Assembly: GCA_038087875.1 (NCBI GenBank)
Contig: CM075987.1
Location: forward strand, 16,928,001-16,992,000
Length of the DNA stretch: 64,000 nucleotides
Origin: Malacoraja senta
Taxonomy: Eukaryota
Direction of reading: 5' to 3'
The notes beneath the pieces were generated by a model. That model did no database searches and was not told the origin of the DNA. It saw only the letters and a program-made list of their open reading frames with translations. Positions 1 to 64,000 of this stretch are shown here, one piece after another (within the stretch, counting starts at the first letter, position 1; each line of letters begins with the position of its first letter). A program made the position numbers and the translations under genes.

Positions 1-137
1 ATGTTCCCCCGTAAACAGAACACCTCCCATTTCCTGAGATGAGAGATGTACTGCTTTTTGGTACTATCCCTCCAGGCCGCTGTTATCACATCCACGGTAC
101 GATCGGATAGTCCAAGACCCAGGTATGGCCTCCTCAG
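1..137 (-). CDS. N-terminus of DIRS tyrosine recombinase ORF (partial, not in ORF track)
   Basis: Manual translation LRRPYLGLGLSDRTVDVITAAWRDSTKKQYISHLRKWEVFCLRGN resembles the start of the DIRS YR core-binding domain and overlaps the end of the MT ORF. Confidence 0.7.
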   Translation of the reverse strand, partial: MRRPYLGLGLSDRTVDVITAAWRDSTKKQYISHLRKWEVFCLRGN

Positions 138-918
138 AATCTGCAAATTAACAGATTAATACGGTCATATAACGGATGTTGATCCACAGTTACATGGTGC
201 ACCAGCAGATCCCTACATTTTGAGACAGCCATTAGGGGCTGTGTTATTATCTGCAAAACGAGGGGCTGTGTAGGCCAGTCGGGTACCACCAAAATTCCTG
301 AGGCGGAGTCCTGCTTGATCTTGAGCAAGCACCGACTGATGAGGCAAAATGGGGGAAATGCATATAAAAACACTCCGCCCCAGTGTAGCGAGAATGCATC
401 TACCGCTACTGCCCCTGTGTCTGGTTCCCATGAAACATACTTCGGTAACTGGTGATTAAGTCTGGATGCAAATAAATCAATATCTGGCATCCCATATCGC
501 ACAACAATATCATTAAATACATCATGATTCAACATCCATTCTGTGTTGTCATTGAATTTGCATGACCTGGTGTCTGCCACCATGTTGAATCTACCTGATA
601 GGTAGATGGCTGACACCCAAATGTTCCTTGTAATACACCAGTGCCAAATAAGATTAGCCAATCTGTCACAAATTCCGACTTGATTCCACCCATGTGATTA
701 ACATACGCCACTGCCGTGGTGTTGTCAATCTGAAGTTGAACATGCAAGTGACGCTTAGTAGTACAATAAGCCTTAAGCCCATAAAATGCTCCCAATAGCT
801 CTAAATAGTTAATCCCATGTGAGTGAAGAATAAATGCCTCATGCAGATTCCATCTCCCTCCACAGCTGGAGATGGTATCAGTAGCACCCCCACCTAAGGC
901 ACTAACATCAGTCTGCAA
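134..918 (-). pseudogene. DIRS RNase H plus DNA N6-adenine methyltransferase-like domain (frameshifted)
   Basis: RNase H motifs 'QTDVSALGGG', 'INYLELLG' and 'DNTTAVAYVNHMGG'. MT-like motifs 'IDLFASRLNHQLPKYVSW', 'VDAFSLHW', 'YAFPPF' and 'VVPDWPTQP'. Confidence 0.85.
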
Positions 919-933
919 AACAACTGAAGGTTC

Positions 934-2134
934 CTAAACGAGAAGTTTGCTGGAGCAGCTTGAGATGTTTCTTATCCACCACTGCACTTCAGCAATAGCT
1001 TCAGCTGGTAATTGCATGGGCCTGTCGAAATGGCCTGCATGTTTCCTGAGTGCCTGTACCTTTGCACATTGCAAATTTTGGTAATGCAAAGGTCCATACT
1101 GTGCAGCTGGAAAGGAAGACACTAATTTGCCAATCAAGCTGGCCACATGTCTAATTGAAGGTTGTTGCTCCTCCGTGAGCTTGTTACAACAGCCTTCAAT
1201 TAAATCTAATCTCTTGCACCTGGGCAGAGTCACTGACATGTGAGTTGAGTTAATAATCAAGTGCTCTAACTGGTATCAATTTGGATTTAGCTGGGTGAAT
1301 GAGAAACCCCAATCGCTCAAACATGAGTTTAACAGCTGAAACAGATAATTCAGCTGCTTCCCGAGTCTTTCCTATGATTAAGATATCATCCAAATAAGCC
1401 ATTACAATATGACCCTGAACCCAGAGTAGCCCCAGTACTGGTTTTAACAGTTTTGTGAATAATCTAGGGCCCGAGGTTAGCCCATTCGGCAGTGCTTTAA
1501 ATTGCCATAATTGCCTCATCCAGCTAAACTTCAAATATCTCTGGTGACCCCTATGAACAGGCACTGAGTAATATGCATCCTTCAGTTGTATGCATGCCTT
1601 ATAACATCCTCTGGAAACCAATTGCTTGGCAGTAATAAATGTCTCCATTTTGAAATGTTTGTACTGCACAAACGGATTAAGACTAGTCAAGTCAAGGATG
1701 ATTCGACACCCACCATCCTTCTTTCGCTTAGGAAAAATATTAGATACGAATTGGTGAGGTTGATAAACCGTCTTCTCAATTATCCCTTTTTTATATAAGT
1801 TTTCAATTTCAGCTTGAACCTCCAAATTCTCTTTTTGTGAGAAAATGAGTGCCCGACTTGGTGTATGCTGTGTGGGTGGAGGCAAATTGGGAAGGAATTC
1901 AATTCGAAACCCTTGTATACTGTGCAGTACAAACGAATCTGATGTTATCCCACACCATTCCTGCAGAAACAAGTATAATCTTCCCCCAACTTGAAGGTGA
2001 CTCTCATTTAATATGTTCCAATGAGAACCAGACCCACCTACCTCCATGGTTACCGGTGTAGTTTTCTGTCCCCTGTCTCTGGTGGGATACGGCATGTTCG
2101 GCCGTGCCCCTGCTGAAGTGCGCCAGCTGCACAA
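934..2134 (-). pseudogene. DIRS reverse transcriptase (frameshifted near 1255)
   Basis: Motifs 'KKDGGCRIILDL', 'FKMET', 'LKDAYYSVPV', 'LPNGL…PRLFTK' and 'YLDDILI'. Continues in another frame as 'SLIGKL…QWW'. Confidence 0.9.
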
Positions 2135-2191
2135 ATTGAATGGCCGGCTTGGTCCTTGTACGGACCCGGTTTCAGCAAACCGCTTGTAGGG

Positions 2192-3271
2192 TTACTGCCG
2201 CCGAAGCGTTCTGCTGGCCATCGGTGCTTTGATCAGCCCAACCGTTCTTGCCTCGTCGTCCAGCTCCTTAACTCTTTTTGCGAGGTCCTCACCAAACAGC
2301 AGATTTGGTGGCTGGATATTGCTGGGCTTACACAGTGCGGCGAACTTCGGGTTGATGGTAGGTCGGATGGCGCTCTTTCTTAGACAGTTTATCTCGAAGT
2401 GCGCATTGCACATGAGGGCCAGGGCATCCTGCTGTACATCAGACAGGTGCCCTCCATCCACCGACCTGGCGTACGCTGTAATGCCCGAGGCGAGCAGCTT
2501 CAGCACCCTCTGTAGCCTTATTTCCTGGGCCCTGATGCCTACGCCCATATGACCCCAAATGGCGTGGTTCACTGTCGACACTTTGAGCAGTATACAATTA
2601 ACCGGGGTGTTGTACTTCTTGGCCGTTTCATCCATGGTAAGCTCTTGAAGTTGGTGCGAAGCCAAGTAATTAATACTTGCAGCCAACTCTTCCCCCAGCG
2701 GCTCTCCCGAATCTGTTGGGATGGCAAATCTTGCTGCCAGGAATGGTACCTCTGACTCGTGCCCTTCATCCCTTGGGGTAGCCTCCACTGTTAGACCCAC
2801 AGACTCGGCGTCAGAATAATACTGACCCGGCATGCTCTCCTTCTCGAAGAGGGAGACACTAAGCAGCCCTGATTCAGGTGCCGCTGGCGCCGGCTCTCCA
2901 ATAGGCCGGCGCTGACACAACTCCCCCTGTTGGAGTGTATCTTGGTGGAGCATCTTCTCCATTAAGAGCTCCATCCTGGATAACCTTGCAAATAAGGTAC
3001 CCATACCCGGAGGGGAACCCTCCCGGCCCGACTCGTCCGAGTCCAATGGCCGTGCAGACTTTTTGGTGGCTTTGCGCCCCAAAGGTGCAGCCACGGTGCT
3101 CTCCGAGCCCAAGTCTGCAATCGCTGGTCGTACCGCTAGCGACTCAGTAGGTGAGCTAGGCAGCCGCCCGTTACCCGCACTGCCACGGTCTTCTCTAGCT
3201 ACTCTCCCGACGGCTCGCCTTGCCTTCACCCTCGACTCTTTCTCCATACTTGAACTTGTGTCCTGTAGCAA
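2192..3271 (-). CDS. DIRS ORF1 (gag-like), 359 aa
   Basis: Open ORF directly upstream of the RT ORF. C-terminal 'RKSAIRP…LLFGEDLAKRVKE' resembles DIRS gag ends. Confidence 0.7.
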   Translation of the reverse strand: MLQDTSSSMEKESRVKARRAVGRVAREDRGSAGNGRLPSSPTESLAVRPAIADLGSESTVAAPLGRKATKKSARPLDSDESGREGSPPGMGTLFARLSRMELLMEKMLHQDTLQQGELCQRRPIGEPAPAAPESGLLSVSLFEKESMPGQYYSDAESVGLTVEATPRDEGHESEVPFLAARFAIPTDSGEPLGEELAASINYLASHQLQELTMDETAKKYNTPVNCILLKVSTVNHAIWGHMGVGIRAQEIRLQRVLKLLASGITAYARSVDGGHLSDVQQDALALMCNAHFEINCLRKSAIRPTINPKFAALCKPSNIQPPNLLFGEDLAKRVKELDDEARTVGLIKAPMASRTLRRQ

Positions 3272-3849
3272 GAATTCCCATGCGCAGAAAACGACCTCCG
3301 ACTAAGTTTTACACTTACCTGCGGCTTTTTTAACTTACCGCTGGAGGAGCGATGCACCTCCCAGCCAGTCGCTGCGCCATGCGTCAGACGTAATGACGCG
3401 CATGCGGACTGGCGGGACTTCTTCACGGAATCACTCACGTGACTCCGAAGTAAAATCTCCTATGTGGGACCTTATCAAATGCTTTCTGAAAGTCCAGGTA
3501 CACTACATCCACTGGCTCTCCCTTGTCCATTTTCCGAGTTACATCCTCAAAAAATTCCAGAAGATTAGTCAAGCATGATTTCCCCTTCATAAATCCATGC
3601 TGACTCGGACCGATCCTGTTACTGCTATCCAAATGCGTCGCTATTTCATCTTTTATAATTGACTCCAGCATCTTCCCCACCACCAGGCTAATTGGTCAGT
3701 AATTTCCTGTTTTCTCTCTCCCGCCTTTCTTAAAAAGTGGGATAACATTAGCTATCCTCCAATCCACATTAGCTACCCTCCGATCCTGAATCTATAGAAC
3801 ATTGGAAAATGATCACCAATGCATCTACTATTTCTGGAGCCACCTCCTT

Positions 3850-6800
3850 TTGTGGAAGGTGCGACCTGTACAAAAAGGATGGGTTGCACTTGAACCTGAG
3901 GGGGACCAATATCCTGGCGGGGAGATTTGCAAAGGCTACTGGGGAGACTTTAAACTAGAACGGTTGGGGGGAGGGACTCAAATAGAGAAAGCTATTAGTC
4001 AGTATGTGAGGCAGGAGGCAGAGAAGGAAAGCACTCAGACCCAACATGTAGGGGGGAAAGAAGAAAACAATAATAAACAGAGAATAAGAGGTGGTGGGGT
4101 TCTTAAATGGGTGAGCAGAGAAACAGAGGAGTGTAAAATGCGGGCAGAAGCAATAGGTAGCAAGGTGAAAAGTAAAAGTGGCAGGCAGACAAATCCAGGA
4201 CAAAAATCAAAAAGGGCCACTTTTCAACATAATTGTAAAAGGGGTAAGAGCGTTGTAAAAACAAGCCTGAAGGCTTTGTGTCTCAATGCAAGGAGCATTC
4301 GTAATAAGGTGGATGAGTTGAATGTGCAGAATGCTATTAATGATTATGATATAGTTGGGATCACGGAGACATGGCTCCAGGGTGACCAAGGCTGGGAGCT
4401 GAACATCCAGGTATATTCAATATTCAGGAGGGATAGAGAGAAAGCAAAAGGAGGTGGGGTAGCGTTGCTGGTTAGAGAGGAGATTAACGCAGTGGAAAGG
4501 AAGGACATTAGCTTGGAGGATGTGGAATCGGTATGGGTAGAGCTGCGAAACACTAAGGGGCAGAAAACGCTGGTGGGTGTTGTGTACAGGCCACCTAACA
4601 GTAGTAGTGAAGTTGGGGATGGCATCAAACAGGAAATTAGAAATGCGTGCAACAAAGGCAAAACAGTTATAATAGGTGACTTCAATCTACATATAGATTG
4701 GGTGAATCAAATTGGCAGGGGTGCTGAAGAAGAGGATTTCTTGGAATGTATGCGGGATAGTTATCTAAACCAACATGTAGAGGAACCAACGAGAGAGCAG
4801 GCTATTCTAGACTGGGTATTGAGTAATGAGGAAGGGTTAGTTAGCAGTCTTGTTGTGCGTGCCCCCTTGGGCAAGAGTGACCATAATATGGTTGAGTTCT
4901 TCATTAGGATGGAGAGTGACATTGTTAATTCAGAAACAATGGTTCTGAACTTACAGAAAGGTAACTTTGAGGGTATGAGACGTGAATTGGCCAAGATTGA
5001 CTGGCAATTAGTTCTAAAAGGGTTGACGGTGGATATGCAATGGAAGGCATTTAAAGACTGCATGGATGAACTACAAAAATTGTTCTTCCCAGTTTGGGAA
5101 AAGAATAAATCAGGGAAGGTAGTGCATCCGTGGATAACAAGGGAAATCAGGGATAGTATCAAAGCAAAAGATGATGCGTACAAATTAGCCAGAAAAAGCA
5201 GCATACCAGAGGACTGGGAGAAATTCAGAGACCAGCAGAGGAGGACAAAGGGCTTAATTAGGAAAGGGAAAATAGATTATGAAAGAAAACTGGCAGGGAA
5301 CATAATAACTGACTGCAAAAGTTTTTATAGATATGTGAAGAGAAAGAGATTAGTTAAAACAAATGTAGGTCCCTTGCAGTCAGATACAGGTGAATTGATC
5401 ATGGGGAACAAGGATATGGCGGACCAATTGAATAACTACTTTGGTTCCGTCTTCACTAAGGAAGACATAAATTATCTGCCGGAAATAGCAGGGGACCGCG
5501 GGTCAAAAGAGATGGAGGAACTGAGTGAAATCCAGGTTAGTCGGGAAGTAGTGTTGGGTAAATTGAATGGATTAAAGGCTGATAAATCACCAGGGCCAGA
5601 TAGGCTGCATCCCAGAGTACTTAAGGAAGTAGCTCCAGAAATAGTGGATGCATTAGTGATAATTTTTCAAAACTCTTTAGATTCTGGAGTAGTTCCTGAG
5701 GATTGGAGGGTAGCAAACGTAACCCCAATTTTTAAGAAGGGAGGGAGAGAGAAAACGGGGAATTACTGACCAGTTAGTCTAACATCGGTAGTGGGGAAAC
5801 TGCTAGAGTCAGTTATTAAAGATGGGATAGCAGCACATTTGGAAAGTCGTGAAATCATTGGACAAAGTCAGCATGGATTTACAAAAGGTAAATCATGTCT
5901 GACGAATCTTATAGAATTTTTCGAGGATGTAACTAGTAGAGTGGATAGGGGAGAACCAGTGGATGTGTTGTATCTGGACTTTCAGAAGGCTTTCGACAAG
6001 GTCCCACATAAGAGATTAATATACAAACTTAAAGCACACGGTATTGGGGGTTCAGTATTGATGTGGATAGAGAACTGGCTGGCAAACAGGAAGCAAAGAG
6101 TAGGAGTAAATGGGTCCTTTTCACAATGGCCGGCAGTGACTAGTGGGGTACCACAAGGCTCAGTGCTGGGACCCCAGCTATTTACAATTTATATTAATGA
6201 ACTGGATGTGGGAATTGAAGGCAACATCTCCAAGTTTGCGGATGACACTAAGCTGGGGGGCAGTGTTAGCTGTGAGGAGGATGCTAGGGGACTGCAAGGT
6301 GACTTAGATAGGCTGGGTGAGTGGGCAAATGTTTGGCAGGTGCAGTATAATGTGGATAAATGTGAGGTTATCCACTTTGGTGGCAAAAACAGGAAAGCAG
6401 ACTATTATCTAAATGGTGGCCGATTAGGAAAAGGGGAGATGCAGCGAGACCTGGGTGTCATGGTACACCAGTCATTGAAAGTAGGCAGGTACACAAAAAT
6501 GCTGGAGAAACTCAGCGGATGCAGCAGCATCTATGGAGCGAAGGAAATAGGTAACGTTTCGGGCCGAAACCCTTCTAACCCTTGAAAGTAGGCATGCAGG
6601 TGCAGCAGGCAGTGAAGAAAGCGAATGGTATGTTAGCTTTCATACCAAAAGGATTTGAGTATAGGAGCTGGGAGGTTCTACTGCAGTTGTACAGGGTCTT
6701 GGTGAGACCACACCTGGAGTATTGCGTACAGTTTTGGTCTCCAAATCTGAGGAAGGACATTATAGCCATAGCGGGAGTGCAGAGAAGGTTCACCAGACTG

Positions 6801-7273
6801 ATTCCTGGGATGTCAGGACTTTCATATGAAGAAAGACTGGATAGACTCGGCTTATACTTGCTAGAATTTAGGAGATTGAGAGGGGATCTTATAGAAACTT
6901 ACAAGATTCTTATGGGGTTGGACAGGCTAGATGCAGGAAGATTGTTCCCGATGTTGGGGAAGTCCAGGACAAGGGGTCACAGGTTAAGGATAAGGGGGAA
7001 ATCCTTTAAGACTGAGATGAGAAAAAACTTTTTCACACAGAGAGTGGTGAATCTCTGGAACTCTCTGCCACAGAGGGTAGTTGAGGCCAGTTCATTGGCT
7101 ATATTTAAGAGGGTGTTAGATGTGGCCCTTGTGGCTAAAGGGATCAGGGGGTATGGAGAGAAGGCAGGTACGGGATACTGAGTTGGATGATCAGCCATGA
7201 TCATATTGAATGGCGGTGCAGGCTCGAAGGGCCGAATGGCCTACTCCTGCACCTATTTTCTATGTATCTATGT
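3850..7273 (+). mobile_element. CR1 LINE 'A', 5'-truncated (end of ORF1 + complete ORF2 APE-EN/RT + 3' tail); inactivated by a stop at 5767-5769 and an insertion at 6488-6581
   Basis: APE motifs 'ITETWL', 'GDFN' and 'SDH'. RT motifs '[10 protein letters not shown]' and 'FADD'. Short-repeat tail ttctatgtatctatgt. Confidence 0.95.
6488..6581 (-). mobile_element. 94-bp Penelope-terminal-repeat-derived insertion with 13-bp TSD
   Basis: TSD ttgaaagtaggca at 6475-6487 and 6582-6594. The empty site is present in the duplicated copy near 22935-22950. Confidence 0.85.
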
Positions 7274-9489
7274 AAGTACCCTGGGATGCAGACCATCAGG
7301 CCCTGGGGATTTATCAGCCTTCAGTCCCATCAGTCTATCCAACACCATTTCCTGCCTAATGTGGATTTCCTTCAGTTCCTCCGTCACCCCAGATCCTCTG
7401 GCCACTACTATATCAGGAAGATTGTTTGTGTCCTCCTTTGTGAAGACGGATCCAAAGTACCTGTTCAACTCATCTGCCATTTCCTTGTTCCCCATAATAA
7501 ATTCACCTGTCTTCAAGGGACCCACATTTGTCTTAACTATTGTTTACCTCTTCACATACCTAAAGAAGCTTTTACTATCCTCCTTTATATTCTTGGCTAG
7601 CTTACCTTCGTACCTTATCTTTTCTCCCCTTATTGCCTTTTTAGTTATTTTCTGTTGCTCTTTAAAAGTTTCCCAATCCTCTGGCTTCCCGCTCATCTTT
7701 GCTATGTTATACTTCTTCTCTTTTATTTTTATACTGTCCCTGACTTCCCTTGTCAGCCACAGTTGCCTCTTACTCCCCTTAGAATCCTTCTTCCTCTTTG
7801 GAATTAACTGATCCTGCACCTTCTGTATTATTCCCAGAAATACCTGCCATTGTTGTTCCACTGTCATCCCTGCTAGGGTCTCTTTCCAGTCAACTTTGGC
7901 CAGCTCCTCCCTCATGGCTTCATAGTCCCCTTTGCTCAACTGTAATACCGACACTTGCGATGTTTCCTTCTCCCTCTCACTCATTTGCCAGCTTTCTCAC
8001 TCCTACTACAATTAGTCTGAAGAAGGGTCCTGACACCAAAACCTATCCTACCCATGGCCAAAAGCCTGGCAAATGATAGGTGGATACAGGTGAGGGAGGT
8101 TTGATTGGCAGATAGGTGGACAAAGTCAGCAGATGAAGAGAAGACAAAAGGGTGACATAAGGAGAGGAGAGGAGTCACATATCCATGCTCTCCAGCGATG
8201 CTGCCTGGCCCGCTGAGTTCCTACAGCACTCTGTGTGTGGACAATATTAGATGCATTGGGTGTGGACAGGGCACCCCTGGGCCATTTTCTTCTTGCCGAA
8301 TGAGTGCTGGTGTTGTAACTGTGCTGGAACAGCTTGGCTCGAGGCATGGCCGTCTGAAGTTGAGACTGTTGTCTGGTCCCATAGTCACTGCTGGATTCAA
8401 TACCAGGTCCCAATATTATGTGAAGCAAATCTATAATGGTGGGATATATCTGTGATGGTGGCGATCCCAAAAAGAATCTGGGGTCAATGTTTTATTTTTA
8501 ACATGAATATAAAAGCTTCAATAAAAATAGAAGCATTGCAAATGTTCCTCAGCTCAGCAACAGTTGTGGAGACGATGATCTTCCAGCATATCCAGAAGTT
8601 CAAAAAGATCAAGTTTTAAGATGAAAGCAAGAGATGGTGTCGAGGGAACAAAGGGAAGGCCAATGACAAGGTGGACTAAGAAAGACTAAATTATGCAAAT
8701 ATCAGTGCTGTCAGGGTAGTGAAGACTCATGACCTACAGATTACTAATTAAATTCACGACAGGGCTTAGATGGCAGGGCCCTGGAGGATATTGTGAAACA
8801 GAGACACCTAGGGGTATGGATTTCTCTGAATGTGGCGACACAACTGGACAGGGTGGTGACAAAGGCACACTTGCCTCCATCGGTCAGGACACTGATAAAA
8901 GCGTTGGGACGTCATGATACAACTGTACAAGGCATTGTTGACATTACAGGGTTGGAGCTACACAGCACTGAAACAGTGCTGATCTAGTCCTAGGACATTG
9001 GGAGGGGATGAGCCTTTTGGGACCAGTGACCACTATCAGGTTTAAGATACTTATGGATATAGACAAGGCGGGCCCACGAGTTACAATTCTAAATTGGGGC
9101 AAGGCCAACTTTGAAGTTATTCGACAGGAACTCACTCAAGTTGATTGGAGCAGGTCTTCTGAAGGAAAAGGAGCGTCAGGAAAGTGGGATGTTTGTTTAA
9201 AAGTGTGACAAGAGTTCAGGGCATGCATGTCCCTGTTAGAGTGAAAGGCAAAGCAGGTGGGCATATGGAGGCTTGGATAAGGAGAGAAATTGAGGCTCTG
9301 GCCAAGAATAAATAGGAGGCATGGGACAGATTCAGGCCGCTGGGTTTTTGTATCCCTGGAGGAGTTTCGGGGAAAAAAGAAGCACATTTAAAAAAGGAAA
9401 TCAGGAGGAAAACAAGGAGATTGCTCTGGCAGATAATATTAAAGATAATCCCAAAAAATGCTATGAACACATTAAGGGAAAAAGAGAAG

Positions 9490-10078
9490 GTGAACACAAA
9501 ATGCTTGAGTAACTTCACGGGACAGTCAGCATCTCTGGATAGAAGTAAGTAGTCATGTTTCGGGTCAAAACCCTTCAGACTGAGAGTCAGGGTGGAGGAA
9601 GACACGGATATAAGGAAGGGAAACGTGTGAAAACGAAACATCAAAAGAGATAGAGCTCAAGGAAAATGTAGAATAGATCATTGTTAGCTAGGAGAAGGTG
9701 AAAACAAAGCAAACAGAGACAAAATGTAGTCGGGGTCAGTCCGACTGGTCGGAGAACTAGGATGGGCGAGGGATGGAGAGAGAGGGAAAGCAAGGGTTAC
9801 TTTAAGTTAGAGAAGTCAGTATTCTACTGCTGGGGTGTAAGCTGCCCAAGCGAAAGATGAGGTGCTGTTCCTCCAATTTACGCTGGGCATCACTCTGAAT
9901 GGAGGAAGCCCAAGGCAGAAAGGTCGGTGTGGGAATGGGAGGGGGAGTTTAAGTGTTTAGCAACCGGCAGATTAGGTAGGTTTAGGCAGGCTGAGCAGAG
10001 GTGTTCAGCGAAACGATCACCGAGCCTGCGCTTGGACTCACCGATATACAAGAGTCCACACCTGGAACAGCAGGAATC
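9490..10078 (-). mobile_element. Penelope-like element 3' fragment (GIY-YIG endonuclease + terminal repeat)
   Basis: 'CSRCGLLYIGESKRRLGDRFAEH…PVAKHLNSPSH…QRKLEEQHLIFRLGSL' is a PLE GIY-YIG domain, followed by terminal-repeat sequence with a degenerate hammerhead core. Confidence 0.85.
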
Positions 10079-10109
10079 AAAGCGGTCGACTATGAGGTTT
10101 AAGATAGTT

Positions 10110-13100
10110 ATAGAAACATAGAAACATAGAAAATAGGTGCAGGAGTAGGCTATTCGGCCCTTCGAGTCTGCACCGCCATTCAATATGATCATGGCTGATC
10201 ATCCAACTCAGTATCCTGTACCTGCTTTCTCTCCATACCCCCTGATCCCTTTAGCCACAAGGGCCACATCTAACTCCCTCTTAAATATAGCCAATGAACT
10301 GGCCTCAACTACCTTCTGTGGCAGAGAATTCCAGAGATTCACCACTCTCTGTGTGAAAAATGTTTTCCTCATCTCGGTCCTAAAAGATTTCCCCCTTATC
10401 CTTAAACTGTGACCCCTTGTTATGGACCTCCCCAACATCGGGAACAATCTTCCTGCATCTAGCCTGTCCAACCCCTTAAGAATTTTGTACGTTTCTATAA
10501 GATCCCCCCTCAATCTTCTAAATTCTAGCGAGTACAAACCGAGTCTATCCAGTCTTTCTTCATATGAAAGTCCTGACATCCCAGGAATCAGTCTGGTGAA
10601 CCTTCTCTGTACTCCCTCTATGGCAAGAATGTCTTTCCTCAGATTAGGAGACCAAAACTGTACGCAATACTCCAGGTGTGGTCTCACCAAGACCCTGTAC
10701 AACTGCAGTAGAACCTCCCTGCTCCTATACTCAAATCCTTTTGCTATGAATGCTAACATACCATTCGCCTTCTTCACTGCCTGCTGCACCTGCATGCCTA
10801 CTGTTAATGACTGGTGTACCATGACACCCAGGTCTCGTTTCATCTCCCCTTTTCCTAATCGGTCACCATTCAGATAATAGTCTACTTTCCTGTTTTGCCA
10901 CCAAAGTGGATAACCTCACATTTATCCACATTATACTGCATCTGCCATGCATTTGCCCACTCACCCAGCCTATCCAAGTCACCTTGCAGCCTCCGAGCAT
11001 CCTCCTCACAGCTAATACTGCCCCCCAGCTTCGTGTCATCCGCAAACTTTGAGATGTTGCATTCAATTCCCTCGTCCAAATCATTAATATATATGGTAAA
11101 TAGCTGGGGTCCCAGCACTGAGCCTTGCGGTACCCCACTAGTCACTGCCTGCCATTCTGAAAAGAACCCGTTAACTCCTACTCTTTGCTTCCTGTCTGCC
11201 AGCAGTTCTCTATCCACATCAATACTGAACCCCCAATACCGTGTGCTTTAAGTTTGTATACTAATCTCTTATGTGGGACTTTGTCGAAAGCCTTCTGAAA
11301 GTCCAGATATAACACATCCACTGGTTCTCCCCTATCCACTCTACTAGTTACATCCTCGAAAAATTCTATAAGATTCGTCAGACATGATTTACCTTTCGTA
11401 AATCCATGCTGACTTTGTCCAATGATTTCACCACTTTCCAAATGTGCTGCTATCCCATCTTTAATAACTGACTCTAGCAGTTTCCCCACTACCGATGTTA
11501 GACTAACTGGTCTGTAATTCCCCGTTTTCTCTCTCCCTCCCTTCTTAAAAAGTGGGGTTACTTTTGCTACCCTACAATCCTCAGGAACTACTCCAGAATC
11601 TAAAGAGTTTTGAAAAATTATCACTAATGCATCCACTATTTCTGGGGCTACTTCCTTAAGTACTCTGGGATGCAGCCTATCTGGCCCTGGGGATTTATCG
11701 GCCTTTAATCCATTCAATTTACCTAACACCACTTCCCGGCTAACCTGGATTTCACTCAGTTCCTCCATCTCATTGGACCCCCGGTCCCCTGCTATTTCCG
11801 GCAAATTATTTATGTCTTCCTTAGTGAAGACAGAACCAAAGTAGTTATTCAATTGGTCTGCCATGTCCTTGTTCCCCATGATCAATTCACCTGTTTCTGA
11901 CTGCAAGGGACCTACATTTGTTTTAACTAATCCTTTGCTCTTCACATATCTATAAAAGCTTTTGCAGTCAGTTTTTATGTTCCCTGCCAGTTTTCTTTCA
12001 TAATCTATTTTCCCTTTCCTAATTAAGCCCTTTGTCCTCCTCTGCTGGACTCTGAATTTCTCCCAGTCCTCGGGGAGGCTGCCTTTTCTGGCTAATTTGT
12101 ACGCTTCATCTTTTGTTTTGATACTATCTCTGATTTCCTTGTTATCCATGGATGCACTACCTTCCCTGATTATTTTTTTTTGCCAAACTGGGATGAACAA
12201 TTGTTGTATTTCATCCATGCAGTCTTTAAATGCCTTCCATTGCATATCTACCGTCAACCCATTAAGAATCAATTGCCAGTCTATCTTGGCCAATTCACTT
12301 CTCATACCCTCAAAGTTACCTTTCTTTAAGTTCAGGAACCTTGTTTCTGAATTAACAATGTCACTCTCCATCCTAATGAAGAACTCAACCATATTATGGT
12401 CACTCTTGCCCAAGGGACCACGCACAACAAGACTGCTAACTAACCCTTCCTCATTACTCAATACCCAATCTAGAATAGCCTGCTCTCTCGTTGGTTCCTC
12501 TACATGTTGGTTTAGAAAACTATCCCGCATACATTCCAAGAAATCCTCTTCCTCAGCACCCTTGCCAATTTGATTCACCCAACCTATATGTAGATTGAAG
12601 TCACCCATTATAACTGTTTTACCTTTGTTGCACGCATTTCTAATTTCCTGTTTGATGCCATCCCCAACTCCACTACTACTGTTAGGTGGCCTGTACACAA
12701 CTCCCACTAGTGTTTTCTGCCCCTTAGTGTTTCGCAGCTCTACCCATATTTGAGTATAGGAGCAGGGAGGTTCTACTGCAGTTGTACAGGGTCTTGGTGA
12801 GACCACACCTGGAGTATTGCGTACAGTTTTGGTCTCCAAATCTGAGGAAGGACATTATAGCCATAGAGGGAGTGCAGAGAAGGTTCACCAGACTGATTCC
12901 TGGGATGTCAGGACTTTCATATGAAGAAAGACTGGATAGACTTGGCTTATACTCGCTAGAATTTAGGAGATTGAGAGGGGATCTTATAGAAACGTACAAA
13001 ATTCTTATGGGGTTGGACAGGCTAGATGCAGGAAGATTGTTCCCGATGTTGGGGAAGTCCAGGACAAGGGGTCACAGCTTAAGGATAAGGGGGAAATCCT

Positions 13101-14456
13101 TTAAGACCGAGATGAGGAAAAACTTTTTCACACAGAGAGTGGTGAATCTCTGGAACTCTCTGCCACAGAGGGTAGTTGAGGCCAGTTCATTGGCTATATT
13201 TAAGAGGGAATTAGATGTGGCCCTTGTGGCTAAAGGGATCAGGGGGTATGGAGAGAAGGCAGGTACGGGATACTGAGTTGAATGATCAGCCATGATCGTA
13301 TTGAATGGCGGTGCAGGCTCGAAGGGGCGAATGGCCTACTCCTGCACCTATTTTCTATGTATCTATGTATCTATATCGATTCCACATCCTCCAAGCTAAT
13401 GTCCTTCATTTCTATTGCGTTAATCTGCTCTCTAACCAGCAACACTACCCCACCTCCTTTCCCTTTCTGTCTATCCCTCCTGAATATTGAATATCCCTGG
13501 ATGTTCAGCTCCCAGCCTTGGTTACTCTGGAGCCATGTCTCCGTGATCCCAACTATATCATAGTCATTAATAGCTATCTGCACATTCAACTCATCCACCT
13601 TATTACGAATGCTCCTTGCATTGAGACACAAAACCTTCAGGCTTGTTTTTACAACACTCTTACCCCTTATACAATTATGTAGAAAAGTGGCCCTTTTTGA
13701 TTTTTGCCCTGGATTTGTCTGCCTGCCACTTTTACTTTTCACCTTGCTACCTATTGCTTCTACCCTCATTTTACACCCCTCTGTCTCTACGCTCACACAT
13801 TTAAGAAACCCTTTCCCTTTAACTCCATCCTCAACTATCCCATTCGACACCCCACCCCCCTTATTCAGTTTAAAACCACCCGTGTAGCAGTGGCAAACCT
13901 GCCTGCCAGAATGCTGGTCCCCCACCTGTTAAGATGCAATCCGTCCCTTTTGTACAGTTCCCTTTTACTCCAAAACAGATCCCAGTGATCTAAGAATCTA
14001 AATCCCTGCCCCGTGCACCAGTTCCTCAGCCACACATTCAGGTCCCGTATCTCCCTGTTCCTGCTCTCGCCAGCACGAGGAACTGGAAGCAAACCGGAGA
14101 TAACAACCCTGGAGGTCCTGCTTTTCAGCATTTTTCCGAGCTCTCTAAACTCACGCTGCAGAATATTCATACCCTTCTTTCCGACATCGTTTGTGCCGAC
14201 ATGCACTACCACTTCCGGCTATTCACCTTCGCCCTTGAGGATTTTCTGCACTCTGTCCGTGACATCCTGGATCCTGGCACCAGGAAGGCAGCACACCATC
14301 CTCGAATCCCGTCTGTTGCCGCAGAAACCCCTGTCCGTACCTCTCACAGTGGAGTCTCCCACTACAATGGCGTTGCCTGACTTTGGCCTTTTTGGTTTTG
14401 GCTCAACAGCCCTATTCGCATCGCAAGCCAGTCTGCCGCTCAGTGTTAAAACGTCT
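10110..14456 (-). mobile_element. CR1 LINE 'B' (ORF1 esterase part + ORF2 + tail), frameshifted and interrupted
   Basis: ORF1 SGNH-esterase motifs 'GDS', 'HVGTND' and 'DGLHLN'. ORF2 EN/RT motifs present. (tttctatg)n tail at ~10110-10130. Confidence 0.95.
12750..13372 (+). mobile_element. 5'-truncated CR1 inserted antisense into CR1-B (left arm only)
   Basis: RT C-terminus and tail. 4-bp TSD atat (12746-12749, 13373-13376). Empty site gaatcgatatgggtag at ~17331-17346. Confidence 0.9.
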
Positions 14457-16465
14457 AACACTCTGACTCCTAACACCAGATCTCTCTCTGGTTACCCTTT
14501 GTCCCCTTTATGTGCTTATTAAATCTCTTGGGATTAACTTTGATGCTATCTGCCAGAGCTATCTCCTATCCCTTTTGTCCTTCTGATTTCCTTTAGCTTA
14601 CTCCTCCAGGGATGCACGCTCCCAGCTTCCTATAGATTAGACAATAGACAATAGGTGCAGGAGTAGGCCATTCGGCCCTTCGAGCCGGCATTGCCATTCA
14701 GTGTGATCATGGCTGATTGTCCCATGCCTCCTTCTTACTCTTGACCAATGCCTCAATTTCATCATCATCCAGACTTCCTTACGTCTGCCAGCCTTGCCCT
14801 TCACTCTAATTAGAACATACATGTCCTGAACTCTTGTCCTACACTTTTAAATACATCCCACATTCCTGAAGTTCCTTTTCCATCAAATACCCGACTTAAA
14901 TCTACTTGAGCGATCTCCTTTCTCATAGAAACATAGAAAAATAGGTGTAGGGGTTTCAGTCATTCAACCCTTCGAGCCAGCACCACCAATCAATATGATC
15001 ATGGCTGATCATCTAAAATCAGTACGCCGTTCCTGCTTTTTCCCCATATCCCTTGATTCCTTTAGCCGTACGATCAAAATCTAAGCTAAATCTAACTCTC
15101 CCTTGAAAACATCCAGTGAATTGGCCTCCACGGCTTTCGGTGGCAGAGAATTCCACAGATTCACAACTCTCAGGGTGAAAATGTTCTTCCTCATCTCAGT
15201 CCTAAATGGCCTACCCCTTATTCTTAAACTGTGACCCCTGGTTCTGGACTCCCCCAACTGCCCCCTGCATTTAGCCTGTCCAATCCTTTAAGAATGTTAT
15301 ATGATTCTATAAGATCCCTTCTATAAGATCCGGTCTCACCAGGGCCCTGTACAACTGCAGTAGGACCTCCTAGCTGCTAAACTCAAATCCTCTCGCATTG
15401 AAGGCCAACATGCCATTAGCTTTCTTCACTGCCTGCTGTACCTGCATGCTTACTTTCAGAGACTGATGTGCAAGCACACCCAGGTCTTGTTGCACCTCCC
15501 CTTTTCCTAATCTGACACCATTCAGATAATAATCTGCCTTCCTGTTCTTCCCACTAAAGTGGATAACCTCACATTTATCCACATTATAGTGCATCTGCCA
15601 TCTCACCCAACCTATCCAAGTCACCCTGCAGCCTCATAGCATCCTCCTCGCAACTCATACTGCAACCCAGCTTTGTGTCATCCGCAAACTTGGAGATGTT
15701 ACATTTAATTCCCTCGTCTAAATATTTAATATATGTTGCAAATAACTGGGGTCCCAACATGGAGCCTTGTGGCACCCCACTAGTCAATGCCTGCCATTCT
15801 CAAAAGGACCCGTTAATTCCTACTCTTTGCTTCCTGTCTGCCAACCAGTTCTCTATCCACGTCAATACCCTACCCCCAATACCATGTGTTCTCCCTTATC
15901 CATTCTACTTGTTACATCCTCAAAAAATCCCAGAAGATTAGTAAAGCATGATTTCCCCTTCGTAAATCCATGCTGACTTTGTCACTGCTTTCCAAATCTG
16001 CTGCAATAACATCTTTAACAATTGACTCAAGTATCTTCCCCACCACCGATGTAAGATTAACACTGGAAAATAATCATCAATGCATCCACAATTTCTAGGG
16101 CCACCTCCTTGACTACTCTCGGATGCAGGCCATCAGCCCCTGGGGATTTATCTGTCTTCAGTCCCAACAGTTTACCTAACACCATTTCCTGACCAATGTG
16201 AATTCTCTTCAGTTCCTCCCTCCCATTAGATCCTCGGTCACCTAGATTTTCTGGGAGATTGTTGTGTCTTCCTTAGTGAAGACAAAACCAAAGTACTTGT
16301 TTAACTGTGCTGCCATTTCCTTGTTTCCCATTATAAATTCATGTTCCCATTATAAATGTCTCTGATAGTAAGGGACCTACATTTGTCTTCACTAATTCTT
16401 TCCTTTTTACTTATCTAAAGAAGCTTTTAGAGTCAGTTTTTATATTCGCCACAAGCTTTCTCATA
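14457..16465 (-). mobile_element. Mosaic of degraded CR1 fragments (spacer of the inverted duplication)
   Basis: Fragmented RT peptides 'GVPQGSMLGP' and 'FADDTK'. CR1 3' tails at ~14637 and ~14925. Confidence 0.8.
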
Positions 16466-19418
16466 CCTTCAAAGACCCTATCCATAACAAGCGAGTGGAT
16501 GACCTCAGGTTTGACCTCGACAAGTCCTACAGTAAGATTGTTACACCTAAGGTACTGGAAGAGAGAAGGTGGGAGACAGTGAGAAAGGGAGGGAAGCATG
16601 GAATGAAAACGTCCCCGGGTGTTGTACCTCTTGTGAACAGGTTCGCCCACTTAGAAGCTGTCGGGACAGAAGACGTTTTAACACTGAGCGGCAGACTGGC
16701 TTGCGATGCGAATAGGGCTGTTGAGCCAAAACCAAAAAGGCCAAAGTCAGGCAACGCCATTGTAGTGGGAGACTCCATTGTGAGAGGTACGGACAGGGGT
16801 TTCTGCGGCAACAGACGGGATTCGAGGATGGTGTGCTGCCTTCCTGGTGCCAGGATCCAGGATGTCACGGACAGAGTGCAGAAAATCCTCAAGGGCGAAG
16901 GTGAACAGCCGGAACTGGTAGTGCATGTCGGCACAAACCATGTCGGAAAGAAGGGGATGAATATTCTGCAGTGTGAGTTTAGAGAGCTCGGAAAAATGCT
17001 GAAAAGCAGGACCTCCAAGGTTGTTATCTCCGGTTTGCTTCCAGTTCCTCGTGCTGGCGAGAGCAGGAACAGGGAGATACGGGACCTGAATGTGTGGCTG
17101 AGGAACTGGTGCACGGGGATGAGTTGAATGTGCAGATAGCTATTAATGACTATGATATAGTTGGGATCACGGAGACATGGCTCCAGAGTAACCAAGGCTG
17201 GGAGCTGAACATCCAGGGATATTCAATATTCAGGAGGGATAGACAGAAAGGGAAAGGAGGTGGGGTAGTGTTGCTGGTTAGAGAGCAGATTAACGCAATA
17301 GAAATGAAGGACATTAGCTTGGAGGATGTGGAATCGATATGGGTAGAGCTGCGAAACACTGAGGGGCAGAAAACACTAGTGGGAGTTGTGTACAGGCCAC
17401 CTAACAGTAGTAGTGGAGTTGGGGATGGCATCAAACAGGAAATTAGAAATGCGTGCAACAAAGGTAAAACAGTTATAATGGGTGACTTCAATCTACATAT
17501 AGGTTGGGTGAATCAAATTGGCAAGGGTGCTGAGGAAGAGGATTTCTTGGAATGTATGCGGGATAGTTTTCTAAACCAACATGTAGAGGAACCAACGAGA
17601 GAGCAGGCTATTCTAGATTGGGTATTGAGTAATGAGGAAGGGTTAGTTAGCAGTCTTGTTGTGCGTGGTCCCTTGGGCAAGAGTGACCATAATATGGTTG
17701 AGTTCTTCATTAGGATGGAGAGTGACATTGTTAATTCAGAAACAAGGTTCCTGAACTTAAAGAAAGGTAACTTTGAGGGTATGAGAAGTGAATTGGCCAA
17801 GATAGACTGGCAATTGATTCTTAATGGGTTGACGGTAGATATGCAATGGAAGGCATTTAAAGACTGCATGGATGAAATACAACAATTGTTCATCCCAGTT
17901 TGGCAAAAAAAATAATCAGGGAAGGTAGTGCATCCATGGATAACGAGGGAAATCAGAGATAGTATCAAAACAAAAGATGAAGCGTACAAATTAGCCAGAA
18001 AAGGCAGCCTACCAGAGGACTGGGAGAAATTCAGAGTCCAGCAGAGGAGGACAAAGGGCTTAATTAGGAAAGGGAAAATAGATTATGAAAGAAAACTGGC
18101 AGGGAACATAAAAACTGACTGCAAAAGCTTTTATAGATATGTGAAGAGCAAAGGATTAGTTAAAACAAATGTAGGTCCCTTGCAGTCAGAAACAGGTGAA
18201 TTGATCATGGGGAACAAGGACATGGCAGACCAATTGAATAACTACTTTGGTTCTGTCTTCACTAAGGAAGACATAAATAATTTGCCGGAAATAGCAGGGG
18301 ACCGGGGGTCAAATGAGATGGAGGAACTGAGTGAAATCCAGGTTAGCCGGGAAGTGGTGTTAGGTAAATTGAATGGATTAAAGGCCGATAAATCCCCAGG
18401 GCCAGATAGGCTGCATCCCAGAGTACTTAAGGAAGTAGCCCCAGAAATAGTGGATGCATTAGTGATAATTTTTCAAAACTCTTTAGATTCTGGAGTAGTT
18501 CCTGAGGATTGTAGGGTAGCAAAAGTAACCCCACTTTTTAAGAAGGGAGGGAGAGAGAAAACAGGGAATTACAGACCAGTTAGTCTAACATCGGTAGTGG
18601 GGAAACTGCTAGAGTCAGTTATTAAAGATGGGATAGCAGCACATTTGGAAAGTGGTGAAATCATTGGACAAAGTCAGCATGGATTTACGAAAGGTAAATC
18701 ATGTCTGACGAATCTTATAGAATTTTTCGAGGATGTAACTAGTAGAGTGGATAGGGGAGAACCAGTGGATGTGTTATATCTGGACTTTCAGAAGGCTTTC
18801 GACAAAGTCCCACATAAGAGATTAGTATACAAACTTAAAGCACACGGTATTGGGGGTTCAGTATTGCTGCCTTGAGTTGCTGCCTTAAAGCACCACAGAC
18901 CCAGATTTGATCCTGACTATGGGTGCTGTCTGTACAGAATTTGTACATTCTCCCTATGACTTTCATATGAAGAAAGACTGGATAGACTCGGTTTGTACTC
19001 GCTAGAATTTAGAAGATTGAGGGGGGATCTTATAGAAACGTACAAAATTCTTAAGGGGTTGGACAGGCTAGATGCAGGAAGATTGTTCCCGATGTTGGGG
19101 AAGTCCATAACAAGGGGTCACAGTTTAAGGATAAGGGGGAAATCTTTTAGGACCGAGATGAGGAAAACATTTTTCACACAGAGAGTGGTGAATCTCTGGA
19201 ATTCTCTGCCACAGAAGGTAGTTGAGGCCAGTTCACTGGCTATATTTAAGAGGGAGTTAGATGTGGCCCTTGTGGCTAAAGGGATCAGGGGGTATGGAGA
19301 GAAAGCAGGTACAGGATACTGAGTTGGATGAGCAGCCATGATCATATTGAATGGCGGTGCAGACTTGAAGGGCCGAATAGCCTACTCCTGCACCTATTTT
19401 CTATGTTTCTATGTTTCT
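16465..19418 (+). mobile_element. CR1-B duplicate with longer ORF1, a 414-bp deletion of the ORF1/ORF2 junction and a 647-bp RT deletion
   Basis: Direct comparison with 10110-14456. Confidence 0.92.
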
Positions 19419-19451
19419 ATAACTATCTTAAACCTCATAGTCGACCGCTTT

Positions 19452-20040
19452 GATTCCTGCTGTTCCAGGTGTGGACTCTTGTATATCGGTGAGTCCAAGC
19501 GCAGGCTCGGTGATCGTTTCGCTGAACACCTCTGCTCAGCCTGCCTAAACCTACCTAATCTGCCGGTTGCTAAACACTTAAACTCCCCCTCCCATTCCCA
19601 CACCGACCTTTCTGCCTTGGGCTTCCTCCATTCAGAGTGATGCCCAGCGTAAATTGGAGGAACAGCACCTCATCTTTCGCTTGGGCAGCTTACACCCCAG
19701 CAGTAGAATACTGACTTCTCTAACTTAAAGTAACCCTTGCTTTCCCTCTCTCTCCATCCCTCGCCCATCCTAGTTCTCCGACCAGTCGGACTGACCCCGA
19801 CTACATTTTGTCTCTGTTTGCTTTGTTTTCACCTTCTCCTAGCTAACAATGATCTATTCTACATTTTCCTTGAGCTCTATCTCTTTTGATGTTTCGTTTT
19901 CACACGTTTCCCTTCCTTATATCCGTGTCTTCCTCCACCCTGACTCTCAGTCTGAAGGGTTTTGACCCGAAACATGACTACTTACTTCTATCCAGAGATG
20001 CTGACTGTCCCGTGAAGTTACTCAAGCATTTTGTGTTCAC
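19452..20040 (+). mobile_element. Duplicate Penelope-like GIY-YIG fragment (right arm)
   Basis: Mirror of 9490-10078. Confidence 0.85.
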
Positions 20041-21549
20041 CTTCTCTTTTTCCCTTAATGTGTTCATAGCATTTTTTGGGATTATCTTTAATATTATCTG
20101 CCAGAGCAATCTCCTTGTTTTCCTCCTGATTTCCTTTTTTAAATGTGCTTCTTTTTTCCCCGAAACTCCTCCAGGGATACAAAAACCCAGCGGCCTGAAT
20201 CTGTCCCATGCCTCCTATTTATTCTTGGCCAGAGCCTCAATTTCTCTCCTTATCCAAGCCTCCATATGCCCACCTGCTTTGCCTTTCACTCTAACAGGGA
20301 CATGCATGCCCTGAACTCTTGTCACACTTTTAAACAAACATCCCACTTTCCTGACGCTCCTTTTCCTTCAGAAGACCTGCTCCAATCAACTTGAGTGAGT
20401 TCCTGTCGAATAACTTCAAAGTTGGCCTTGCCCCAATTTAGAATTGTAACTCGTGGGCCCGCCTTGTCTATATCCATAAGTATCTTAAACCTGATAGTGG
20501 TCACTGGTCCCAAAAGGCTCATCCCCTCCCAATGTCCTAGGACTAGATCAGCACTGTTTCAGTGCTGTGTAGCTCCAACCCTGTAATGTCAACAATGCCT
20601 TGTACAGTTGTATCATGACGTCCCAACGCTTTTATCAGTGTCCTGACCGATGGAGGCAAGTGTGCCTTTGTCACCACCCTGTCCAGTTGTGTCGCCACAT
20701 TCAGAGAAATCCATACCCCTAGGTGTCTCTGTTTCACAATATCCTCCAGGGCCCTGCCATCTAAGCCCTGTCGTGAATTTAATTAGTAATCTGTAGGTCA
20801 TGAGTCTTCACTACCCTGACAGCACTGATATTTGCATAATTTAGTCTTTCTTAGTCCACCTTGTCATTGGCCTTCCCTTTGTTCCCTCGACACCATCTCT
20901 TGCTTTCATCTTAAAACTTGATCTTTTTGAACTTCTGGATATGCTGGAAGATCATCGTCTCCACAACTGTTGCTGAGCTGAGGAACATTTGCAATGCTTC
21001 TATTTTTATTGAAGCTTTTATATTCATGTTAAAAATAAAACATTGACCCCAGATTCTTTTTGGGATCGCCACCATCACAGATATATCCCACCATTATAGA
21101 TTTGCTTCACATAATATTGGGACCTGGTATTGAATCCAGCAGTGACTATGGGACCAGACAACAGTCTCAACTTCAGACGGCCATGCCTCGAGCCAAGCTG
21201 TTCCAGCACAGTTACAACACCAGCACTCATTCGGCAAGAAGAAAATGGCCCAGGGGTGCCCTGTCCACACCCAATGCATCTAATATTGTCCACACACAGA
21301 GTGCTGTAGGAACTCAGCGGGCCAGGCAGCATCGCTGGAGAGCATGGATATGTGACTCCTCTCCTCTCCTTATGTCACCCTTTTGTCTTCTCTTCATCTG
21401 CTGACTTTGTCCACCTATCTGCCAATCAAACCTCCCTCACCTGTATCCACCTATCATTTGCCAGGCTTTTGGCCATGGGTAGGATAGGTTTTGGTGTCAG
21501 GACCCTTCTTCAGACTAATTGTAGTAGGAGTGAGAAAGCTGGCAAATGA

Positions 21550-23480
21550 GTGAGAGGGAGAAGGAAACATCGCAAGTGTCGGTATTACAGTTGAGCAAAG
21601 GGGACTATGAAGCCATGAGGGAGGAGCTGGCCAAAGTTGACTGGAAAGAGACCCTAGCAGGGATGACAGTGGAACAACAATGGCAGGTATTTCTGGGAAT
21701 AATACAGAAGGTGCAGGATCAGTTAATTCCAAAGAGGAAGAAGGATTCTAAGGGGAGTAAGAGGCAACTGTGGCTGACAAGGGAAGTCAGGGACAGTATA
21801 AAAATAAAAGAGAAGAAGTATAACATAGCAAAGATGAGCGGGAAGCCAGAGGATTGGGAAACTTTTAAAGAGCAACAGAAAATAACTAAAAAGGCAATAA
21901 GGGGAGAAAAGATAAGGTACGAAGGTAAGCTAGCCAAGAATATAAAGGAGGATAGTAAAAGCTTCTTTAGGTATGTGAAGAGGTAAACAATAGTTAAGAC
22001 AAATGTGGGTCCCTTGAAGACAGGTGAATTTATTATGGGGAACAAGGAAATGGCAGATGAGTTGAACAGGTACTTTGGATCCGTCTTCACAAAGGAGGAC
22101 ACAAACAATCTTCCTGATATAGTAGTGGCCAGAGGATCTGGGGTGACGGAGGAACTGAAGGAAATCCACATTAGGCAGGAAATGGTGTTGGATAGACTGA
22201 TGGGACTGAAGGCTGATAAATCCCCAGGGCCTGATGGTCTGCATCCCAGGGTACTTACATAGATACATAGAAAATAGGTGCAGGAGTAGGCCATTCGGCC
22301 CTTCGAGCCTGCACCGCCATTCAATATGATCATGGCTGATCATCCAACTCAGTATCCCGTACCTGCCTTCTCTCCATACCCCCTGATCCCTTTAGCCACA
22401 AGGGCCACATCTAACACCCTCTTAAATATAGCCAATGAACTGGCCTCAACTACCCTCTGTGGCAGAGAGTTCCAGAGATTCACCACTCTCTGTGTGAAAA
22501 AGTTTTTTCTCATCTCAGTCTTAAAGGATTTCCCCCTTATCCTTAACCTGTGACCCCTTGTCCTGGACTTCCCCAACATCGGGAACAATCTTCCTGCATC
22601 TAGCCTGTCCAACCCCATAAGAATCTTGTAAGTTTCTATAAGATCCCCTCTCAATCTCCTAAATTCTAGCAAGTATAAGCCGAGTCTATCCAGTCTTTCT
22701 TCATATGAAAGTCCTGACATCCCAGGAATCAGTCTGGTGAACCTTCTCTGCACTCCCGCTATGGCTATAATGTCCTTCCTCAGATTTGGAGACCAAAACT
22801 GTACGCAATACTCCAGGTGTGGTCTCACCAAGACCCTGTACAACTGCAGTAGAACCTCCCAGCTCCTATACTCAAATCCTTTTGGTATGAAAGCTAACAT
22901 ACCATTCGCTTTCTTCACTGCCTGCTGCACCTGCATGCCTACTTTCAATGACTGGTGTACCATGACACCCAGGTCTCGCTGCATCTCCCCTTTTCCTAAT
23001 CGGCCACCATTTAGATAATAGTCTGCTTTCCTGTTTTTGCCACCAAAGTGGATAACCTCACATTTATCCATATTATACTGCATCTGCCAAACATTTGCCC
23101 ACTCACCCAGCCTATCTAAGTCACCTTGCAGTCCCCTAGCATCCTCCTCACAGCTAACACTGCCCCCCAGCTTAGTGTCATCCGCAAACTTGGAGATGTT
23201 GCCTTCAATTCCCTCATCCAGTTCATTAATATAAATTGTAAATAGCTGGGGTCCCAGCACTGAGCCTTGCGGTACCCCACTAGTCACTGCCGGCCATTGT
23301 GAAAAGAACCCATTTACTCCTACTCTTTGCTTCCTGTTTGCCAGCCAGTTCTCTATCCACATCAATACTGAACCCCCAATACCGTGTGCTTTAAGTTTGT
23401 ATATTAATCTCTTATGTGGGACCTTGTCGAAAACCTTCTGAAAGTCCAGATACAACACATCCACTGGTTCTCCCCTATCC
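21550..23480. mobile_element. Duplicates of the host CR1 (21550-22256, +) and the CR1-A 3' half (22257-23480, -)
   Basis: Mirror of 5943-7980. Uninterrupted RT C-terminal frame from ~23480 to 22349. Confidence 0.92.
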
Positions 23481-24120
23481 CATTTTATTCCATCCACTTC
23501 ACTGCTCCCCTCACACTAATCCAGGATAATGCAATGGCTTTTTCATGTTCATAAATCATAGGGCCACGTGGTTCACAACTATGGCTCTGCCTGACGTCGG
23601 TCTCTCTGGTCGAGGCTCTGCGCCAGGATTCGAGTCACAGACCTGTCCGCCGCTCAGACAGGAAGTGTCATAGGACATAAAGTGGTCATACGTGATAGAC
23701 CATTTGGCCCATCAAGTCTACTCTCCCATTCAATCATGACTGATCTATCTTTCCCTCTCAACCCCATTCCCCTGCCTTCTCCCCATGACCTTTGACATCC
23801 TTACTAATCAAGTGTCTGACAATCTCCGCTTTAAAAATACCCAAAGACTTGGCTTCCACAGTCATCTGTTATTAACGTCCACTACTTCTTCATCAAAGTC
23901 AACTTGCTGACTGCACTTGTTGAATTCTCAGTGGTTGACAACTTTCAATCATTCTCTAATATACCAAAAAGGAGTATGTCACTGCCAGAGCAGATCAGGC
24001 AACAGGGACATTATGCTAGTGAGACTGATCAGCCCTCAATAACCTGCAGCCACACTAGTGATCGATGCGGCCATGCCATCGATAAGTCACAAGGCTTGTG
24101 TTTTGTGCTTTTTATAGCAG

Positions 24121-24186
24121 TTGTTAAAAGTGGTTCCAGTTCAAGGAAGAAGAATGCTAAGACAACAACTGCAAGTCCAGGCAGAG
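24121..24186 (+). CDS. Candidate host-gene exon (66 bp, phase 1-1): VKSGSSSRKKNAKTTTASPGR
   Basis: Acceptor ttttgtgctttttatagcag| and donor gag|gtaagg. Non-repetitive island with an open frame. Confidence 0.55.
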
Positions 24187-24864
24187 GTAAGGAGACAGGT
24201 CTGATGATAATGTGGACTTCAGTCATCCTAACATAGAATGGGGCTGGCGGGGGGGGGGGGGGGAGGGGGGTGTGGGCAGGAGGGTGGGTGGAGAGATGAG
24301 AAGTAGTTCCTGAAATGCACACAAGAAAGCTTCTTGATCGCTACATGTCCTTCCCAACAAGAACAGTTGTGGTCTGGATATGGTTCTGAAGAAAGAAATC
24401 AATGATTGTGGATCACAATGTCATTAGGTTTAGAATAGTTATGGAAAAGGTCAGAAGTCTAAGGTATTGAGGGAGACTGCATTGGAGGAGTGCTGCTGTC
24501 GGGGTTCGAATGCGTGAATTGAAGCAGCAATAAATAAGCACTGGCAGGCCGTTAAGGAGATGATGCAGAGACTGGTAATGCACACATCGATGTTCGACAC
24601 AGCAAAGGATATTGACATAGCTTTAGATGCTTCGTTGAGCAATAAAAGACCTAAGAAACAGTAACTATTGCACATCTAAATATTAAAAGGATAAACAAGG
24701 AAACAGTGTGGCAAATAATGGACCGAATGATCATCTTAGGAAAGGTACGAGACATGGTTGAGATAATAAACGAGGAGTTTTCACCTTTTTGTCATTGGAT
24801 GAGAGAATGCTGCAAATATCACAATAAAATTGGATTGAATAAAAATAAGGAAAAGGTAACGAGC

Positions 24865-25111
24865 TGGCAGCATTCGATGTAGAATGGTCCTCCATGGCAG
24901 CATTCGATGTAGAATGGTCCTCCGTGGCAGCATTCGATGTAGAATGGTCCTCCATGGCAGCATTCGATGTAGAATGGTCCTCCGTGGCAGCATTCGATGT
25001 AGAATGGTCCTCCGTGGCAGCATTCGATGTAGAATGGTCCTCCGTGGCAGCATTCGATGTAGAATGGTCCTCCGTGGCAGCATTCGATGTAGAATGGTCC
25101 TCCATGGCAGC
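24865..25111. repeat. 30-bp minisatellite, 8 copies: tggcagcattcgatgtagaatggtcctcc(a/g)
   Basis: Perfect tandem copies differing only at one A/G position. Confidence 0.98.
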
Positions 25112-25989
25112 TGGTCTGTCGTTCAGACTGCTGACTGAAGTAAGGTTGAAGTTGTAAAACCCCAGCCAAAGCATCCATTACAGGTGGGATCAATGCTGCA
25201 GGCTAGAAGTGTGTGAATTTTACACTCCGGCTTGGAAAATGCTGGTAACTGCAGACCATGCTTTAGACTAAGTCAGAGGCAAGGAACTTGCTCAAGACCA
25301 TAATCTGGGACAAAGTAAATTACCACTTCAAAAAAACAAATCACAACCTATAGATGACACAAGAAACTACAGATGCTGGTTTACAAAAAAAGACACAGGG
25401 CTGGAGTAACTCACGGGTCAGGCCGCATCTTTGGAGAACGTGCAGAGGTGATGTTTCGGACCCCCTTCACCTGCATCTACATGTCACTGATCAGGATTTG
25501 TCCTGTCCTTCCTTTACATAGGTTTAAGGTGAAGGGGAAAGATTATACTCATTGACCTGACCAATGAAGACGGGCATGCGATATGCCTTCTTTACCACTA
25601 TCTACACACTGATCCAGTCTCTTCACTGCTTTCTCCACAATGCTTCTTGCATTGAAATAAATACCCTGCAGCCCATCAGTTTAACCATATTCCTTCACCT
25701 CTCACTGCCTGTCCTTCCTTTGAGATTTACTTGCACTATCTATTAGAGGTTATGGAGAGAAGACAGGAGAACGGGGTTAGGAGGTAAAGATAGATCATGA
25801 TTGAATGGCAGAGTAGACTTGATGGGCTGAATGGCCTAATTCCATTCCTATCCCTTATGACCTTCCCATCAGTCCATAAGATTTAGTAAGCAGAATTAGG
25901 CCTATCAGCCCACCTTGACATTCCTAGTCAAGAACCTACTAATCTCTGCATCCACAGCTGTCTGTGGCCTTTCATTTTGCTGCTACTCT

Positions 25990-27350
25990 GGATCCCACTC
26001 CCCTGTCACTCTAGTTTAACTCATCCCATGTAGCACTAGTGAACCTCCCTGCAAGGATATTGATTCCCCTTCAGTTCTGGTGCAACCCATTCCTCTTATA
26101 CAGGTCACCTCTGCCCCAGAAGACATCCCAATGGTCCAAAAATTTGAGGCCCTGCCTCTTGCACCAACTCCTCACCCATGCTTTGCTCTGTCCTATCCTC
26201 TTCCTACTAGAATTGGCAGCAGGAGCAATCTAGAGATGACTATCCTTGATCCTGCTTTTTAACCATTTATATATCTTCCTGTATTCACTCTGCCAGCTCT
26301 CAGCACTTTTCACACCTATGTAATTTGTGCAAATGCACAATGACACTGGCTCCTCACCCTTCCCCCTTGAGAATGTTCTATGGCAACTTGGAGACTTGCT
26401 GGATCCTGCACCAGGGACACAACACAACGCCATGTTTGCTGCCATAGAATCTCCCGCCTGGCACCCTAAATAATGGGTCTCCTATCACTATCACTCTGCC
26501 TGGCCATGCCTCAGAATCAGGCCCGACGCCACAGGCCTGACTGCTGCCATCACCGGACAGGGCATTCCCTCCACCAGTATCCAAATAGGTAGGGCTGTTG
26601 TCAAGAGGAATGGTCACAGGGGATTCCTGCACACGCTGCCTATTTCCATTCCTGGTGGTTGCCCATCTACACCCTCCCTGCAACAAGAGCATGACCACCG
26701 TTATTGGCAGAGCACTGCCTGACGGCACCAGTAACCCAGGTTCAATCCTAACTGGATGCTTCGCATGTTCCCCCTGAAGTCAGGTGGGCTTTCCTTCAGG
26801 TGCTTTGGTTTCCTCCCACGTCCCAGGTTAATTGGCCTCTGTAAATGGCCCCTAATATGTAGGGAGTGGATGAGCAAGGGGATAACATAGAACAAGTGTA
26901 AATAGGTGATTGATGGTCGGTGTGGACTCGGTAGGCTAAAGGCCTGTTTCCATGCTGTCTCCTTAAACTAAACTAAAATCTCACAGGACCTCTTAGCTAT
27001 GACACTCTCACGTCGTTGGCTGAGCCTGAGGTCAGCCCGTAGCAGTTCTAGTTCCCTAATGCCGTCTGTAAGGAGCGGCAGCCAGATGCACTTCCCACCG
27101 TAGTGCACAAGGACACGGACTGTCTTCCAAACCCCACATCCTGCAGGAGGAGCAGTGCACCATTCTACCTGCCATCTCTACTGCACTGACCACTAATACA
27201 CTGAGAAAAATTATAGACACAAAAACAACCTGTCGTCACCCTCTGCTCAACCACCTCGCCAAAGCCTCAACACTTACCTTCAAACGCAGCAGTTCACCTC
27301 TACGCACAGCCACTCCCAAAGCAGCTGTTCCCAAGTCTCAACACAGCTAC
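25990..27350 (-). mobile_element. Degraded CR1 5'UTR + ORF1 with a SINE insertion (~26700-26980)
   Basis: Remnants 'VIGDPL' and 'CCVPGA', Cys-rich N-terminus, degenerate gagttaaactag at the ORF1 end. Confidence 0.65.
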
Positions 27351-27589
27351 TCCCAATTCCACATAAGTGATCAGAGCAGGATTAGGCCATTCGGTCCATC
27401 AAGTCTACTCCCCATTTAATCATGGTTGATCTATCTTTCCCTCTTAACCCCATACTCCTGCCTTCTCGCTATAACCCCTGACACCCGTACTAATCAACAA
27501 TCTATTTATCACTGCCTTCAAAATATTTATTGACTTGGTCTCCACAGCCTTCTGTGGCAATTAATTCCACAGATTCATCACCCTGAGCA

Positions 27590-27910
27590 TGTGGTGTAGC
27601 AGACCCAGGTTCGATCCTGACTACGGCTGTTGTCTGTACCTAGTCATAAAGTCATAGAGTAATACAGTGTGGAAACAGGCCCTTCGGCCCAACTTGCCCA
27701 GAGTTTGTACATTCTCCCTGTGACCAGAGTTTTCTCCAGGTGCTCCGGTTTCCTTCCACACTCCAAAGACGTACAGGTTTGTGGGTTAATTGGTTTTGGT
27801 AAAATTGTAAATTATCCCTAGTATGTAGGATAGTGCTTGCGTACGAGGTGATTGCTGGTTGGCACGGACTCGGTGGGCCGAAGGGCCTGTTTCCATGCTT
27901 TATCTCTAAA
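27590..27910 (+). mobile_element. tRNA-derived V-SINE-like repeat (interrupted by a LINE tail)
   Basis: B-box-like ggttcgatcc, central domain shared with 38080-38390, 3' gaagggcctgtttcc. Confidence 0.7.
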
Positions 27911-28309
27911 GCAAGAGGCTGCTGGGTGCTAGAAACAAGATGTCCAGGCTATTGGAGGGATATGGATCACGTGCGAGCAGATGAGATTAGTTTAACGCCG
28001 TATGTTCGACAGAGATATTGTAAGCCCGAAGGGCCTGTTCCTGTTGTGTACTGTTCTATAAATAGGATTGGAAAAGTTGGAGTTCTTGTTCGATGAAAAA
28101 TTATTGGCAAAGTTTAAATTGAAAATGCCTGGCAAAATGTGTAAAATTATCAACAGCAGTAAAGGGAAACAGAGTCAATTTGGAGAGTGTATCATTCTGG
28201 AATAGCTGTAGGAGAGCATGGTGAGGCAGAGTTTGTGGGATTATTTTAAAAAGAACTAAAACAAAAAAATTATGACAAACAGAAATGTATTCTAGCGCAA
28301 ATATGACAA

Positions 28310-28585
28310 ATTGCTGGAGTAACCCAGCAGGTCAAGCAGCATCTTTGGACAACATGGATAGGTGATAGGTGACATCTTGGGACAGGACCCTTCTTCACAC
28401 TGACCTGAGCTAAAACATCACCTATCCGTGTTCTCCACAGATGCTGCCTGACCCGCTGAGTTACTCCAGCACTCTGTGAAACATCACCTATCCTTGTTCT
28501 CCAGAGATGTTGCCTGACCCGCTGAGTTACTCCAGCACCTGTGTCTTCTTTTGTAAGCCAGCATCTGCAGTTCCTTGTTTTCATA
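28310..28585. repeat. Cluster of Penelope-terminal-repeat-derived units (one inverted, two tandem)
   Basis: Repeated aaacatcacctatcc…gatg(c/t)tgcctgacccgctgagttactccagcac. Confidence 0.75.
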
Positions 28586-28754
28586 TTAAAAGCATATCTA
28601 TTTCAAAACACTATTTAACCACCATCATTGCTGCTGGTGTCCTAAAGTCACCTGGTCAGACAGTGAAGACAAAACTTCCATGGAACCTTTGTGGGGAACG
28701 TTTTTTGTTAGTCTTTATCTACAAATATTCAGATATTGTGATTATCACAACTGA

Positions 28755-30255
28755 TAAAACAGATCAGAAGGGCAAAAAGGGGCGAGGAGATAGCTCTGGT
28801 GGGTAGAATTATGGACAATCCCAATAGATTTTATAAATACATAAGGGGGAAAAGGGTAACTAGAGGGAGAGTGTCTGGAGCCACATGAGATGGGCAAGGT
28901 CCTCAATGAGTATATCTCCTCTGTATTTTCCGAGGAGAAAGACAAGTAGGTCGGAGGAAATTGGAGCAGTCACTGTCTTGAGAGCAGTCAGGGTTACCAT
29001 CGAGGAAGTACTGAAGGTACTGTCGTGTTTGAAGGTAGACAAATCTCCAGGGCCTGATCAGATATATCCGAGGACATTACGGGAAACTAGAGAGGAAATT
29101 GCGGGAGCCCTGGTTGAAATTTATGAGTCGTCCTTAAATACAGGATAGGTGCCGGAAGACTGGAGGGTGGCAAATGTTGTGCCTCTTTTCAAGAAGGGCT
29201 GCAGGGAAAATGCTGGGAACTATAGGCTGGTGAGCTTAACATCTGTAGTTGGAAAGTTACTGGAGAGTATTCTGAGGGATTGGATGTACAGGTATTAGGA
29301 TGGGCAAGGTTTGGAGGGAAATGGACCAGGCGCAGGCAAGTGGGACTAGTGTAGCTGGGATATTGTTGGCCGGTGTGGGCAAGTTGGGCCGAAGGGCCTG
29401 TTTCCACATTGTATCACTCTATGACTCTATGGAGTGTGTGGGATAGTTTGATTTATATAAACACAATGTGCAAGTTAATCTGTGCTCACATTATGGTTGT
29501 GGTAGTCTGATGAATTCCCACTCTGCAGCATGTGGGGCATTCTATACATGTGCTAAGGTCACAGTGTGTACAATAGTCTGGACTCACACAGTGTATGGGA
29601 GAAACTGGTGCATAAATAATGGTGCCAAATCTCTGACTGGAGTGTTTGGGACAGTGTTTGGGGCAGTTGTATAGGGCTCTGGTAAGACCACATCTGAAGT
29701 ATTGTGTACAGTTTTGGTCTCCTAATTTGAGGAAGGACATCCTTGTGATTGAGGCAGTACAGCGTAGGTTCACGAGATTGATCCCTGGGATGGCGGGACT
29801 GTCATATGAGGAAAGATTGAAAAGACTAGGCTTGTATTCACTGGAGTTTAGAAGGATGAGGGGGGATCTTATAGAAACATATAAAATTATTAAAGGACTG
29901 GACAAGCTAGATGCAGGAAAAATGTTCCCAATGTTCAGCGAGTCCACAACCAGGGGCCATAGTCTTAGAATAAAGGGGAGGCCATTTAAGACTGAGGTGA
30001 GAAAAAACTTTTTCACCCAGAGAGTTGTGAATTTGTGGAATTCCCTGCCACAGAGGGCAGTGGAGGCCAAATCACTGTATGGATTTAAGAGAGAGTTAGA
30101 TAGAGCTCTAGGGGCTGGTGGAATCAAGGGATATGGGGAGAAGGCAGGCACGGGTTATTGATTGGGGACGATCAGCCATGATCACAATGTGCTGGTGGTG
30201 CTGGCTCGAAGGGCCAAATGACCTCCTCCTGCAACTATTTTCCATGTTTCTATGT
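28755..30255 (+). mobile_element. Two CR1 fragments (28755-29430 and 29662-30255)
   Basis: 'KVDKSPGPDQIYPR' and 'LYRALVRPHLKYCVQFWSP…GTGY', each with a tail. Confidence 0.85.
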
Positions 30256-30600
30256 TTATTCTCGGCTCAGGCTGCACTGTGTGGGTTAGTCTGTGCTAAT
30301 ATTACACTTTGTGAAATTGATGGATTTGTGTTCCCATTGTTTTGTGTGTGATGGTCTTATCTGCAAATGTAGTGTAGGAGAACCTGCTGTGTGCTGTCAC
30401 TGATATGTGTTGGATAGTCTGATCTTTGTTCACCATGGTGTCTGGATAGTCTGTGCTCAGAATACAGCCTGTTGTCATTTTATGGATCAACTGATTTTAG
30501 CAAAGGCTGTCTGCTCCAAGGGAGATAATAGGTAGTCAGTAGGTAACGGCTTCAGGAAGTAGTGGTGTTTTTCTTACAGTGGTTTCTATTCATTTTACAG

Positions 30601-30681
30601 CAGGACCCTATGGAACACGCCTAGTTATTAAAGGTGGTGTAATACCTAGCCGTAGAGCACCAGCATCTGGTCCAGTGCAAG
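30601..30681 (+). CDS. Candidate host-gene exon (81 bp, phase 1-1): GPYGTRLVIKGGVIPSRRAPASGPVQ
   Basis: Acceptor tttctattcattttacag| and donor aag|gtacga. Unique-looking sequence with an open frame. Confidence 0.55.
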
Positions 30682-31554
30682 GTACGAATATCCCATCCAA
30701 CTCTCCATTGTATTTGCTGGGTGCAAATGTCTTGTTTTGCCTCAGCATCTTGGATCTCAGTGCCCTGATTATCACCTCCAAATCATCAAGCAATGGTGGC
30801 AGTATCTCCTCTGATTTTATATGCATTACCTCCAATTGATACGTCTAAGTACCTACAGTGTGACAACCCAAACTGTATATAATATTGTAAGTGTGATCCA
30901 ACCAATGTTTTGTACACCAGTAATATGTCCGCCCATTTCTTGTACTCAATGACTCGTCTCATGAGCAAACACAGCAAAATGCCTTCTTCACTACCCTATC
31001 CACCTGTATCACCACTTTTAGGAAACGATGGCCTTGCACCCCATCTCCCTCTGTACATTAGCAATCCTAAATTAAGTGCCTTTTACTCTGCGTCCTACCA
31101 GAATTTGACTGCCCAGAGTACATGAACTCACACTTGTCTGGAATAAATTGTTAAACAACCTTCGCTATCTACAATTCTGCCAGTTTTTGCAGAGTCTGGA
31201 AGAGATATATAGTCAAGTTGCTCAAGTTCTTTGGGTTTTTGGAGGAGGTGATGGAAGTGATTAATGGGGGTGGATGTTGTCTATGTGAATTTTAGTACGG
31301 TATTTGATAAAGTCCCCCATGGTAGGCTGATCCACAAGATGAAGGTGAACAAGATTGACAGTGCTGTATGGATTTAGAACTGCCTTGCTGACAGATGACG
31401 AAGGGTTGTGATGGAAAGCCGTTATTCTGGCCAGAGCTTTGTGAGCAGTGGAGTTCCATAATTGATTGGACGTAAATGTAGATGGGTTGGTTAACAAGTT
31501 TTCAGATGACACCAAGGTTGCTGGTGTCGTAGACTGTGAAGAAGGCTGTCTAGG

Positions 31555-32215
31555 TTTCAAAGTCCATTTATTGTCACATGTAGCAGTTAAGGTACAGTGA
31601 AATTTGAGTTACCGTACAGCCATACTAAGTGAAAAGCAACAAGACACACAACCACATAAAAGTTAACATAAACATCCATCACAGTGGATTCCACATTCCT
31701 CACTGATGGAAGGCAATAAAGTTCCATCTTCTTCCTCTTGCTCTCCCGCGGTCGGGGCAGTCAAGCCATCCGCAGTCGGGGTGATCAAAGCCCCCGTCAG
31801 GGTGATCGAAACTCCCACGTCGGGGCGGTTGAAACTCTCTTCGCAGCATGGAGCTCCCGAGTCGGCCTCTTCTTACCAGAGACCGCGGGGCTTTACGATG
31901 TTAAAGTCCACAGGTCCCGCGGTTGGAACTTCGATCTCCGGCAAAGGGATCGCAAGCTCCGTGATGTTAAAGTCCCACAGACTCCCGCGGCTTGGAGCAC
32001 CGGGTCGATCTCCAGGAAAGGCCGCCAATTCCATGATGTTAGGCTGGGGACAGAGATACAATACGGGAGAGAATCGCATCTCCATCGAGGCGAGAGATCG
32101 AAAAAAAAGTTTCCCCCAACCACTCCCCACCCCCCACATAAAACAAACCAAGGATCACTAAAACATACTTTTTAATCCGTACTAAAAACAACAAAAACAG
32201 AAAGGACAGCAGGAT
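31555..32215 (-). mobile_element. Non-coding composite retroposon (GC-rich core, AATAAA tail) inserted in degraded CR1
   Basis: Shares blocks with 40865-41260 and 59121-59850. Confidence 0.6.
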
Positions 32216-32944
32216 ATAGATCAGCGACAGAAATGAGCAATGAAATGGCAGATAGAGTTTAATCCAAGCAAGTGTTAGATGTTGTGTCAAATGTAATGGG
32301 GGAATATAAATTAATGGCATGACCCTTAACAGCATTGATGTACAGAGGAACCTTGGAGTCCAAGTCCATAACTCCCTGAAATTGGCAACGTAAGTAGGGT
32401 GGTAAAGAAAGCATATGGTATTCTTGCTTTCATAGGTCAGGGCATTGAGTATACAAGTCAGGAGGTCACAGTGGAACTGTATAGGACTTTGGTCGGGCCG
32501 CATTTGGAGTATTGTGTGCCGTTCTGGTTGCCCTATCACAGGAAGGATGTGGTGGCTTTGGAGAGGGTGCAGGAGAGGTTTACCAGAATTATGCCTGGTT
32601 TAGAGGCTATTAACAACTTGGAGATGTGTAGCCATACCCCTTGGTCTCTCTGTTCTACAACGTTCCCCAGGGTCTGGCCATGTAAGATAGACATAAAATG
32701 CTGGAGGAACTCAGCGGCCAGGCAGTATCTCTGGAGAAAGGAAATAGCTGACGTTTCGGGTCGAGACCCTTATTCAGACCTGAAGTATCTATCTTTGGTG
32801 TAAACCAGCATCTGCAGTTCCTTCCTACACATTTTGTCTGGTCATGTAACACCTCACGTGGTTTAATTTACCAAAAGCCACACTTGTAGGAGTTAAATTC
32901 CATTTGCAAATCCTTGGCTCATTTTCTCAGTTTTCTCAGTTTTA

Positions 32945-34192
32945 AGCGGACTTTTCTTCCGCTTTTAACACAGTCAACACGGTCACCCTCTGCAACCGCC
33001 TTCTGGATCTACAAGTCAACCCATCACTTATCCTGTGGATAAAAGACTTCCTGCAGGACCCCCCTCAGCATGTGGTAGTAAATGGTTTTAAATCCAAGAA
33101 CATGATTTTAAACACTGGTGTCCCCCAGGGTTGTGTTTTATCACCGATTTTATTTTCCATCTACACAGACAACATAACAAACAATAACAGTGACATTTCC
33201 CTTTTTAAGTATGCAGACGATATGGCCCTGGTGGCCCACATCAAGGATCACACTTCTCTGGCTGCCTATCATCAGCAGGTCAACACCCTGATGCTGTGGA
33301 TCAAAGAGAGCTCTCTGGAGCTTAACATCTCCAAGACCAAGGAGCTGTGTTGTGGGGGGAGGCGAACATCTTCCCCCCAACCTCTCTTTGAACCTCTGAG
33401 GCTGAATGGGCAGACAGTTGAGCAGGTAGAGGCTTTTAGATACCTGGGCACAGAGATTGACACCCGCCTGTCCTTCTCCCAGCACACAGACTCTGTGTAC
33501 AAGAAGGCACAGCAACGCCTGTTCCTGCTGAGGAAACTCAGGAGATTTGATGTCAGACAGGACATTTTAACAGCTATCTATAAATCACTTATAGAATCTG
33601 TACTCACCTTTAACATCACATCCTGGTTCACCCTCACCTCTGTCAAAGACAAATCAAAGCTTTCCCGGATCATCAATCAAGCAAGCAAAATAACTGGCAA
33701 AACTCAAAATCAATTATCAGTACTTCACACCCAGGCAGTTAAAAGGAAAGCCAACCTCATTACACAGGATCCCACCCACCCCCTGCACAAGTCCTTCCAA
33801 CTTCTGCCATCAGGCCGCCGATATAAAGGACAAAGGACAAAGGACAAAGGACATTTATTGTCACATAAAGTCCCCCTATCTAAGAAAAACATCCACAAAA
33901 ACTCATTCATACCCATTGCCATAAACAGCTTAAATAAAAAATGAACAATGGACAAATTAACCCTGACGCACTGTCACTTTACATGTATCCACAGCTTTCA
34001 TCTTGTCTATTTTTACAGTTTTTAATCCTTATACTTGCTTTTAAGATCTATACACACGGTGTGTGCTCGCAGAAATCTGTGTTGTATGACTGCTTATCAG
34101 TACATTGTCCTGTTTGTATGTTGAGCCACGCCAAAGAAGATTTTCTGTTACGACAGACAATAAAGTTTTCTGAATCTGAATCTGAATCTGAA
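32945..34192 (+). mobile_element. Rex1/Babar-like LINE 3' fragment (RT C-terminal half, open frame 33072-33944)
   Basis: 'TGVPQGCVLSPILFSIYT', 'KYADD', 'LNISKTKEL', 'KKAQQRLFLLRKL', 'LPSGRRY' and 'SFIP'. Tail aataaa…(tctgaa)n. Confidence 0.85.
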
Positions 34193-34638
34193 CCTTGTTT
34201 TAAAACTGTTTTAATCTTAGATGAGCTTCCTCAATGTCTACAACACCATCAATTTTGATGTAATCCACAAACTTACTACCCATGCCAACTACATTCTCAT
34301 TCAAATCATAAGTATGAAAGATGAAATCAAATCTATGAGATGTGGTAGGATGATTCAGCTGTAATCAGGCAACTGAATCATCCTACCACAACCAGAGAGC
34401 AGTCCTGAAACACGATCTACCTCATTGGTGACGCTTGGACTTTCCTTGATCGGACTTTGCCAGTTTTTTCTTGCACTAAACGTTATTCCCTTATCATGTA
34501 TCTATACACTGTAAATGTCTGGATTGTAATCATGTATTGTCTTTCAATGTACACGTGACAATAAACTAAAAACTAAACTGTTATTTTCCACACACAATGC
34601 CACGATGACTTCTTAATCAGTCCTTGCCCTTCCTTTTT

Positions 34639-34668
34639 CTGAAGAAGGGTTTTGGCCCGAAACGTTAC
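34639..34668 (+). ncRNA. Minimal hammerhead ribozyme core in a Penelope-derived repeat
   Basis: CUGAAGA-a-GGGUU uu GGCCC-GAAAC GUU. Stem III is reduced to the palindrome ACGU and stem I is unclear. Confidence 0.55.
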
Positions 34669-37600
34669 CTATTTCCTTCGCTCCATAGATGCTGCTGCAC
34701 CCGCTGAGTTTCTCCAGCACCTTGCCCTTCCAATAGTAGGTAGATCCTGTCTGGATAGGTATAGGAGTGGTGGGTATAAGGAAGGAGATGCCATAGGAGG
34801 TAGTTGAGGCAGGTACAGCAATTAAAAACACTTGGACAGGTGCGTGGATACGAAAGGTTTAGAGGCTAAACGCAGGCAACAGGAGGATGAGGGGTGGTCT
34901 TATAGAGGGGAGATGAATAGATCGGGTGAACGCAGTCAGGGTAAACCAAGAGTAGAGGAATGGAAAACCAGAGGACAACATAAGATCATAAGTGATAGGA
35001 GTAGAAATAGGCCATTAGGCCAATCAAGTCTACCCTGCCATTCAATCATGGCTGAACTATCTCTCCCTCCTAACCCCATTCTCCTGCCTTCTCCCCATAA
35101 CATCAGACACCTGTACTAATCAATAATCTATCTATCTCTGCCTTAAATATATCCACTGACTGCCCCTACAGCCTTATGTGGCAAAGAATTCCACAGATTC
35201 ACCACCATCTGACTAAAGAAATTCCTCCTCATCTCCTTCCCAATAAAACGTCCTTTAATTCTGAGGCTATGACCTCTAGTCCTAGACCCTCCCACTAGTG
35301 GAAACATCCTCTCCACATCCACTCTATCCAAGCCTTTCACTATTCTGTACATTTTAATGAGATCTGCCCTCATTCTTCTGTACAGGCCCAGTGCCGTCAA
35401 ACGCTCATCATATGTTAACCTACTCAATCCTGAGATCATTCTTGTAAACCTCTGGTCCCTCTCCAGAGCCAGCAAATCCATCCTCAGATATGGTGCCCAA
35501 AATTGTTTAGACTATTCCAAATGCTGCCTGACCTGCGCCTTTTAAAGCCTCAGCATTACATCCCTGTTTTTGTATACAAGCAAAATCTTACTGCAGCAGG
35601 TAGAGCTGCCAGAGAACTGGATTTGATCCTGGCCTCGTGCAGTTTATGCATTCTCCCTGTAACTGCGTAGATTTCATCCGGGTGCTCCAGGCTCCTCCCA
35701 CATCCCAAAGAGATGTGGGCTTGTAGGTTAATTAGCCTCTATAAATTGCCCCAAGTGTGAAAAGTGTGATCATATAGAACTAGTGTACATGGGTGATCAA
35801 TGGTCGGCGAGGCTGAAGAACCTGATTCTATGCTGTATTTTTCAATCTAATTTCCCTTGCTTCACACAATGTTCTTACATACACCTGGTCAGACCCTGAC
35901 GATTTATCCACCTTCATAGAGTTATACAGTGTGGAAACAGGCCCTTCGGCCCAACATGACCCTGCCGACCAACATGGCCCATATCCTAACTAGTCCCACC
36001 TGCCTGCATTTGGCCCATATCCCTCTAAACCTACCCTATACATGTACCCTTCTAAATGTTTCTTAAATGCTGCGATAGTACCTGCTTCAACTACCTCCTC
36101 CAGCATTTCATACACCTACCACCATTTGTCTAAAAAAAATTTACCCCTCAGATTCCTATTAAATCTTTCGCCCCCCACCTTAAACCTGCGTCCCCGATTC
36201 TCCTCCTGTGGACGAAAGACTCTGCATTTACCCAACCTTTTCTTCTTACCTCTATAAGATCACCACTCATCATTCTGCACTCCGTGGAATAAAGGCGTAG
36301 CCTACTCAACCTCTCCCTATAGCTCAGGCCCTTGAGATCCTAGTAATATCTTTGTAAATCTTCTCTGCACACTTTCTAGCTGGACAACATCTTATAACAT
36401 GGTGACCAAAACTGAACAGGATACTTTAAATGTATTTAAAGTTATTTACAATATATATTAATTATTTAGATGAGGGAATTAAATGTGACATCCCCAAGTT
36501 TGCGGATGACACAAAGCAGGGTGGCAGTGTGAGCTGTGAGGAGGAGGCTATAAGGCTGCAGGGTGACTTGGATAGTGGGCAGATGCAGTATAATGCGGAT
36601 AAATGTGAGGTATCAACTTTGGTGGCAAGAACAGGAAGGCAGATTATTATCTGAATGGTGTCAGATTAGGAAAAGGGGAGGTGCAACGAGACCTGGGTGT
36701 GCTTGTACATCAGTCACTGAAAGTAAGCATGCAGGTACAACAGGAAGTGAAGAAAGCTAATGGCATGTTGGCCTTCATTGCGAGAGGATTTGAGTTTAGG
36801 AGTCCTACTAAAGTTGTACAGGGCCCTAGTGAGACCACACCTGGAGTATTGTGTGCAAACTTAGTCTCCTAATTTAAGGATTAAAGAAGGACATTCTTGC
36901 TATTGAGGGAGTGCAGTAGGTTCACCTGGTTAATTCCCGGGATGGTGGGACTGACAAATGATGAAAGAATGGGTCGACTGGGCTTGTATTCACTGGAATT
37001 TAGAAGGATGAGAGGAGATCTCATAGAAGCATATAAAATTGGACAGGCTAAATGCAGGAAAAATGATCCTGATGTTGGGGGAGTCCAGAACCAGGGGTCA
37101 CAGTTTAAGAATATGGCGGAATAAGGCCATTTAGTATTGAGATGAGGAAAAACCTTTTCACTCAGAGAGTTGTGAATCTGTGGAATTCTCTGCCACAGAA
37201 GGCAGTGGAGGCTAATTCACAGGATGTTTTCAATAGACAATAGGTGCAAGAGTAGGCCATTTGGCCTTTCGAGCCAGCACCGCCATTCAATGTGATCATG
37301 GCTGATCATCCCCAATCAGTACCCCGATCCTGCCTTCTCTCCATATCCCCTGACCGCTATTTTTAAGAGCCCTATCTAGCTCTCTCTTGAAAGCATCCAG
37401 AGAACCTGCCTCCACCGCCCTCTGAGGCAGAGAATTCCACAGACTCACCACTCTGTGAGAAAAAGTGTTTCCTCGTCACCGTTCAAGATAGAGTTAGATT
37501 TAGCACTTAGGGCTAAAGGAATCAAGGGATATGGGGAACAAGCAGGAACGGGATACTGATTTTAGATAATCAGCCATGATCATATTGAATGGCGGTGCTG

Positions 37601-38079
37601 GCTCGAAGGGCCACATGGCCTACTCCTGCACCTATTTTTCTATGTTTCTATGTAGCCTCACCAACATCTTATATAACTGTAACAAATCCTTCCAACTTCT
37701 ATACTAAGTACTTGGACCACCCTATCTACCTGTAACATCACTGTCAAATAACTATGTAGCTACACTGCTGGAACCTAGATTGATGTGCTTTAAGACCACC
37801 AGCACCTCCTCTTTTGTAATGTGGATATGTTTAAAAATGTGACTACACTCTTTATCGAATTCCTAACTTCCATTCATGGTAAATACATATGAGAAATGTT
37901 CATTTAGTCCTCTTGAAATAAATGCTAGCATTGTGTTTGCCTTCCTTACTATCGATTCAACTTGCAAATTAACTTTTTGGGAATCCTGCACCAGCACTCC
38001 CAAGTCCCTTTGCACTTCTGATTTCTGGATTCCCTCTCCATTTAGAAAATTGTCTACGCCTTTATTCTTATTACCAAAA

Positions 38080-38390
38080 CGGTGGCACAGCGGTAGAGTT
38101 GCTGCCTCACAGCGAATGCAGTGCCGGAGACCCGGGTCCAATCCCGACTAAGGGTGCTGTCTGTACGGAGTTTGTACGTCCTCCCCGTGACCTGCATGGG
38201 TTTTCTCCGAGATCTTCGATTTCCTACCACACACCAAAGACGTACAGGTTTGTAGGTTAATTGGCTTGGTAAATGTAAAAAATGTCCCTAGTGCGTGTAG
38301 GATAGTGTTAATGTGTGGGGATCGTTGGTCGGCGCGGATCCAGTCGGCGCTGACCCTGAAGGGCCTGTTTCCGCGCTGTATCTAAACTAA
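38080..38390 (+). mobile_element. Near full-length tRNA-derived V-SINE-like element
   Basis: A-box-like tggcacagcgg, B-box-like gggtccaatcc, central conserved domain, tail ctaaactaaa. The host CR1 rejoins as accaaaa|tgcatgac. Confidence 0.8.
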
Positions 38391-38954
38391 AATGCATGAC
38401 TCCGCACTTTGCTATACTGAATTTCATCTGCCACTTCTCTGCCCACTATCCTAACCTGTCCCTGTTTTCTCTACACTACCTGCCCCTCCACCTATTTTCA
38501 TATCATCTGCAAACTTGGCCACAAAGCCTTCAATCCCCTCGTCCAAATCATTAATATACAACGTGAAGAGTAGCGGCCCCAGCACCGACCCCTACAGAAC
38601 TCCGCTAGTCACTGGCAACCAACCAGAAAAATCCCCCTTTATTGCCACTCTTTGTCTTCTGCCATCCAGCCAACCTGCTATCCATGCTAGTATCTTCCCT
38701 TTGATACCGTGGGCTCTCATCTTCCTTAGCAGCCTCACACGTGGCTCCTTATCAAAGGCTTTCTGAAAATCCAGGTAAACAACATCTACTGACTCTCCTT
38801 TGTCTGTCCTGCTATTTACTTCTTCAAAGAATTCCAGCAAATTTGTCAGGCAAGACCTCCCCTTCACAAAGCCATGCTGACTTTGGCCTTTTATCGTGAA
38901 CTTCTGAGTACTCCGTAACCTCATCCTTTATAATGGACTCTAAAATCTTACCAA

Positions 38955-39186
38955 TGTGCAAAACTGAGAGATATAGGAAGTCTTGTATACCAGCTGCTAT
39001 AAGGTTTTATAATGCACAAACATAATTTTGCATTTTTTAGTATTCATTCATTGTATTTAACTTATTAAGTATGGAAGCTATCTGAGGAAATGTGTGGTGT
39101 TATGTCTGTCTTGAAGCTGTTGTGGCACTGTAATTTCCTGTAAAGGATTATTAAAGGATCTATCTATCTATCTATCTATCTATCTA
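38955..39186 (+). mobile_element. Rex1/Babar-like extreme 3' end with (atct)n tail
   Basis: Translates 'KTERYRKSCIPAAIRFYN'. Interrupts a CR1. Confidence 0.7.
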
Positions 39187-40568
39187 CTAACCACTGAAGT
39201 CAGACTAACCGGCCTCTAGTTCACACTATTCTGCTTCGCTCCCTTCTTGTACAACGGGGTAATATTGGCATTTTTCCAATCGTCTGGAACCACTCCTGAC
39301 TCTCGTGAATCTTGAAAGATCACTACTAATGCCTACACATTTTCTAAATCCACCCCTTTAAGAACCCTGGGTTGCAGTCCACGTGACTTATCCACCTTCA
39401 GACCTTTCAGTTTCCCAAGCACTTTCTCCCTGGTTATAGCCACTCCACTAACTTCCACCCCTTGACTCTCTTGAATTTCAGCCACATTGCTGGTGTCATC
39501 CAATGATGACACCATTGCTGGTGTGAAGACTGATGCAAAAAGGTTATTCAAAAAGTGATTCGATTCCTCTGCTAATTCTTTATTCCCTATTATCACTTCC
39601 CCAGTATCATTTTCCAGCGGTCCAACCATGCTTGTAGCACCAATTCCTGTGTCCATTCCTCAAGAGGCTTTGAATCCATCTTACCATTCTCTCCCACCAA
39701 GCCATCTTTGAAATTCACTTGTCAACTTGCCTTAGATCCCATCCCATCCAAGTCCATGTATATATATATGTGTCCACTCCTGTATCGACAAGACCTGATT
39801 GCATTTATGCACTTTTAAATCAACAGCCTTTTCTCTGCATTTACCATCTATTCAGGTGGCCCTCCCACACAAACTAATTCATGGACTGCCATGGGCAGCC
39901 AGCTTAATAGCTATCAATTAAATCTAAACTAAGCTGTTAGAGCCGCTGCGTCTGTGCCCAAGACCCGGGTTCCATCCTGACCTTGGGTGCTGTTGATGTG
40001 GAGTTTGCATGATTTATTTGTGACTGCGTGGGTTTTCTCCAGGTCATAGAGTCCTTCAGCGTGGAAACAGTCCATTTGGCCCAACTTGCCCGTGTCGACC
40101 GACATGCCCCACCTACACAAAGACCTGCAGATACTGGTTTACACCAATGATAGTCACAAAGTGCTTGAGTAACTCAGTGGATCAGGGAGCATCTCTGGAG
40201 AAATAGAATAGGTGACGTTTCGGGTCGGGACCTTTCTTGTCCCTGCTCCTTGCTGATACAACAATGCTCTAGAATATCAGTGTAACATTCTCTTCACACC
40301 CCAGCCTCTACTTTCTTCTCCATGGACAATATTCCATTACTATTACACATTTGAATCATTATTTTCCTCTTGATCACTTCCCCAGTATCATTAAATGTTT
40401 TATTTTCAGATATTTATGCACTTTGTTTTTGATTATTTCCATGGTATGAGCTGAAAAGTGTGTACCTCCCTTTAAGAAGGGAAGATAAGTTACTATTTGC
40501 TGAGCTTATATTTTAATGTACTGTAACATATTCTCCATGCTTTTCATCCCTTTTACTTTTCACTGCAG

Positions 40569-40613
40569 TGAAATTTGGAAACGGCAAGTCTTTCAGCTCT
40601 GTCAGTAAACTAG
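40569..40613 (+). CDS. Candidate host-gene exon (45 bp, phase 1-1): KFGNGKSFSSVSKL
   Basis: Strong acceptor ttttcatcccttttacttttcactgcag| and donor tag|gtaagg. Confidence 0.6.
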
Positions 40614-40864
40614 GTAAGGTTCAGATATATCTATTGTCACCAGTAACTGCACCTCAGAGCCGGTCGTCCTTTCAGTCATAGCTGTCAAACCCTGGCCTAG
40701 CTTGTGGCCAGACACGCATTGTTCTTCATTACTAATCCTGGTTCATCAAGCCAGTCTGCAGATACTGGCCTTTGATGCTGTACAAAACTGGCCACGGTCT
40801 TGCAACAGGGACAAATCCTGCAAAATATTTCAAAAGCTCCAGCTCCAAAGTGAAGGCTGTCTTG

Positions 40865-41260
40865 ATCAGAATCAGAATCAGAATCAGAATCACACTTTAT
40901 TCACCAAGTATGTTTTGCAACATACGAGGAATGTCATTGGCCAGGTCAGTCATACAATTAAAAACAACAGATCAGTCAAAAACACATTTTAACATGAACA
41001 TCCACCACAGTGACTCCTACACAATCCTCACTGTGATGGAAGGCGAAATAAAGTTCAAGTCCTTCCCTTAGTTCTTCCTCAGTCGTGGGCCTCGAGCCCC
41101 CATTGACAGGATGATCTTGACTCCCGTAGCCGGTGGCGTTCGGGCTCTCCGCGTCGTGGCCATCAGCTCCCGCAATCAGGGGGATGTCAGCTCCCCCGCG
41201 CCGGGCAATCGAACCTCACGTCGGGGCTGGTCGACCCTTCCGCAATGTTGGAGCTTCCCG
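40865..41260 (-). mobile_element. Non-coding composite retroposon, 5'-truncated, (gattct)n tail
   Basis: Homologous to 59500-59850. Confidence 0.65.
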
Positions 41261-41543
41261 ACTATCAAAGAGGTTATTTAATACCAAACTACAGACATGC
41301 ACTACTCTCTTCGCTCATTGTTGCCATTACCAGTGTACAGTTTAAATAATTAGCTATTTGGCACCATTTACAACAATAAGCATTCCCTTTGCGATTTGTG
41401 TTTAGAAGAAGACTATTCTGGCTATTTCTGGAAGGTTACTCTGTTCCACCCTGCTGAATTTGAGATGGGTGAGATCTTCAAACTATTTCTCCTCTGTTTT
41501 TACCGTGGAGAAAGACATGAAAACCGAGGAACTTGGGACAGTT

Positions 41544-42031
41544 TTTTATTTATTTTTTAATTTTATTTTTTATTTATTTTGTATTAGAAGTAAGTACAAT
41601 TGTATACACTCATATTTTCATAATACATTTTATGTACAACTTTTTTTTTTTTTAATTATAATAAAGAAGAAAAAGAAAAATAAATTAGATAATGAAGTAT
41701 AGAAAAATGTGAGATATATAGTGTGTGGAAAAGAAAAATAGAAAGTGAAAGAAGAAGTTAAAGAATAAAAAAAATAAGAAAATGAGAATAGAAGAAAAAA
41801 AAAGAAAGGAACAAAAAGAAAAAAGAACTAAGGAGATCTTATTTATATTCTTGACCATCCCTCACCCAGTCACGAGTTAGCTTCTACAATTGTGTTGCAC
41901 CATATGATTCCAAAAAGACGACAAATGGAGACCAACTCGTTTTGAATTGGTCAAATTTATCTATTAGGAGAAATCGCATTTCCTCAAGATGTGCGGTGTG
42001 CAACATACTTGCAATCCACATTTTGAGCGTT
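41544..42031 (-). mobile_element. 5'-truncated L1-clade LINE (ORF2 C-terminus, AT-rich 3'UTR, A-rich tail) with 15-bp TSD
   Basis: TSD gaacttgggacagtt at 41529-41543 and 42032-42046. Peptide 'KMWIASMLHTAHLEEMRF…FKTSWSPFVVFL'. Confidence 0.8.
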
Positions 42032-43047
42032 GAACTTGGGACAGTTAATGGCATTGTCTTGAGAGCAGTCAGTATTACGGTCGAGGAGGTGCTGCTGAAG
42101 GTCCTACGCGTATGATGGTAGAGAAATCTCCCAGGCCTGATCATATATATTCAAAGACACTGGGGAAACAAAATCAAAAATTGCAGGTGTCCTGGTTGAG
42201 AGTTACAGGTGAGGTGCCCGAAGCCTTTAGGGTGGTGAATATTGTGCCAAGGAAAAGCCTGGGAAGTATAGGCCAGTCAGTCTAACATCTGTGCTCTGAA
42301 AGTTACCAGAAAGTATTGTGAGGGATAAGATATACATGTACGTAGTTAGATGGGCAAGGGCCGATTAGGGATAGTCAACACGGTTTTATATGTGGGAAAT
42401 TGTATCTCATGAATACAGATTTTTGAAGATATGACCTTGATGTGGGAAAAGATGTAGACGTTGTATATAATGATTTCAGCGGCTTTTTGTCAAGGTACCG
42501 CATGGAAGGTTAGATCGCATGAGATCCATTACGAGCTTGCCAACTGGATGGAAAATTGGCTTCATGGAAGGAAGCAGAGGGTGATGGTGGAAGGTTGTTT
42601 TTCAGACTTGAAGCCAGGGACTAGTGGTATCAGGATTCAGTGCTGGAAAAGAATGTACAAGGCATGATTGGTAAGTTTGCAGATGGCACTAAAGCGGGTA
42701 GTATTGTAGATAGTGAAGATGGTTGTCAAAAATTGTAGCAGGTGTTTGATTGGCTGGGCAGGTGGGCTGAAGAATGGTTGATGGAATTTAATACAGTAAA
42801 GTGTAGGGTGTTGTATTTTGGGAAGACTGACTAGGGCAGGACCTACACAGTGAACGGTCGGGCTCTGGGGAATGTTGTAGAGCAGAGGGATCTAGGGGTG
42901 TAGATACATAGTTCCTTGAAAATGACGTCACAGGTCGATAGGGTGGTCAAGAAGGCTTTTGGCACATTGGCCTTCGGCAGCATGAGTATAGAACTTGGGA
43001 GGTCATGTCATAGTTGTACAGGAATTGGTGAGGTCACATTCAGAGTA

Positions 43048-43297
43048 TTTTAGGTAGACAAAAATGCTGGAGAAACAATAGACAATAGACAATAGGTGCA
43101 GGAGTAGGCCATTCGGCCCTTCGAGCCAGCACCGCCATAGGTAACGTTTCGAGTCGAAACCCTTCTTCAGACTGAAGAAGGGTATCGACCCGAAACGTTG
43201 CCTATTTCCTTCACTCCATTGATGCTGCCTCACCCACTGAGTTTCTCCAGCATTTTTGTCTACCTTCGATTTTCCAGCATCTACAGTTCCTTCTTAA
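43048..43297. mobile_element. Palindromic Penelope-derived element with back-to-back hammerhead cores and 12-bp TSD
   Basis: TSD acattcagagta (43036-43047, 43298-43309). Cores at 43143-43170 (-) and 43172-43199 (+). Confidence 0.75.
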
Positions 43298-44717
43298 ACA
43301 TTCAGAGTAATGTGTTCAGTTTTGGACACACTGTTATAGGAAATACGTTGTTAAACTTGAAAGGGTGCAGAGATTTACGAGGATATTGCTGGGACTCGAG
43401 GGCCTGAGCTATAGGGAGAGGTTGAACAGGGTAGGACTTTATTACTTGGAGTGCTGGAGAATGAGCGGTGATCCCAAAGATCAGGATAGGATTAGATAGG
43501 GTAGATGCAGTCTTCTACCCAGAGAAGGGGAGTCAAGATCCAGAGGACATAGGTTTATGGTGAAGGAGAACATTTTAATAGGAACAGAAGGGGTGGTGGG
43601 TGTCAGAGGAGGTAGTTGAGGCAGCTACTATCATAACGTTTAAAAAACATTTGGACAGGTACATTGATAGGACAGGTTTGGTGAGACATGGTTCAAACAC
43701 AGGTAGGAATAGTATAATCCTATTGGTGGGGCCTGTTGGTTGACATAGGCATGTTACTCTGAAGAGCCTGTTTCCATGCTGTATGACAATGAATCTAAAT
43801 CAATTTGAGTCCAATCTACCCAGTCACCATGGGTCCCATGTGCCTTAAGTAAGTAATGTGTTGATAAATGAGTAACCTGTTTCGGCAAAAAATAACAATG
43901 TGCTGTGGAGGCTGAAAATCCAGATTGAAACAGGAAGATCAGGATATTTCTGCTGGTCGGGGAGCATCCGTGGAGAAAAAAAGCTGTTTTCATGTTTCAA
44001 GTCACTGACCTTTCTGTAGAATCCATGAAAATTCTGTTAATTTGCAGCTTTGTTGTATTACCAACCATTCCAGATGAAGTCATTGATTTCCAGACTTGAA
44101 ATAACCCATCTTCTTCTCGAACAGTTCTTCTGGCAACAATTCAATGTCTGCTCGAAAGGGTTGGGATGGCCGTGATTCTGTGTAATCTGAATGGTTATGA
44201 ATTGACATAGTTCACATGGCTATGGAGGAATATGGATTAGAGTCATGCAGAACGGAAACGCCATTTGGATGAGCATGCCCATGCCGATCAAGATGCCCCA
44301 TCCACACTAGTTCACCCACCCGCGTTTGGCTGATGTTCCTCTGAACTTTTCCTATCCATGTACCCATCCAAATATCTTTTACATTTTATTATAGTATCTG
44401 CCTCAACTACCTCCCCTGGCAGCTCGTTCCATATATCCACCACCCTCTGTGTGAAAAAGTTGCACCGTAAATCTTTCCCCTCTCACATTAAATCTAAGTT
44501 CTCTGGTTCTTGATTCCCCTACTCTGGGTAAAAGATTGTGTGCATCTACCCTATCTAGTCTCCACATGATCTCATACACCTCTGTAAGATCATCCTTCAT
44601 CCTCATATCAAAAATTCTAAAGGGCATGTTCCTGTGCTGTACTGTTCTGTGAATATAAAGACCACGTGAGTCTGTGAGATGTGACAAAGGACCAGTAAAG
44701 AAAAGTATACAACTTCT

Positions 44718-45310
44718 GCACTTGTATAGGGCTCTGGTGAGACCACATCTGGAATATTGTGTACAGTTTTGGTCTCCTAATTTGAGGAAGGACATCCTTG
44801 TGATTGAGGCAGTGCAGCGTAGGTTCACGAGATTGATCCCTGGGATGGCGGGAATGTCATATGAGGAAAGATTGAAAAGACTAGGCTTGTATTCACTGGA
44901 GTTTAGAAGGATGAGGGGGGATCTTATAGAAACATATAAAATTATAAAAGGACTGGACAAGCTAGATGCAGGAAAAATGTTCCCAATGTTCAGCGAGTCC
45001 AGAACCAGGGGCCATAGTCTTAGAATAAAGGGGAGGCCATTTAAGACTGAGGTGAGAAAAAACTTTTTCACCCAGAGAGTTGTGAATTTATGAAATTCCC
45101 TGCCACAGAGGGCAGTGGAGGCCAAGTCACTGGATGGATTTAAGAGAGAGTTAGATAGAGCTCTAGAGGCTAGTGGAATCTAGGGATATGGGGAGAAGGC
45201 AGGCACGCGTTATTGATAGGGGACGATCAGCCATGATCACAATGAATGGCGGTGCAGGCTCGAAGGGCCGAATGGCCTCCTCCTGCACCTATTTTCTATG
45301 TTTCTGTTTC
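44718..45310 (+). mobile_element. CR1 3' fragment, same subfamily as 29662-30255
   Basis: RT C-terminal peptide and tail. Confidence 0.88.
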
Positions 45311-45676
45311 TAAAAAAGCCAGAGAGGCAATTAATGTAAAGTTTGGGGGAATGTGTGGGGCACAGGGAGCTGTAAAGAGCGGCCGTGGAAATACAAGGGA
45401 GGAGCCGCGGTGTGACGTCACAAACGAGGCAGACAAGTGATGGCACTGACTTCGAGTTAACCTATCGTAATTATCTACATTCTTGCAACAATTTAATAAA
45501 TGTCAAACTAAATGAGATAAATAATTAAATTAACAATGAACTAATTTACAAGAAGACAGTTACGTGTTGCTGCAGAGCTTCCAATCCATTTTTGTCCAAG
45601 AGCCGTTCATCTGTGTTAAATGCCTCCAGGTGAAGGAACTTTGGCTGTGTGGAGGAGTTGAGCAGCGATAGTCTAA

Positions 45677-46355
45677 AGGGCCTGTCCCACTTACGTGTCC
45701 TTGGCACGCTAATTACGCGACCTCGTGGTTGCGTTGAGGCGCGAAGGTCGGGCGCGACTTCATGCGACCGCACTGCCGTCTGGAGCGCGTGACGTCATTT
45801 GAAGATGGATGCAAAATGCAGGAGTAACACAGCGGGACCGGCAGCATCTCAAGAGAAGGAATGGATGATGTTTCGAGACTCTTCTTCAGTCTGAAAGAAT
45901 GGTCTTGACCCGAAACATCACCCATTGCTTTTCTCCAGAGATGCTGCCGGTCCCGCTGAGTTACTCCAGCATTTTATGTCTATCTTCAATTGTCTTGGCC
46001 CCGCTCTGGGAGTAGAAGTGGGGGCGGATCCGGATCCGCAATGGCCGTGAGCCCCAGGCCTAGTTCGGCGATCGTTTGCCTGCTTCTGCTGCTGTTGAAG
46101 GTGAGATGTTGCGTCGCGCCAGGGTCTTGGGCCTGTCCCACTTTGGCCGTCAGTTCCGCGACAGGCCGTTGGTGAGCGAAGATTTTGTTTGCTACAAAAA
46201 TTTCGGAGGCCGGCACGAAGTCGCACACATCTACATACCCCTCCGCCCTTCTCAGTGGGACCAGCACCGCGCGGCCGTACGATGCCCGTGCGCCTCAACG
46301 CGACCATGAGGTCGCGTAATTTGCGTGCCAAGGACACGTAAGTGGGACAGGCCCT
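45677..46355. mobile_element. PIF/Harbinger-type MITE with ~65-bp TIRs and TAA TSD
   Basis: taa|agggcctgtcccacttacgtgtccttggcacg…cgtgccaaggacacgtaagtgggacaggccct|taa. Contains a nested palindromic Penelope-derived unit at ~45799-45989. Confidence 0.88.
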
Positions 46356-47734
46356 TAACTCTAAGGGATGAGATACAAGAGAAACTAAAGGGAGGCAACA
46401 GTCAAAGCTAACAATCTGGACAATAAAAGCCTCCAGGCTGTTTACTTAGCTAAAGCTTGCAGTTTCAGGAGTACAGGTAACAAGGTAGATTAAGTGGGGA
46501 CCACCCTTTGTAATTGATGTCAGCTAAATTCAGTTGTTTGGACCAGAGCTCTTTGAGCGGCTACAAAAGAGGCCGAGAACCGACAGCATGGGTTCACACA
46601 ACAAATCCCAGAGGGGGGGCTTTGGAGAGTGCATGTTGCAGTGAGTGGAGAGATTGGTGAGTAGCAATAAGCCAGTCCTTTTACCTTCATTAATACTTTC
46701 ATTCACTAAGGTCGGGTGTGCTTAAAGTGGAACTAAACTCCTGGTGGAATTTACTTCCTTAATTTACTGTACAAAGATAATGCAAGGGTGTCCACGGCTG
46801 GAGAACCAGTCCCATGGAATGCTCCTCAATATGTGGGGAATCAGGGAGATTTCCCTTGTCCCTGGTGACCACATGTGAGGAAGTGTGTCCTGCTTCAGCT
46901 CCTGACTAATGTCTCACTGAGGATCATCCATGGTGCTGAGGACATTGTGGATGGCATGTAGAGTGAGCTGGTCACCCTGTAAACAATGGGTAGAATTGCA
47001 GTGGGTGCCCACCAGGGATCAGTGGGCACAGGCGGGTGGTGCAAGAGACCCCTGTGGCCGTACCTCTGTTAAAACAGGTAGACCATGTTGGATACGTTTG
47101 GGGGCAGCCTCTTTGGGATGGGAAGAAACGGGCATGTTTGTGGCACTGAGACTAGCTCAGCTGCACAATGAGCGAGGACAAAGATCAGCAGAGCTGCAGT
47201 AAATAGGGGCTCAATTGTAATGGGAGCAGTTGGGTGAACAAGGCCCTTGAATTCTGTGTTGTCCTCCTGGTGCCAGGTACATGAATATCTCAAAGCGGTT
47301 GCAGTACATTCTCACCAGCGAGAGTAAACAGTCAGTGGTTGTAATACACTCAAACATAGTGGTTGTCCTACAGAGGAGAATGATTCTCGGGATGATTGGG
47401 TTAACGTATGAGGAGCATTTGATAGCTCTGGGCCTGTACTCGCTGGAGTTCAGAAGAATGAGGGGAAACCTCATTGAAACTTACCAAATAGTGAAAGACC
47501 TGGATAGAGTGGATGCGAAGAGGATGTTTCCACCAGTAGGAGAGTTCATGAACTGAGGGCCATCGCCTCTGAATTAAAGGACGTTCCTTTAGAAAGGCGA
47601 TGAGGAGGAATTTATTTAGTCAGAGGGTGGTGAATCTGTGGAATTCCTTGCCGCAGAGGTCTGTGGAGGCCAAGTCAATGGATATTTTAAGACAGAGATA
47701 GATTCTTGATTAGTACGGGTGTCAAAGGTTATAC

Positions 47735-48680
47735 CTTGAAGTTCGGGAGCGGCAGAAGTGAGTTTGGTGATTGGCTGAAAGGTAAGCTCTTGGGAGTTTC
47801 TTTGTGTTTCCTTTCGGTAGTGGTTAGCTTAAAACCGGGCGCGACCAGGTAAGAGGAGCACATACCGTCAAGTTCGGAAGCGGCAGAAGTGAGTTCGATG
47901 ATTGGCTGAGGAATTTGATTTGCTAATTGGTTAAGTGGCGAATTGGGCAATTTATCAGCCAATATAAGCAAGGTTTCCTGTCGGGGAGCGGCCTTGTTGA
48001 GGGAAGTGTCTTGTGAGGAAAGTGCGAGTCTTTGGCTCGAGAGTCTTCGGCGAGGAGGCTGAGGAGAGGAGACTACGCCAAAACTTGGAGAGGACGAGAC
48101 GTGGGGAAGCCATGACGGTTAAGATGATTCAGTGTGATGCTTGCAGGATGCGGGAGGTCAGGGAAACTGATGGAGCCTCTGGCTGCTACAACTGTGGTAA
48201 GTGTGTCCAGCTTCAGCTCCTGAAGGACTGTGTTGGGGCACTGGAGAAGCAGCTTGATGACCTCAGGATCACCCAGGGAAACAAGAGTTTCTTGGACAGG
48301 ACCTGCAGTGAGGTTGTCACACCAAGGATACAGGAAGAGCGAAGGTGGGTGACTGTGAGAAATGGGAGTAACCGTGGTGCAGGAGACCCCAGTGGCTGTG
48401 CCTAATGAAAACAGGCACACCCTTTTGGGAGCTGTCGTGGCAGACGACGCTTCCAGACTGAGCGGCAGACAGGTCGGTGGCTCCAATCCTAGCGATGAGA
48501 CTCGACTGGCGTGACCGACGTCGGGCAGAGCTATAGTGGTGGGTGACTCCATTGTCCGAGATGCGGACAGGAGATTCTCTGGCGGCAGGCGAGACTCGAG
48601 GATGGTCTGTTGCCTCCCAGGTGCAAGGGTTCAAGATATCACAAACCGATTTCAGAACATCCTCGAGAGGGAAGATGAAC
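47735..48680 (+). mobile_element. CR1 5' end: 5'UTR + ORF1 (CxxC…CxxC zinc finger/leucine zipper, start of esterase), degraded
   Basis: 'MTVKMIQCDACRM…CYNCGKCVQLQLLKDCVGALEKQLDDLR' and 'VVGDSIVR'. Confidence 0.8.
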
Positions 48681-49248
48681 AGCCGTTTTTTCCAGCATCT
48701 ACAGTTCCTTCTTAAACACAGGGAATTATAGACCAGTAAGCCTGACATTGGTGGTGGGGAAGATGCTGGAGTCAATCATAAAATATCAAATAGCGGCACA
48801 TTTGGATAGCAGTAGCAGGATCGGTCCGAGTCAGCATGGATTTACGAAGGGGAAATCATGCTTGACTAATCTTCTGGAATTTTTTGAAGATGTAACTAGG
48901 GAAATGGACAAGGGAGAGCCAGTGGATGTAGTGTGCCTGGACTTTCAAAAAGCATTTGATAAGGTCCCACATAGGAGATTAGTGAGAAAAATTAGGGCAC
49001 ATGGTATTGGGGGTAGAGTGCTGACATGGATAGAAAATTGGTTGGCAGACAGGAAACAAAGAGTAGGGTTTAACGGGTCCCTTTCAGAATGGCAGGCAGT
49101 GACTAGTGGGGTACCGCAAGGCTCGGTGCTGGGACTGCAGCTATTTACAATGTACATCAATGATTTAGATGAAGGGATTACAAGTAACATTAGCAAATTT
49201 GCAGATGACACAAAGCTGGGTGGCAGTGTGAACTGTTAAGAGGATGCT

Positions 49249-50089
49249 CCGCATTGATGAGCTGGAGACCCAACTTCATACGCTGCGGTGCATCAGGGAG
49301 GGGGAGTATTACCTGGATGTTTTGTGCCAGGGGATGGTCACACCGACCAGTTTAACTAATTCAGTAGTTAGTGAGCAGGGAAAGGAAGGTGTGGCCATAA
49401 GCGAGGCAGGTAGGGGGAACCAGGAGGAGATGCGGCAGGAGCCACAGCCCTTGTCCCTGACGAGCATGACCGAGGCTCTTACTCAATGCGAGGACGGGAT
49501 CAAGGGCTGTGGGAGGGATGAGCAACCTGGCTGCAGCACCGTGGATCAGGGGGCCATTCAAGAGGGGGGAGTTAGAAGAAATGCCGTTGTGATAGGGGAT
49601 AGTATTATTCGGGGGGTAGATAAGGTTCTCTGCGGCCAGCAGAACATGTCCCGAAGGCTGTGTTGCCTACCCGGTGCTAGGGTTAAGGATATCTCTGCGA
49701 TGCTGGAGAGAAATTTGCAGAGTGAGGGGGAGGATCCAGTGGTCGTGGTCCATGTGGGGACCAATGACATAGGAAGGACGAGGAAGGAGGATCTGCTGAA
49801 CGAGTTTGAGCAGTTAGGGAATAAATTAAAAAGCAGAACCTCGAGGGTACTGATCTCCGGATTGCTACCTGAGCCACGGGCCAAATCGGCGAGGGTACAA
49901 AAAATTAAAAAGCTGAATGCGTGGCTCAAAGACTGGTGTGGGAAAAATGGGTTTGGTTTCTTGGGCCACTGGCACCAGTACTGGGACAGGGGGGATCTGT
50001 TCTGTAAGGACGGACTTCACCTGAACGGTGCTGGGACTGGGGTCCTGGCAAATCATATAACTAGGGCAGTAGAGAGGTCTTTAAACTAA
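49249..50089 (+). CDS. CR1 ORF1 (partial; coiled coil + SGNH esterase domain)
   Basis: 'VIGDSIIR', 'CLPGA', 'HVGTNDI' and 'DGLHLN'. No internal stops. Confidence 0.88.
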
Positions 50090-50178
50090 GTAGCGGGGGG
50101 GAGGTATCAAGGGGGGTAATAACGGCAGGGGTAGAGGAAATAGAGCAGGGTATCAGTGGGGAAACGGAAAATCAAAAT

Positions 50179-53073
50179 GTGACAGGAGGATCCAGAATGT
50201 GTGAAGATAAAGCTCTAGATGTAAAAGGGGCAAAAACAGAAAGGAAGGGTAGTAAAAATCATCTGAAAGTACTGTATCTAAATGCACGGAGTATTCGAAA
50301 TAAGATAAATGAATTAACGGTGCAATTAAGTACATATAGTTATGATATCGTGGCCATTACGGAGACATGGCTGCAAGGGGATCAGGATTGGGAGTTAAAT
50401 ATAGAGGGGTACTCGACAATTAGAAAAGATAGACAGGAAAGAAAGGGAGGAGGGGTGGCCCTTTTAATAAGGGAGGGAATAACGGCAATAGAGAGGAAGG
50501 ATATTGCGTTGAAGGATCAGGATAGTGAAACAGCTTGGATACAGATAGAGAATAACAAGGGGAAAAAAACACTAGTGGGTGTAATTTATAGACCTCCAAA
50601 TAGCTGTGACGCTGTTAGTCAGAACATAAATCTGCAAATAGTTGACGCATGTAAAAAGGGAACTGCTGTAATCATGGGGGACTTCAATTTTCATATTAAT
50701 TGGGCAAACCAAACTGGGCAGGGTAGACTAGAGGAAGAGTTTATAGAATGTATTAGAGACGGGTTCCTAGAACAGTATGTCACAGAACCGACAAGGGGGG
50801 AGGCAATCTTGGATCTGGTCCTGTGTAATGAAGCAGGATTAATTAAAAATGTCATAGTTAGGGACTCGTTGGGAACAAGTGACCACAATATGGTCGAATT
50901 CCATATTCAAATAGAAGGGGAGCAGGTTGAAACTCAGGCTAGGGTACTTAGTCTAAATAAGGGGGATTATGAAGGTATGAGGACTGAGCTGATCAAAGTT
51001 GACTGGGATAGCAGACTCAAGAATAAGACGGTACATGAGCAGTGGTGTACGTTTAAGGATCTACTGTATAACCTTCAAGAAAAATTTATTCCTATGAAGA
51101 AAAAAAGGGGTAAGGGAAAGAACAGTCAGCCATGGCTCAGTAAAACTATAAAGGATAGTATTCGGCTGAAGGCAAGGGCATATAAGGTAGCTAGAGATAG
51201 TGGGAGGGTAGAGGATTGGGAAGCATTTAAAGGTCAGCAAAAAATAACTAAGAGATTAATTAAGACGGGGAAAATAGACTATGAAAGGAATTTAGCGAAC
51301 AACATAAAAACTAATAGTAAGAGTTTTTATAGCTATATAAAAAGAAAAAGGGTGGCTAAGGTGAACGTTGGTCCATTGGAGGGTGAGACTGGAGAGTTGT
51401 TGGTGGGGAACATGGAAATGGCAAAGGCATTAAACGAGTATTTTGTATCAGTCTTCACCATAGAAGACACAAAAAATATTCCAACGCTGGATAAACAGGG
51501 GGCGGTAGGAATGGAGGAGCTAAATACTATTAAGATCACCAAGGAGGTGGTATTAGGGAAATTAATGAGACTGAAGGAGGATAAATCCCCTGGGCCTGAT
51601 GGATTACATCCAAGGGTCTTGAGGGAGATAGCGGTGGGGATTGTGGATGCATTGGTGATAATTTTCCAAAACTCCCTGGAGGCAGGAACGGTCCCAGTGG
51701 ATTGGAAAATGGCCAATGTAACACCTATATTTAAAAAAGGAAGTAAACAGAAGGCGGGTAACTATAGACCGGTTAGTCTAACATCGGTGGTGGGTAAAAT
51801 GTTAGAGACAATTATTAAAGAAACACTAACGGGGCACTTGGATAAACATGACTTCATCGGACAGAACCAGCATGGTTTTGTGAAGGGGAAGTCCTGTTTA
51901 ACGAATCTGCTCGAATTCTTTGAGGAAGTAACAACCCGGGTGGATAAAGGGGAACCGGTGGATGTGGTATACTTGGACTTCCAAAAGGCTTTTGACAAGG
52001 TGCCACATAAGAGACTATTGCTAAAAATAAAAAATTATGGGATTGGGGGTAATATATTAGCATGGGTAGAGGATTGGCTAACAAATAGGAAGCAGAGAGT
52101 GGGGATAAATGGTTCATACTCGGGATGGCAACCGGTAACTAGCGGGGTTCCGCAAGGGTCGGTGCTGGGACCCCAGTTGTTCACAATTTATATAAATGAT
52201 TTGGAGGAGGGAACCAAGTGTAATATATCAAAATTTGCGGACGATACAAAAATGGGAGGAAAAGTAGGGGATGAGGAGGATAGGAAGAGTCTGCAAAAGG
52301 ATATAGATAAGCTAGGTGAGTGGGCAACAACTTGGCAGATGAAATTTAATACTAATAAATGTGAAGTCATTCACTTTGGGAAAAAAAATGATAGGGCAAG
52401 TTATTTTCTAAATGAGGTGGAGCTGCGTTGTAATGCAATGCAAAGGGATCTAGGGGTAGTAGTACATGAATCACTAAAAGTTAGTATGCAGGTGCAGCAA
52501 GCAATCAGGAAGGCCAATGGAGTTTTGGCCTTTATTGCTAGGGGGATTGAGTATAAAAACACGGAGGTCTTGCTGCAGCTGTACACAGTATTAGTGAGAC
52601 CACATTTGGAATACTGTGTACAGTTCTGGGGTCCATACTTAAGAAAGGATGTACTGGCCCTGGAGGCAGTGCAGCGAAGGTTTACAAGATTAATTCCTGC
52701 AATGAGGGGATTGACATATGAGGAAAGGTTAAGTAGGCTGGAACTCTACTCTTTGGAGTTTAGAAGAATGAGAGGCGATCTCATTGAAACATATAAGATC
52801 GTGAGGGGCCTTGATCGGGTGGATGCACCGAGGATGTTCCCAATGATCGGGGAAACTAGAACTAGGGGACATAGTTGTAGAATAAGAGGGGGCTCTTTTA
52901 AAACTGAGATGAGGAACAACTTCTTCACCCAGAGGGTGGTTAATTTATGGAATTCACTGCCCCAGGGAGCAGTGGAAGCAGAAACATTAAATATATTTAA
53001 GTCTAAAATAGATGTTTTTTTAGCTGCCAAGGGGATAAGGGGCTACGGGGAGAGGGCAGGGATATGGACCTAG
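50179..53073 (+). CDS. CR1 ORF2 APE endonuclease / reverse transcriptase, 964 aa, uninterrupted (frame open from 50065)
   Basis: 'YLNARS', 'ITETWL', 'YRPP', 'GDFN', 'SDH', 'NYRPVSLTS', 'DFQKAFD', '[10 protein letters not shown]' and 'FADD'. Confidence 0.96.
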   Translation: MTGGSRMCEDKALDVKGAKTERKGSKNHLKVLYLNARSIRNKINELTVQLSTYSYDIVAITETWLQGDQDWELNIEGYSTIRKDRQERKGGGVALLIREGITAIERKDIALKDQDSETAWIQIENNKGKKTLVGVIYRPPNSCDAVSQNINLQIVDACKKGTAVIMGDFNFHINWANQTGQGRLEEEFIECIRDGFLEQYVTEPTRGEAILDLVLCNEAGLIKNVIVRDSLGTSDHNMVEFHIQIEGEQVETQARVLSLNKGDYEGMRTELIKVDWDSRLKNKTVHEQWCTFKDLLYNLQEKFIPMKKKRGKGKNSQPWLSKTIKDSIRLKARAYKVARDSGRVEDWEAFKGQQKITKRLIKTGKIDYERNLANNIKTNSKSFYSYIKRKRVAKVNVGPLEGETGELLVGNMEMAKALNEYFVSVFTIEDTKNIPTLDKQGAVGMEELNTIKITKEVVLGKLMRLKEDKSPGPDGLHPRVLREIAVGIVDALVIIFQNSLEAGTVPVDWKMANVTPIFKKGSKQKAGNYRPVSLTSVVGKMLETIIKETLTGHLDKHDFIGQNQHGFVKGKSCLTNLLEFFEEVTTRVDKGEPVDVVYLDFQKAFDKVPHKRLLLKIKNYGIGGNILAWVEDWLTNRKQRVGINGSYSGWQPVTSGVPQGSVLGPQLFTIYINDLEEGTKCNISKFADDTKMGGKVGDEEDRKSLQKDIDKLGEWATTWQMKFNTNKCEVIHFGKKNDRASYFLNEVELRCNAMQRDLGVVVHESLKVSMQVQQAIRKANGVLAFIARGIEYKNTEVLLQLYTVLVRPHLEYCVQFWGPYLRKDVLALEAVQRRFTRLIPAMRGLTYEERLSRLELYSLEFRRMRGDLIETYKIVRGLDRVDAPRMFPMIGETRTRGHSCRIRGGSFKTEMRNNFFTQRVVNLWNSLPQGAVEAETLNIFKSKIDVFLAAKGIRGYGERAGIWT

Positions 53074-53733
53074 GTATGGTTAGTATAGTAAGACCTGAGT
53101 GATCTCCTGGACAAGTGTCGATCGCCTGGATTGGGGTCGGAGAGGAATTTCCCGGATTTTTTTCCCGAATTGGACCTGGGTTTTTATCCGGTTTTTTGCC
53201 TCCCCCAGGAGATCACACGGTTCTTGGGGTGGAGAGGGGTGATAGCGATATAAAGGGGAGGGTAGTGTCTTGTGTTCTGTGTCTTGTGTCTACTGTTTGT
53301 GGGTAAGGGTGTCTGTTTAGTGTTCAGCCATGAGCGAATGGCGGTGCGGGCTCGATGGGCCTAGTGGTCTACTCTCGCACCTACTTTCTATGTTTCTATG
53401 CTATGAGGATGCAGGGTGACTTGGACAGGTTGGGTTAGTGGGCAGATGCATGGCAGATGTAGTTTAATGTGGATAAATGTGAGGTTATCCACTTTGGTGG
53501 CAAAAACAGGAAGGTAGATTATTATCTAAATAGTCAAGTTGGGAAAAGGGGAAGTACAATGTGATCTGGGGGTCCTTGTTCATCAGTCAATGAAAGTAAG
53601 CATGCAGGTACAGCAGGCAGTGAAGAAAGCGAATGGGATGTTGGCCTTTATAACAAGAGGAGTTGAGTATAGGAGCAAAGAGGTCCTTCTGCAGTTGTAC
53701 AGAGCCGTAGTGAGACCACACCTGGAATATTGT

Positions 53734-53905
53734 TTAAGAAGGAACTGCAGATGCTGGAAAAATCGAAGGTAGACAAAAATGCTGGAGAAACTCAGCGGGT
53801 GAGGCAGCATCTATGGAGCGATGGAATAGGTGATGGTTCAGGTCGAGACCCTTCGCTCCATAGATGCTGCCTCACCGGCTGAGTTTCTCCAGCATTTTTG
53901 TCTAC
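53734..53905. mobile_element. Palindromic Penelope-derived insertion with 13-bp TSD
   Basis: TSD cctgga(a/g)tattgt at 53721-53733 and 53906-53918. Internal inverted repeat gtagacaaaaatgctggagaaactcagc…gctgagtttctccagcatttttgtctac. Confidence 0.8.
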
Positions 53906-55390
53906 CCTGGAGTATTGTGTGCAGTTTTGGTCTCCCAATTTGAGGAAGGACATTCTTGTTATTGAGGGAGTGCAGCGTAGGTTCACAAGGTTAATTCCCG
54001 GAATGGTGGGACTGTCATATGGTGATCGAATGGAGTGGCTGGGCTTGTACATTCTGGAATTTAGAAGGATGAGAGAGGATCTTATTGAAACATATAAGAT
54101 TATTAAGGGTTTGGACACGCTAGAGGCAGGAAACATGTTCTCGATGTTGGGGGAGTCCAGAACCAGGGGCCACAGTTTAAGAATAAGGGGTAAGCCATTT
54201 GGAACGGAGATGAGGAAAAACTTTTTCACACAGAGTGTTGTGAGTCTGTGGAATTCTCTGCCTCAGAGGGCAGTGGAGGCAGGTTCTCTGGATGATTTCA
54301 AGAGAGAGCTGGACAGAACTCTTAAAGATAGTGGAGTCAAGGGATATGGGGGGAAGGCAGGAACGGGGTACAGATTGTGGATGATCAGCCTTGAACACAT
54401 TGAATGGCGGTGCTGGCTGGAGGGGCCGAATGGCCTACTCCTGCACCTATTGTCTATTGTCTATTGTTATGGGGAGGGCTGGAGAAAGAGATTGAGTGGA
54501 AATGATAGATCAGCTATGATTGAATAGCGGAATACACTGAATTGGCCGAATGGCCTTCTTCTGCTCCTATGACTTATGAAGTTATGAACTAAATTATATA
54601 CCCTTTACCCTGCATCTGTATACTGTGAACTGCTTGATTGTAATCATGAATAGTGTTTTTGTTGACTGGGTAGTGCACAAGCAAAAAGCATTTCACTGTA
54701 CCTTGGTAAATGTGACAATAACTAAACTAAACTCTAAGCAGGACTTTGCTACCAGTGCACTCCATACAATAACTGACTTGATGACATAGGAATTAATTTA
54801 CAAAAAATAGCCTCTCGATTCTGCCAATTCCTAAATCTCTCCTGCTTCACTGTCCTCTCCCCATTGACCTTTCATGTCTCCTTCAGATCCACCCTCCCAC
54901 GTAACCCATAACCCCCTCCCTCCCTGTCACTTGGCCCTCTCCATCCATGCTCTGGGCACCACAATGCCCGTGCACTCGCTCGCATACACACATGTGCGCA
55001 CACACAGTGAGTCCACCGACTCACAGACACATTGCCCCACTCACTAACCCTCCTGTGCATCAAACTACCCACATTCCAACCATTCCTACCTGGCTAGCCC
55101 ACTCACTGATGGTGCCTCTCATGGCCATGCACACCCACTCACTTGCACCCGAGTAATCAACTCGAGACTGCATCGATCATTCTTTAACCTCCACAGAAGC
55201 TCACTGACCATAACTGGCTGTCCACAATGAAATGGATGAAAAGGAAGTAGATGTACAAGGTGGTTACCACAATTCATGCTATCAGAATCTAATCTGCAGA
55301 AAAAGTAGTGACCACTGATTGACCAGCAGCAGTGACCACTCTAATGCTCTGCTTGCGATGGTCCTTAATTTATAATGCGTGCTTTTTCAG

Positions 55391-55474
55391 TTCCCGCAGG
55401 ATCAAGGTCTGACCAGGATGAGGATACCCGAAAGGCTGCTAGTACAGACATAATGGTCTCTTGTGCTCACACAG
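55391..55474 (+). CDS. Candidate host-gene exon (84 bp, phase 1-1): PAGSRSDQDEDTRKAASTDIMVSCAHT
   Basis: Acceptor gtgctttttcag| and donor cag|gtaaga. Unique-looking sequence with an open frame. Confidence 0.6.
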
Positions 55475-55879
55475 GTAAGAAACAGCAATATCCGCCTAAC
55501 TTTGCTTATAGACAATAGACAATAGGTGCAGGAGTAGAGCATTCGGCCCTTCAAGCCAGCACCGCCATTCTATGTGATTCAATTGAATCAAGCTAATCAC
55601 TCATTCCTCTAATCAACTACCTCCATAAGAACGTAAGATGGAGAAGTAGGATTAGACCATTCTTGGCCTGTGTCTCCTCTGCCATTCTGAGAGGATGTCT
55701 GCATGGACAAAGGGCCTGTTTCCGTGCCGTATGATTTGGTCTGATCCTTATCTCAGCAACACTCTCCTTCCGTGAGCAGATATTCCCAGAATCCAAAATC
55801 ATTCCAAAATCTATTTATCTCTGCCATGAATATTCTTCCAGAGCGATGCATTCCAAATGTTCCATTCTCTCGATATAAC

Positions 55880-57490
55880 CATATAACCATTACAGCACGG
55901 AAACAGGCCATCTCGGCCCTTCAAGTCCGTGCCGAACATTTAAAAAAAATTTTTTTTTTTTAATTAAAAATAAATACTTCCCCCTAGTCCCATCTACCTG
56001 CACTCAGACCATAACCCTCCATTCCTTTCCCGTCCATATACCCATCCAATCTATTTTTAAAGGATAAAATCGAACCTGCCTCCACCACTTCCACTGGACG
56101 CTCATTCCACACAGCTACCACTCTCTGAGTAAAGAAGTTCCCCCTAATGTTACCCCTAAACTTCTGTCCCTTAATTCTCAAGTCATGTCCCCTTGTTTGA
56201 ATCTTCCCTACTCTCAATGGGAAAAGCTTATCAACTCTGTCTAACCCGCTCATCATTTTAAAGACTTCTATCAAGTCCCCCCTTAAAGGTCTGTCTCACG
56301 AATCTGCGGTCATTGGCGGCGAAACGGGAAGAATCTGCCGCCATAGACCGTGCACTCGTGAGAAAGAACAATTCCCGGGCCGTGCGACGGTGTTCCCAAA
56401 ACCGCGCGGTGCAAAAATAAAATCGACAATGTCGAAAACACTATACTCACCGCACAACCTCCACCAGTGATGCACGAGTGCGCACGGCCGCTCGCACGGG
56501 CCGCCGCCAGTGTGGGTCGAGCGCCGTGCGTCAAACCTCCTCTGCCACAGCCTCCGCCAGTGACGCACGTGCCGCCGCCAGTGAGGCACGTGTGCTGCGC
56601 GGCCGCAGGTACAGCCACCGCTACAGCGCCGCGATCAGGATGGCCGCCGCCACAGCCGCCGCTGGTGAGTCACGTGCGGGGGGCCGACGTCATCGCAGTC
56701 GGCCCGCCCTTTTTTTACTTACCGCAAGCACGTGGGACCCGCCGTGTTTGAATTAACTCGGCCCCCGCGCAACATCCGTGCGGCGCTCCAGTGGATAGGC
56801 TCGACGCTCTCGCCGTTGCCGCGCGGTCCTCGCTACCGGCGACGCCGCGCTTCACCGCCGATGACCGCAAACAGGTAAGACACGGCCTTAAAGGCCTTGG
56901 ACCTTCTGCGCTCCAAAGAATAACGACCTAGCTTGTTCAACCTTTCTCTGTAACTTAGTTGCTGAAACCCAGGCAACATTCTAGTAAATCTCCTCTGTAC
57001 TCTCTCTATTTTGTTGACATCCTTCCTATAATTAGGCGACCAAAATTGTACTCCATACTCCAGAATTGGCCTCACCAATGCCTTGTACAATTTTAACATT
57101 ACATCCCAACTTCTATATTCAATGCTCTGATTTATAAAGGCCAGCACACCAAAAGCTTTCTTTACCACCCTATCTACATGAGATTCCACCTTCAGGGAAC
57201 TAGGCACAGTTATTCCTAGATCCCTCTGTTCAACTGCATTCCTCAATTCGCTACCATTTACCATGTACGTCCTATTTTGATTTGTCCTGCCGAGATGTAG
57301 CACCTCACATTTATCAGCATTAAACTCCATCTGCCATCTTTCAGCCCACTCTTCCAAATGGCCTAAATATCTCTGTAGACTTTGAAAATCGACTTCATTA
57401 TCCACAACACCACCTATCTTAGTATCATCTGCATACTTACTAATCCAATTTTCCACACCATCATCCAGATCATTGATGTACATGACATAC
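55880..57490 (-). mobile_element. CR1-clade 3' fragment (distinct subfamily) interrupted by a MITE
   Basis: 'YINDLDDGVENWISKYADDTK…YSLERRR' and 'IEVFKMM…GRWD'. Confidence 0.88.
56287..56888. mobile_element. GC/CpG-rich PIF/Harbinger-like MITE with imperfect ~38-bp TIRs and TAA TSD
   Basis: taa|aggtctgtctcacgaatctgcggtcattggcggcgaa … ttcaccgccgatgaccgcaaacaggtaagacacggcct|taa. Confidence 0.72.
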
Positions 57491-59120
57491 AACAGTGATG
57501 GAAGCTATTCTCTCGTTGTAGATTACTTATATTGGTACTGTCACCCCTTGGTTCTGAACACCCCTGCCAAGGGGAAAAAATGATGAAAATTAAAAGGAAT
57601 ATAGATTGTGGAAATCTGAAAGAAAATAGACAATACTGGAATCACTCAACTGGTCAGGCAGCATCAGTGGAAAGAGAAACAGTGATTGTGCAGTGATAGA
57701 GCGATTCAGCACAGAAACAGGTGTTTGCTTCAACTCACACAGGCAGATGAGATCAGTTCAGCTTGGCATCATGTTCACACAGACATTGTGGGCTGAAAGA
57801 CCTGTTCTTTCTTCATGCATGCTGTCCAAGATGCCCCATCGAAGCTAGCCCTGTTTGCCATGTTTGGCCCATCTCCCTCTAAACCTTTCCTATCCATGTA
57901 CTTGTCCAAGTGTCTTTTAAATGCTGCAACAGTACCTGCCTCACTACAGTACATCCTCTGGCAGCTCATTCCATCCATCCATCACACTCTGTGTAAAAGT
58001 TGCCCCTCAGGTTCCTAGTAAATCTTTCCCCACTTATCTTAAACCTGTGTCCCCCGGCTCTTGATTCCCCTACTCTGGGTAAAAGATTCTGTGCATTTAT
58101 CCTATCTATTTCCCGCATGATTGTATGCAAGTCTACAAGACCAAGGAGGAGGACATGGAGGACTGTGAGATCAGTGTGGAGAACACTAATTTGCAGTGGC
58201 AGTTTGATATTCAGGAGGAGGTTTTGGATCTCTTGAAGAGCATTAAGATAGATGAATGCCCAGGACCTGGGGATCTCTGCATCTTCGCGAGCCACAGGCA
58301 AGATCCCAGAGGACAGGAGAGTAGCTAATAGACAATAGGTGCAGGAGTTGGCCATTCGGCCCTTCGAGCCAGCTGATCATCCCCAATCAGTACCCCGTTC
58401 CTGCCTTCTCCCCGTATCCCCTGACTCCGCTATTTTTAAGAGCCCAATCTAGCTCTCACTTGAAAGCATCCAGAGAACCTGCCTTCACCGCCCTCTGAGG
58501 CAGAGAATTCCACAGACTCACCACTCTCTGTGAGAAAAAGTGTTTCCTCGTCTCCGTTCTAAATGGCTTACCCCTTATTCTTAAACTGTGGCCCCTGGTT
58601 CTGGACTCCCCCAACATCGGGAACATCACTAACATGTTGTTCCTTTGGAAGGGAAGTAGAGAGAATCCAGGGAATAATAGGTTGTTGAGCCTCACATCAG
58701 AGGTAGGTAAGCTATTTAGACGAGGGAATTAAATGTAACATCTCTAAGATTGCGGATGACAGTGTGAGCTGCAAGGAGGATGCTATGAGGCTGCAGGGTG
58801 ACTTGGATAGGTTAGGTAAGTGGGCAGAATGCGAGGTTATCCATTTTGGTGGCAAGAACAGGAAGGCAGATTATTATCTGAATGGTGTCAGATTAGGAAA
58901 AGGGGAGGTGCAACGAGACCTGGGTGTCCTTGTACATCAGTCACTGAAAGTAAGCATGCAGGTACAGCAGGCAATGAAGAAAGCTAATGGAATGATGGCC
59001 TTCAATGCGAGAGGATTTGAGTTTAGGAGCAAGGAGGTCCTACTGCAGTTGTACAGGGCCCTGGTGAGACCGCGCCTGGAGTATTGTGTGCAACTTTGGT
59101 CTCCTAATTTGAGGAAAGAC

Positions 59121-59850
59121 CACCAGGGGCGCTGAAGGATTGGCAGCCCTGCCAACAGTCTGTTTTTTAAAAAATATATATATTTTTAGTGCGTTTTATT
59201 AGTTTGTGTAAATGTTCTCCCATTTGTTTTATGTGGGGGGGGGGGAGGGGGGGAGTTGGCAGGGGAAACCTTTTTTTTCAGTTTCTTTCGTTGCCGGAGA
59301 CGCGATGATTCCAGGTCGCGTCTCCGGTCGCTTTGCGGCCTATCATCGATGGAGCTGGAGGTTTCCTCGGACTGACCTTGGGCCCCACAGCGGGACGCGG
59401 ACTTAATATCGGAGCCAATCCCTTGCTCCAACTGTGGCCTGCGGACTTACCATCATATCCTCGCAGTCTCAGGAGAGGCTTGTGGAAGCTCTGACGAACG
59501 CAGAAGCTCGACCAGCCCCGACGCAGGGGTTCGATCGCACGGCGCGGGGGAGCTGACATCCCCCCTGATGCAGGAGCTGATCACCCCGCCGGCTACGGGA
59601 GTGAAGATCGTCCCGTCAACTGAGGACTCGAGGCCCCCGACCGCAGGAGAGCTAAGGGAAGAGATTAAACTTTTTTCGCCTTCCATCACAGAGAGGAATG
59701 TGGAGTCTCTGTGGTGGATGTTTATGCTAAAATATGTTTTGTGTGTTCTGTTGATTTTTATTTGTATGATTGACCTGGCAAATGAAATTCCTTGTATGTT
59801 GCAAAACATACTTGGCTAATAAAGTATTATTGTGATTGTGATTGCGATTG
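59121..59850 (+). mobile_element. Non-coding composite retroposon (longest copy) inserted in CR1 58715-60145
   Basis: T-rich/G-run head, GC-rich core, aataaa + (gattgt)n tail. Confidence 0.65.
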
Positions 59851-60165
59851 CTTTTGAGGGAGTGCAGCGTCGGTTCACCAGGTTAATTCCCGGGATGGCA
59901 AGACGGACATATAATGAAAGAATGAGTCGACTGGGCTTGTCTTCACTGGAATTTAGGATGAGAGAGGATCTTATAGAAACATATAACATTTTTAAAGGAT
60001 TGGACAAGCTAGATGCAGGAAAAATGTTCCCGATGTTGGGGTAGTCCAGAACCAGGGGTCACAGTTTAAGAATAAGGGGTAGGCCATTTCGGACTGAGAT
60101 GAGGAACAACTTTTTCACCCAGAGAGTTGTGAATGTGTGGAATTCTCTTAAGCAGTATGTGGGGG

Positions 60166-62545
60166 CCTCCACATACTGCTTGAGAAAACTCTCCTGAATA
60201 CTTTTGAGGAATTGCACCCAATCTAATCCTTTCATACTTTGATTTTCCCAGTCTATATTGGGAAAGTTAATATCCCCTACTATAACAACCTTATTTGACC
60301 TGCACCTGTCTGCAATCTCCTGTCATATTTGTTCTTCTAATTCCCGTTGACTATTTGGCGGTCTGTAGTACACCCCCAACAAGGTGAACATCCCTTTCTT
60401 GTTCCTCAGCTCCACCCATATAGCCTCACTAGACAAACCGTCCGTAATGTCACCTCCATCTGCACTGGCTCTCCCTTGTCCATTTTCCTAATTACTGCTT
60501 TCCTAGTTTCCTGTTACTGCTATCCAAATGTGCTGCTATTTCATCTTTTATGATTGACTCCAGCATCTTCCCCACCACTGATGTCAGGCTAACTGGTCTA
60601 TAATTCCCTGTTTTCTCTCTCATTAGCCATCCTCCAATCCACAGGAACTGATCCTGAAACTATAGAACATTGGAAAATGATCACCAATGCGTCCACGATT
60701 TCTAGAGCTACTTCTTTAAGAACCCTGGGATGCAGACCATCAGGCCCTGGGGATTTATCAGCCTTCAGTCCCATCAGTCAACCCAACACCATTTCCTGCC
60801 TAATGCGGATTTCCTTCAGTTCCTCCGTCACCCCAGATTCTCTGGCCACTAGTACATGAGGAAGATTTTCTGTGTCCTCCTTAGTGAAGACGGATCCAAA
60901 GTACCTGTTCAACTCATCTGCCATTTCCTTGTTCCCCATAATAAATTCACCTTTTTCAGTCTTCAAGGGTCCAACTTTGGTCTCAACTAATTTTTTCCTC
61001 TTCACATACCTAAAGAAGCTTTTACTATCCTCCTTTATATTCTTGGCTAGCTTACCTTCGTACCTCATCTTTTCTCCCCGTATTGCCTTTTTAGTTATCT
61101 TCTGTTGCTCTTTAAACATTACCCAATCAATAGACAATAGGTGCAGGAGTAGGCTATTCGGCCCTTCGAGCCTGCACCGCCATTCAATGTGATCATGGCT
61201 GATCATCCCCAATCAGTACCCCGTTCCTGCCTTCTCCCCATATCCCCTGACTCCGCTATTTTTAAGAGCCCTATCTAGCTCTCTCTTGAAAGCATCCAGA
61301 GAACCTGCCTCCACCGCTCTCTGAGGCAGAGAATTCCACAGACTCACCACTCTGTGAGAAAAAGTGTTTCCTTATCTCCGTTCTAAATTGCTTACTCCTT
61401 ATTCATAAACTGTGGCCCCTGGTTCTGGACTCCCCCAACATCGGGAACATGTTTCCTGCCTCTAGCTTGTCCAAACCCTTAACAATCCTCTTGCTTCCCG
61501 CTCATCTTTGCTACGTTGTACTTCTCTTTTATTTTTATACTGTCCCTGTCATCCCTTGTCAGCCAAGGTGGCCCCTTACTCCCCGTGGAATCTTACTTAC
61601 TCTTTGGATTGGACTGATCCTGCACCTTCTGTATTATTCCCAGAAATACCTGCCATTGTTGTTCCACTGTCATCCCTGCTAGGGTATCTATCCAGTCAAC
61701 TTCGGCCAGCTTTTCCCTCATGGCTCCATAGTCCCCTTTGTTCAATTGTATCACTGACACATACGGTTTACCCTTCTCCCTCTCAAATTTACCAGATTAT
61801 GGTCACTATCTTCTAATGGCTCATTAACCTCAAGTTCCCTTATCAAATCCGGTTTGTTACACAACACTAAATCCAGAATTGCCTTCTCTCTGGTAGGCTC
61901 CAGTACAAGCTGCTCTAAGAATCCATCATGGAGGCACTCCACAAACTCCCTTTCTTGGGATCCAGTACCAACCTGATTTTCCCATAACAACCATAGCATT
62001 ACCTTTACTACATGCCAATTTTAACTCCTGATACAACTTGCGCCCTATATCCAGGCCACTGTTTGGGGGCCTGTAGATAAGTCCCATTATGGTCTTTTTA
62101 CCCTTTCAATTCCTTAGTTCTATCCATACTGACTCCACATCTCCCGTTTCAAAGTCACCCCTTGCAAGGGACTGAATTTCATTCCACACCAACCGAGCTA
62201 CCCCACCCCCTCTGCCCACCTGACTGTCCTTTCGATAGGAGATATAACCTTGAATATTCAGTTCTCAGCCCTGGTCCTCTTGCAGCCATGTCTCTGTAAT
62301 TCCCACAACATCATACTTGCCAATTTCTAACTGAGCCTCTTCTTATTTCTTATTCTTCGTGCATTCATATACAACACTTTGACTTTGGTATTCACCTCCC
62401 CCCTCGCACCGCTCACAATTGGCCCTGACCTTACTCTCTTATCCCTTCTCGAACTTTCCTTCCCATTAATTCGGGAGACTTTTGTCATTTTTCCTGTACT
62501 CACTTCCCCTTTAACTCCATCTTTATACTCCCAATTTGTCAATCC
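60166..62545 (-). mobile_element. Degraded CR1 ORF2 fragments (EN and RT N-half) with nested CR1 tail 61128-61487
   Basis: 'KVLYMNARRIRNK', 'LEPTREKAILDLVLCN' and 'MADELNRYFGSVFTKED'. Confidence 0.85.
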
Positions 62546-63284
62546 CTCCCCCCCGTCTGCAGAGATGTTGCCTGAGTTACTGCAGCTTTTTGTGTCTATC
62601 TTTGGTTTAAACCAGCATCTGCAGTTCCTTCCTGTATAGGATGCAATGCTAACATTTATTTCGAGAGGGTTGGAATACAAAAACATGGATGTAATGCTGA
62701 GGCTTTCTAAGGCACTGGTGAGACCGCATCTGGAGTATTGTGAGCAGCTTTGGGCCCCATATCTGAGGAAGGCGTTGGAGAGGGTCCAGAGGAGGTTAAG
62801 GAGAATGATCCCTGGGATGATTGGGTTATCATGTGTTTGATGGTAGAGTAGACTTGATGGGCTGAATGGCCTAATTCCACTCCTACAATTTATGAACGTG
62901 AACTGATGACAAAGCATGGCAGGTGATATGTAGATAATATATATGAAGAAGGCTTTTCTTTGGCAAATGGTTGGAGCAAAAGCAGAGCTTTAAACGGAAG
63001 GTGTGAGACAAAATAATTGAAGATTGGCAAATTGTGAAGCTAGAGGAAGGTGGGGGGGCGGAAATAGGTTTGAGTCCAGGTGGAGCCCAGGGAAGGATGG
63101 GGGGGGGGGGGGAGTGAAAGACAGGGGGGGATGTCAGGGAGAAAGGTTAGAATTCTATGTTCATACCTATGAACATTGAATTGTCCAATTTGAGGTAACC
63201 CCTGTCCTTCTCCCCGACACCCCCATCACCTTTCTCCTTTTGAGATCCTGTACATCGGCGAGACAAAGCTTAGATCATTTCACC

Positions 63285-64000
63285 AGACTTCCGGTGGCGT
63301 CATGTTAGACTAACAGACGTGCACCCAGCTCCTCTCCCGAAAAACTTCACGATTTATCGTGTAAAACGGGTCCGAAAATCGGGATTGTTTTTAAAAACCT
63401 TACCGGAGCTTCTGGTTACCGCGCTGATGACGTCATCGTTAAACGCGATGTTTTAAACGGTGGTTTGAAGCCCTTTAAATGAGTAAATTGACTCCAGCTG
63501 TGAGCCCTCAGAGAGCTGTGAATAAGCTGTCGAAAAAGTTTGAAACAGAAGTTACCTCTGAAGTCTCTGAAGTGGCTGCAGAAATGGATACAAGATCTAA
63601 GAAAGACTTTGATGACTTGAAGAAATCAATGAAAAATTTGAAAGATGAGATCTCGGATAATAGGGTGGAAGATAAGAAGGAAATGAAGGAAAATTCGGCA
63701 AGAATGATGGAAGGAATGGAGAAGATGATGAAGGATTTAAATGCTGGTAACCAGAAGAATATGACGGATTTACTGGACATTATGAATAAACGAATTGATG
63801 AGGTGAAAGATGGACTATCAGAGAAAATGGATAAGATGGATGTAATTACTACGGATAAGTTCACGGCTGTACTTGAAACAGTAGCTGCAAGTATGCAGAC
63901 AATTACGGAAATGGAGAAAAATACGGCTCGACTGGTTGAAGACATGGCGAAATTGAGGCAAGAACATGAGCAAATGAGGCGAGAAAACGAACAAGCATCA
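63285..64000 (+). mobile_element. 5' end of a probable L1-clade LINE (CpG-rich 5'UTR + ORF1 start), running off the right edge
   Basis: Begins gacttccggtggcgtcatg. The 5'UTR contains TGACGTCA and is followed by a long coiled-coil ORF. Confidence 0.65.
63479..64000 (+). CDS. Coiled-coil ORF (probable L1 ORF1p N-terminus), 174 codons open to the window end; absent from the ORF track
   Basis: MSKLTPAVSPQRAVNKLSKKFETEVTSEVSEVAAEMDTRSKKDFDDLKKSMKNLKDEI…LVEDMAKLRQEHEQMRRENEQAS with no stop. Confidence 0.7.
   Translation, partial: MSKLTPAVSPQRAVNKLSKKFETEVTSEVSEVAAEMDTRSKKDFDDLKKSMKNLKDEISDNRVEDKKEMKENSARMMEGMEKMMKDLNAGNQKNMTDLLDIMNKRIDEVKDGLSEKMDKMDVITTDKFTAVLETVAASMQTITEMEKNTARLVEDMAKLRQEHEQMRRENEQAS

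What the first reader, a model, noticed from the sequence alone, without database searches (positions are those of the whole stretch)
3945..4140. Second CR1 subfamily with the same slip site and frame
Seen: ORF1 remnant ends ACT TTA AAC TAG (heptamer 3949-3955). The -1 frame reads DFKLERLGGGTQ… and stays open for ~180 nt to the first AUG (4138) and on into the endonuclease. A G-run (GGGGGGAGGG) starts 10 nt after the heptamer. The linker looks unrelated in sequence to that of the 50-kb element, and the stop codon differs. Inference: conservation of the T before TTA AAC (a synonymous third position) points to RNA-level selection.
Basis: partly seen in the sequence, partly recalled or inferred. 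Interest (0 to 1): 0.7.

Follow-up and report, generated by a model that had tools for sequence, protein, structure and literature searches.

The report
Ribosome slip site joining CR1 genes
A very common jumping gene (a CR1 LINE) keeps a coronavirus-type "slippery" sequence exactly where its first gene ends, so ribosomes most likely slip back one base to read its enzyme gene, which would explain how this family of elements makes that enzyme.

Summary
At 3947-3958 the ORF1 remnant of a dead, 5'-truncated CR1 copy (about 3847-7272) ends ACT TTA AAC TAG. The endonuclease/RT frame is -1 and open from 3790. The first in-frame ATG is at 4138, and a G-run (3966-3975) follows a 10-nt spacer.

Every CR1 lineage I sampled in this genome ends ORF1 with xxT TTA AAC plus a stop. 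The codon before TTA varies (ACT, GTT, GGT, TCT, GAT, AGT, GCT) but keeps its third-position T, and all three stop codons occur. The linkers to the endonuclease are 336, 252, 204 and 201 nt, all multiples of three, and mostly unalignable. In young copies they carry about 0 stops in the -1 frame against 5-10 in each other frame. One lineage has no in-frame ATG before the endonuclease fold.

Distant relatives from metagenome contigs carry different in-phase slippery heptamers in the same short -1 overlap (10 of 15 loci). Examples are U_UUU_UUA, G_GGA_AAC and C_CCA_AAU.

Best reading: a -1 programmed ribosomal frameshift makes an ORF1-ORF2 fusion (confidence 0.75). No hairpin or canonical G-quadruplex was found, and nothing here shows translation directly. 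My literature searches found no paper describing this for CR1.

The parts
3847..3955 (+). 3' remnant of ORF1 of a 5'-truncated CR1 copy (the last ~36 codons, ...DLYKKDGLHLNLRGTNILAGRFAKATGETLN)
   Evidence: tblastn with ORF1 C-termini. Reads of related copies run on into ORF1 sequence that is missing upstream of 3847 (loose ends).
3949..3955 (+). Slippery heptamer T_TTA_AAC in ORF1 phase
   Evidence: Conserved in all lineages sampled.
3956..3958 (+). ORF1 stop codon TAG, directly 3' of the heptamer
   Evidence: The same position holds TGA or TAA in other lineages.
3966..3975 (+). G-run GGGGGGAGGG, 10 nt after the heptamer. Candidate stimulator; its role is inferred.
   Evidence: A G-run lies 7-10 nt downstream in every lineage of this genome. 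G4Hunter 1.3-2.2 in the four main lineages and 0.9-1.4 in old decayed copies, but no canonical G4 motif.
3955..4137 (+). Linker read in the -1 frame (61 codons from CTA to the codon before the first ATG), stop-free and rich in Gly, Glu and Lys
4138..4140 (+). First in-frame ATG of the ORF2 frame. Its position is not conserved between lineages.
4285..4307 (+). Start of the endonuclease core (N-A-R-S-I-R-N-K), 336 nt after the first base of the heptamer
3790..7181 (+). ORF2 (endonuclease + RT) of this dead copy, in three pieces: 3790-5769 (ends at TGA 5767-5769), 5770-6585, then a frame change near 6580 to 6579-7181
7257..7272 (+). 3' end of the element: two 8-nt units, TTTCTATG TATCTATG
49232..50089 (+). 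ORF1 (SGNH/GDSL esterase type) of the second subfamily, ending TCT TTA AAC TAA. Heptamer 50080-50086, G-run 50095-50104.
   Evidence: (PF13472, E 5.3e-14).
50065..53073 (+). ORF2 of the second subfamily (1002 codons, EN + RT), -1 relative to ORF1. The frame opens only 5 codons before the heptamer. First in-frame ATG at 50197. The element ends with (TTTCTATG)2 at 53385-53400.
13865..13877 (-). Junction of a third lineage on the minus strand: GTT TTA AAC TGA (heptamer 13874-13868)
26011..26022 (-). Junction of an old, decayed copy: GAG TTA AAC TAG (G instead of T). It is an outlier: 17 of 20 relatives have T.

Best explanation
The stretch is the ORF1/ORF2 junction of a CR1 LINE. ORF1 encodes an esterase-type accessory protein. 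ORF2 encodes the endonuclease and reverse transcriptase and lies in the -1 frame.

Most ribosomes translating ORF1 stop at the UAG directly after U_UUA_AAC. A minority slip back one base on that heptamer, with tRNA-Leu in the P site and tRNA-Asn in the A site. They then read CUA (3955-3957) and continue through a flexible linker of about 110 codons into the endonuclease and RT. The product is an ORF1p-ORF2p fusion made at a fixed low ratio, following the Gag/Gag-Pol logic of retroviruses.

Shown here: the heptamer, its phase, the stop codon beside it, the stop-free -1 frame, their conservation across lineages, and the use of other slippery heptamers at the same junction in distant relatives.

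Inferred: that the shift occurs. Also inferred: that the adjacent stop codon and the G-rich tract 7-10 nt downstream (as a non-canonical G-quadruplex or a protein-binding site) raise its frequency.
For: (1) Anatomy: a canonical X_XXY_YYZ heptamer in ORF1 phase, and ORF2 in -1 and open across it.

(2) Conservation at a silent position. The codon before TTA is ACT, GTT, GGT, TCT, GAT, AGT or GCT in different lineages, always ending in T. Among six lineage representatives its three positions are identical in 4/6, 3/6 and 6/6, while 3 of the 14 third positions further upstream are invariant. In an old family 17 of 20 copies keep the T and 14 of 20 keep the whole heptamer. By the element's own codon usage, x-Leu-Asn would be written T TTA AAC about 1.5% of the time.

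(3) The linker is coding in -1. Its length is 336, 252, 204 or 201 nt, all multiples of 3. Mean stops in the -1/0/+1 frames are 0.2/10.2/10.5 (n=36), 0.9/9.7/9.7 (n=9), 0.4/8.6/6.1 (n=9) and 1.6/5.0/5.6 (n=15, old copies). The chance of a stop-free frame between heptamer and first ATG is 0.012, 0.057, 0.007 and 0.10, in linkers only 46-51% alike between three of the lineages.

(4) Expression cannot depend on an ATG in one lineage. There the only shared in-frame ATG is the codon directly before the conserved Asn of the endonuclease core. The pattern that captures non-dominant lineages matches 1557 times in the genome, and this lineage makes up most of the rows listed.

(5) Narrow shift window: the -1 frame opens only 5 codons before the heptamer in two lineages.

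(6) Distant relatives found without reference to the junction (metagenome contigs, 25-48% identity in the endonuclease). Of 72 loci with at least 300 nt upstream, 28 have an upstream ORF of at least 100 aa. In 26 of these ORF2 is in -1. Fifteen have a 1-150 nt overlap, and 10 of those 15 hold an in-phase slippery heptamer: U_UUU_UUA, A_AAU_UUU, G_GGA_AAC, C_CCA_AAU, A_AAA_AAC or U_UUU_UUG. That is 13 in-phase against 2 out-of-phase heptamers in 807 nt of overlap. All four loci whose ORF1 shows esterase similarity have one (two above the Pfam cut-off, two below it). One has an 8-bp hairpin 8 nt downstream, z = -4.7.

(7) Reporter work in print shows that UUUAAAC followed 5-8 nt later by a G-quadruplex gives up to about 7% -1 frameshifting, against 0.4% without it (PMC3919603, passages).
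Against: No stable hairpin or pseudoknot lies downstream in any lineage of this genome (fold z-scores between -1.7 and +1.8). The G-run has no conserved pairing partner within 700 nt. No lineage has a canonical four-tract G-quadruplex motif, only two-tetrad or long-loop versions. GGG is also the element's commonest Gly codon (67 of 147), so the G-run could be mere coding for Gly-Gly.

The linker peptide shows no amino-acid-level constraint: 5 silent against 15 replacement changes among the 20 listed variants, much as in the other two frames (5:14 and 4:15). None of the 20 creates a stop, but only 1.2 were expected to.

All lineages with U_UUA_AAC come from one genome and close relatives, so part of the conservation is shared ancestry. 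Three of the four lineages do have an in-frame ATG upstream of the endonuclease. Five of the 15 overlapping metagenome relatives lack a heptamer. No ribosome-profiling, reporter or peptide data were available.
Confidence: 0.75

Rival explanations
1. Termination followed by reinitiation, or another internal start. Ribosomes finish ORF1, stay on the RNA and restart ORF2 at the downstream ATG or at a non-AUG codon near the stop, as described for L1 and SART1. On this view the heptamer is only the codons of a conserved C-terminal Leu-Asn.
For: Three of four lineages have an in-frame ATG 105-189 nt after the heptamer. One metagenome relative (L168) has a stop/start overlap (ATGA-type) and no heptamer, and five relatives with L1-type ORF1 or similar start ORF2 with an ATG. 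The 2013 review PMC3894237 (passages) lists reinitiation (SART1 UAAUG) among the known options and calls ORF2 initiation an open question.
Against: No ATG lies at or near the ORF1 stop. In the window copy three out-of-frame ATGs (4004, 4046, 4107) precede the in-frame one, and the first of them is G in most related copies. One lineage has no usable ATG before the endonuclease fold. Reinitiation explains neither the invariant silent T, nor the exclusive use of TTA and AAC, nor the stop-free in-frame stretch from the heptamer to the ATG, nor the different in-phase slippery heptamers in relatives.
Confidence: 0.15
2. Coincidence plus shared ancestry. The heptamer and the open frame are inherited from one ancestor and have no function. 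The purine-rich, T-poor linker is open by composition alone.
For: TTTAAAC is not rare in the window (15 against 10.1 expected). The linker has only 14-23% T. The lineages share ancestry within one genome.
Against: The other two frames of the same linkers carry 5-10 stops on average. Linker length changes are always multiples of 3. The first two positions of the codon before TTA changed repeatedly while the third did not. Unrelated heptamers occupy the same phase and place in distant relatives (13 in phase against 2 out of phase).
Confidence: 0.06
3. Slippage of the RNA polymerase, or editing, at the T/A or G runs puts part of the transcripts into one frame.
For: Homopolymer runs (TTT, AAA, G6-G7) lie at the junction.
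Against: PolyA RNA-seq reads of a related organism laid on 3842-4400 show no inserted or deleted letters in 10% or more of reads (table 4: none). A smaller share would not have been listed. The G-run lies after the ORF1 stop, so slippage there could not join the frames.
Confidence: 0.02

Closest known systems
Gag/Gag-Pol -1 frameshifting of retroviruses and LTR retrotransposons, and of the domesticated gene PEG10 (heptamers recalled: HIV-1 U_UUU_UUA, PEG10 G_GGA_AAC; reviewed in PMC5009743, passages)
   Same: An X_XXY_YYZ heptamer at the end of the first (accessory or structural) ORF. The RT-encoding ORF lies in -1 with a short overlap. The result is a fusion protein at a fixed low ratio. The same heptamers (U_UUU_UUA, G_GGA_AAC) occur in the metagenome relatives.
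   Different: This is a non-LTR element with an esterase-type ORF1 rather than a capsid protein. No hairpin or pseudoknot was found in this genome's lineages. A long unconstrained linker separates the slip site from the enzyme.
Coronavirus ORF1a/1b frameshift signal (U_UUA_AAC plus a pseudoknot; heptamer as named in PMC3919603 and in the listing)
   Same: The identical heptamer, which works well in vertebrate cells.
   Different: The coronavirus signal depends on a strong pseudoknot and gives high efficiency. Here the 0-frame stop directly follows the heptamer and only a G-rich tract follows.
Synthetic UUUAAAC + RNA G-quadruplex reporters (PMC3919603, abstract and passages)
   Same: The same heptamer with a G-rich element a few nt downstream (optimum 6-8 nt there, 7-10 nt here). 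The modest efficiency reported (up to about 7%) would suit a LINE that needs little ORF2p.
   Different: The reporters use four clean G3 tracts. The CR1 tract has one long G-run plus scattered G2-G4 tracts and no canonical motif. Whether it folds is untested.
Known ORF2 expression routes of LINEs: SART1 UAAUG stop/start coupling (PMC3894237, passages) and human L1 unconventional reinitiation (recalled)
   Same: The same problem is solved: a second ORF on a capped bicistronic RNA.
   Different: Those routes make a free ORF2p and need no slippery site. Here there is no AUG at the stop, and the frame is open and in phase from the heptamer.
Drosophila HeT-A gag frameshift and TART (PMC5009743, passage); -1 overlapping ORFs of jockey-type insect LINEs (recalled, not checked)
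   Same: Non-LTR elements of the same broad superfamily for which frameshifting is stated or suspected.
   Different: HeT-A shifts within gag and has no RT. I found no vertebrate CR1 case, and no comparative evidence of this kind, in the papers I could search.

Membership tests
-1 programmed ribosomal frameshift site (tandem-slippage type) | Heptamer X_XXY_YYZ in the phase of the upstream ORF | tested here: met
   T_TTA_AAC at 3949-3955 in ORF1 phase. The same holds in the other lineages.
-1 programmed ribosomal frameshift site (tandem-slippage type) | Downstream ORF in the -1 frame, open across the heptamer and coding | tested here: met
   Frame 3790..5769 carries the endonuclease. There are 0 stops in -1 against 5-10 in the other frames across four linkers.
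-1 programmed ribosomal frameshift site (tandem-slippage type) | Heptamer conserved in relatives, including silent positions, or replaced by another slippery heptamer | tested here: met
   (silent T kept). (other in-phase heptamers in 10 of 15 distant relatives).
-1 programmed ribosomal frameshift site (tandem-slippage type) | Stimulatory RNA structure 5-9 nt downstream | tested here: inconclusive
   No hairpin, no partner for the G-run and no canonical G4, but a conserved G-rich tract lies at 7-10 nt. One distant relative has a clear hairpin.
-1 programmed ribosomal frameshift site (tandem-slippage type) | A trans-frame protein is made | not testable with these tools
   No ribosome-profiling or proteome data were available. 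RNA reads show only that the junction is transcribed in a related organism.
CR1-clade LINE | ORF2 with an APE-type endonuclease followed by a reverse transcriptase | tested here: met
   Pfam Exo_endo_phos and RVT_1.
CR1-clade LINE | ORF1 of the esterase (SGNH/GDSL) type found in CR1/L2-group elements | tested here: met
   PF13472, E 5.3e-14, for the 50-kb element. The 3.9-kb copy keeps only the last ~36 codons, which align to that C-terminus.
CR1-clade LINE | 3' end made of 8-nt direct repeats instead of a poly(A) tail | tested here: met
   TTTCTATG TATCTATG at 7257-7272 and (TTTCTATG)2 at 53385-53400. An octamer repeat is named for CR1 in the abstract of PMC2612034 (listing).
CR1-clade LINE | RT phylogeny places it in CR1 rather than L2, Rex1 or others | not tested
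   No reference RT set was on hand.
Termination-reinitiation (stop/start overlap) | AUG overlapping or next to the ORF1 stop | tested here: not met
   No ATG within 45 nt of the stop. The first in-frame ATG lies 105-201 nt downstream.

The most novel reading that the evidence does not exclude
-1 ribosomal frameshifting is the general, ancient way in which esterase-ORF1 LINEs (the CR1/L2 group, the dominant retrotransposons of many vertebrates and common in invertebrates) make their endonuclease/RT. ORF2p would exist only as an ORF1p-ORF2p fusion, which fixes the ratio of the two proteins as Gag:Gag-Pol does. In this vertebrate lineage the stimulator would not be a hairpin but the adjacent stop codon plus a G-rich tract, acting as a natural G-quadruplex or as a site for a bound protein.
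Probability: 0.4. Interest if true: 0.85.

Novelty: new member of a known kind. Interest (0 to 1): 0.72.

Why it matters
How LINEs translate their second ORF from a capped bicistronic RNA is a long-standing open question. A 2013 review of the topic still calls it one and does not contain the word "frameshift" (PMC3894237). CR1-group elements are the main retrotransposons of many vertebrate genomes.

A conserved slip site would give a concrete, testable mechanism. It would predict an ORF1p-ORF2p fusion protein and therefore a different make-up of the ribonucleoprotein particle than in L1. It would explain why annotated ORF2s of these elements often lack a sensible start codon, and it would let annotators define ORF2 properly. 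It would also add a large class of cellular frameshift sites in vertebrates, possibly with an unusual G-rich stimulator.

Tried and rejected
RNA structure downstream of the heptamer: ViennaRNA folds of 60, 90 and 130 nt in five representatives gave z between -1.7 and +1.8. A duplex scan found no conserved partner for the G-run. Rfam gave 0 matches at E up to 1 on either junction.

Canonical G-quadruplex motifs: none in any lineage.

Amino-acid-level constraint on the linker: 20 variants listed in related organisms split 5 silent to 15 replacement in the -1 frame, much like the other two frames (5:14 and 4:15), so this gave no signal.

Protein database search with the N-terminal 110 residues of ORF2: 2 hits only, and one starts at the ATG. 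This was useless for other species.

Index of sequencing runs: no RNA holder listed. I laid one raw-read RNA run from the same study as a DNA holder instead.

Hunt for further lineages with a Leu-variant endonuclease pattern: 37 matches against 3 for the control. Of six places fetched, one (L105) is a usable old CR1 junction (GGT TTA AAT TGA), and the others are too decayed or are chance matches.

Earlier notes of this scan: nothing relevant.

Kapitonov and Jurka 2003 (esterase in CR1-like elements) is not held. Older subscription papers on chicken and turtle CR1 and on insect jockey-type elements could not be searched, and no supplements were read. A prior mention there cannot be excluded.
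Full report
WHAT IS THERE

The window is part of a 1.94-Gb eukaryotic assembly. Positions 3945-4140 lie in a LINE whose long + strand frame (3790..5769, then 5770..6585 and 6579..7181) encodes an APE-type endonuclease, with reverse-transcriptase motifs visible in the later pieces. The element ends at 7257-7272 with two 8-nt units, TTTCTATG TATCTATG. A second element at 49.2-53.4 kb has an ORF1 with an SGNH/GDSL esterase domain (PF13472, E 5.3e-14) and a 1002-codon ORF2 with endonuclease and RT. It ends with (TTTCTATG)2. Esterase ORF1, APE+RT ORF2 and an octamer-repeat tail fit a CR1-clade LINE. I did not test RT phylogeny.

The 3.9-kb copy is dead. It is cut off at about 3847, where reads of related copies run on into ORF1 sequence that the window lacks. 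It has a TGA at 5767-5769 and a frame change near 6580.

THE OBSERVATION

ORF1's remnant ends ACT TTA AAC TAG (3947-3958), with the heptamer T_TTA_AAC at 3949-3955. ORF2's frame is -1 relative to it and reads through the heptamer (...GDFKLERLGGGTQ...). The first in-frame ATG is at 4138. GGGGGGAGGG sits at 3966-3975, after a 10-nt spacer. The 50-kb element has TCT TTA AAC TAA (50078-50089), a G-run at 50095-50104 and its first in-frame ATG at 50197, and its -1 frame opens only 5 codons before the heptamer. The one refinement is that the first ~25 nt after the heptamer are shared between the two elements, while the rest of the linker is unalignable (46-51% identity). The bare heptamer is not rare in the window (15 matches against 10.1 expected), so its weight comes from context.

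COPIES OF THE SAME SUBFAMILY

The genome holds at least 2168 candidate matches to the junction, and the 40 that were scored are 98-100% identical. Among 36 junctions of this subfamily (one of them, L001, is the window's own copy), 35 keep the heptamer, 35 keep a heptamer-to-endonuclease distance of 336 or 333 nt, and 31 have no -1-frame stop. The 0 and +1 frames average 10.2 and 10.5 stops. Because the copies are so young, this shows what the active master looked like, not selection.

OTHER LINEAGES IN THE SAME GENOME

To avoid selecting on the junction, I sampled lineages through a pattern for the endonuclease motif N-A-R-S-I-R-N-K (9403 matches, reversed control 0). A variant of the pattern that skips the dominant subfamily gave 1557 matches. 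I also used tblastn with ORF1 C-termini over all DNA fetched so far, 332 kb.

ORF1 ends as follows:
- ACT TTA AAC TAG
- GTT TTA AAC TGA (also in the window, minus strand, 13877-13865)
- GGT TTA AAC TAA (two sub-lineages)
- TCT TTA AAC TAA
- GAT TTA AAC (stop lost, single copy)
- GCT TTA AAA TAA (single copy)
- GGT TTA AAT TGA (single old copy with a divergent endonuclease)

The decayed window copy at 26022-26011 (minus strand) has GAG TTA AAC TAG. I fetched 20 of its relatives, which are 80-86% identical. Seventeen have T at that position (GGT 11, GAT 3, GTT 2, AGT 1) and 14 keep the whole heptamer, so the G is a private change.

In a codon-by-codon comparison of six lineage representatives, the codon before TTA is identical in 4/6, 3/6 and 6/6 at positions 1, 2 and 3. 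Of the 14 third positions further upstream, 3 are invariant. The encoded residue is therefore free (Thr, Val, Gly, Ser, Asp, Ala), but the silent base that completes the heptamer is not. Leu is always TTA and Asn almost always AAC, although the element uses TTA for 21% of Leu, AAC for 34% of Asn and T at 21% of four-fold sites. All three stop codons occur, always directly after the heptamer. A G-run (GGGGGG, one other base, then GGG or similar) follows 7-10 nt after the heptamer in every lineage.

THE LINKER IS READ IN THE -1 FRAME

The distance from the heptamer to the endonuclease motif is 336, 252, 204 and 201 nt in four lineages, all multiples of three. Mean stops in the -1/0/+1 frames are:
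- 0.2/10.2/10.5 (n=36)
- 0.9/9.7/9.7 (n=9; two loci overlap on one copy)
- 0.4/8.6/6.1 (n=9)
- 1.6/5.0/5.6 (n=15; old copies with indels, of which 4 still have both the right phase and no stop)

For the part between the heptamer and the first in-frame ATG, mononucleotide shuffles give a stop-free frame with probability 0.012, 0.057, 0.007 and 0.10. Three of these linkers are mutually unalignable, so they are close to independent trials.

The first in-frame ATG lies 189, 105, 201 and 117 nt after the heptamer. In the 204-nt lineage it is the codon directly before the conserved Asn of the endonuclease core (...KVLYMNARS...). That position is Leu in the other lineages, and an ATG start there would remove the first strand of the fold. 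That lineage still multiplied: it makes up most of the rows listed for the 1557-match pattern. No ATG lies in the -1 frame upstream of the heptamer in the copies read.

DISTANT RELATIVES

An alignment of four natural endonuclease fragments was used to scan metagenome contigs. The scan returned 80 loci with 25-48% identity, found through the peptide patterns NARSIRNK and [GAR]ITETWLQ, that is, without reference to the junction.
- 72 loci have at least 300 nt upstream.
- 28 of these have an upstream ORF of at least 100 aa.
- In 26 of the 28, ORF2 is in -1 relative to it (2 are in +1).
- 15 have an overlap of 1-150 nt (807 nt in all).
- 10 of the 15 hold a slippery heptamer in ORF1 phase.

The in-phase heptamers are:
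- A_AAU_UUU plus U_UUU_UUA in L117, L152 and L121
- U_UUU_UUA in L131 and L147
- G_GGA_AAC in L124 (directly before TAG) and L137
- C_CCA_AAU in L158 (directly before TAA)
- A_AAA_AAC in L116
- U_UUU_UUG in L144

That makes 13 in-phase heptamers against 2 out-of-phase ones, and both out-of-phase ones lie in loci that also have an in-phase one. With uniform bases about 0.5 in-phase heptamers would be expected in 807 nt.

Several of these elements are intact: both ORFs are open to the end of the locus. The four loci whose ORF1 shows esterase similarity (L121 and L124 above the Pfam cut-off, L117 and L131 below it) all have a heptamer. Two loci with an L1-type ORF1 (Transposase_22; L136 above the cut-off, L140 just below it) have none and start ORF2 with an ATG. 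L124 has an 8-bp hairpin 8 nt after its heptamer (z = -4.7). In L124, L158, L137, L142, L116 and L162 there is no ATG before the endonuclease core, or only one inside it. Replacement of one slippery heptamer by another at the same place is the classic comparative signature of programmed frameshifting.

RELATED ORGANISMS AND RNA

Runs from at least eight coded organisms hold parts of the stretch. I laid four runs on 3842-4400 at 92% likeness or more: polyA RNA raw reads of organism H, and contigs of organisms F, C and G. No variant reaching 10% is listed between 3938 and 3960, so the heptamer and the stop are uniform there; 19 less-supported rows were not shown. No inserted or deleted letters are listed anywhere. 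RNA reads cover the junction (137-208 per strand class in the bins holding the heptamer and stop). That shows transcription of the family in that organism and nothing about translation.

Twenty variants are listed in the linker. None makes a -1 stop, but only 1.2 were expected to, and 15 of the 20 change the residue. The linker is therefore kept open and in phase, but its sequence is free, as expected of a flexible tether.

MECHANISM

The most economical reading is tandem -1 slippage on U_UUA_AAC just before termination of ORF1, giving an ORF1p-ORF2p fusion. The heptamer is the one used by coronaviruses and by standard reporters.

What stimulates the shift is open:
- There is no stable hairpin, no partner for the G-run, no Rfam family and no canonical quadruplex motif.
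- G4Hunter scores of 1.3-2.2 in the four main lineages and their sub-lineages (0.9-1.4 in old decayed copies) exceed the 99th percentile (1.40) of ORF2 windows in most of the former.
- The spacing of 7-10 nt is close to the 6-8 nt optimum at which quadruplexes raise -1 shifting on UUUAAAC from 0.4% to about 7% (PMC3919603, passages).
- GGG is the element's commonest Gly codon (67 of 147), so the run could also be plain coding.
- A stop codon directly after the slip site is known from some plant-virus signals (recalled, not checked).

A low shift rate would suit a LINE, which needs far less ORF2p than ORF1p (general knowledge of L1).

RIVALS

Reinitiation or an internal start cannot be excluded without experiments. 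It leaves unexplained the silent T, the fixed TTA and AAC, the open in-phase stretch before the ATG, the lineage without a usable ATG, and the alternative heptamers in relatives. Pure coincidence or inheritance is contradicted by the stop-rich other frames and by the phase bias in relatives. Transcript slippage at 10% or more is contradicted.

LITERATURE

Searches: (CR1, non-LTR, frameshifting, slippery, UUUAAAC, overlapping ORFs).

Passages read:
- The 2016 recoding review PMC5009743 (first 300,000 characters held) names only Drosophila HeT-A and TART among non-LTR elements.
- The 2013 review of non-LTR protein biogenesis, PMC3894237, has no 'frameshift' and calls ORF2 initiation an open question.
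- The 2026 CR1-group survey PMC13343379 has no 'frameshift', 'overlap', 'slippery' or 'stop codon'.
- PMC4120745 on ORF1 of the Jockey superfamily has no 'frameshift' or 'overlap'.
- PMC2734521, PMC3905857, PMC4255032 and PMC13405545 add nothing on this point.

I therefore found no description of a frameshift signal in CR1. Older subscription papers and Repbase notes were out of reach, and -1 overlapping ORFs in insect jockey-type elements are an old observation (recalled). For that reason I file this as a new member of a known kind rather than something categorically new.

VERDICT

My confidence that ORF2 of these CR1 elements is expressed by a -1 ribosomal frameshift is 0.75. Interest is 0.72: the finding makes a long-standing question about LINE ORF2 translation directly testable, and the comparative data suggest it applies to a whole group of LINEs.

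Noticed in passing
L137:2-517 (metagenome contig locus): A LINE whose ORF1 carries an OTU-like cysteine protease domain (PF02338, E 6e-08) instead of an esterase or RRM. It has an in-phase G_GGA_AAC heptamer in its 43-nt overlap with ORF2.
   Followed up: partly
L124 around 1150-1210: G_GGA_AAC directly before TAG, followed after 8 nt by an 8-bp hairpin (AUCCGAAG/CUUCGGAU, z = -4.7). This is a textbook-looking frameshift cassette in an intact esterase-ORF1 LINE of unknown host.
   Followed up: partly
L168 around 1130-1145: This relative has no slippery heptamer. Its ORF1 stop overlaps two ATG codons of the ORF2 frame (an ATGA-type stop/start overlap), so stop/start coupling seems to be used by some members of the same LINE group.
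   Followed up: no
L048 (own genome), 199 and 104 nt upstream of the endonuclease motif: Two copies of the module TTTAAACTAA + G-run lie 95 nt apart in one element. This suggests an internal duplication of the slip-site region.
   Followed up: no
window 13600-13877 (-) versus 3949-4307 (+): Two lineages share the endonuclease-proximal ~150 nt of the linker almost exactly but differ in the ORF1 end, the stop codon and the first part of the linker (336 against 252 nt; overall 78% identity). This looks like modular exchange between ORF1 and ORF2 parts.
   Followed up: partly
window 13352-13367 (+): A + strand CR1 3' end (TTTCTATG TATCTATG) lies inside the minus-strand CR1 copy, so this is a nested insertion. 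It fits the interruption of that copy's endonuclease frame at about 13374.
   Followed up: no
window 134-3301 (-): A different retroelement lies on the minus strand: ORFs of 369, 313, 113, 134 and 187 codons, including an RT-like stretch with YLDDILI. I did not classify it.
   Followed up: no
window 4072-4109, RNA run X23 (loose ends): In a related organism about 140 RNA reads share only this 38-nt piece. They continue on both sides with other sequence, and on the 3' side directly with an endonuclease start. This points to a subfamily there with a much shorter, rearranged linker.
   Followed up: no

What the first reader, a model, noticed from the sequence alone, without database searches (positions are those of the whole stretch)
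13760..13880. Third CR1 subfamily (minus strand) with the same slip site
Seen on the - strand: GTT TTA AAC TGA (plus-strand 13874-13868, stop 13867-13865). The -1 frame reads GGFKLNKGGGVSNG… and is open into ORF2, followed 7 nt after the heptamer by GGGGGGTGGGG…GGG. Three elements use three different stops (TAG/TGA/TAA) and three different preceding codons (ACT/GTT/TCT), all ending in T. A degenerate fourth case (gagttaaactag) sits at ~26010.
Basis: partly seen in the sequence, partly recalled or inferred. Interest (0 to 1): 0.7.

Follow-up and report, generated by a model that had tools for sequence, protein, structure and literature searches.

The report
Conserved frameshift site in CR1 elements
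A very abundant family of jumping genes in this cartilaginous-fish genome ends its first gene on a classic ribosome-slipping signal that opens straight into its second gene, so these elements probably make their copying enzyme as a fusion protein, much as retroviruses do.

Summary
On the minus strand, ORF1 (an SGNH esterase-type protein) of a dead, 5'-truncated CR1-type LINE ends GTT TTA AAC TGA (heptamer 13874-13868). ORF2 (endonuclease and reverse transcriptase) is open in the -1 frame across that site.

Comparison shows it is not chance. In 10 diverged subfamily representatives (nine from this genome, one unrelated metagenome contig), T_TTA_AAC plus the T of the stop are eight invariant columns. 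All 3 third-codon positions inside the heptamer are invariant, against 1 of 25 upstream. The heptamer-to-endonuclease linker has eight different lengths (102-333 nt). All are multiples of three, with no stop in the -1 frame. In two subfamilies the overlap of the two frames is one codon plus the heptamer. One subfamily and the outside contig have no AUG before the endonuclease domain.

Of 161 esterase-ORF1 relatives (sharks, rays, coelacanth, turtle), 100 end in Leu-Asn. The residue before it is compatible with a T-ending codon in 99 of those 100.

Best reading (about 0.7): a programmed -1 ribosomal frameshift that makes an ORF1-ORF2 fusion.

No downstream RNA structure was found. The proposed G-quadruplex is not predicted for this element, although a G-run is conserved. 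Ten literature searches found no report.

The parts
13868..13874 (-). Slippery heptamer T_TTA_AAC. The zero frame reads GT[T TTA AAC]; the -1 frame reads TTT AAA C.
   Evidence: Invariant in 10 of 10 subfamily representatives.
13865..13867 (-). ORF1 stop codon TGA, directly after the heptamer.
   Evidence: The other subfamilies have TAG or TAA at the same place. The variant 13866 C>T (TGA to TAA) appears in contigs of 2 of the 4 runs laid.
13850..13860 (-). G-run GGGGGGTGGGG, starting 7 nt after the heptamer. It encodes Gly-Gly-Gly in the -1 frame.
   Evidence: A run of 5-7 G lies 7-11 nt downstream in 8 of the 9 representatives compared; L039 has only GGG.
13865..14455 (-). Remnant of ORF1 (SGNH/GDSL esterase domain). 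It is 5'-truncated at query residue 113 and has an internal stop at 14219-14221.
13371..13928 (-). Open -1 frame. It covers 18 codons of overlap with ORF1, then a linker, then the start of the endonuclease domain. An in-frame ATG lies at 13769-13767.
12749..13374 (+). Nested 3' fragment of another CR1 copy that interrupts ORF2. It ends in the tail TTTCTATGTATCTATGTATCTAT.
10220..12746 (-). The rest of ORF2 (reverse transcriptase and C-terminal part), broken into three frames.
10110..10136 (-). 3' tail of the element: 8-nt repeats (TTTCTATG) x3.5 on the minus strand.
3949..3958 (+). The same signal in subfamily A: AC[T TTA AAC] TAG.
50080..50089 (+). The same signal in subfamily C: TC[T TTA AAC] TAA. 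The -1 frame 50065-53073 is open for 1002 codons.
26009..26020 (-). Decayed ORF1 end, GAG TTA AAC TAG. The first heptamer base is G, not T.

Best explanation
The site is the ORF1/ORF2 junction of a CR1-type LINE, and the T_TTA_AAC-stop motif is a programmed -1 ribosomal frameshift signal of the whole family.

Proposed mechanism. Most ribosomes decode UUA (Leu) and AAC (Asn), meet the stop and release ORF1p, a zinc-knuckle, coiled-coil and SGNH-esterase protein of about 308 aa. A minority slip back one base, so that the tRNAs re-pair on UUU and AAA. They then read CUR and continue through a Gly-rich linker into the endonuclease and reverse transcriptase. The product is an ORF1p-ORF2p fusion at low stoichiometry, analogous to Gag-Pol.

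What is shown and what is inferred. Shown: the anatomy and its conservation. Inferred: that slippage happens, its efficiency, and the roles of the adjacent stop codon and the downstream G-run (pause, protein-binding site or quadruplex). The slip could occur during translocation. It could also occur after translocation, with the stop codon waiting in the A site.

The copy in the window is a dead relic. The signal is a property of the family.
For: 1. The heptamer fits X_XXY_YYZ in the ORF1 frame, and ORF2 is open in the -1 frame across it.

2. Synonymous-site conservation. Ten diverged representatives were compared. Six were picked by an esterase motif that does not include the heptamer. The heptamer plus the T of the stop are 8 invariant columns. 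All 3 third-codon positions in the heptamer are invariant, against 1 of 25 upstream.

3. Linker length. The distance from heptamer to endonuclease anchor takes 8 values: 333, 330, 249, 201, 198, 195, 168 and 102 nt. All are multiples of 3. There are 0 stops in the -1 frame and 1-13 in each of the other frames. The 84-nt difference between subfamilies A and B lies upstream of the first in-frame AUG.

4. Frame overlap. The window in which a shift could work is one codon plus the heptamer in L033 and L034, and 5 codons in four others.

5. No AUG. There is no AUG between heptamer and endonuclease motif in 4 of 4 copies of subfamily A', nor in L032, nor in the outside contig L051.

6. An independent lineage. 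L051 is a metagenome contig with 34% ORF1p identity. It has CAT TTA AAC TAG, a G-run, and the endonuclease in the -1 frame.

7. Protein level. Of 161 esterase-ORF1 relatives with a DGxH motif, 100 end in LN, at 8 different tail lengths. In the 24-sequence alignment L307 and N308 are invariant, beside residues I take to be the catalytic ones. The residue before LN takes 13 identities but lacks a T-ending codon in only 1 of 100. At the next two positions the figures are 34 of 100 and 35 of 100.

8. Public gene models. Two Hypanus sabinus models (P0039, P0266) and P0247 from another lineage run ...GFKL... or ...LFKL... from esterase into endonuclease. That is the -1 reading of TTTAAAC.

9. The family is young and large. 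The 301-nt query has at least 2016 candidates, and the 40 scored are 99-100% identical. Of 30 loci, 28 matched the junction motif, and 4 of those 28 have ORF1 (about 334 codons) and the -1 frame (558 codons, to the locus end) both open.

10. Contigs of 4 public runs under 4 organism labels show no other letter at 13868-13874 and no indel. Flanking sites vary, including the TGA-to-TAA change.
Against: - No downstream stem-loop or pseudoknot was found. In 33 folds (11 sequences, 3 lengths) z ranged from -1.95 to +1.72. Rfam gave nothing relevant. As I recall, a heptamer alone usually gives about 1% frameshifting or less.
- Subfamilies A, B and C do have an in-frame AUG before the endonuclease domain, so separate initiation is possible there.
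- Reviews say LINE ORF2 is reached by unconventional initiation in L1 and SART1 (passages of PMC2881922, PMC3894237 and PMC3708506).
- There is no RNA, ribosome or protein evidence.
- The sequences compared are related by descent, so the counts are not independent trials.
- Three of the ten representatives were found because of the heptamer.
- Conservation of Leu-Asn could in part act at the protein level.
Confidence: 0.7

Rival explanations
1. ORF2 is translated separately, by termination-reinitiation or internal or non-AUG initiation as described for L1 and SART1. On this view no ORF1-ORF2 fusion is made, and the heptamer is conserved for another reason, such as the Leu-Asn C-terminus of ORF1p or an RNA element that helps reinitiation.
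For: Subfamilies A, B and C keep one in-frame AUG 35 or more codons after the heptamer. Reviews describe ORF2 translation that depends on ORF1 translation, without frameshifting, in L1 and SART1 (passages of PMC2881922, PMC3894237 and PMC3708506). No stimulatory structure was found.
Against: - Separate initiation does not require ORF2 to stay in the -1 frame, nor the frame to stay open back to the heptamer. Yet 8 linker lengths are all multiples of 3, with 0 stops.
- Subfamily A' (4 of 4 copies), L032 and L051 have no AUG before the endonuclease motif.
- No AUG lies at or next to the stop.
- Synonymous positions of Leu, Asn and the preceding codon are invariant, which a protein-level constraint does not explain.
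Confidence: 0.17
2. The shared motif is inherited from a common ancestor and has no function. The open -1 frame simply reflects the youth of the copies.
For: All the subfamilies are related. The bare heptamer is not enriched in the window. Many copies are 99-100% identical.
Against: - The flanking synonymous sites have diverged, with 1 of 25 third positions invariant, while the heptamer has not.
- The linker has been remodelled by indels at least 7 times, always in multiples of three.
- The motif is present in a lineage with only 34% ORF1p identity.
- From the LN ending and the NNT rule it can be inferred in coelacanth and turtle relatives.
- The stop codon changes identity but not position.
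Confidence: 0.05
3. The frameshift is real, but its main purpose is not to make the ORF2 enzyme. It could, for example, make a minor regulatory ORF1p extension, while catalytic ORF2p comes from the internal AUG.
For: An in-frame AUG is present in A, B and C. The linker is Gly-rich and variable in length.
Against: Lineages without any AUG (A', L051) would have no other route to ORF2p. The -1 frame runs uninterrupted through endonuclease and reverse transcriptase: 1002 codons in the window's C element.
Confidence: 0.08

Closest known systems
Gag-Pol -1 frameshifting of retroviruses and LTR retrotransposons, including the domesticated PEG10 (G_GGA_AAC)
   Same: An X_XXY_YYZ heptamer lies at the end of the upstream structural or accessory ORF. 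The polymerase ORF is in the -1 frame. The expected product is a low-abundance fusion. PMC5009743 (passages) reports pol in the -1 frame in 28 of 51 animal LTR elements.
   Different: This is a non-LTR (LINE) element. ORF1p is an esterase-type protein, not Gag. No protease is evident to cut the fusion. No downstream pseudoknot or stem-loop was found.
Coronavirus ORF1a/1b frameshift signal (U_UUA_AAC plus pseudoknot; recalled, not tested here)
   Same: The heptamer is identical.
   Different: Coronaviruses rely on a three-stem or H-type pseudoknot 5-7 nt downstream, and the zero-frame stop is not adjacent to the heptamer. Here the stop is adjacent, and only a G-run follows.
Luteovirus-type sites in which the zero-frame stop directly follows the shift site (barley yellow dwarf virus G_GGU_UUU_UAG; recalled)
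   Same: A stop codon lies immediately 3' of the heptamer.
   Different: As I recall, the luteovirus signal depends on an adjacent structure and a long-distance base pairing. Nothing comparable was found here, and long-range pairing was not tested.
SART1 UAAUG translational coupling and human L1 unconventional termination/reinitiation
   Same: They solve the same problem: getting ribosomes from ORF1 to ORF2 on one LINE RNA. In both, ORF2 translation depends on ORF1 translation (PMC2881922 and PMC3894237 passages).
   Different: Those mechanisms start a new polypeptide. Here there is no start codon at the junction, and the reading frames are constrained as for a fusion.
HeT-A gag frameshift in Drosophila telomeric non-LTR elements (PMC5009743 passage)
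   Same: It is a frameshift needed in a non-LTR retrotransposon.
   Different: It lies within gag of an element that has no reverse transcriptase. It is not a junction between ORF1 and the polymerase ORF.

Membership tests
CR1-group LINE (canonical CR1) | ORF2 with an apurinic-type endonuclease followed by a reverse transcriptase | tested here: met
   Pfam Exo_endo_phos (2.1e-5), Exo_endo_phos_2 (2.7e-10) and RVT_1 (1.6e-14) in the -1 frame.
CR1-group LINE (canonical CR1) | Esterase-type (SGNH/GDSL) ORF1 | tested here: met
   Lipase_GDSL_2 at 7.9e-11, plus 90 homologues carrying the same Pfam domains. PMC13343379 (passages) says esterase ORF1 is the only ORF1 type in vertebrate CR1 and L2, and that chondrichthyan L2 lacks ORF1.
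CR1-group LINE (canonical CR1) | 3' end with short 8-nt repeats rather than poly-A (the hallmark is recalled) | tested here: met
   (TTTCTATG)n at 10110-10136 on the minus strand for this element, and at 53385-53400 for the C element.
CR1-group LINE (canonical CR1) | Placement of the reverse transcriptase inside the CR1 clade by phylogeny | not tested
Canonical eukaryotic -1 programmed ribosomal frameshift signal | An X_XXY_YYZ heptamer in the upstream frame | tested here: met
   T_TTA_AAC in the ORF1 frame in 10 of 10 representatives.
Canonical eukaryotic -1 programmed ribosomal frameshift signal | The downstream ORF is in the -1 frame, open across the site and lacks its own obligatory start | tested here: met
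   No AUG in A', L032 or L051. The overlap is as short as one codon.
Canonical eukaryotic -1 programmed ribosomal frameshift signal | A stimulatory RNA structure 5-9 nt downstream | tested here: not met
   No fold differs from shuffles. No Rfam family matches. A G-quadruplex is predicted in only 5 of 11 representatives. Pseudoknots, long-range pairing and protein-dependent stimulators were not testable.
Canonical eukaryotic -1 programmed ribosomal frameshift signal | Conservation of the signal among diverged relatives, beyond coding needs | tested here: met
Canonical eukaryotic -1 programmed ribosomal frameshift signal | A trans-frame product is observed | not testable with these tools
   No RNA holder was listed, and no proteomic or ribosome-profiling data were available.

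The most novel reading that the evidence does not exclude
Canonical CR1 LINEs, the dominant retrotransposons of most non-mammalian vertebrates, generally express their endonuclease and reverse transcriptase as an ORF1p-ORF2p fusion. They do so through a -1 frameshift at U_UUA_AAC-stop that has been kept from cartilaginous fishes to turtles. A sister class whose ORF1 ends in Gln-Gly-Asn may use G_GGA_AAC instead. The stimulator would be unconventional: the adjacent stop codon plus a downstream G-run, perhaps bound by a protein. This would be the first Gag-Pol-like recoding strategy described for a major LINE clade. It would also answer how CR1 ORF2 is translated.
Probability: 0.4. Interest if true: 0.85.

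Novelty: new variant of a known kind. Interest (0 to 1): 0.72.

Why it matters
How LINEs translate ORF2 from a bicistronic RNA is described in reviews as unclear or unconventional (PMC3708506, PMC3894237 and PMC2881922 passages). The 2016 recoding review lists no such case for CR1.

A conserved, canonical slip site at the ORF1 stop of CR1 elements would have three consequences:
- It would give that clade a defined and easily testable mechanism.
- It would imply a covalent ORF1p-ORF2p fusion, which bears on cis-preference and on how the ribonucleoprotein particle assembles.
- It would add a structure-less, stop-adjacent U_UUA_AAC signal with a conserved G-run to the list of eukaryotic frameshift sites.

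It also matters for annotation. Public gene models already read through this site (P0039, P0266).

Tried and rejected
- RNA evidence. The look-up of sequencing runs listed no RNA holder. The four runs laid are contigs of unknown molecule type. They say nothing about expression, strand or splicing.
- Downstream structure. MFE folds of 60, 100 and 140 nt for 11 representatives were not different from dinucleotide shuffles. Rfam at E<=1 gave only a sub-threshold mir-24 match.
- A long-range stem (ACGGUUGGG with CCCAACAUGU) appears in A-type copies only and has no covariation to test, so I did not pursue it.
- DNA from other collections. The metagenome scan gave 17 loci, of which only L051 is a CR1-type ORF1 with a readable ORF1/ORF2 junction. 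L056 is a decayed, frame-broken relative of unclear type (it keeps DGLHLN) that I did not resolve. The other 15 were not classified; from their tails I take them to be unrelated GDSL genes. Genome contigs (3 loci) and viral contigs (5 loci) gave low-identity matches (25-29%), which I did not open; I take them for bacterial or phage GDSL genes.
- Genome-wide count of motif plus heptamer. I used a 20-locus sample instead.
- The Gln-Gly-Asn class of ORF1 endings. A search for it in this genome returned only the same B and A subfamilies. Cluster look-up gave no organism names.
- The 'longer' protein search gave a single hit.
- Earlier findings of this scan: nothing relevant.
- Papers not held, so not seen: Kapitonov & Jurka 2003, Kojima 2005 and Khazina & Weichenrieder 2009. 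They could mention the frame overlap.
- TTTAAAC at 62605-62612 lies in a non-coding, SINE-like stretch upstream of a truncated CR1. I take it for a chance match.
Full report
WHAT IS AT THE COORDINATES

Read on the minus strand, the window has ...cgg gtg gtt tta aac tga ataa gggggg t gggg....
- The zero frame ends ...GRFATATRVVLN*, with the heptamer T_TTA_AAC at 13874-13868 and the stop at 13867-13865.
- The -1 frame is open from 13928. It reads ...GGFKLNKGGGVSNG... and continues into LNARSIRNKVDEL..ITETW, the start of an apurinic-type endonuclease.
- Pfam finds a GDSL/SGNH esterase in the zero-frame tail. In the -1 frame it finds Exo_endo_phos, Exo_endo_phos_2 and RVT_1.

So this is the ORF1/ORF2 junction of a LINE with an esterase-type ORF1.

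The element runs from about 14455 to about 10105 on the minus strand and ends in (TTTCTATG)n. It is a dead copy:
- ORF1 is 5'-truncated and has a stop at 14219-14221.
- ORF2 is split by a nested 3' fragment of another CR1 at 12749-13374.
- The rest of ORF2 lies in three frames.

The 'degenerate' GAG TTA AAC TAG at 26020-26009 is the end of an old ORF1 fragment.

IS IT MORE THAN CHANCE?

The count alone says no. TTTAAAC occurs 15 times against 10.1 expected. TTTAAACTRR occurs 3 times against 0.87 expected, and 2 of 100 shuffles reach 3. The case rests on position, frame and conservation.

THE FAMILY IN THIS GENOME

The window's genome (1.94 Gb) has at least 2016 candidate matches to the 301-nt junction. 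The 40 that were scored are 99-100% identical.

Of the 30 loci fetched, 28 matched the junction motif. In 4 of those 28, ORF1 (about 334 codons) and the -1 frame (558 codons, to the end of the locus) are both open. The full ORF1p is 308 aa: a Cys-rich N-terminus, a probable coiled coil and the esterase.

An esterase motif that does not include the heptamer (GAYGGNYTNCAYYTNAAYNNNNNNGGNAC) has 8817 matches, against 0 for the reversed control. From the first 100 listed I chose 20 for diversity of the motif.
- In 16 of the 20, TTTAAAC lies exactly 71 nt after the motif start.
- In 3 there is one substitution (L037, L042, L049).
- In 1 (L031) an upstream deletion moves it.
- All 20 have a stop codon right after it.
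- In 11 of the 20 the -1 frame is uninterrupted from the heptamer to the endonuclease anchor. The other 9 are decayed or truncated.

CONSERVATION BEYOND CODING NEEDS

I compared ten representatives: the three in the window, six from the motif sample, and one outside contig.
- Offsets 0 to 7 (the heptamer plus the T of the stop) are invariant in all ten. This is the longest invariant run in the 26-codon ORF1 tail.
- All three third-codon positions inside the heptamer are invariant. Only 1 of 25 upstream third positions is.
- The stop codon is TAG, TGA or TAA, always at the same place. Both changes keep a Leu codon (CTA or CTG) in the -1 frame.

THE FRAME CONSTRAINT

The distance from the heptamer to the endonuclease anchor (L/F/M-N-A/V/E-R/Q-S) is 333, 330, 249, 201, 198, 195, 168 or 102 nt, depending on the subfamily. 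That is eight lengths, all multiples of three. There is no stop in the -1 frame, and there are 1-13 stops in each other frame.

Four copies depart from this (332, 322, 196 and 136 nt). They sit beside intact relatives and look like post-insertion decay.

The -1 frame opens only one codon before TTT in L033 and L034 (TAG GGC TTT AAA C TAA). It opens five codons before TTT in four other representatives. In those lineages, a change of frame that joins the two ORFs can only happen at the heptamer.

No AUG lies between heptamer and endonuclease motif in subfamily A' (L036, L037, L046, L050; 4 of 4 copies), in L032, or in the outside contig. Subfamilies A, B and C do have one.

OTHER ORGANISMS

The closest named ORF1p is from the little skate (90% identity). 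Other hits come from sharks, rays, sawfish, coelacanth, a soft-shelled turtle, bichir and Xenopus. A profile search of 1.84 billion representatives gave 360 proteins at E<=1e-30; the best 150 were listed.

Of the 231 proteins in hand, 161 have the DGxH motif. Of those 161, 100 end in Leu-Asn, at eight different distances from DGxH (22-39 residues). In the 24-sequence alignment, L307 and N308 are among only 24 invariant columns; from memory of SGNH esterases I take the others to include the catalytic Ser, His, Gly and Asn.

The residue before Leu-Asn is variable, with 13 identities. Yet it is one without a T-ending codon (K, E, Q, M or W) in only 1 of 100. At the two preceding positions the figures are 34 of 100 and 35 of 100, and over the tail 11.8%. 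After collapsing to 77 unique tails the binomial P is 7e-4, with the caveat that the sequences are related. This is what a conserved T at heptamer position 1 predicts.

At the DNA level, the one CR1-type metagenome contig with a readable ORF1/ORF2 junction (L051, 34% ORF1p identity) has CAT TTA AAC TAG AAAGGAAGGGGGGAG. Its endonuclease is in the -1 frame and there is no Met.

Two public gene models of Hypanus sabinus (P0039, P0266) pass from esterase to endonuclease through ...GFKL... A fused ORF from a distant lineage (P0247) does so through ...LFKL... That is the -1 reading of TTTAAAC.

Contigs of four public runs under four organism labels cover the stretch. They show no other letter at 13868-13874 and no indel. 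They do vary at 13866 (TGA to TAA), 13879, 13881, 13892, 13845 and 13833. Whether these contigs are RNA is not known.

THE DOWNSTREAM ELEMENT

A run of 5-7 G starts 7-11 nt after the heptamer in 8 of the 9 representatives examined; L039 has only GGG. It is followed by (A/T)GGG in most. In the -1 frame it encodes Gly-Gly(-Gly/Glu).

No Watson-Crick fold of the next 60-140 nt differs from shuffles (z from -1.95 to +1.72, 33 folds). With the G-quadruplex model switched on, a quadruplex enters the minimum-energy fold within 100 nt in 5 of 11 representatives. It does not in the element of this finding. Rfam finds nothing.

The G-run itself is a conserved feature without an explanation. Candidates are a protein-binding site, a weak two-tier quadruplex, or simply a glycine linker.

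MECHANISM PROPOSED

Shown: a canonical heptamer in the ORF1 frame, an adjacent stop, and a -1 ORF2 whose frame and openness are conserved through many indels.

Inferred: a minority of ribosomes slip -1 on UUA-AAC. This could happen during translocation. It could also happen after it, while the stop codon waits in the A site. They then read CUR and continue into ORF2, giving an ORF1p-ORF2p fusion whose junction reads ...LN-L(N/E/S)..GG...

A low efficiency would suit an element that needs far less ORF2p than ORF1p. I put about 0.7 on this. The main rival is separate initiation of ORF2, as in L1 or SART1 (about 0.17). It does not explain the frame constraint or the AUG-less lineages.

WHAT IS KNOWN

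Ten full-text searches found no paper that links CR1 or other esterase-ORF1 LINEs with a slippery heptamer. I read passages, not whole texts:
- The 2016 recoding review has no 'CR1'. Among non-LTR elements it mentions only HeT-A, TART and L1 (PMC5009743).
- Two papers on non-LTR translation have no 'frameshift' (PMC3894237, PMC3708506).
- The 2010 review speaks of unconventional initiation (PMC2881922).
- The esterase structure paper has no 'frameshift' or 'overlap' (PMC3905857).
- The 2026 survey of CR1-group elements in 101 vertebrates has no 'frameshift', 'overlap', 'slippery' or 'stop codon' (PMC13343379).

Kapitonov & Jurka 2003, Kojima 2005 and Khazina & Weichenrieder 2009 are not held. 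Older subscription papers on chicken and turtle CR1 were not searchable. Prior notice of the overlap therefore cannot be excluded.

FAMILY MEMBERSHIP

The element meets the tested CR1 features: endonuclease plus reverse transcriptase, esterase ORF1, and an 8-nt repeat tail. According to PMC13343379 (passages), chondrichthyan L2 lacks ORF1, which favours canonical CR1. A reverse-transcriptase phylogeny was not done.

As a frameshift signal it meets the heptamer, frame and conservation criteria. It fails the 'downstream structure' criterion as far as that could be tested.

VERDICT

The slip-site interpretation is well supported by comparison but untested by experiment. The quadruplex part is not supported. 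This window copy is a relic, and the interest lies in the family-wide signal.

Noticed in passing
window 6582-10572 and 18958-22948: Two arms of 3991 nt are 100% complementary (an inverted duplication), with 8385 nt between them. The inner parts are also mirrored at 98-100%. However, the partner arm (16671-18869, +) lacks both the nested insertion and the stretch 13597-14008, so it has lost the ORF1/ORF2 junction. This is either a recent palindromic duplication or an assembly fold-back with later differences.
   Followed up: partly
window 16489-18509 (+): A CR1 copy in which ORF1 residue 261 is joined directly to ORF2 residue 94. The deletion removes the heptamer. It is the mirror partner of the element in this finding.
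   Followed up: partly
window 62300-62620 (-): A D-type CR1 ORF2 starts right at the G-run (gacggggggg agggattgac...). It is preceded by non-coding sequence of SINE-like appearance that carries a palindromic GTTTAAAC at 62605-62612. This heptamer is unrelated to any ORF1 end.
   Followed up: partly
proteins P0129, P0139, P0146, P0153, P0162, P0163, P0188, P0197 (unnamed metagenome-derived relatives): Among esterase-ORF1 relatives there is a second class of ending...Gln-Gly-Asn: 8 of the 61 that do not end in Leu-Asn. It would fit CAG GGA AAC, that is, the heptamer G_GGA_AAC (the PEG10 type, recalled). No DNA could be fetched to check this.
   Followed up: partly
proteins P0031, P0070, P0071, P0266, P0015: Several public gene models named after host genes contain CR1 ORF1 sequence: 40S ribosomal protein S24 isoform X2, transmembrane protein 204 isoforms, and hydroxyacid oxidase 2 isoform X1. 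A record labelled Pseudomonas aeruginosa SGNH/GDSL hydrolase is 55% identical to this ORF1p and ends in GLN, so it is probably a vertebrate contaminant contig.
   Followed up: no
window 24865-25111: A 30-nt tandem repeat, 8.2 copies, 98% matches. It lies next to a G-rich tract at 24240-24293.
   Followed up: no
window 50065-53073 (+): The C-subfamily element keeps a 1002-codon open -1 frame (full ORF2) in the window. Its ORF1 is broken upstream of 49232.
   Followed up: partly
L073 and L076 (own genome): Two B-type copies carry the same change in the heptamer, TTTAAAC to TTAAAAC. This puts a TAA stop two codons early. It may mark a small dead sub-lineage or a recurrent mutation.
   Followed up: no

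Follow-up and report, generated by a model that had tools for sequence, protein, structure and literature searches.

A palindromic insert with hammerhead cores on both strands in Malacoraja senta is very probably a truncated inverted Penelope-like insertion with a passenger ribozyme motif

A short palindromic insert in Malacoraja senta (GCA_038087875.1, contig CM075987.1, positions 16,928,001 to 16,992,000; this stretch of 64,000 nucleotides, analysed as a whole, is called the window below) carries a hammerhead core on each strand, which raises the question whether ribozymes made the insert or were simply carried along in it. The original prediction took it for a distinct, ribozyme-processed hairpin retroelement. 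The sequence quoted there was located at 43140-43200, and the palindrome, the core on each strand and the 12-bp TSD were all borne out by the sequence. Each strand reads CUGAAGA-A-4-bp stem II-GAAAC-GUU, and stem III, ACGU, is palindromic. A loose core pattern matched the window 4 times against 1.08 expected, a number reached or exceeded in 2 of 100 shuffles, and all 4 matches lay in copies of one family with a 129-nt unit.

When the unit was numbered from hammerhead C3 at 43172 as position 1, giving a full unit of 1-129, the insert proved to consist of two pLTR pieces placed head-to-head, each from the 3' end of a Penelope-like element (PLE), one with and one without a 35-nt tail. The right, direct arm on the plus strand covers the whole of unit 1-129, with unit 1-94 at 43172-43265 (a core at 43172-43199 whose cut is predicted at 43199/43200, with stem I absent) and the 35-nt tail, unit 95-129, at 43266-43300. 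The tail is confined to this arm, and the 3' end of the element at 43300 overlaps the TSD by 3 nt. The left arm, inverted on the minus strand, stops before the tail and holds unit 1-34 and 70-94. Its inner part (unit 1-34, 43137-43170; core 43170-43143, predicted cut 43143/43142, stem I of 2 bp) mirrors 43172-43205 over 34 nt with 3 mismatches around a 1-nt centre, while its outer part (unit 70-94, 43052-43076) is complementary to 43241-43265 at 25 of 25 positions and ends at the 3' endpoint that lacks the tail. This perfect outer repeat was absent from the original prediction, as were the one-sided tail, the loss of stem I and the overlap of the element's end with the TSD. The arms meet at TCAG-A-CTGA (43167-43175, centre 43171), matching the TCAG-T-CTGA that is native upstream of the core; the native form was found at 19947-19955 after a pyrimidine tract, and also in a loose end of the RNA run behind 43175. 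Cores are present on both strands because the inverted duplication copies one motif twice.

The inverted arm is interrupted by a 60-nt LINE 3' tail (43077-43136), likewise absent from the original prediction, which substitutes for 35 nt of the arm and was annotated as a secondary insertion of a 5'-truncated LINE on the minus strand (43077-43138, with 43137-43138 common to the arm). There were 16 other copies of this tail in the window, most of them running on into LINE sequence, and it was also found after the end of a LINE ORF2 at 7139-7271. Its source is an endonuclease-RT LINE, to which we would give a CR1-type label. In three DNA contig runs, contigs departing at 43138 led into LINE sequence and those departing at 43137 into an uninterrupted arm, indicating that the 250-nt unit is a composite of the 43k locus and not the family consensus. 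The LINE tail was inserted later than the arms or concurrently with them, and we infer a later arrival; no copy of the 43k locus lacking it was seen. On LINE target-site truncation, nothing was found in the open-licence literature.

The insert is flanked by a direct repeat on the plus strand (43036-43047 and 43298-43309), which is 12 nt long and exact, or 14 nt (left copy 43036-43049) with one mismatch tolerated. Of 3000 random intervals of the same length, 0 had an exact flank repeat of at least 12 nt. The two flanks aligned, their ends overlapping, to a single other LINE copy, in support of a genuine TSD, and the majority letter at 43310 in related LINE copies is T, as in the left TSD copy. 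No empty allele of the locus was present among the joints listed. The host is a decayed LINE ORF2 on the plus strand (42506-43550), 40-47% identical in tblastn to an intact LINE ORF at 50065-53070, of which amino acids 654-829 align to the left of the insertion and amino acids 847-936 to its right. The intact copy is an unbroken 1002-aa LINE ORF2 frame (50065-53073, plus strand) with endonuclease and RT in Pfam and a 285-aa ORF ahead of it, and is possibly young. The inserts at 43036-43049 and 53721-53733 lie in the same LINE ORF2 motif, independently and in opposite orientation, and the family copies at 6.5k and 48.7k likewise lie within LINE ORF2. This shared location could stem from the sheer number of LINEs or from preferential cutting, and the two same-motif cases (43k and 53.7k) were not counted as target specificity.

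The link to a parent element came from a related PLE 3' remnant elsewhere in the window (19461-20050, plus strand; duplicate at 9480-10069, minus strand), which comprises a GIY-YIG C-terminus, a pyrimidine-rich spacer and a copy of unit 6-102. The GIY-YIG part (19461-19724, duplicate at 9806-10069) is frameshifted, and the unit copy, 74% identical and with a damaged core, lies about 230 nt downstream of it, so that the unit can be placed as the 3' end of a PLE pLTR family. A pLTR 3' of a GIY-YIG ORF was found for this relative, not for the identical subfamily; with just 74% identity over unit 6-102 in the copy linked to the ORF, the window did not show the exact parent subfamily. Pfam scored the window's own GIY-YIG remnant weakly (E 0.11, with no match for the second piece), and its identity was taken from homologues, which made up 4 of 25 candidates (three ray proteins and one RT + GIY-YIG protein), rather than from this score. 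The closest proteins came from rays: the remnant was 54-57% identical to ray proteins with PLE architecture, and for the three ray homologues (named as Mobula hypostoma and Hypanus sabinus) the identity was 64-70%. An RT was present in homologues of the endonuclease remnant (P0006) and nowhere else, a search for an RT remnant giving no match within the window. The ray relatives carry a Cys cluster ahead of the endonuclease, which suggests a Neptune/Nematis type by the criterion given in part of PMC8557442. Two inverted duplications were observed in this region, one of 3991 nt at 99.9% identity (6582-10572 and 18958-22948) that contains the GIY-YIG remnant pair, and one of 1531 nt at 99.5% identity (11220-12749 and 17337-18866); they represent a recent rearrangement or an assembly artefact.

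To compare the insert with the rest of its family, a profile from 8 window copies was used, which gave 23 arms and, after removal of 2 segmental duplicates, 21 counted arms; the counts cover one 64-kb window, 8 of the 21 arms seeded the profile, and the profile is unable to report arm starts upstream of unit 1. The results showed that 13 of the 21 arms start at unit 1-7 and none at the predicted cleavage site, unit 29, the nearest starts being at 26, 21 and 36. The TSD survey proposed with the original prediction was run within the window: a TSD of 12-15 nt with at most 1 mismatch flanked 5 of the 10 loci tested, and 5 had none. Solo direct copies with a TSD were found at 6.5k and 34.6k, and palindromes at five loci (28.3k, 32.7k, 43k, 45.8k and 53.7k). 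In all three TSD-flanked palindromes (32.7k, 43k and 53.7k) one arm ends at unit 93-95 and the other at 129, the two 3' ends seen in window copies. The junction joins unit 1/1 at 43k with centre A (43171), unit 1/1 at 45.8k with centre T (45890), unit 1 and about 87 through a short spacer at 32.7k, unit 37/6 through a 5-nt overlap (53850-53854) at 53.7k, and about unit -4/15 at 28.4k, and contigs of related species added further junction positions; the centre lies at or beside C3 in three of the five loci. As the junctions differ in all five palindromic loci, the mirror was probably built at each insertion and not copied from a hairpin master. The claim of a distinct ribozyme-processed element was therefore not supported, with junctions varying at 5 loci and 0 of 21 arms starting at the cut site.

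Further features of the family were recorded. At least two window copies, at 19.9k and 8.0k, extend into upstream pyrimidine-rich sequence, as do RNA reads behind 43175. At 7960-8240 the core is followed by about 130 nt of G-rich sequence, which may be inverted upstream pLTR, and then by the remaining unit, and at 28306-28579 an inverted arm precedes two direct arms in tandem, a small-scale version of the partial-tandem plus inverted arrangement known from PLEs. The summed contig depth fell to about one third beyond 43267 in the three runs, a depth that is no copy number and to which a T-run indel may contribute. Pattern scans gave 0 further family copies in metagenomes, 0 in prokaryote genomes and 0 in viral contigs; the sole match of the second metagenome pattern (locus L001) was rejected, its flanks appearing unrelated over 400 nt.

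We next considered the competence of the hammerheads, which had been predicted to cleave in either polarity. Both cores retain every core letter tested, and the features of a minimal type I hammerhead (core boxes, stem II, an extra base after A9 and a palindromic stem III) are present on both strands. Naming this a PLE-type minimal hammerhead with a palindromic ACGU stem III was apt, as it fits the definition in part of PMC4209133, which lists core boxes, an extra base after A9, G10.1-C11.1, a palindromic 15.2-16.2 and no loop. Stem I has 0 bp on the plus and 2 bp on the minus strand, short of the 4-5 bp expected of a PLE minimal helix I; because the junction immediately precedes C3, the other arm takes the place of the 5' strand of stem I. 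In folding calculations, opening the hairpin to form a core carried a penalty of 32-40 kcal/mol, and stem II within the hairpin had a probability of 5e-13 or less; the probability was also low (0.01-0.05) in copies without an inverted arm, which makes folding a poor guide to activity. For two molecules together, the best fold (-107.3 kcal/mol) was lower than twice the hairpin (-48.1 each), and the ACGU dimer helix gave -1.7. The published PLE ribozyme is protein-assisted.

Rfam models, those for hammerheads included, had no match across the whole window, and a local Rfam scan returned miRNA-type hairpins and weak unrelated matches, all below the gathering score. The core varied less among copies, with 3 of 67 against 78 of 630 at other positions in 8 copies, and this difference was not significant (p = 0.068, some seed rows being trimmed within the core). 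Covariation in stem II and stem I did not exceed that of shuffles, and no compensatory stem II change occurred among 10 rows. No sharp RNA ends, the expected mark of cleavage, were seen in one poly(A) run from a related organism with 6 in 100 of the run covered, a weak test with a library unsuited to circles. The RNA run contained family-wide reads from both strands, which do not represent locus-specific expression, and the reads ahead of 43172 were mixed (703 reads, agreement 0.37). With stem I lost and the core locked in the hairpin, the 43k copy is most likely without cleavage, and its hammerhead would be a passenger motif of the parent pLTR.

The anatomy was then set beside known systems, as far as parts of the published texts describe them. 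PLE insertions typically combine an inverted copy truncated at its 5' side with palindromes at the junction, a TSD and, on one of the two ends, a tail of 30-40 bp (PMC8557442 and PMC3846280); a tail of this length is also given in PMC11167929. The 43k insert resembles EN+ PLE inserts in its head-to-head truncated copies, junction palindrome, one-sided tail and TSD, and in the GIY-YIG ORF upstream in its relative, whereas it has no ORF of its own, a TSD of 12-14 bp against the 8-10 bp of the rotifer cases described there, and a LINE tail in one arm. The protein of PAc (Poseidon, Anolis carolinensis) is described in part of PMC11167929 as cutting and extending both strands, with a pair of internal RT start sites marking the limits of the tail and insertion needing no hammerhead cleavage. 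The 43k insert likewise has two 3' endpoints that define a tail, roughly 95 and 130 nt past the hammerhead, and activity on both strands fits the inverted form, although PAc is a Poseidon element, whereas the Cys cluster of the ray relatives suggests Neptune/Nematis. According to sections of PMC4209133, motif pairs lie on opposite strands 100-700 bp apart, most single motifs come from truncated PLEs, and the activity of minimal PLE hammerheads is low even as dimers; the 43k motifs differ in a 4-bp stem II, a stem I lost at the junction and a spacing of 1 nt. Non-LTR retrozymes are also non-coding, pLTR-related and provided with a type I hammerhead, and are reported from one chondrichthyan genome (parts of PMC7229834 and bioRxiv 10.64898/2026.07.22.740005). 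The latter, in its excerpted text, requires two head-to-tail units with complete ribozymes and reports cleavage in 1 of 9 dimers tested. In contrast to such head-to-tail tandems with a complete ribozyme per unit, the two arms of the 43k insert are inverted, their ribozymes are incomplete, and their ends are the tail endpoints of PLEs.

All these results indicate that the 43k insert is no retrozyme but a truncated, inverted PLE insertion in which the ribozyme motif is a passenger. We consider it very probable that it is a dead, heavily 5'-truncated insertion of an endonuclease-containing (EN+) Penelope-like retrotransposon. Counting against this account are, among other points, the unseen parent subfamily, the lack of an empty allele among the joints listed, the 5 of 10 loci without a TSD and the origin of the counts in one window. 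Mobilisation by PLE proteins, as the original prediction held, is most likely, and the tail endpoints, TSD and GIY-YIG-linked relative agree with it.

From the composition, endpoints, TSD, junction diversity and ORF link observed above, we infer a mechanism of staggered nicks, one cDNA per nick and joining by microhomology. The PLE protein would nick both strands about 12-14 bp apart, and reverse transcription would run from each nick, starting at internal sites at unit 129 and unit 94. Both cDNAs would end near the start of the hammerhead core and join by annealing through the self-complementary TCAG-T-CTGA, and gap filling would then generate the TSD. For the joining of two cDNAs, taken alone, the balance tips slightly in favour. 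Since cDNAs ending at TCAG-T-CTGA pair at 8 of 9 positions, such joining would explain a fixed centre with A or T. Candidate reasons for a cDNA stop at TCAGT are an initiator, a 3' splice site or capture by the palindrome. The initiator consensus is TCAKTY. An Inr-like TCACT is described in a rotifer pLTR (part of PMC3846280), and a D. virilis intron is stated to end at helix I (part of PMC4209133). We tentatively suggest that TCAG-T-CTGA might be a built-in joining site: the template RNA would have its 5' end there, at an initiator or at a 3' splice site following the pyrimidine tract, two cDNAs from opposite nicks would stop and anneal, and the central mismatch would be settled in favour of one strand or the other, giving A at 43171 and T at 45890. 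If true, this would amount to a sequence-level rule for the formation of PLE inverted repeats, readable in very many ray and skate copies.

Other sources of the same structure were weighed against this reading. The 129-nt unit could be a dedicated non-autonomous, pLTR-derived, SINE-like unit with its own transcript from TCAGT and PLE proteins acting in trans; palindromes would still be built at insertion, giving the same anatomy from a different source RNA. A short non-autonomous master RNA would suit the 13 of 21 arms that start at unit 1-7 and the mixed reads before 43172 (703 reads, agreement 0.37), and parts of the literature report an Inr-like TCACT in a rotifer pLTR and state that pLTRs suffice for mobilisation in trans (PMC3846280) and that vertebrates have pLTR-derived non-autonomous families (bioRxiv 10.64898/2026.07.22.740005). 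We nevertheless regard it as doubtful, though possible: copies 19.9k and 8.0k and the RNA reads behind 43175 continue upstream, an autonomous mRNA should likewise yield short copies from its 5' pLTR, as RT can start internally (part of PMC11167929), and the template RNA is not readable from a single insert. Rather unlikely, in our estimate, is fold-back self-priming, in which one cDNA or antisense RNA is primed on itself at TCAG-T-CTGA and copied back into the inverted arm. The palindrome centre is indeed a tiny hairpin, and PMC3846280, in part, explains PLE junction palindromes by self-priming on an antisense template; however, the 53.7k junction joins different unit positions through a 5-nt overlap, and the copied-back arm ends at unit 93-95 in 3 of 3 TSD cases, as does solo copy 6.5k, which points to independent priming. 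A 1-nt hairpin loop is moreover sterically poor, which counts against self-priming.

Very little probability remains for the original proposal of a retrozyme-like hairpin that propagates itself, with hammerheads processing its RNA of either polarity. Cores intact in all tested letters, three of five palindrome centres at or beside C3, and a core that varies less than its surroundings (3/67 against 78/630, p = 0.068) would agree with it, but junctions and centre letters vary among loci, the stem I of 0 or 2 bp and the 32-40 kcal/mol for opening the hairpin speak against cleavage (as does the stem II probability of at most 5e-13), and on both strands the complement is transcribed ahead of the core. 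Furthermore, the cut site is the starting point of 0 of 21 arms and the ends are PLE tail endpoints, no compensatory stem II change was found among 10 rows, and no sharp RNA end was seen in what is a weak test. The insert accordingly does not qualify as a retrozyme: the cores are inverted, not tandem, the ribozymes are incomplete, and the unit ends are not set by ribozyme cleavage. The chance of a MITE-like DNA transposon with terminal inverted repeats is close to nil, for although the insert has a TSD and, close to its ends, a perfect inverted repeat of 25 bp, the right-hand repeat is not terminal but followed by the 35-nt tail, solo one-arm copies have a TSD, TSD length varies between 12 and 15 nt, and a GIY-YIG ORF is linked to the family.

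With the PLE insertion as the preferred reading, the single 43k locus is an ordinary dead repeat. The formation of PLE inverted repeats is described as unresolved in part of PMC8557442, and the inserts of this family, being short, abundant and TSD-flanked, preserve within some 220 nt the junction together with the two 3' start sites. They also call for caution, as a palindrome with a hammerhead on each strand merely holds the same motif in duplicate, and inserts of this sort may be mistaken for MITEs or miRNA hairpins. Among shark and skate PLE palindromes, this family was not found described in the open-licence literature, and it may already be catalogued in Repbase or Dfam. Two other repeats of the window were observed: ORFs at 134-3301 (minus strand) resemble what we take to be a DIRS-type retrotransposon, with gag-like, RT, RNase H and methyltransferase-like parts, and a short tandem repeat at 24900-25180 gives rise to a repetitive open frame on the minus strand.

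What the first reader, a model, noticed from the sequence alone, without database searches (positions are those of the whole stretch)
50065..50200. Candidate programmed -1 ribosomal frameshift (U_UUA_AAC) joining CR1 ORF1 to ORF2
Seen: in the intact CR1, ORF1 ends TCT TTA AAC TAA (heptamer TTTAAAC at 50080-50086). ORF2 lies in exactly the -1 frame, is open through the heptamer (from 50065), and G-runs begin 8 nt downstream (GGGGGGG…GGGGGG…GGGG). Known: U_UUA_AAC is a canonical X_XXY_YYZ slippery site (as in coronavirus ORF1a/1b), and downstream structures, including G-quadruplexes, can stimulate -1 shifting. LINE ORF2 is usually described as made by reinitiation. Inference: these CR1s may make a gag-pol-style ORF1p(esterase)-ORF2p fusion. 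Caveats: an in-frame AUG exists at 50197, so reinitiation remains possible, and I cannot verify whether this has been reported before.
Basis: partly seen in the sequence, partly recalled or inferred. Interest (0 to 1): 0.85.

Follow-up and report, generated by a model that had tools for sequence, protein, structure and literature searches.

The report
Conserved frameshift signal in CR1 LINEs
At the end of the first gene of this CR1-type jumping element sits a classic "slippery" ribosome site that has been kept, letter for letter, in very distant relatives, so the element's enzyme gene is most likely read by ribosomes slipping back one base, as in retroviruses.

Summary
ORF1 (GDSL esterase) ends TCT TTA AAC TAA, so U_UUA_AAC (50080-50086) is in the correct phase. 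ORF2 (endonuclease plus reverse transcriptase) lies in the -1 frame, open from 50065. G7, G6 and G4 runs start 8 nt after the heptamer.

One locus alone is weak, about 5% by chance. Comparison makes the case.
- In 16 junctions, from six diverged families of this genome and five other sources, the ORF1 esterase is down to 27-39% identical. Even so, the same three-part motif recurs: an in-phase X_XXA_AAC heptamer, a stop codon directly after it, and a G4-G9 run 7-11 nt further on.
- The heptamer is UUUAAAC in 13, GUUAAAC in 2 and GGGAAAC in 1.
- Conservation sits at synonymous sites.
- In 30 of 30 copies of two young subfamilies, no AUG lies between the heptamer and the endonuclease domain.
- No conserved base-paired structure follows the site.

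Corrections: the window copy is 5'-truncated, not intact. The predicted junction peptide is ...SLN-LSSGG..., without Lys. A G-quadruplex is not consistently predicted.

Ten searches of the open paper library found no report of this. No transframe protein has been observed.

The parts
49246..50089 (+). ORF1 of the window copy, 5'-truncated. It holds a coiled-coil remnant and a GDSL/SGNH esterase domain and ends Ser-Leu-Asn-stop.
   Evidence: PF13472, E 5.3e-14. Similarity to sister copies starts at 49246 in 23 of 29 loci. Full-length relatives have a 338-codon ORF1 frame with Met at codon 21.
50080..50086 (+). Slippery heptamer U_UUA_AAC in ORF1 phase.
   Evidence: Kept in 30 of 30 loci of this family. 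Conserved at synonymous positions across families.
50087..50089 (+). ORF1 stop codon TAA, directly after the heptamer.
   Evidence: A stop (TAA, TAG or TGA) directly follows the heptamer in all 16 junctions compared.
50095..50131 (+). G-rich tract (G7, G6, G4) starting 8 nt after the heptamer.
   Evidence: The highest G4Hunter score of the whole element (2.2) is at 50092. A G4-G9 run starts 7-11 nt after the heptamer in all 16 junctions.
50065..53073 (+). ORF2 frame (-1 relative to ORF1), 1002 codons stop to stop, holding the AP endonuclease and reverse transcriptase domains.
   Evidence: Exo_endo_phos E 1.1e-11, RVT_1 E 4.6e-33.
50086..50196 (+). Linker read in the -1 frame between the slip site and the first ORF2-frame ATG. 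It has no stop in this frame, 6 in the ORF1 frame and 2 in the third frame.
50197..50199 (+). First ATG in the ORF2 frame. It is a possible restart codon in this family only.
   Evidence: Absent at the matching place in subfamilies B1 and B3.
3949..3955 (+). The same signal in a diverged CR1 copy (family B): ACT TTA AAC TAG, then 10 nt, then G6.
13868..13874 (-). The same signal in a diverged CR1 copy (family A): GTT TTA AAC TGA, then 7 nt, then G6.
26014..26020 (-). Variant G_TTA_AAC followed by TAG, then 10 nt, then G4, in a decayed, more distant copy (family C). Its -1 frame is closed by a TGA soon after.

Best explanation
The ORF1/ORF2 junction of esterase-type CR1 LINEs carries a programmed -1 ribosomal frameshift signal.

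Proposed course of events. Most ribosomes translating ORF1 decode UUA (Leu) and AAC (Asn), meet the adjacent stop codon and release the esterase protein ORF1p. A fraction slip back one base, with the Leu and Asn tRNAs re-pairing on UUU and AAA. They then read CUA as the next codon and continue through a poorly conserved linker into the endonuclease and reverse transcriptase. The product is an ORF1p-ORF2p fusion made in a fixed minority, following the gag-pol logic of retroviruses.

Shown: the in-phase heptamer, its conservation at the nucleotide level, its replacement by other slippery heptamers, the invariably adjacent stop, the G run 7-11 nt downstream, the open -1 frame, and the lack of an AUG in two subfamilies.

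Inferred: that slippage really occurs, its efficiency, and what stimulates it. No base-paired structure is conserved. I therefore think the slowly decoded stop codon next to the site acts like a 'hungry' A-site codon, helped by the G tract at the mRNA entry channel. The G tract could act as a G-quadruplex in some lineages or as a binding site for a factor.
For: 1. Phase and frame at the locus.
2. 16 junctions share the motif X_XXA_AAC, stop, N4-8, G4-G9. They are families W, A, B1, B2, B3, D, G (two copies) and C of this genome, plus L097, L101, L102, L109, L113, L120 and L130 from five metagenome sources. L110 has the heptamer and stop, but its contig then ends.
3. Synonymous-site conservation: 6 of 46 invariant-residue columns keep the codon and 2 of those are TTA and AAC. 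None of the 11 other invariant Leu columns does. The preceding codon varies in residue but keeps T as its third base.
4. Heptamer substitutions stay slippery: G_GGA_AAC in the Gly-Asn-ending L097, and G_UUA_AAC in L101 with a -1 ORF open for 1157 nt.
5. Stop identity varies (TAA, TAG, TGA) but its position never does.
6. 30 of 30 B1/B3 copies have no Met codon from the heptamer to the endonuclease motif, and 29 of those are also free of stops. There is no ATG in the short overlap in 10 of 11 representatives.
7. From the heptamer to the first Met (or, where there is none, to the endonuclease motif) the -1 frame has no stop, against 1-6 stops in the ORF1 frame and 2-7 in the third. The combined shuffle p is 1.8e-5, inflated because B1, B2 and B3 are related.
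8. Proteins: of 71 representatives with a complete C-terminus, 51 end in Asn (LN 40, GN 7, KN 1, EN 1, SN 2). In 39 of the 40 LN cases the residue before Leu can be written NNT (P 0.013). Named LN members come from an eel, two turtles, a lizard and a frog.
9. RNA reads from a related organism cross the junction without a splice or an indel at the site. The only indel in 1755 nt is 3 nt long, inside the linker, and keeps the frame.
Against: - No transframe protein, ribosome footprint or reporter result exists. Everything is comparative.
- The defining third part of a classical eukaryotic -1 signal, a stable stem-loop or pseudoknot, is absent. Minimum free energies of the 60-120 nt downstream are no better than shuffles in most representatives. 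RNAalifold finds 0 conserved pairs in 14 lineages.
- Most families (W, A, B2, D, L101, L109) do have an ORF2-frame AUG 22-59 codons after the site. Family D has an AUG overlapping the stop (UAAUG), so restart is possible there.
- The families within one genome share ancestry and are not independent samples. Four of the metagenome junctions come from one sample.
- The protein-level NNT test is only P 0.013, with one exception (P0002...EELN).
- Copy C has a -1 frame stop soon after the site.
Confidence: 0.66

Rival explanations
1. Termination-coupled repositioning without fusion. The ribosome terminates at the adjacent stop and releases ORF1p. The post-termination ribosome, still holding deacylated Asn (and Leu) tRNA, slides back one base onto AAA (UUU) and resumes elongation in the -1 frame. 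The result is a separate ORF2p that starts without Met.
For: The stop codon sits directly after the heptamer in all 16 junctions while its identity varies, which classical tandem slippage does not require. No AUG is needed, which fits B1/B3. The -1 frame is open from the site. No 3' structure is conserved. That post-termination ribosomes can migrate to nearby cognate codons is recalled from Skabkin et al. 2013, which I did not read here.
Against: The first heptamer position, which matters only if two tRNAs re-pair, is conserved as T at a wobble site of a variable codon. It changes together with the Leu-to-Gly switch, giving G_GGA. Such events are known from reconstituted systems rather than as a conserved expression strategy (recalled). 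The sequence data cannot separate this reading from true frameshifting.
Confidence: 0.16
2. Ordinary reinitiation or leaky or internal initiation at an ORF2-frame AUG or near-cognate codon, as proposed for LINE-1 and SART1. On this reading the heptamer is irrelevant to ORF2 expression.
For: An in-frame AUG exists at 50197 and at 22-59 codons after the site in families A, B2, L101 and L109. Family D has UAAUG, the SART1-type stop-start overlap. Reviews describe reinitiation for SART1 and LINE-1 (PMC5972666 and PMC3894237, passages read).
Against: It does not explain four things: the synonymous-site conservation of the heptamer; its replacement by other slippery heptamers; the open -1 frame upstream of the AUGs; or the 30 of 30 B1/B3 copies with no AUG before the endonuclease domain. 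G_L039 also has none before that motif.
Confidence: 0.1
3. The conserved TTTAAAC-stop-G-run block is an RNA or DNA cis-element with another role, such as packaging, ORF1p binding, or control of termination or mRNA stability. Its slippery look would then be coincidental.
For: The G run is conserved although no G-quadruplex or helix is consistently predicted. A protein-binding site would fit that.
Against: The sequence is not fixed. TTTAAAC, GTTAAAC and GGGAAAC all occur, and all fit or nearly fit X_XXY_YYZ in the ORF1 phase. The frame relation to ORF2 and the start-less open -1 frame are unexplained on this reading.
Confidence: 0.05

Closest known systems
Retroviral and coronaviral -1 PRF at U_UUA_AAC (for example the HTLV/BLV pro-pol and coronavirus ORF1a/1b sites; recalled) and gag-pol frameshifting of LTR retrotransposons (Atkins et al. 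2016, PMC5009743, passages read)
   Same: The identical heptamer in the same phase. A structural or accessory protein is made by default and the polymerase is made as a minority C-terminal extension. The -1 ORF has no start of its own.
   Different: The host element is a non-LTR LINE. No pseudoknot or stem-loop is conserved. The zero-frame stop is always directly adjacent, and a G run replaces the structure.
Luteovirus/dianthovirus-type -1 PRF (BYDV, RCNMV), where the ORF1 stop follows the shifty heptamer (recalled; not read here)
   Same: The slippery heptamer is immediately followed by the zero-frame stop codon.
   Different: Those viruses rely on an adjacent stem-loop, with a long-distance pairing in BYDV. 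Nothing comparable is predicted here. Long-range partners were not searched.
Equine arteritis virus G_UUA_AAC slip site (recalled)
   Same: The variant heptamer GUUAAAC seen in L101 and in window copy C is a site known to work.
   Different: The viral site has a pseudoknot, and the LINE site does not.
LINE-1 unconventional termination/reinitiation and the SART1 UAAUG coupling (PMC5972666; PMC3708506; PMC3894237)
   Same: A bicistronic non-LTR RNA whose ORF2 is translated at a low level by ribosomes that have read ORF1. Family D even carries UAAUG.
   Different: Here ORF2 overlaps ORF1 in the -1 frame through a conserved slippery heptamer, and some subfamilies have no restart AUG.
G-quadruplex-stimulated -1 frameshifting in engineered reporters (Yu et al., PMC3919603; listing and start of abstract only)
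   Same: G-rich RNA placed just 3' of a slippery site.
   Different: Natural context. Four-tract G-quadruplexes are predicted in only 5 of 8 representatives. Only the first G run is conserved.

Membership tests
Canonical eukaryotic -1 PRF signal | X_XXY_YYZ heptamer in the zero-frame phase | tested here: met
   U_UUA_AAC at 50080-50086 in ORF1 phase. The same holds in 13 junctions, with G_GGA_AAC in one and the near-canonical G_UUA_AAC in two.
Canonical eukaryotic -1 PRF signal | Downstream ORF in the -1 frame, open through the site and lacking its own start | tested here: met
   The -1 frame opens 6-186 nt before the heptamer, with no ATG in the overlap in 10 of 11 representatives. 30 of 30 B1/B3 copies have no Met before the endonuclease motif. 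The window's own family does have an ATG 37 codons after the site.
Canonical eukaryotic -1 PRF signal | Stable stem-loop or pseudoknot 5-9 nt downstream | tested here: not met
   Free energies are no better than shuffles in most of 8 representatives. RNAalifold finds 0 pairs in 14 lineages. A conserved G run sits at that distance instead. Pseudoknots and long-range pairings were not searched.
Canonical eukaryotic -1 PRF signal | Conservation of the site beyond coding needs | tested here: met
   Codon-level test. Deep relatives with 27-39% ORF1 identity keep the site.
Canonical eukaryotic -1 PRF signal | Transframe product observed | not testable with these tools
   RNA reads only show that an unspliced, unedited junction is transcribed in a relative.
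Termination-reinitiation junction (SART1 / calicivirus type) | Restart AUG overlapping or within a few nt of the upstream stop | tested here: not met
   Only family D has UAAUG. W, A, B, G, L101 and L109 have none near the stop, and B1/B3 have none at all before the endonuclease motif.
Termination-reinitiation junction (SART1 / calicivirus type) | Upstream motif complementary to 18S rRNA (TURBS), or a required downstream structure | not tested
   No rRNA complementarity scan was run. No conserved downstream structure was found.
Esterase-type (type IV ORF1) CR1-group LINE | ORF1 with an SGNH/GDSL esterase, and ORF2 with an AP endonuclease and a reverse transcriptase | tested here: met
   Pfam hits. 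The architecture matches that described for CR1 subgroup 7 and L2 subgroup 9 in PMC4120745 (passages read).
Esterase-type (type IV ORF1) CR1-group LINE | Placement in the CR1 clade (rather than L2) on a reverse-transcriptase tree | not tested
No tree was built.
G-quadruplex-stimulated frameshift site | Four G tracts able to fold directly after the spacer | tested here: inconclusive
   ViennaRNA with G-quadruplex energies places one in B1, B2, D_L076, G_L062 and G_L039 but not in W, A or D_L063. The G4Hunter maximum is at least 1.2 in 14 of 15 junctions.

The most novel reading that the evidence does not exclude
Esterase-bearing CR1-group LINEs as a whole express their reverse transcriptase the retroviral way, as a recoded extension of ORF1p. 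The CR1 branch would use a new, structure-less type of eukaryotic -1 signal: a slippery heptamer, an obligatory adjacent stop codon and a G tract. A sister branch would use in-frame UGA-C readthrough (seen in L099, L100, L103, L104, L114 and L129). The signal would have been kept since before the split of cartilaginous fishes, ray-finned fishes and tetrapods.
Probability: 0.35. Interest if true: 0.9.

Novelty: new variant of a known kind. Interest (0 to 1): 0.8.

Why it matters
How ORF2 of bicistronic LINEs is translated is an acknowledged open question. It is stated as such in PMC3894237 and PMC3708506. The only mechanisms in those reviews and in PMC5972666 are reinitiation (LINE-1, SART1) and 2A skipping.

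CR1-group elements are described as the dominant retrotransposons of most vertebrates (PMC13343379, start of abstract). A conserved -1 frameshift signal would matter in several ways:
- It would give a concrete, testable mechanism.
- It would predict an esterase-endonuclease-RT fusion protein, which bears on cis-preference and RNP assembly.
- It would extend gag-pol-type recoding from LTR elements to LINEs.
- It would offer a natural example of frameshifting without a base-paired stimulator.
- It would help annotation, because ORF2 of these elements should not be called from the first AUG.

Tried and rejected
- DNA similarity inside the window found no second copy of the junction. Protein-level search was needed.
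- Near-identical sister copies (40 of 40 scored, about 100% identical; 1397 candidates) say nothing about selection. I used them only to show that the family is young and that the window copy is truncated.
- I looked in the own genome for Gly-Asn- or Lys-Asn-ending lineages with P0063 and P0132. These searches found only the Leu-Asn families again, at 29-41% identity.
- The broad 24-protein alignment A1 was too diverse for a collection scan, so I used the narrower A2. The same query found nothing in viral contigs.
- Watson-Crick stimulator: rejected.
- RNA holders: no listed holder of the stretch is on record as RNA.
- Earlier notes of this scan: two word searches gave nothing relevant.
- Literature: ten searches and passages of PMC5009743 (first 300,000 characters held), PMC3708506, PMC3894237, PMC4120745, PMC2734521, PMC13343379, PMC3905857 and PMC5972666 gave no statement that CR1 ORF2 is reached by -1 frameshifting.
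- Kapitonov & Jurka 2003, Kojima et al. 2005 and Alisch et al. 2006 are not held. The original chicken and turtle CR1 papers and the Repbase entries could not be seen either. An earlier remark on overlapping frames there cannot be excluded.
- Chance, and a pure amino-acid constraint on Leu-Asn, were considered and rejected.


Full report
**1. What is at the locus**

Bases 50078-50089 read TCT TTA AAC TAA. ORF1 runs 49232..50089. ORF2 runs 50065..53073 and lies one base back from ORF1. TTTAAAC (50080-50086) is therefore phased U_UUA_AAC in the ORF1 frame, and the ORF2 frame is open across it.

ORF1 carries a GDSL/SGNH esterase domain (PF13472, E 5.3e-14). ORF2 carries an AP-endonuclease domain and a reverse transcriptase. 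G7, G6 and G4 runs begin 8, 24 and 41 nt after the heptamer, and the first ORF2-frame ATG is at 50197. All parts of the observation are confirmed.

Taken alone it is not strong. In-phase X_XXY_YYZ heptamers occur by chance about once per 150 codons in this element: 3 in 286 ORF1 codons and 5 in 1003 ORF2 codons. One falling inside the 8-codon overlap is about a 5% event.

**2. The copy and its family**

The genome (1.94 Gb) holds at least 40 copies that are about 100% identical over the 801-nt query, out of 1397 first-look candidates. The 29 sister loci fetched are 98.7-99.7% identical to the window copy. All 30 loci of the family, the window's own included, keep TTTAAAC TAA.

The window copy is not intact. 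Similarity to its sisters begins at 49246 in 23 of 29 loci. Full-length sisters continue upstream to a 338-codon ORF1 frame with its Met at codon 21, followed by a Cys-rich motif and a coiled coil. The window copy therefore lacks the ORF1 start and the 5' UTR. Its ORF2 frame is open for 1002 codons.

Identical young copies carry no information on selection, so I looked for diverged lineages.

**3. Diverged families in the same genome**

Protein searches in the window and in the genome gave junctions of six families. The genome searches used PF13472 (10,369 candidates), two diverged ORF1 pieces and two database proteins. The families' ORF1 esterase regions are 47-67% identical, or 83% between the B subfamilies.

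| Family | Codon before, heptamer, stop | Spacer | G run |
|---|---|---|---|
| W | TC T_TTA_AAC TAA | 8 nt | G7 |
| A | GT T_TTA_AAC TGA | 7 nt | G5-6 |
| B1, B2, B3 | AC T_TTA_AAC TAG | 10 nt | G6 |
| D | GA T_TTA_AAC TAA | 10 nt | G5 |
| G | GG T_TTA_AAC TAA | 8 nt | G7-9 |
| C (one decayed copy) | GA G_TTA_AAC TAG | 10 nt | G4 |

Counts over everything fetched, misses included:
- L031-L060: 28 of 30 have the heptamer directly before the ORF1 stop. In 2 the ORF1 frame runs 17 codons further.
- L061-L080: 13 of 20 have it. Of the other 7, two or three have point changes in the motif and the rest have lost the junction to deletions or insertions.
- L081-L096: 12 of 16 have it in frame, 3 have the motif behind an upstream frame break, and 1 does not cover the junction.

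Such losses are expected in dead copies.

**4. The conservation is at the nucleotide level**

I made a codon alignment of the last 144 ORF1 codons of six representatives.
- 46 columns have an invariant residue with a degenerate codon. Only 6 keep the same codon in all six sequences, and two of those are the terminal TTA and AAC.
- None of the other 11 invariant Leu columns keeps its codon.
- The codon before Leu encodes Ser, Val, Thr, Thr, Asp or Gly, yet always ends in T.
- Of 54 columns with three or more residues, 7 have an invariant third base. This is the only one where that base is T.

This is exactly what selection on U_UUA_AAC predicts. Selection on a Leu-Asn C-terminus does not predict it.

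**5. Other organisms**

A phmmer search of 1.84 billion representatives gave 2718 hits at E up to 1e-3. Of the best 150, 71 have a complete C-terminus, and 51 of these end in Asn: Leu-Asn 40, Gly-Asn 7, Lys-Asn 1, Glu-Asn 1, Ser-Asn 2. The remaining 20 end otherwise.

Named Leu-Asn members come from an eel, two turtles, a lizard and a frog. In 39 of 40 Leu-Asn proteins the residue before Leu can be written with a T-ending codon. The background share of residues that cannot is 14.8%, giving P 0.013. In 6 of 7 Gly-Asn proteins the preceding residue is Gln.

These endings fit UUUAAAC, GGGAAAC and AAAAAAC, but proteins cannot prove it. DNA came from one scan of metagenome contigs (34 loci, with esterase 27-39% identical to the window's in the loci cited here).
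- L109, L110, L113 and L120 read GC T_TTA_AAC TAG. Where the contig continues, 10 nt and a G5 run follow.
- L102 and L130 have the same motif behind decayed ORF1s.
- L101 reads TC G_TTA_AAC TAG, then 7 nt, then G5.
- L097, a Gly-Asn type, reads GC G_GGA_AAC TAG, then 11 nt, then G5. Its contig ends 29 nt later.
- The endonuclease-bearing ORF2 is in the -1 frame, open from 13-16 nt before the ORF1 stop. It stays open for 1199 nt in L109 and 1157 nt in L101.

Four of these junctions come from one sample, so there are five independent sources beside the window's genome. GUUAAAC is, from memory, the functional slip site of equine arteritis virus.

**6. ORF2 often has no start of its own**

From the heptamer to the first endonuclease motif the -1 frame has no stop in the intact representatives. 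The other two frames have 3-12 stops each. Restricted to the part before the first Met, the shuffle probabilities are 0.004-0.47 per lineage and combine to 1.8e-5. That figure is overstated, because B1, B2 and B3 are related.

In subfamilies B1 and B3, all 30 copies in which the endonuclease motif could be located have no Met codon in the 56 codons between the heptamer and that motif. 29 of them are also free of stops. Seven further copies with this anchor lacked an exact match to the motif and were left out of the count. In one search the first ATG lay about 797 nt after the ORF1 stop, inside the endonuclease domain.

Upstream, the -1 frame opens only 6-186 nt before the heptamer and holds no ATG in 10 of 11 representatives. 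Other families do have a Met 22-59 codons after the site. Family D has an ATG overlapping the stop (UAAUG), the SART1 arrangement.

**7. What could stimulate slippage**

The 120 nt after the site are 75-80% purine. Minimum free energies are no lower than shuffles in most of 8 representatives. RNAalifold on 14 lineages returns no pair at all; the only conserved columns are the heptamer, the stop and the first G run.

With G-quadruplex energies a quadruplex is predicted in 5 of 8 representatives, but not in the window's family. The G4Hunter maximum of the whole window element (2.2) nevertheless lies at 50092. G runs of five or more occur 16 times in about 4 kb, so a run starting in a 5-nt window is about a 2% event per lineage.

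Two features beyond the heptamer are therefore conserved: the adjacent stop and the G run. The stop changes among TAA, TAG and TGA but never moves. I infer that the slowly decoded stop acts like a hungry codon that gives time for the two tRNAs to slip. The G tract would add a block at the mRNA entrance, by folding or by binding a factor. This step is inference.

**8. RNA**

Raw RNA-seq reads of a related organism (one oligo-dT library and one single-cell library) cover 49246-51000 continuously. They show no joints and no indel at the heptamer. The only indel is 3 nt missing at 50189-50192, in the linker, which keeps the frame.

This shows that a close relative of the element is present in RNA libraries with an unedited, unspliced junction. 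Any fusion must therefore be translational. The reads lie on both strands and could include read-through transcripts or DNA carry-over.

**9. Rivals**

(a) Post-termination repositioning. After release of ORF1p the ribosome slides back one base and resumes, giving a free, Met-less ORF2p. This would explain the obligatory stop. Sequence data cannot separate it from true frameshifting. The conserved first heptamer base favours two-tRNA slippage.

(b) AUG-dependent reinitiation. This is possible in some families and impossible in B1/B3. It does not explain points 4-5.

(c) An unrelated cis-element. This does not explain the switch among slippery heptamers or the frame relation.

**10. What is known**

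The open literature I could search describes reinitiation (LINE-1, SART1) and 2A skipping for non-LTR elements, and calls ORF2 initiation an open question. The large recoding review lists LTR retrotransposons, PEG10-type genes and HeT-A gag, but nothing on CR1 in the 300,000 characters held. A review of non-LTR protein biogenesis, a survey of 448 Jockey-superfamily ORF1s and a 2026 survey of CR1-group elements do not contain the word 'frameshift'.

I could not read the original CR1 papers, Kapitonov & Jurka 2003, Kojima 2005, Alisch 2006 or the Repbase notes. Supplements were not consulted. Overlapping -1 frames in some insect LINEs were noted long ago (recalled), so the idea is not new for LINEs in general. 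The conserved three-part signal in vertebrate CR1s appears to be new.

**11. Verdict**

It is not proven, because no product has been seen. It is a new variant of a known kind: gag-pol-style -1 recoding in a LINE, with an unusual stimulator.

Noticed in passing
L099, L100, L103, L104, L114, L129 (metagenome loci): A second group of esterase-ORF1 LINEs has ORF2 in the SAME frame as ORF1, separated by a single TGA that is always followed by C. ORF1 tails in this group look like ...LSDNI.../...LARN.... The frame stays open after the stop for 397 of 397, 75 of 75, 397 of 397, 293 of 388, 122 of 128 and 319 of 388 codons. L103 and L104 have no ATG before the endonuclease motif. This looks like a stop-codon readthrough arrangement, the other retroviral gag-pol strategy.
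   Followed up: partly
L063-L065, L073, L075-L077, L080 (family D of the own genome): Directly after the heptamer the sequence reads TAATG, so an ATG in the -1 frame overlaps the ORF1 stop (UAAUG), as at the SART1 stop-start site. This family could use either mechanism.
   Followed up: partly
L067, L050 and window 3840-4300 versus L033-L060: Subfamily B2 combines a B-type ORF1 end with the ORF2 N-terminal module of families A and D (...CKMR.EAIGSKVKSKSGRQ...). B1 and B3 have a different, shorter linker. This suggests recombination within the linker.
   Followed up: no
window 48001-49245: The truncated copy abuts pieces of other CR1s. One is an ORF1 N-terminal fragment with a Cys-rich motif and coiled coil (48001-48405). 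The other is a reverse-transcriptase fragment (48679-49239) that is 71% identical in DNA to 51757-52259 of the main copy.
   Followed up: no
L104, L114: In the in-frame-TGA group, these two loci also have an in-phase C_CCA_AAC heptamer right before the TGA (ORF1 ends His-Pro-Asn). The -1 frame closes after 14 nt, so it is probably not used for shifting.
   Followed up: no
L106: The ORF2 frame is +1 relative to the esterase ORF and overlaps it by 47 nt, with no ATG before the endonuclease motif. This is a third kind of junction.
   Followed up: no
window 49946-50163: Among the differences listed between the window copy and the RNA reads or contigs of the related organism, none falls in the 218 nt around the junction. 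Fixed differences elsewhere lie about every 60 nt. 17 weaker differences were not shown, so this may not hold.
   Followed up: no
L124, L125: A GDSL-like ORF ends AAC GTA AAA AAT TGA, an in-phase A_AAA_AAT before the stop, but the -1 frame closes after 35 nt and no endonuclease follows. It is probably unrelated to LINEs.
   Followed up: no
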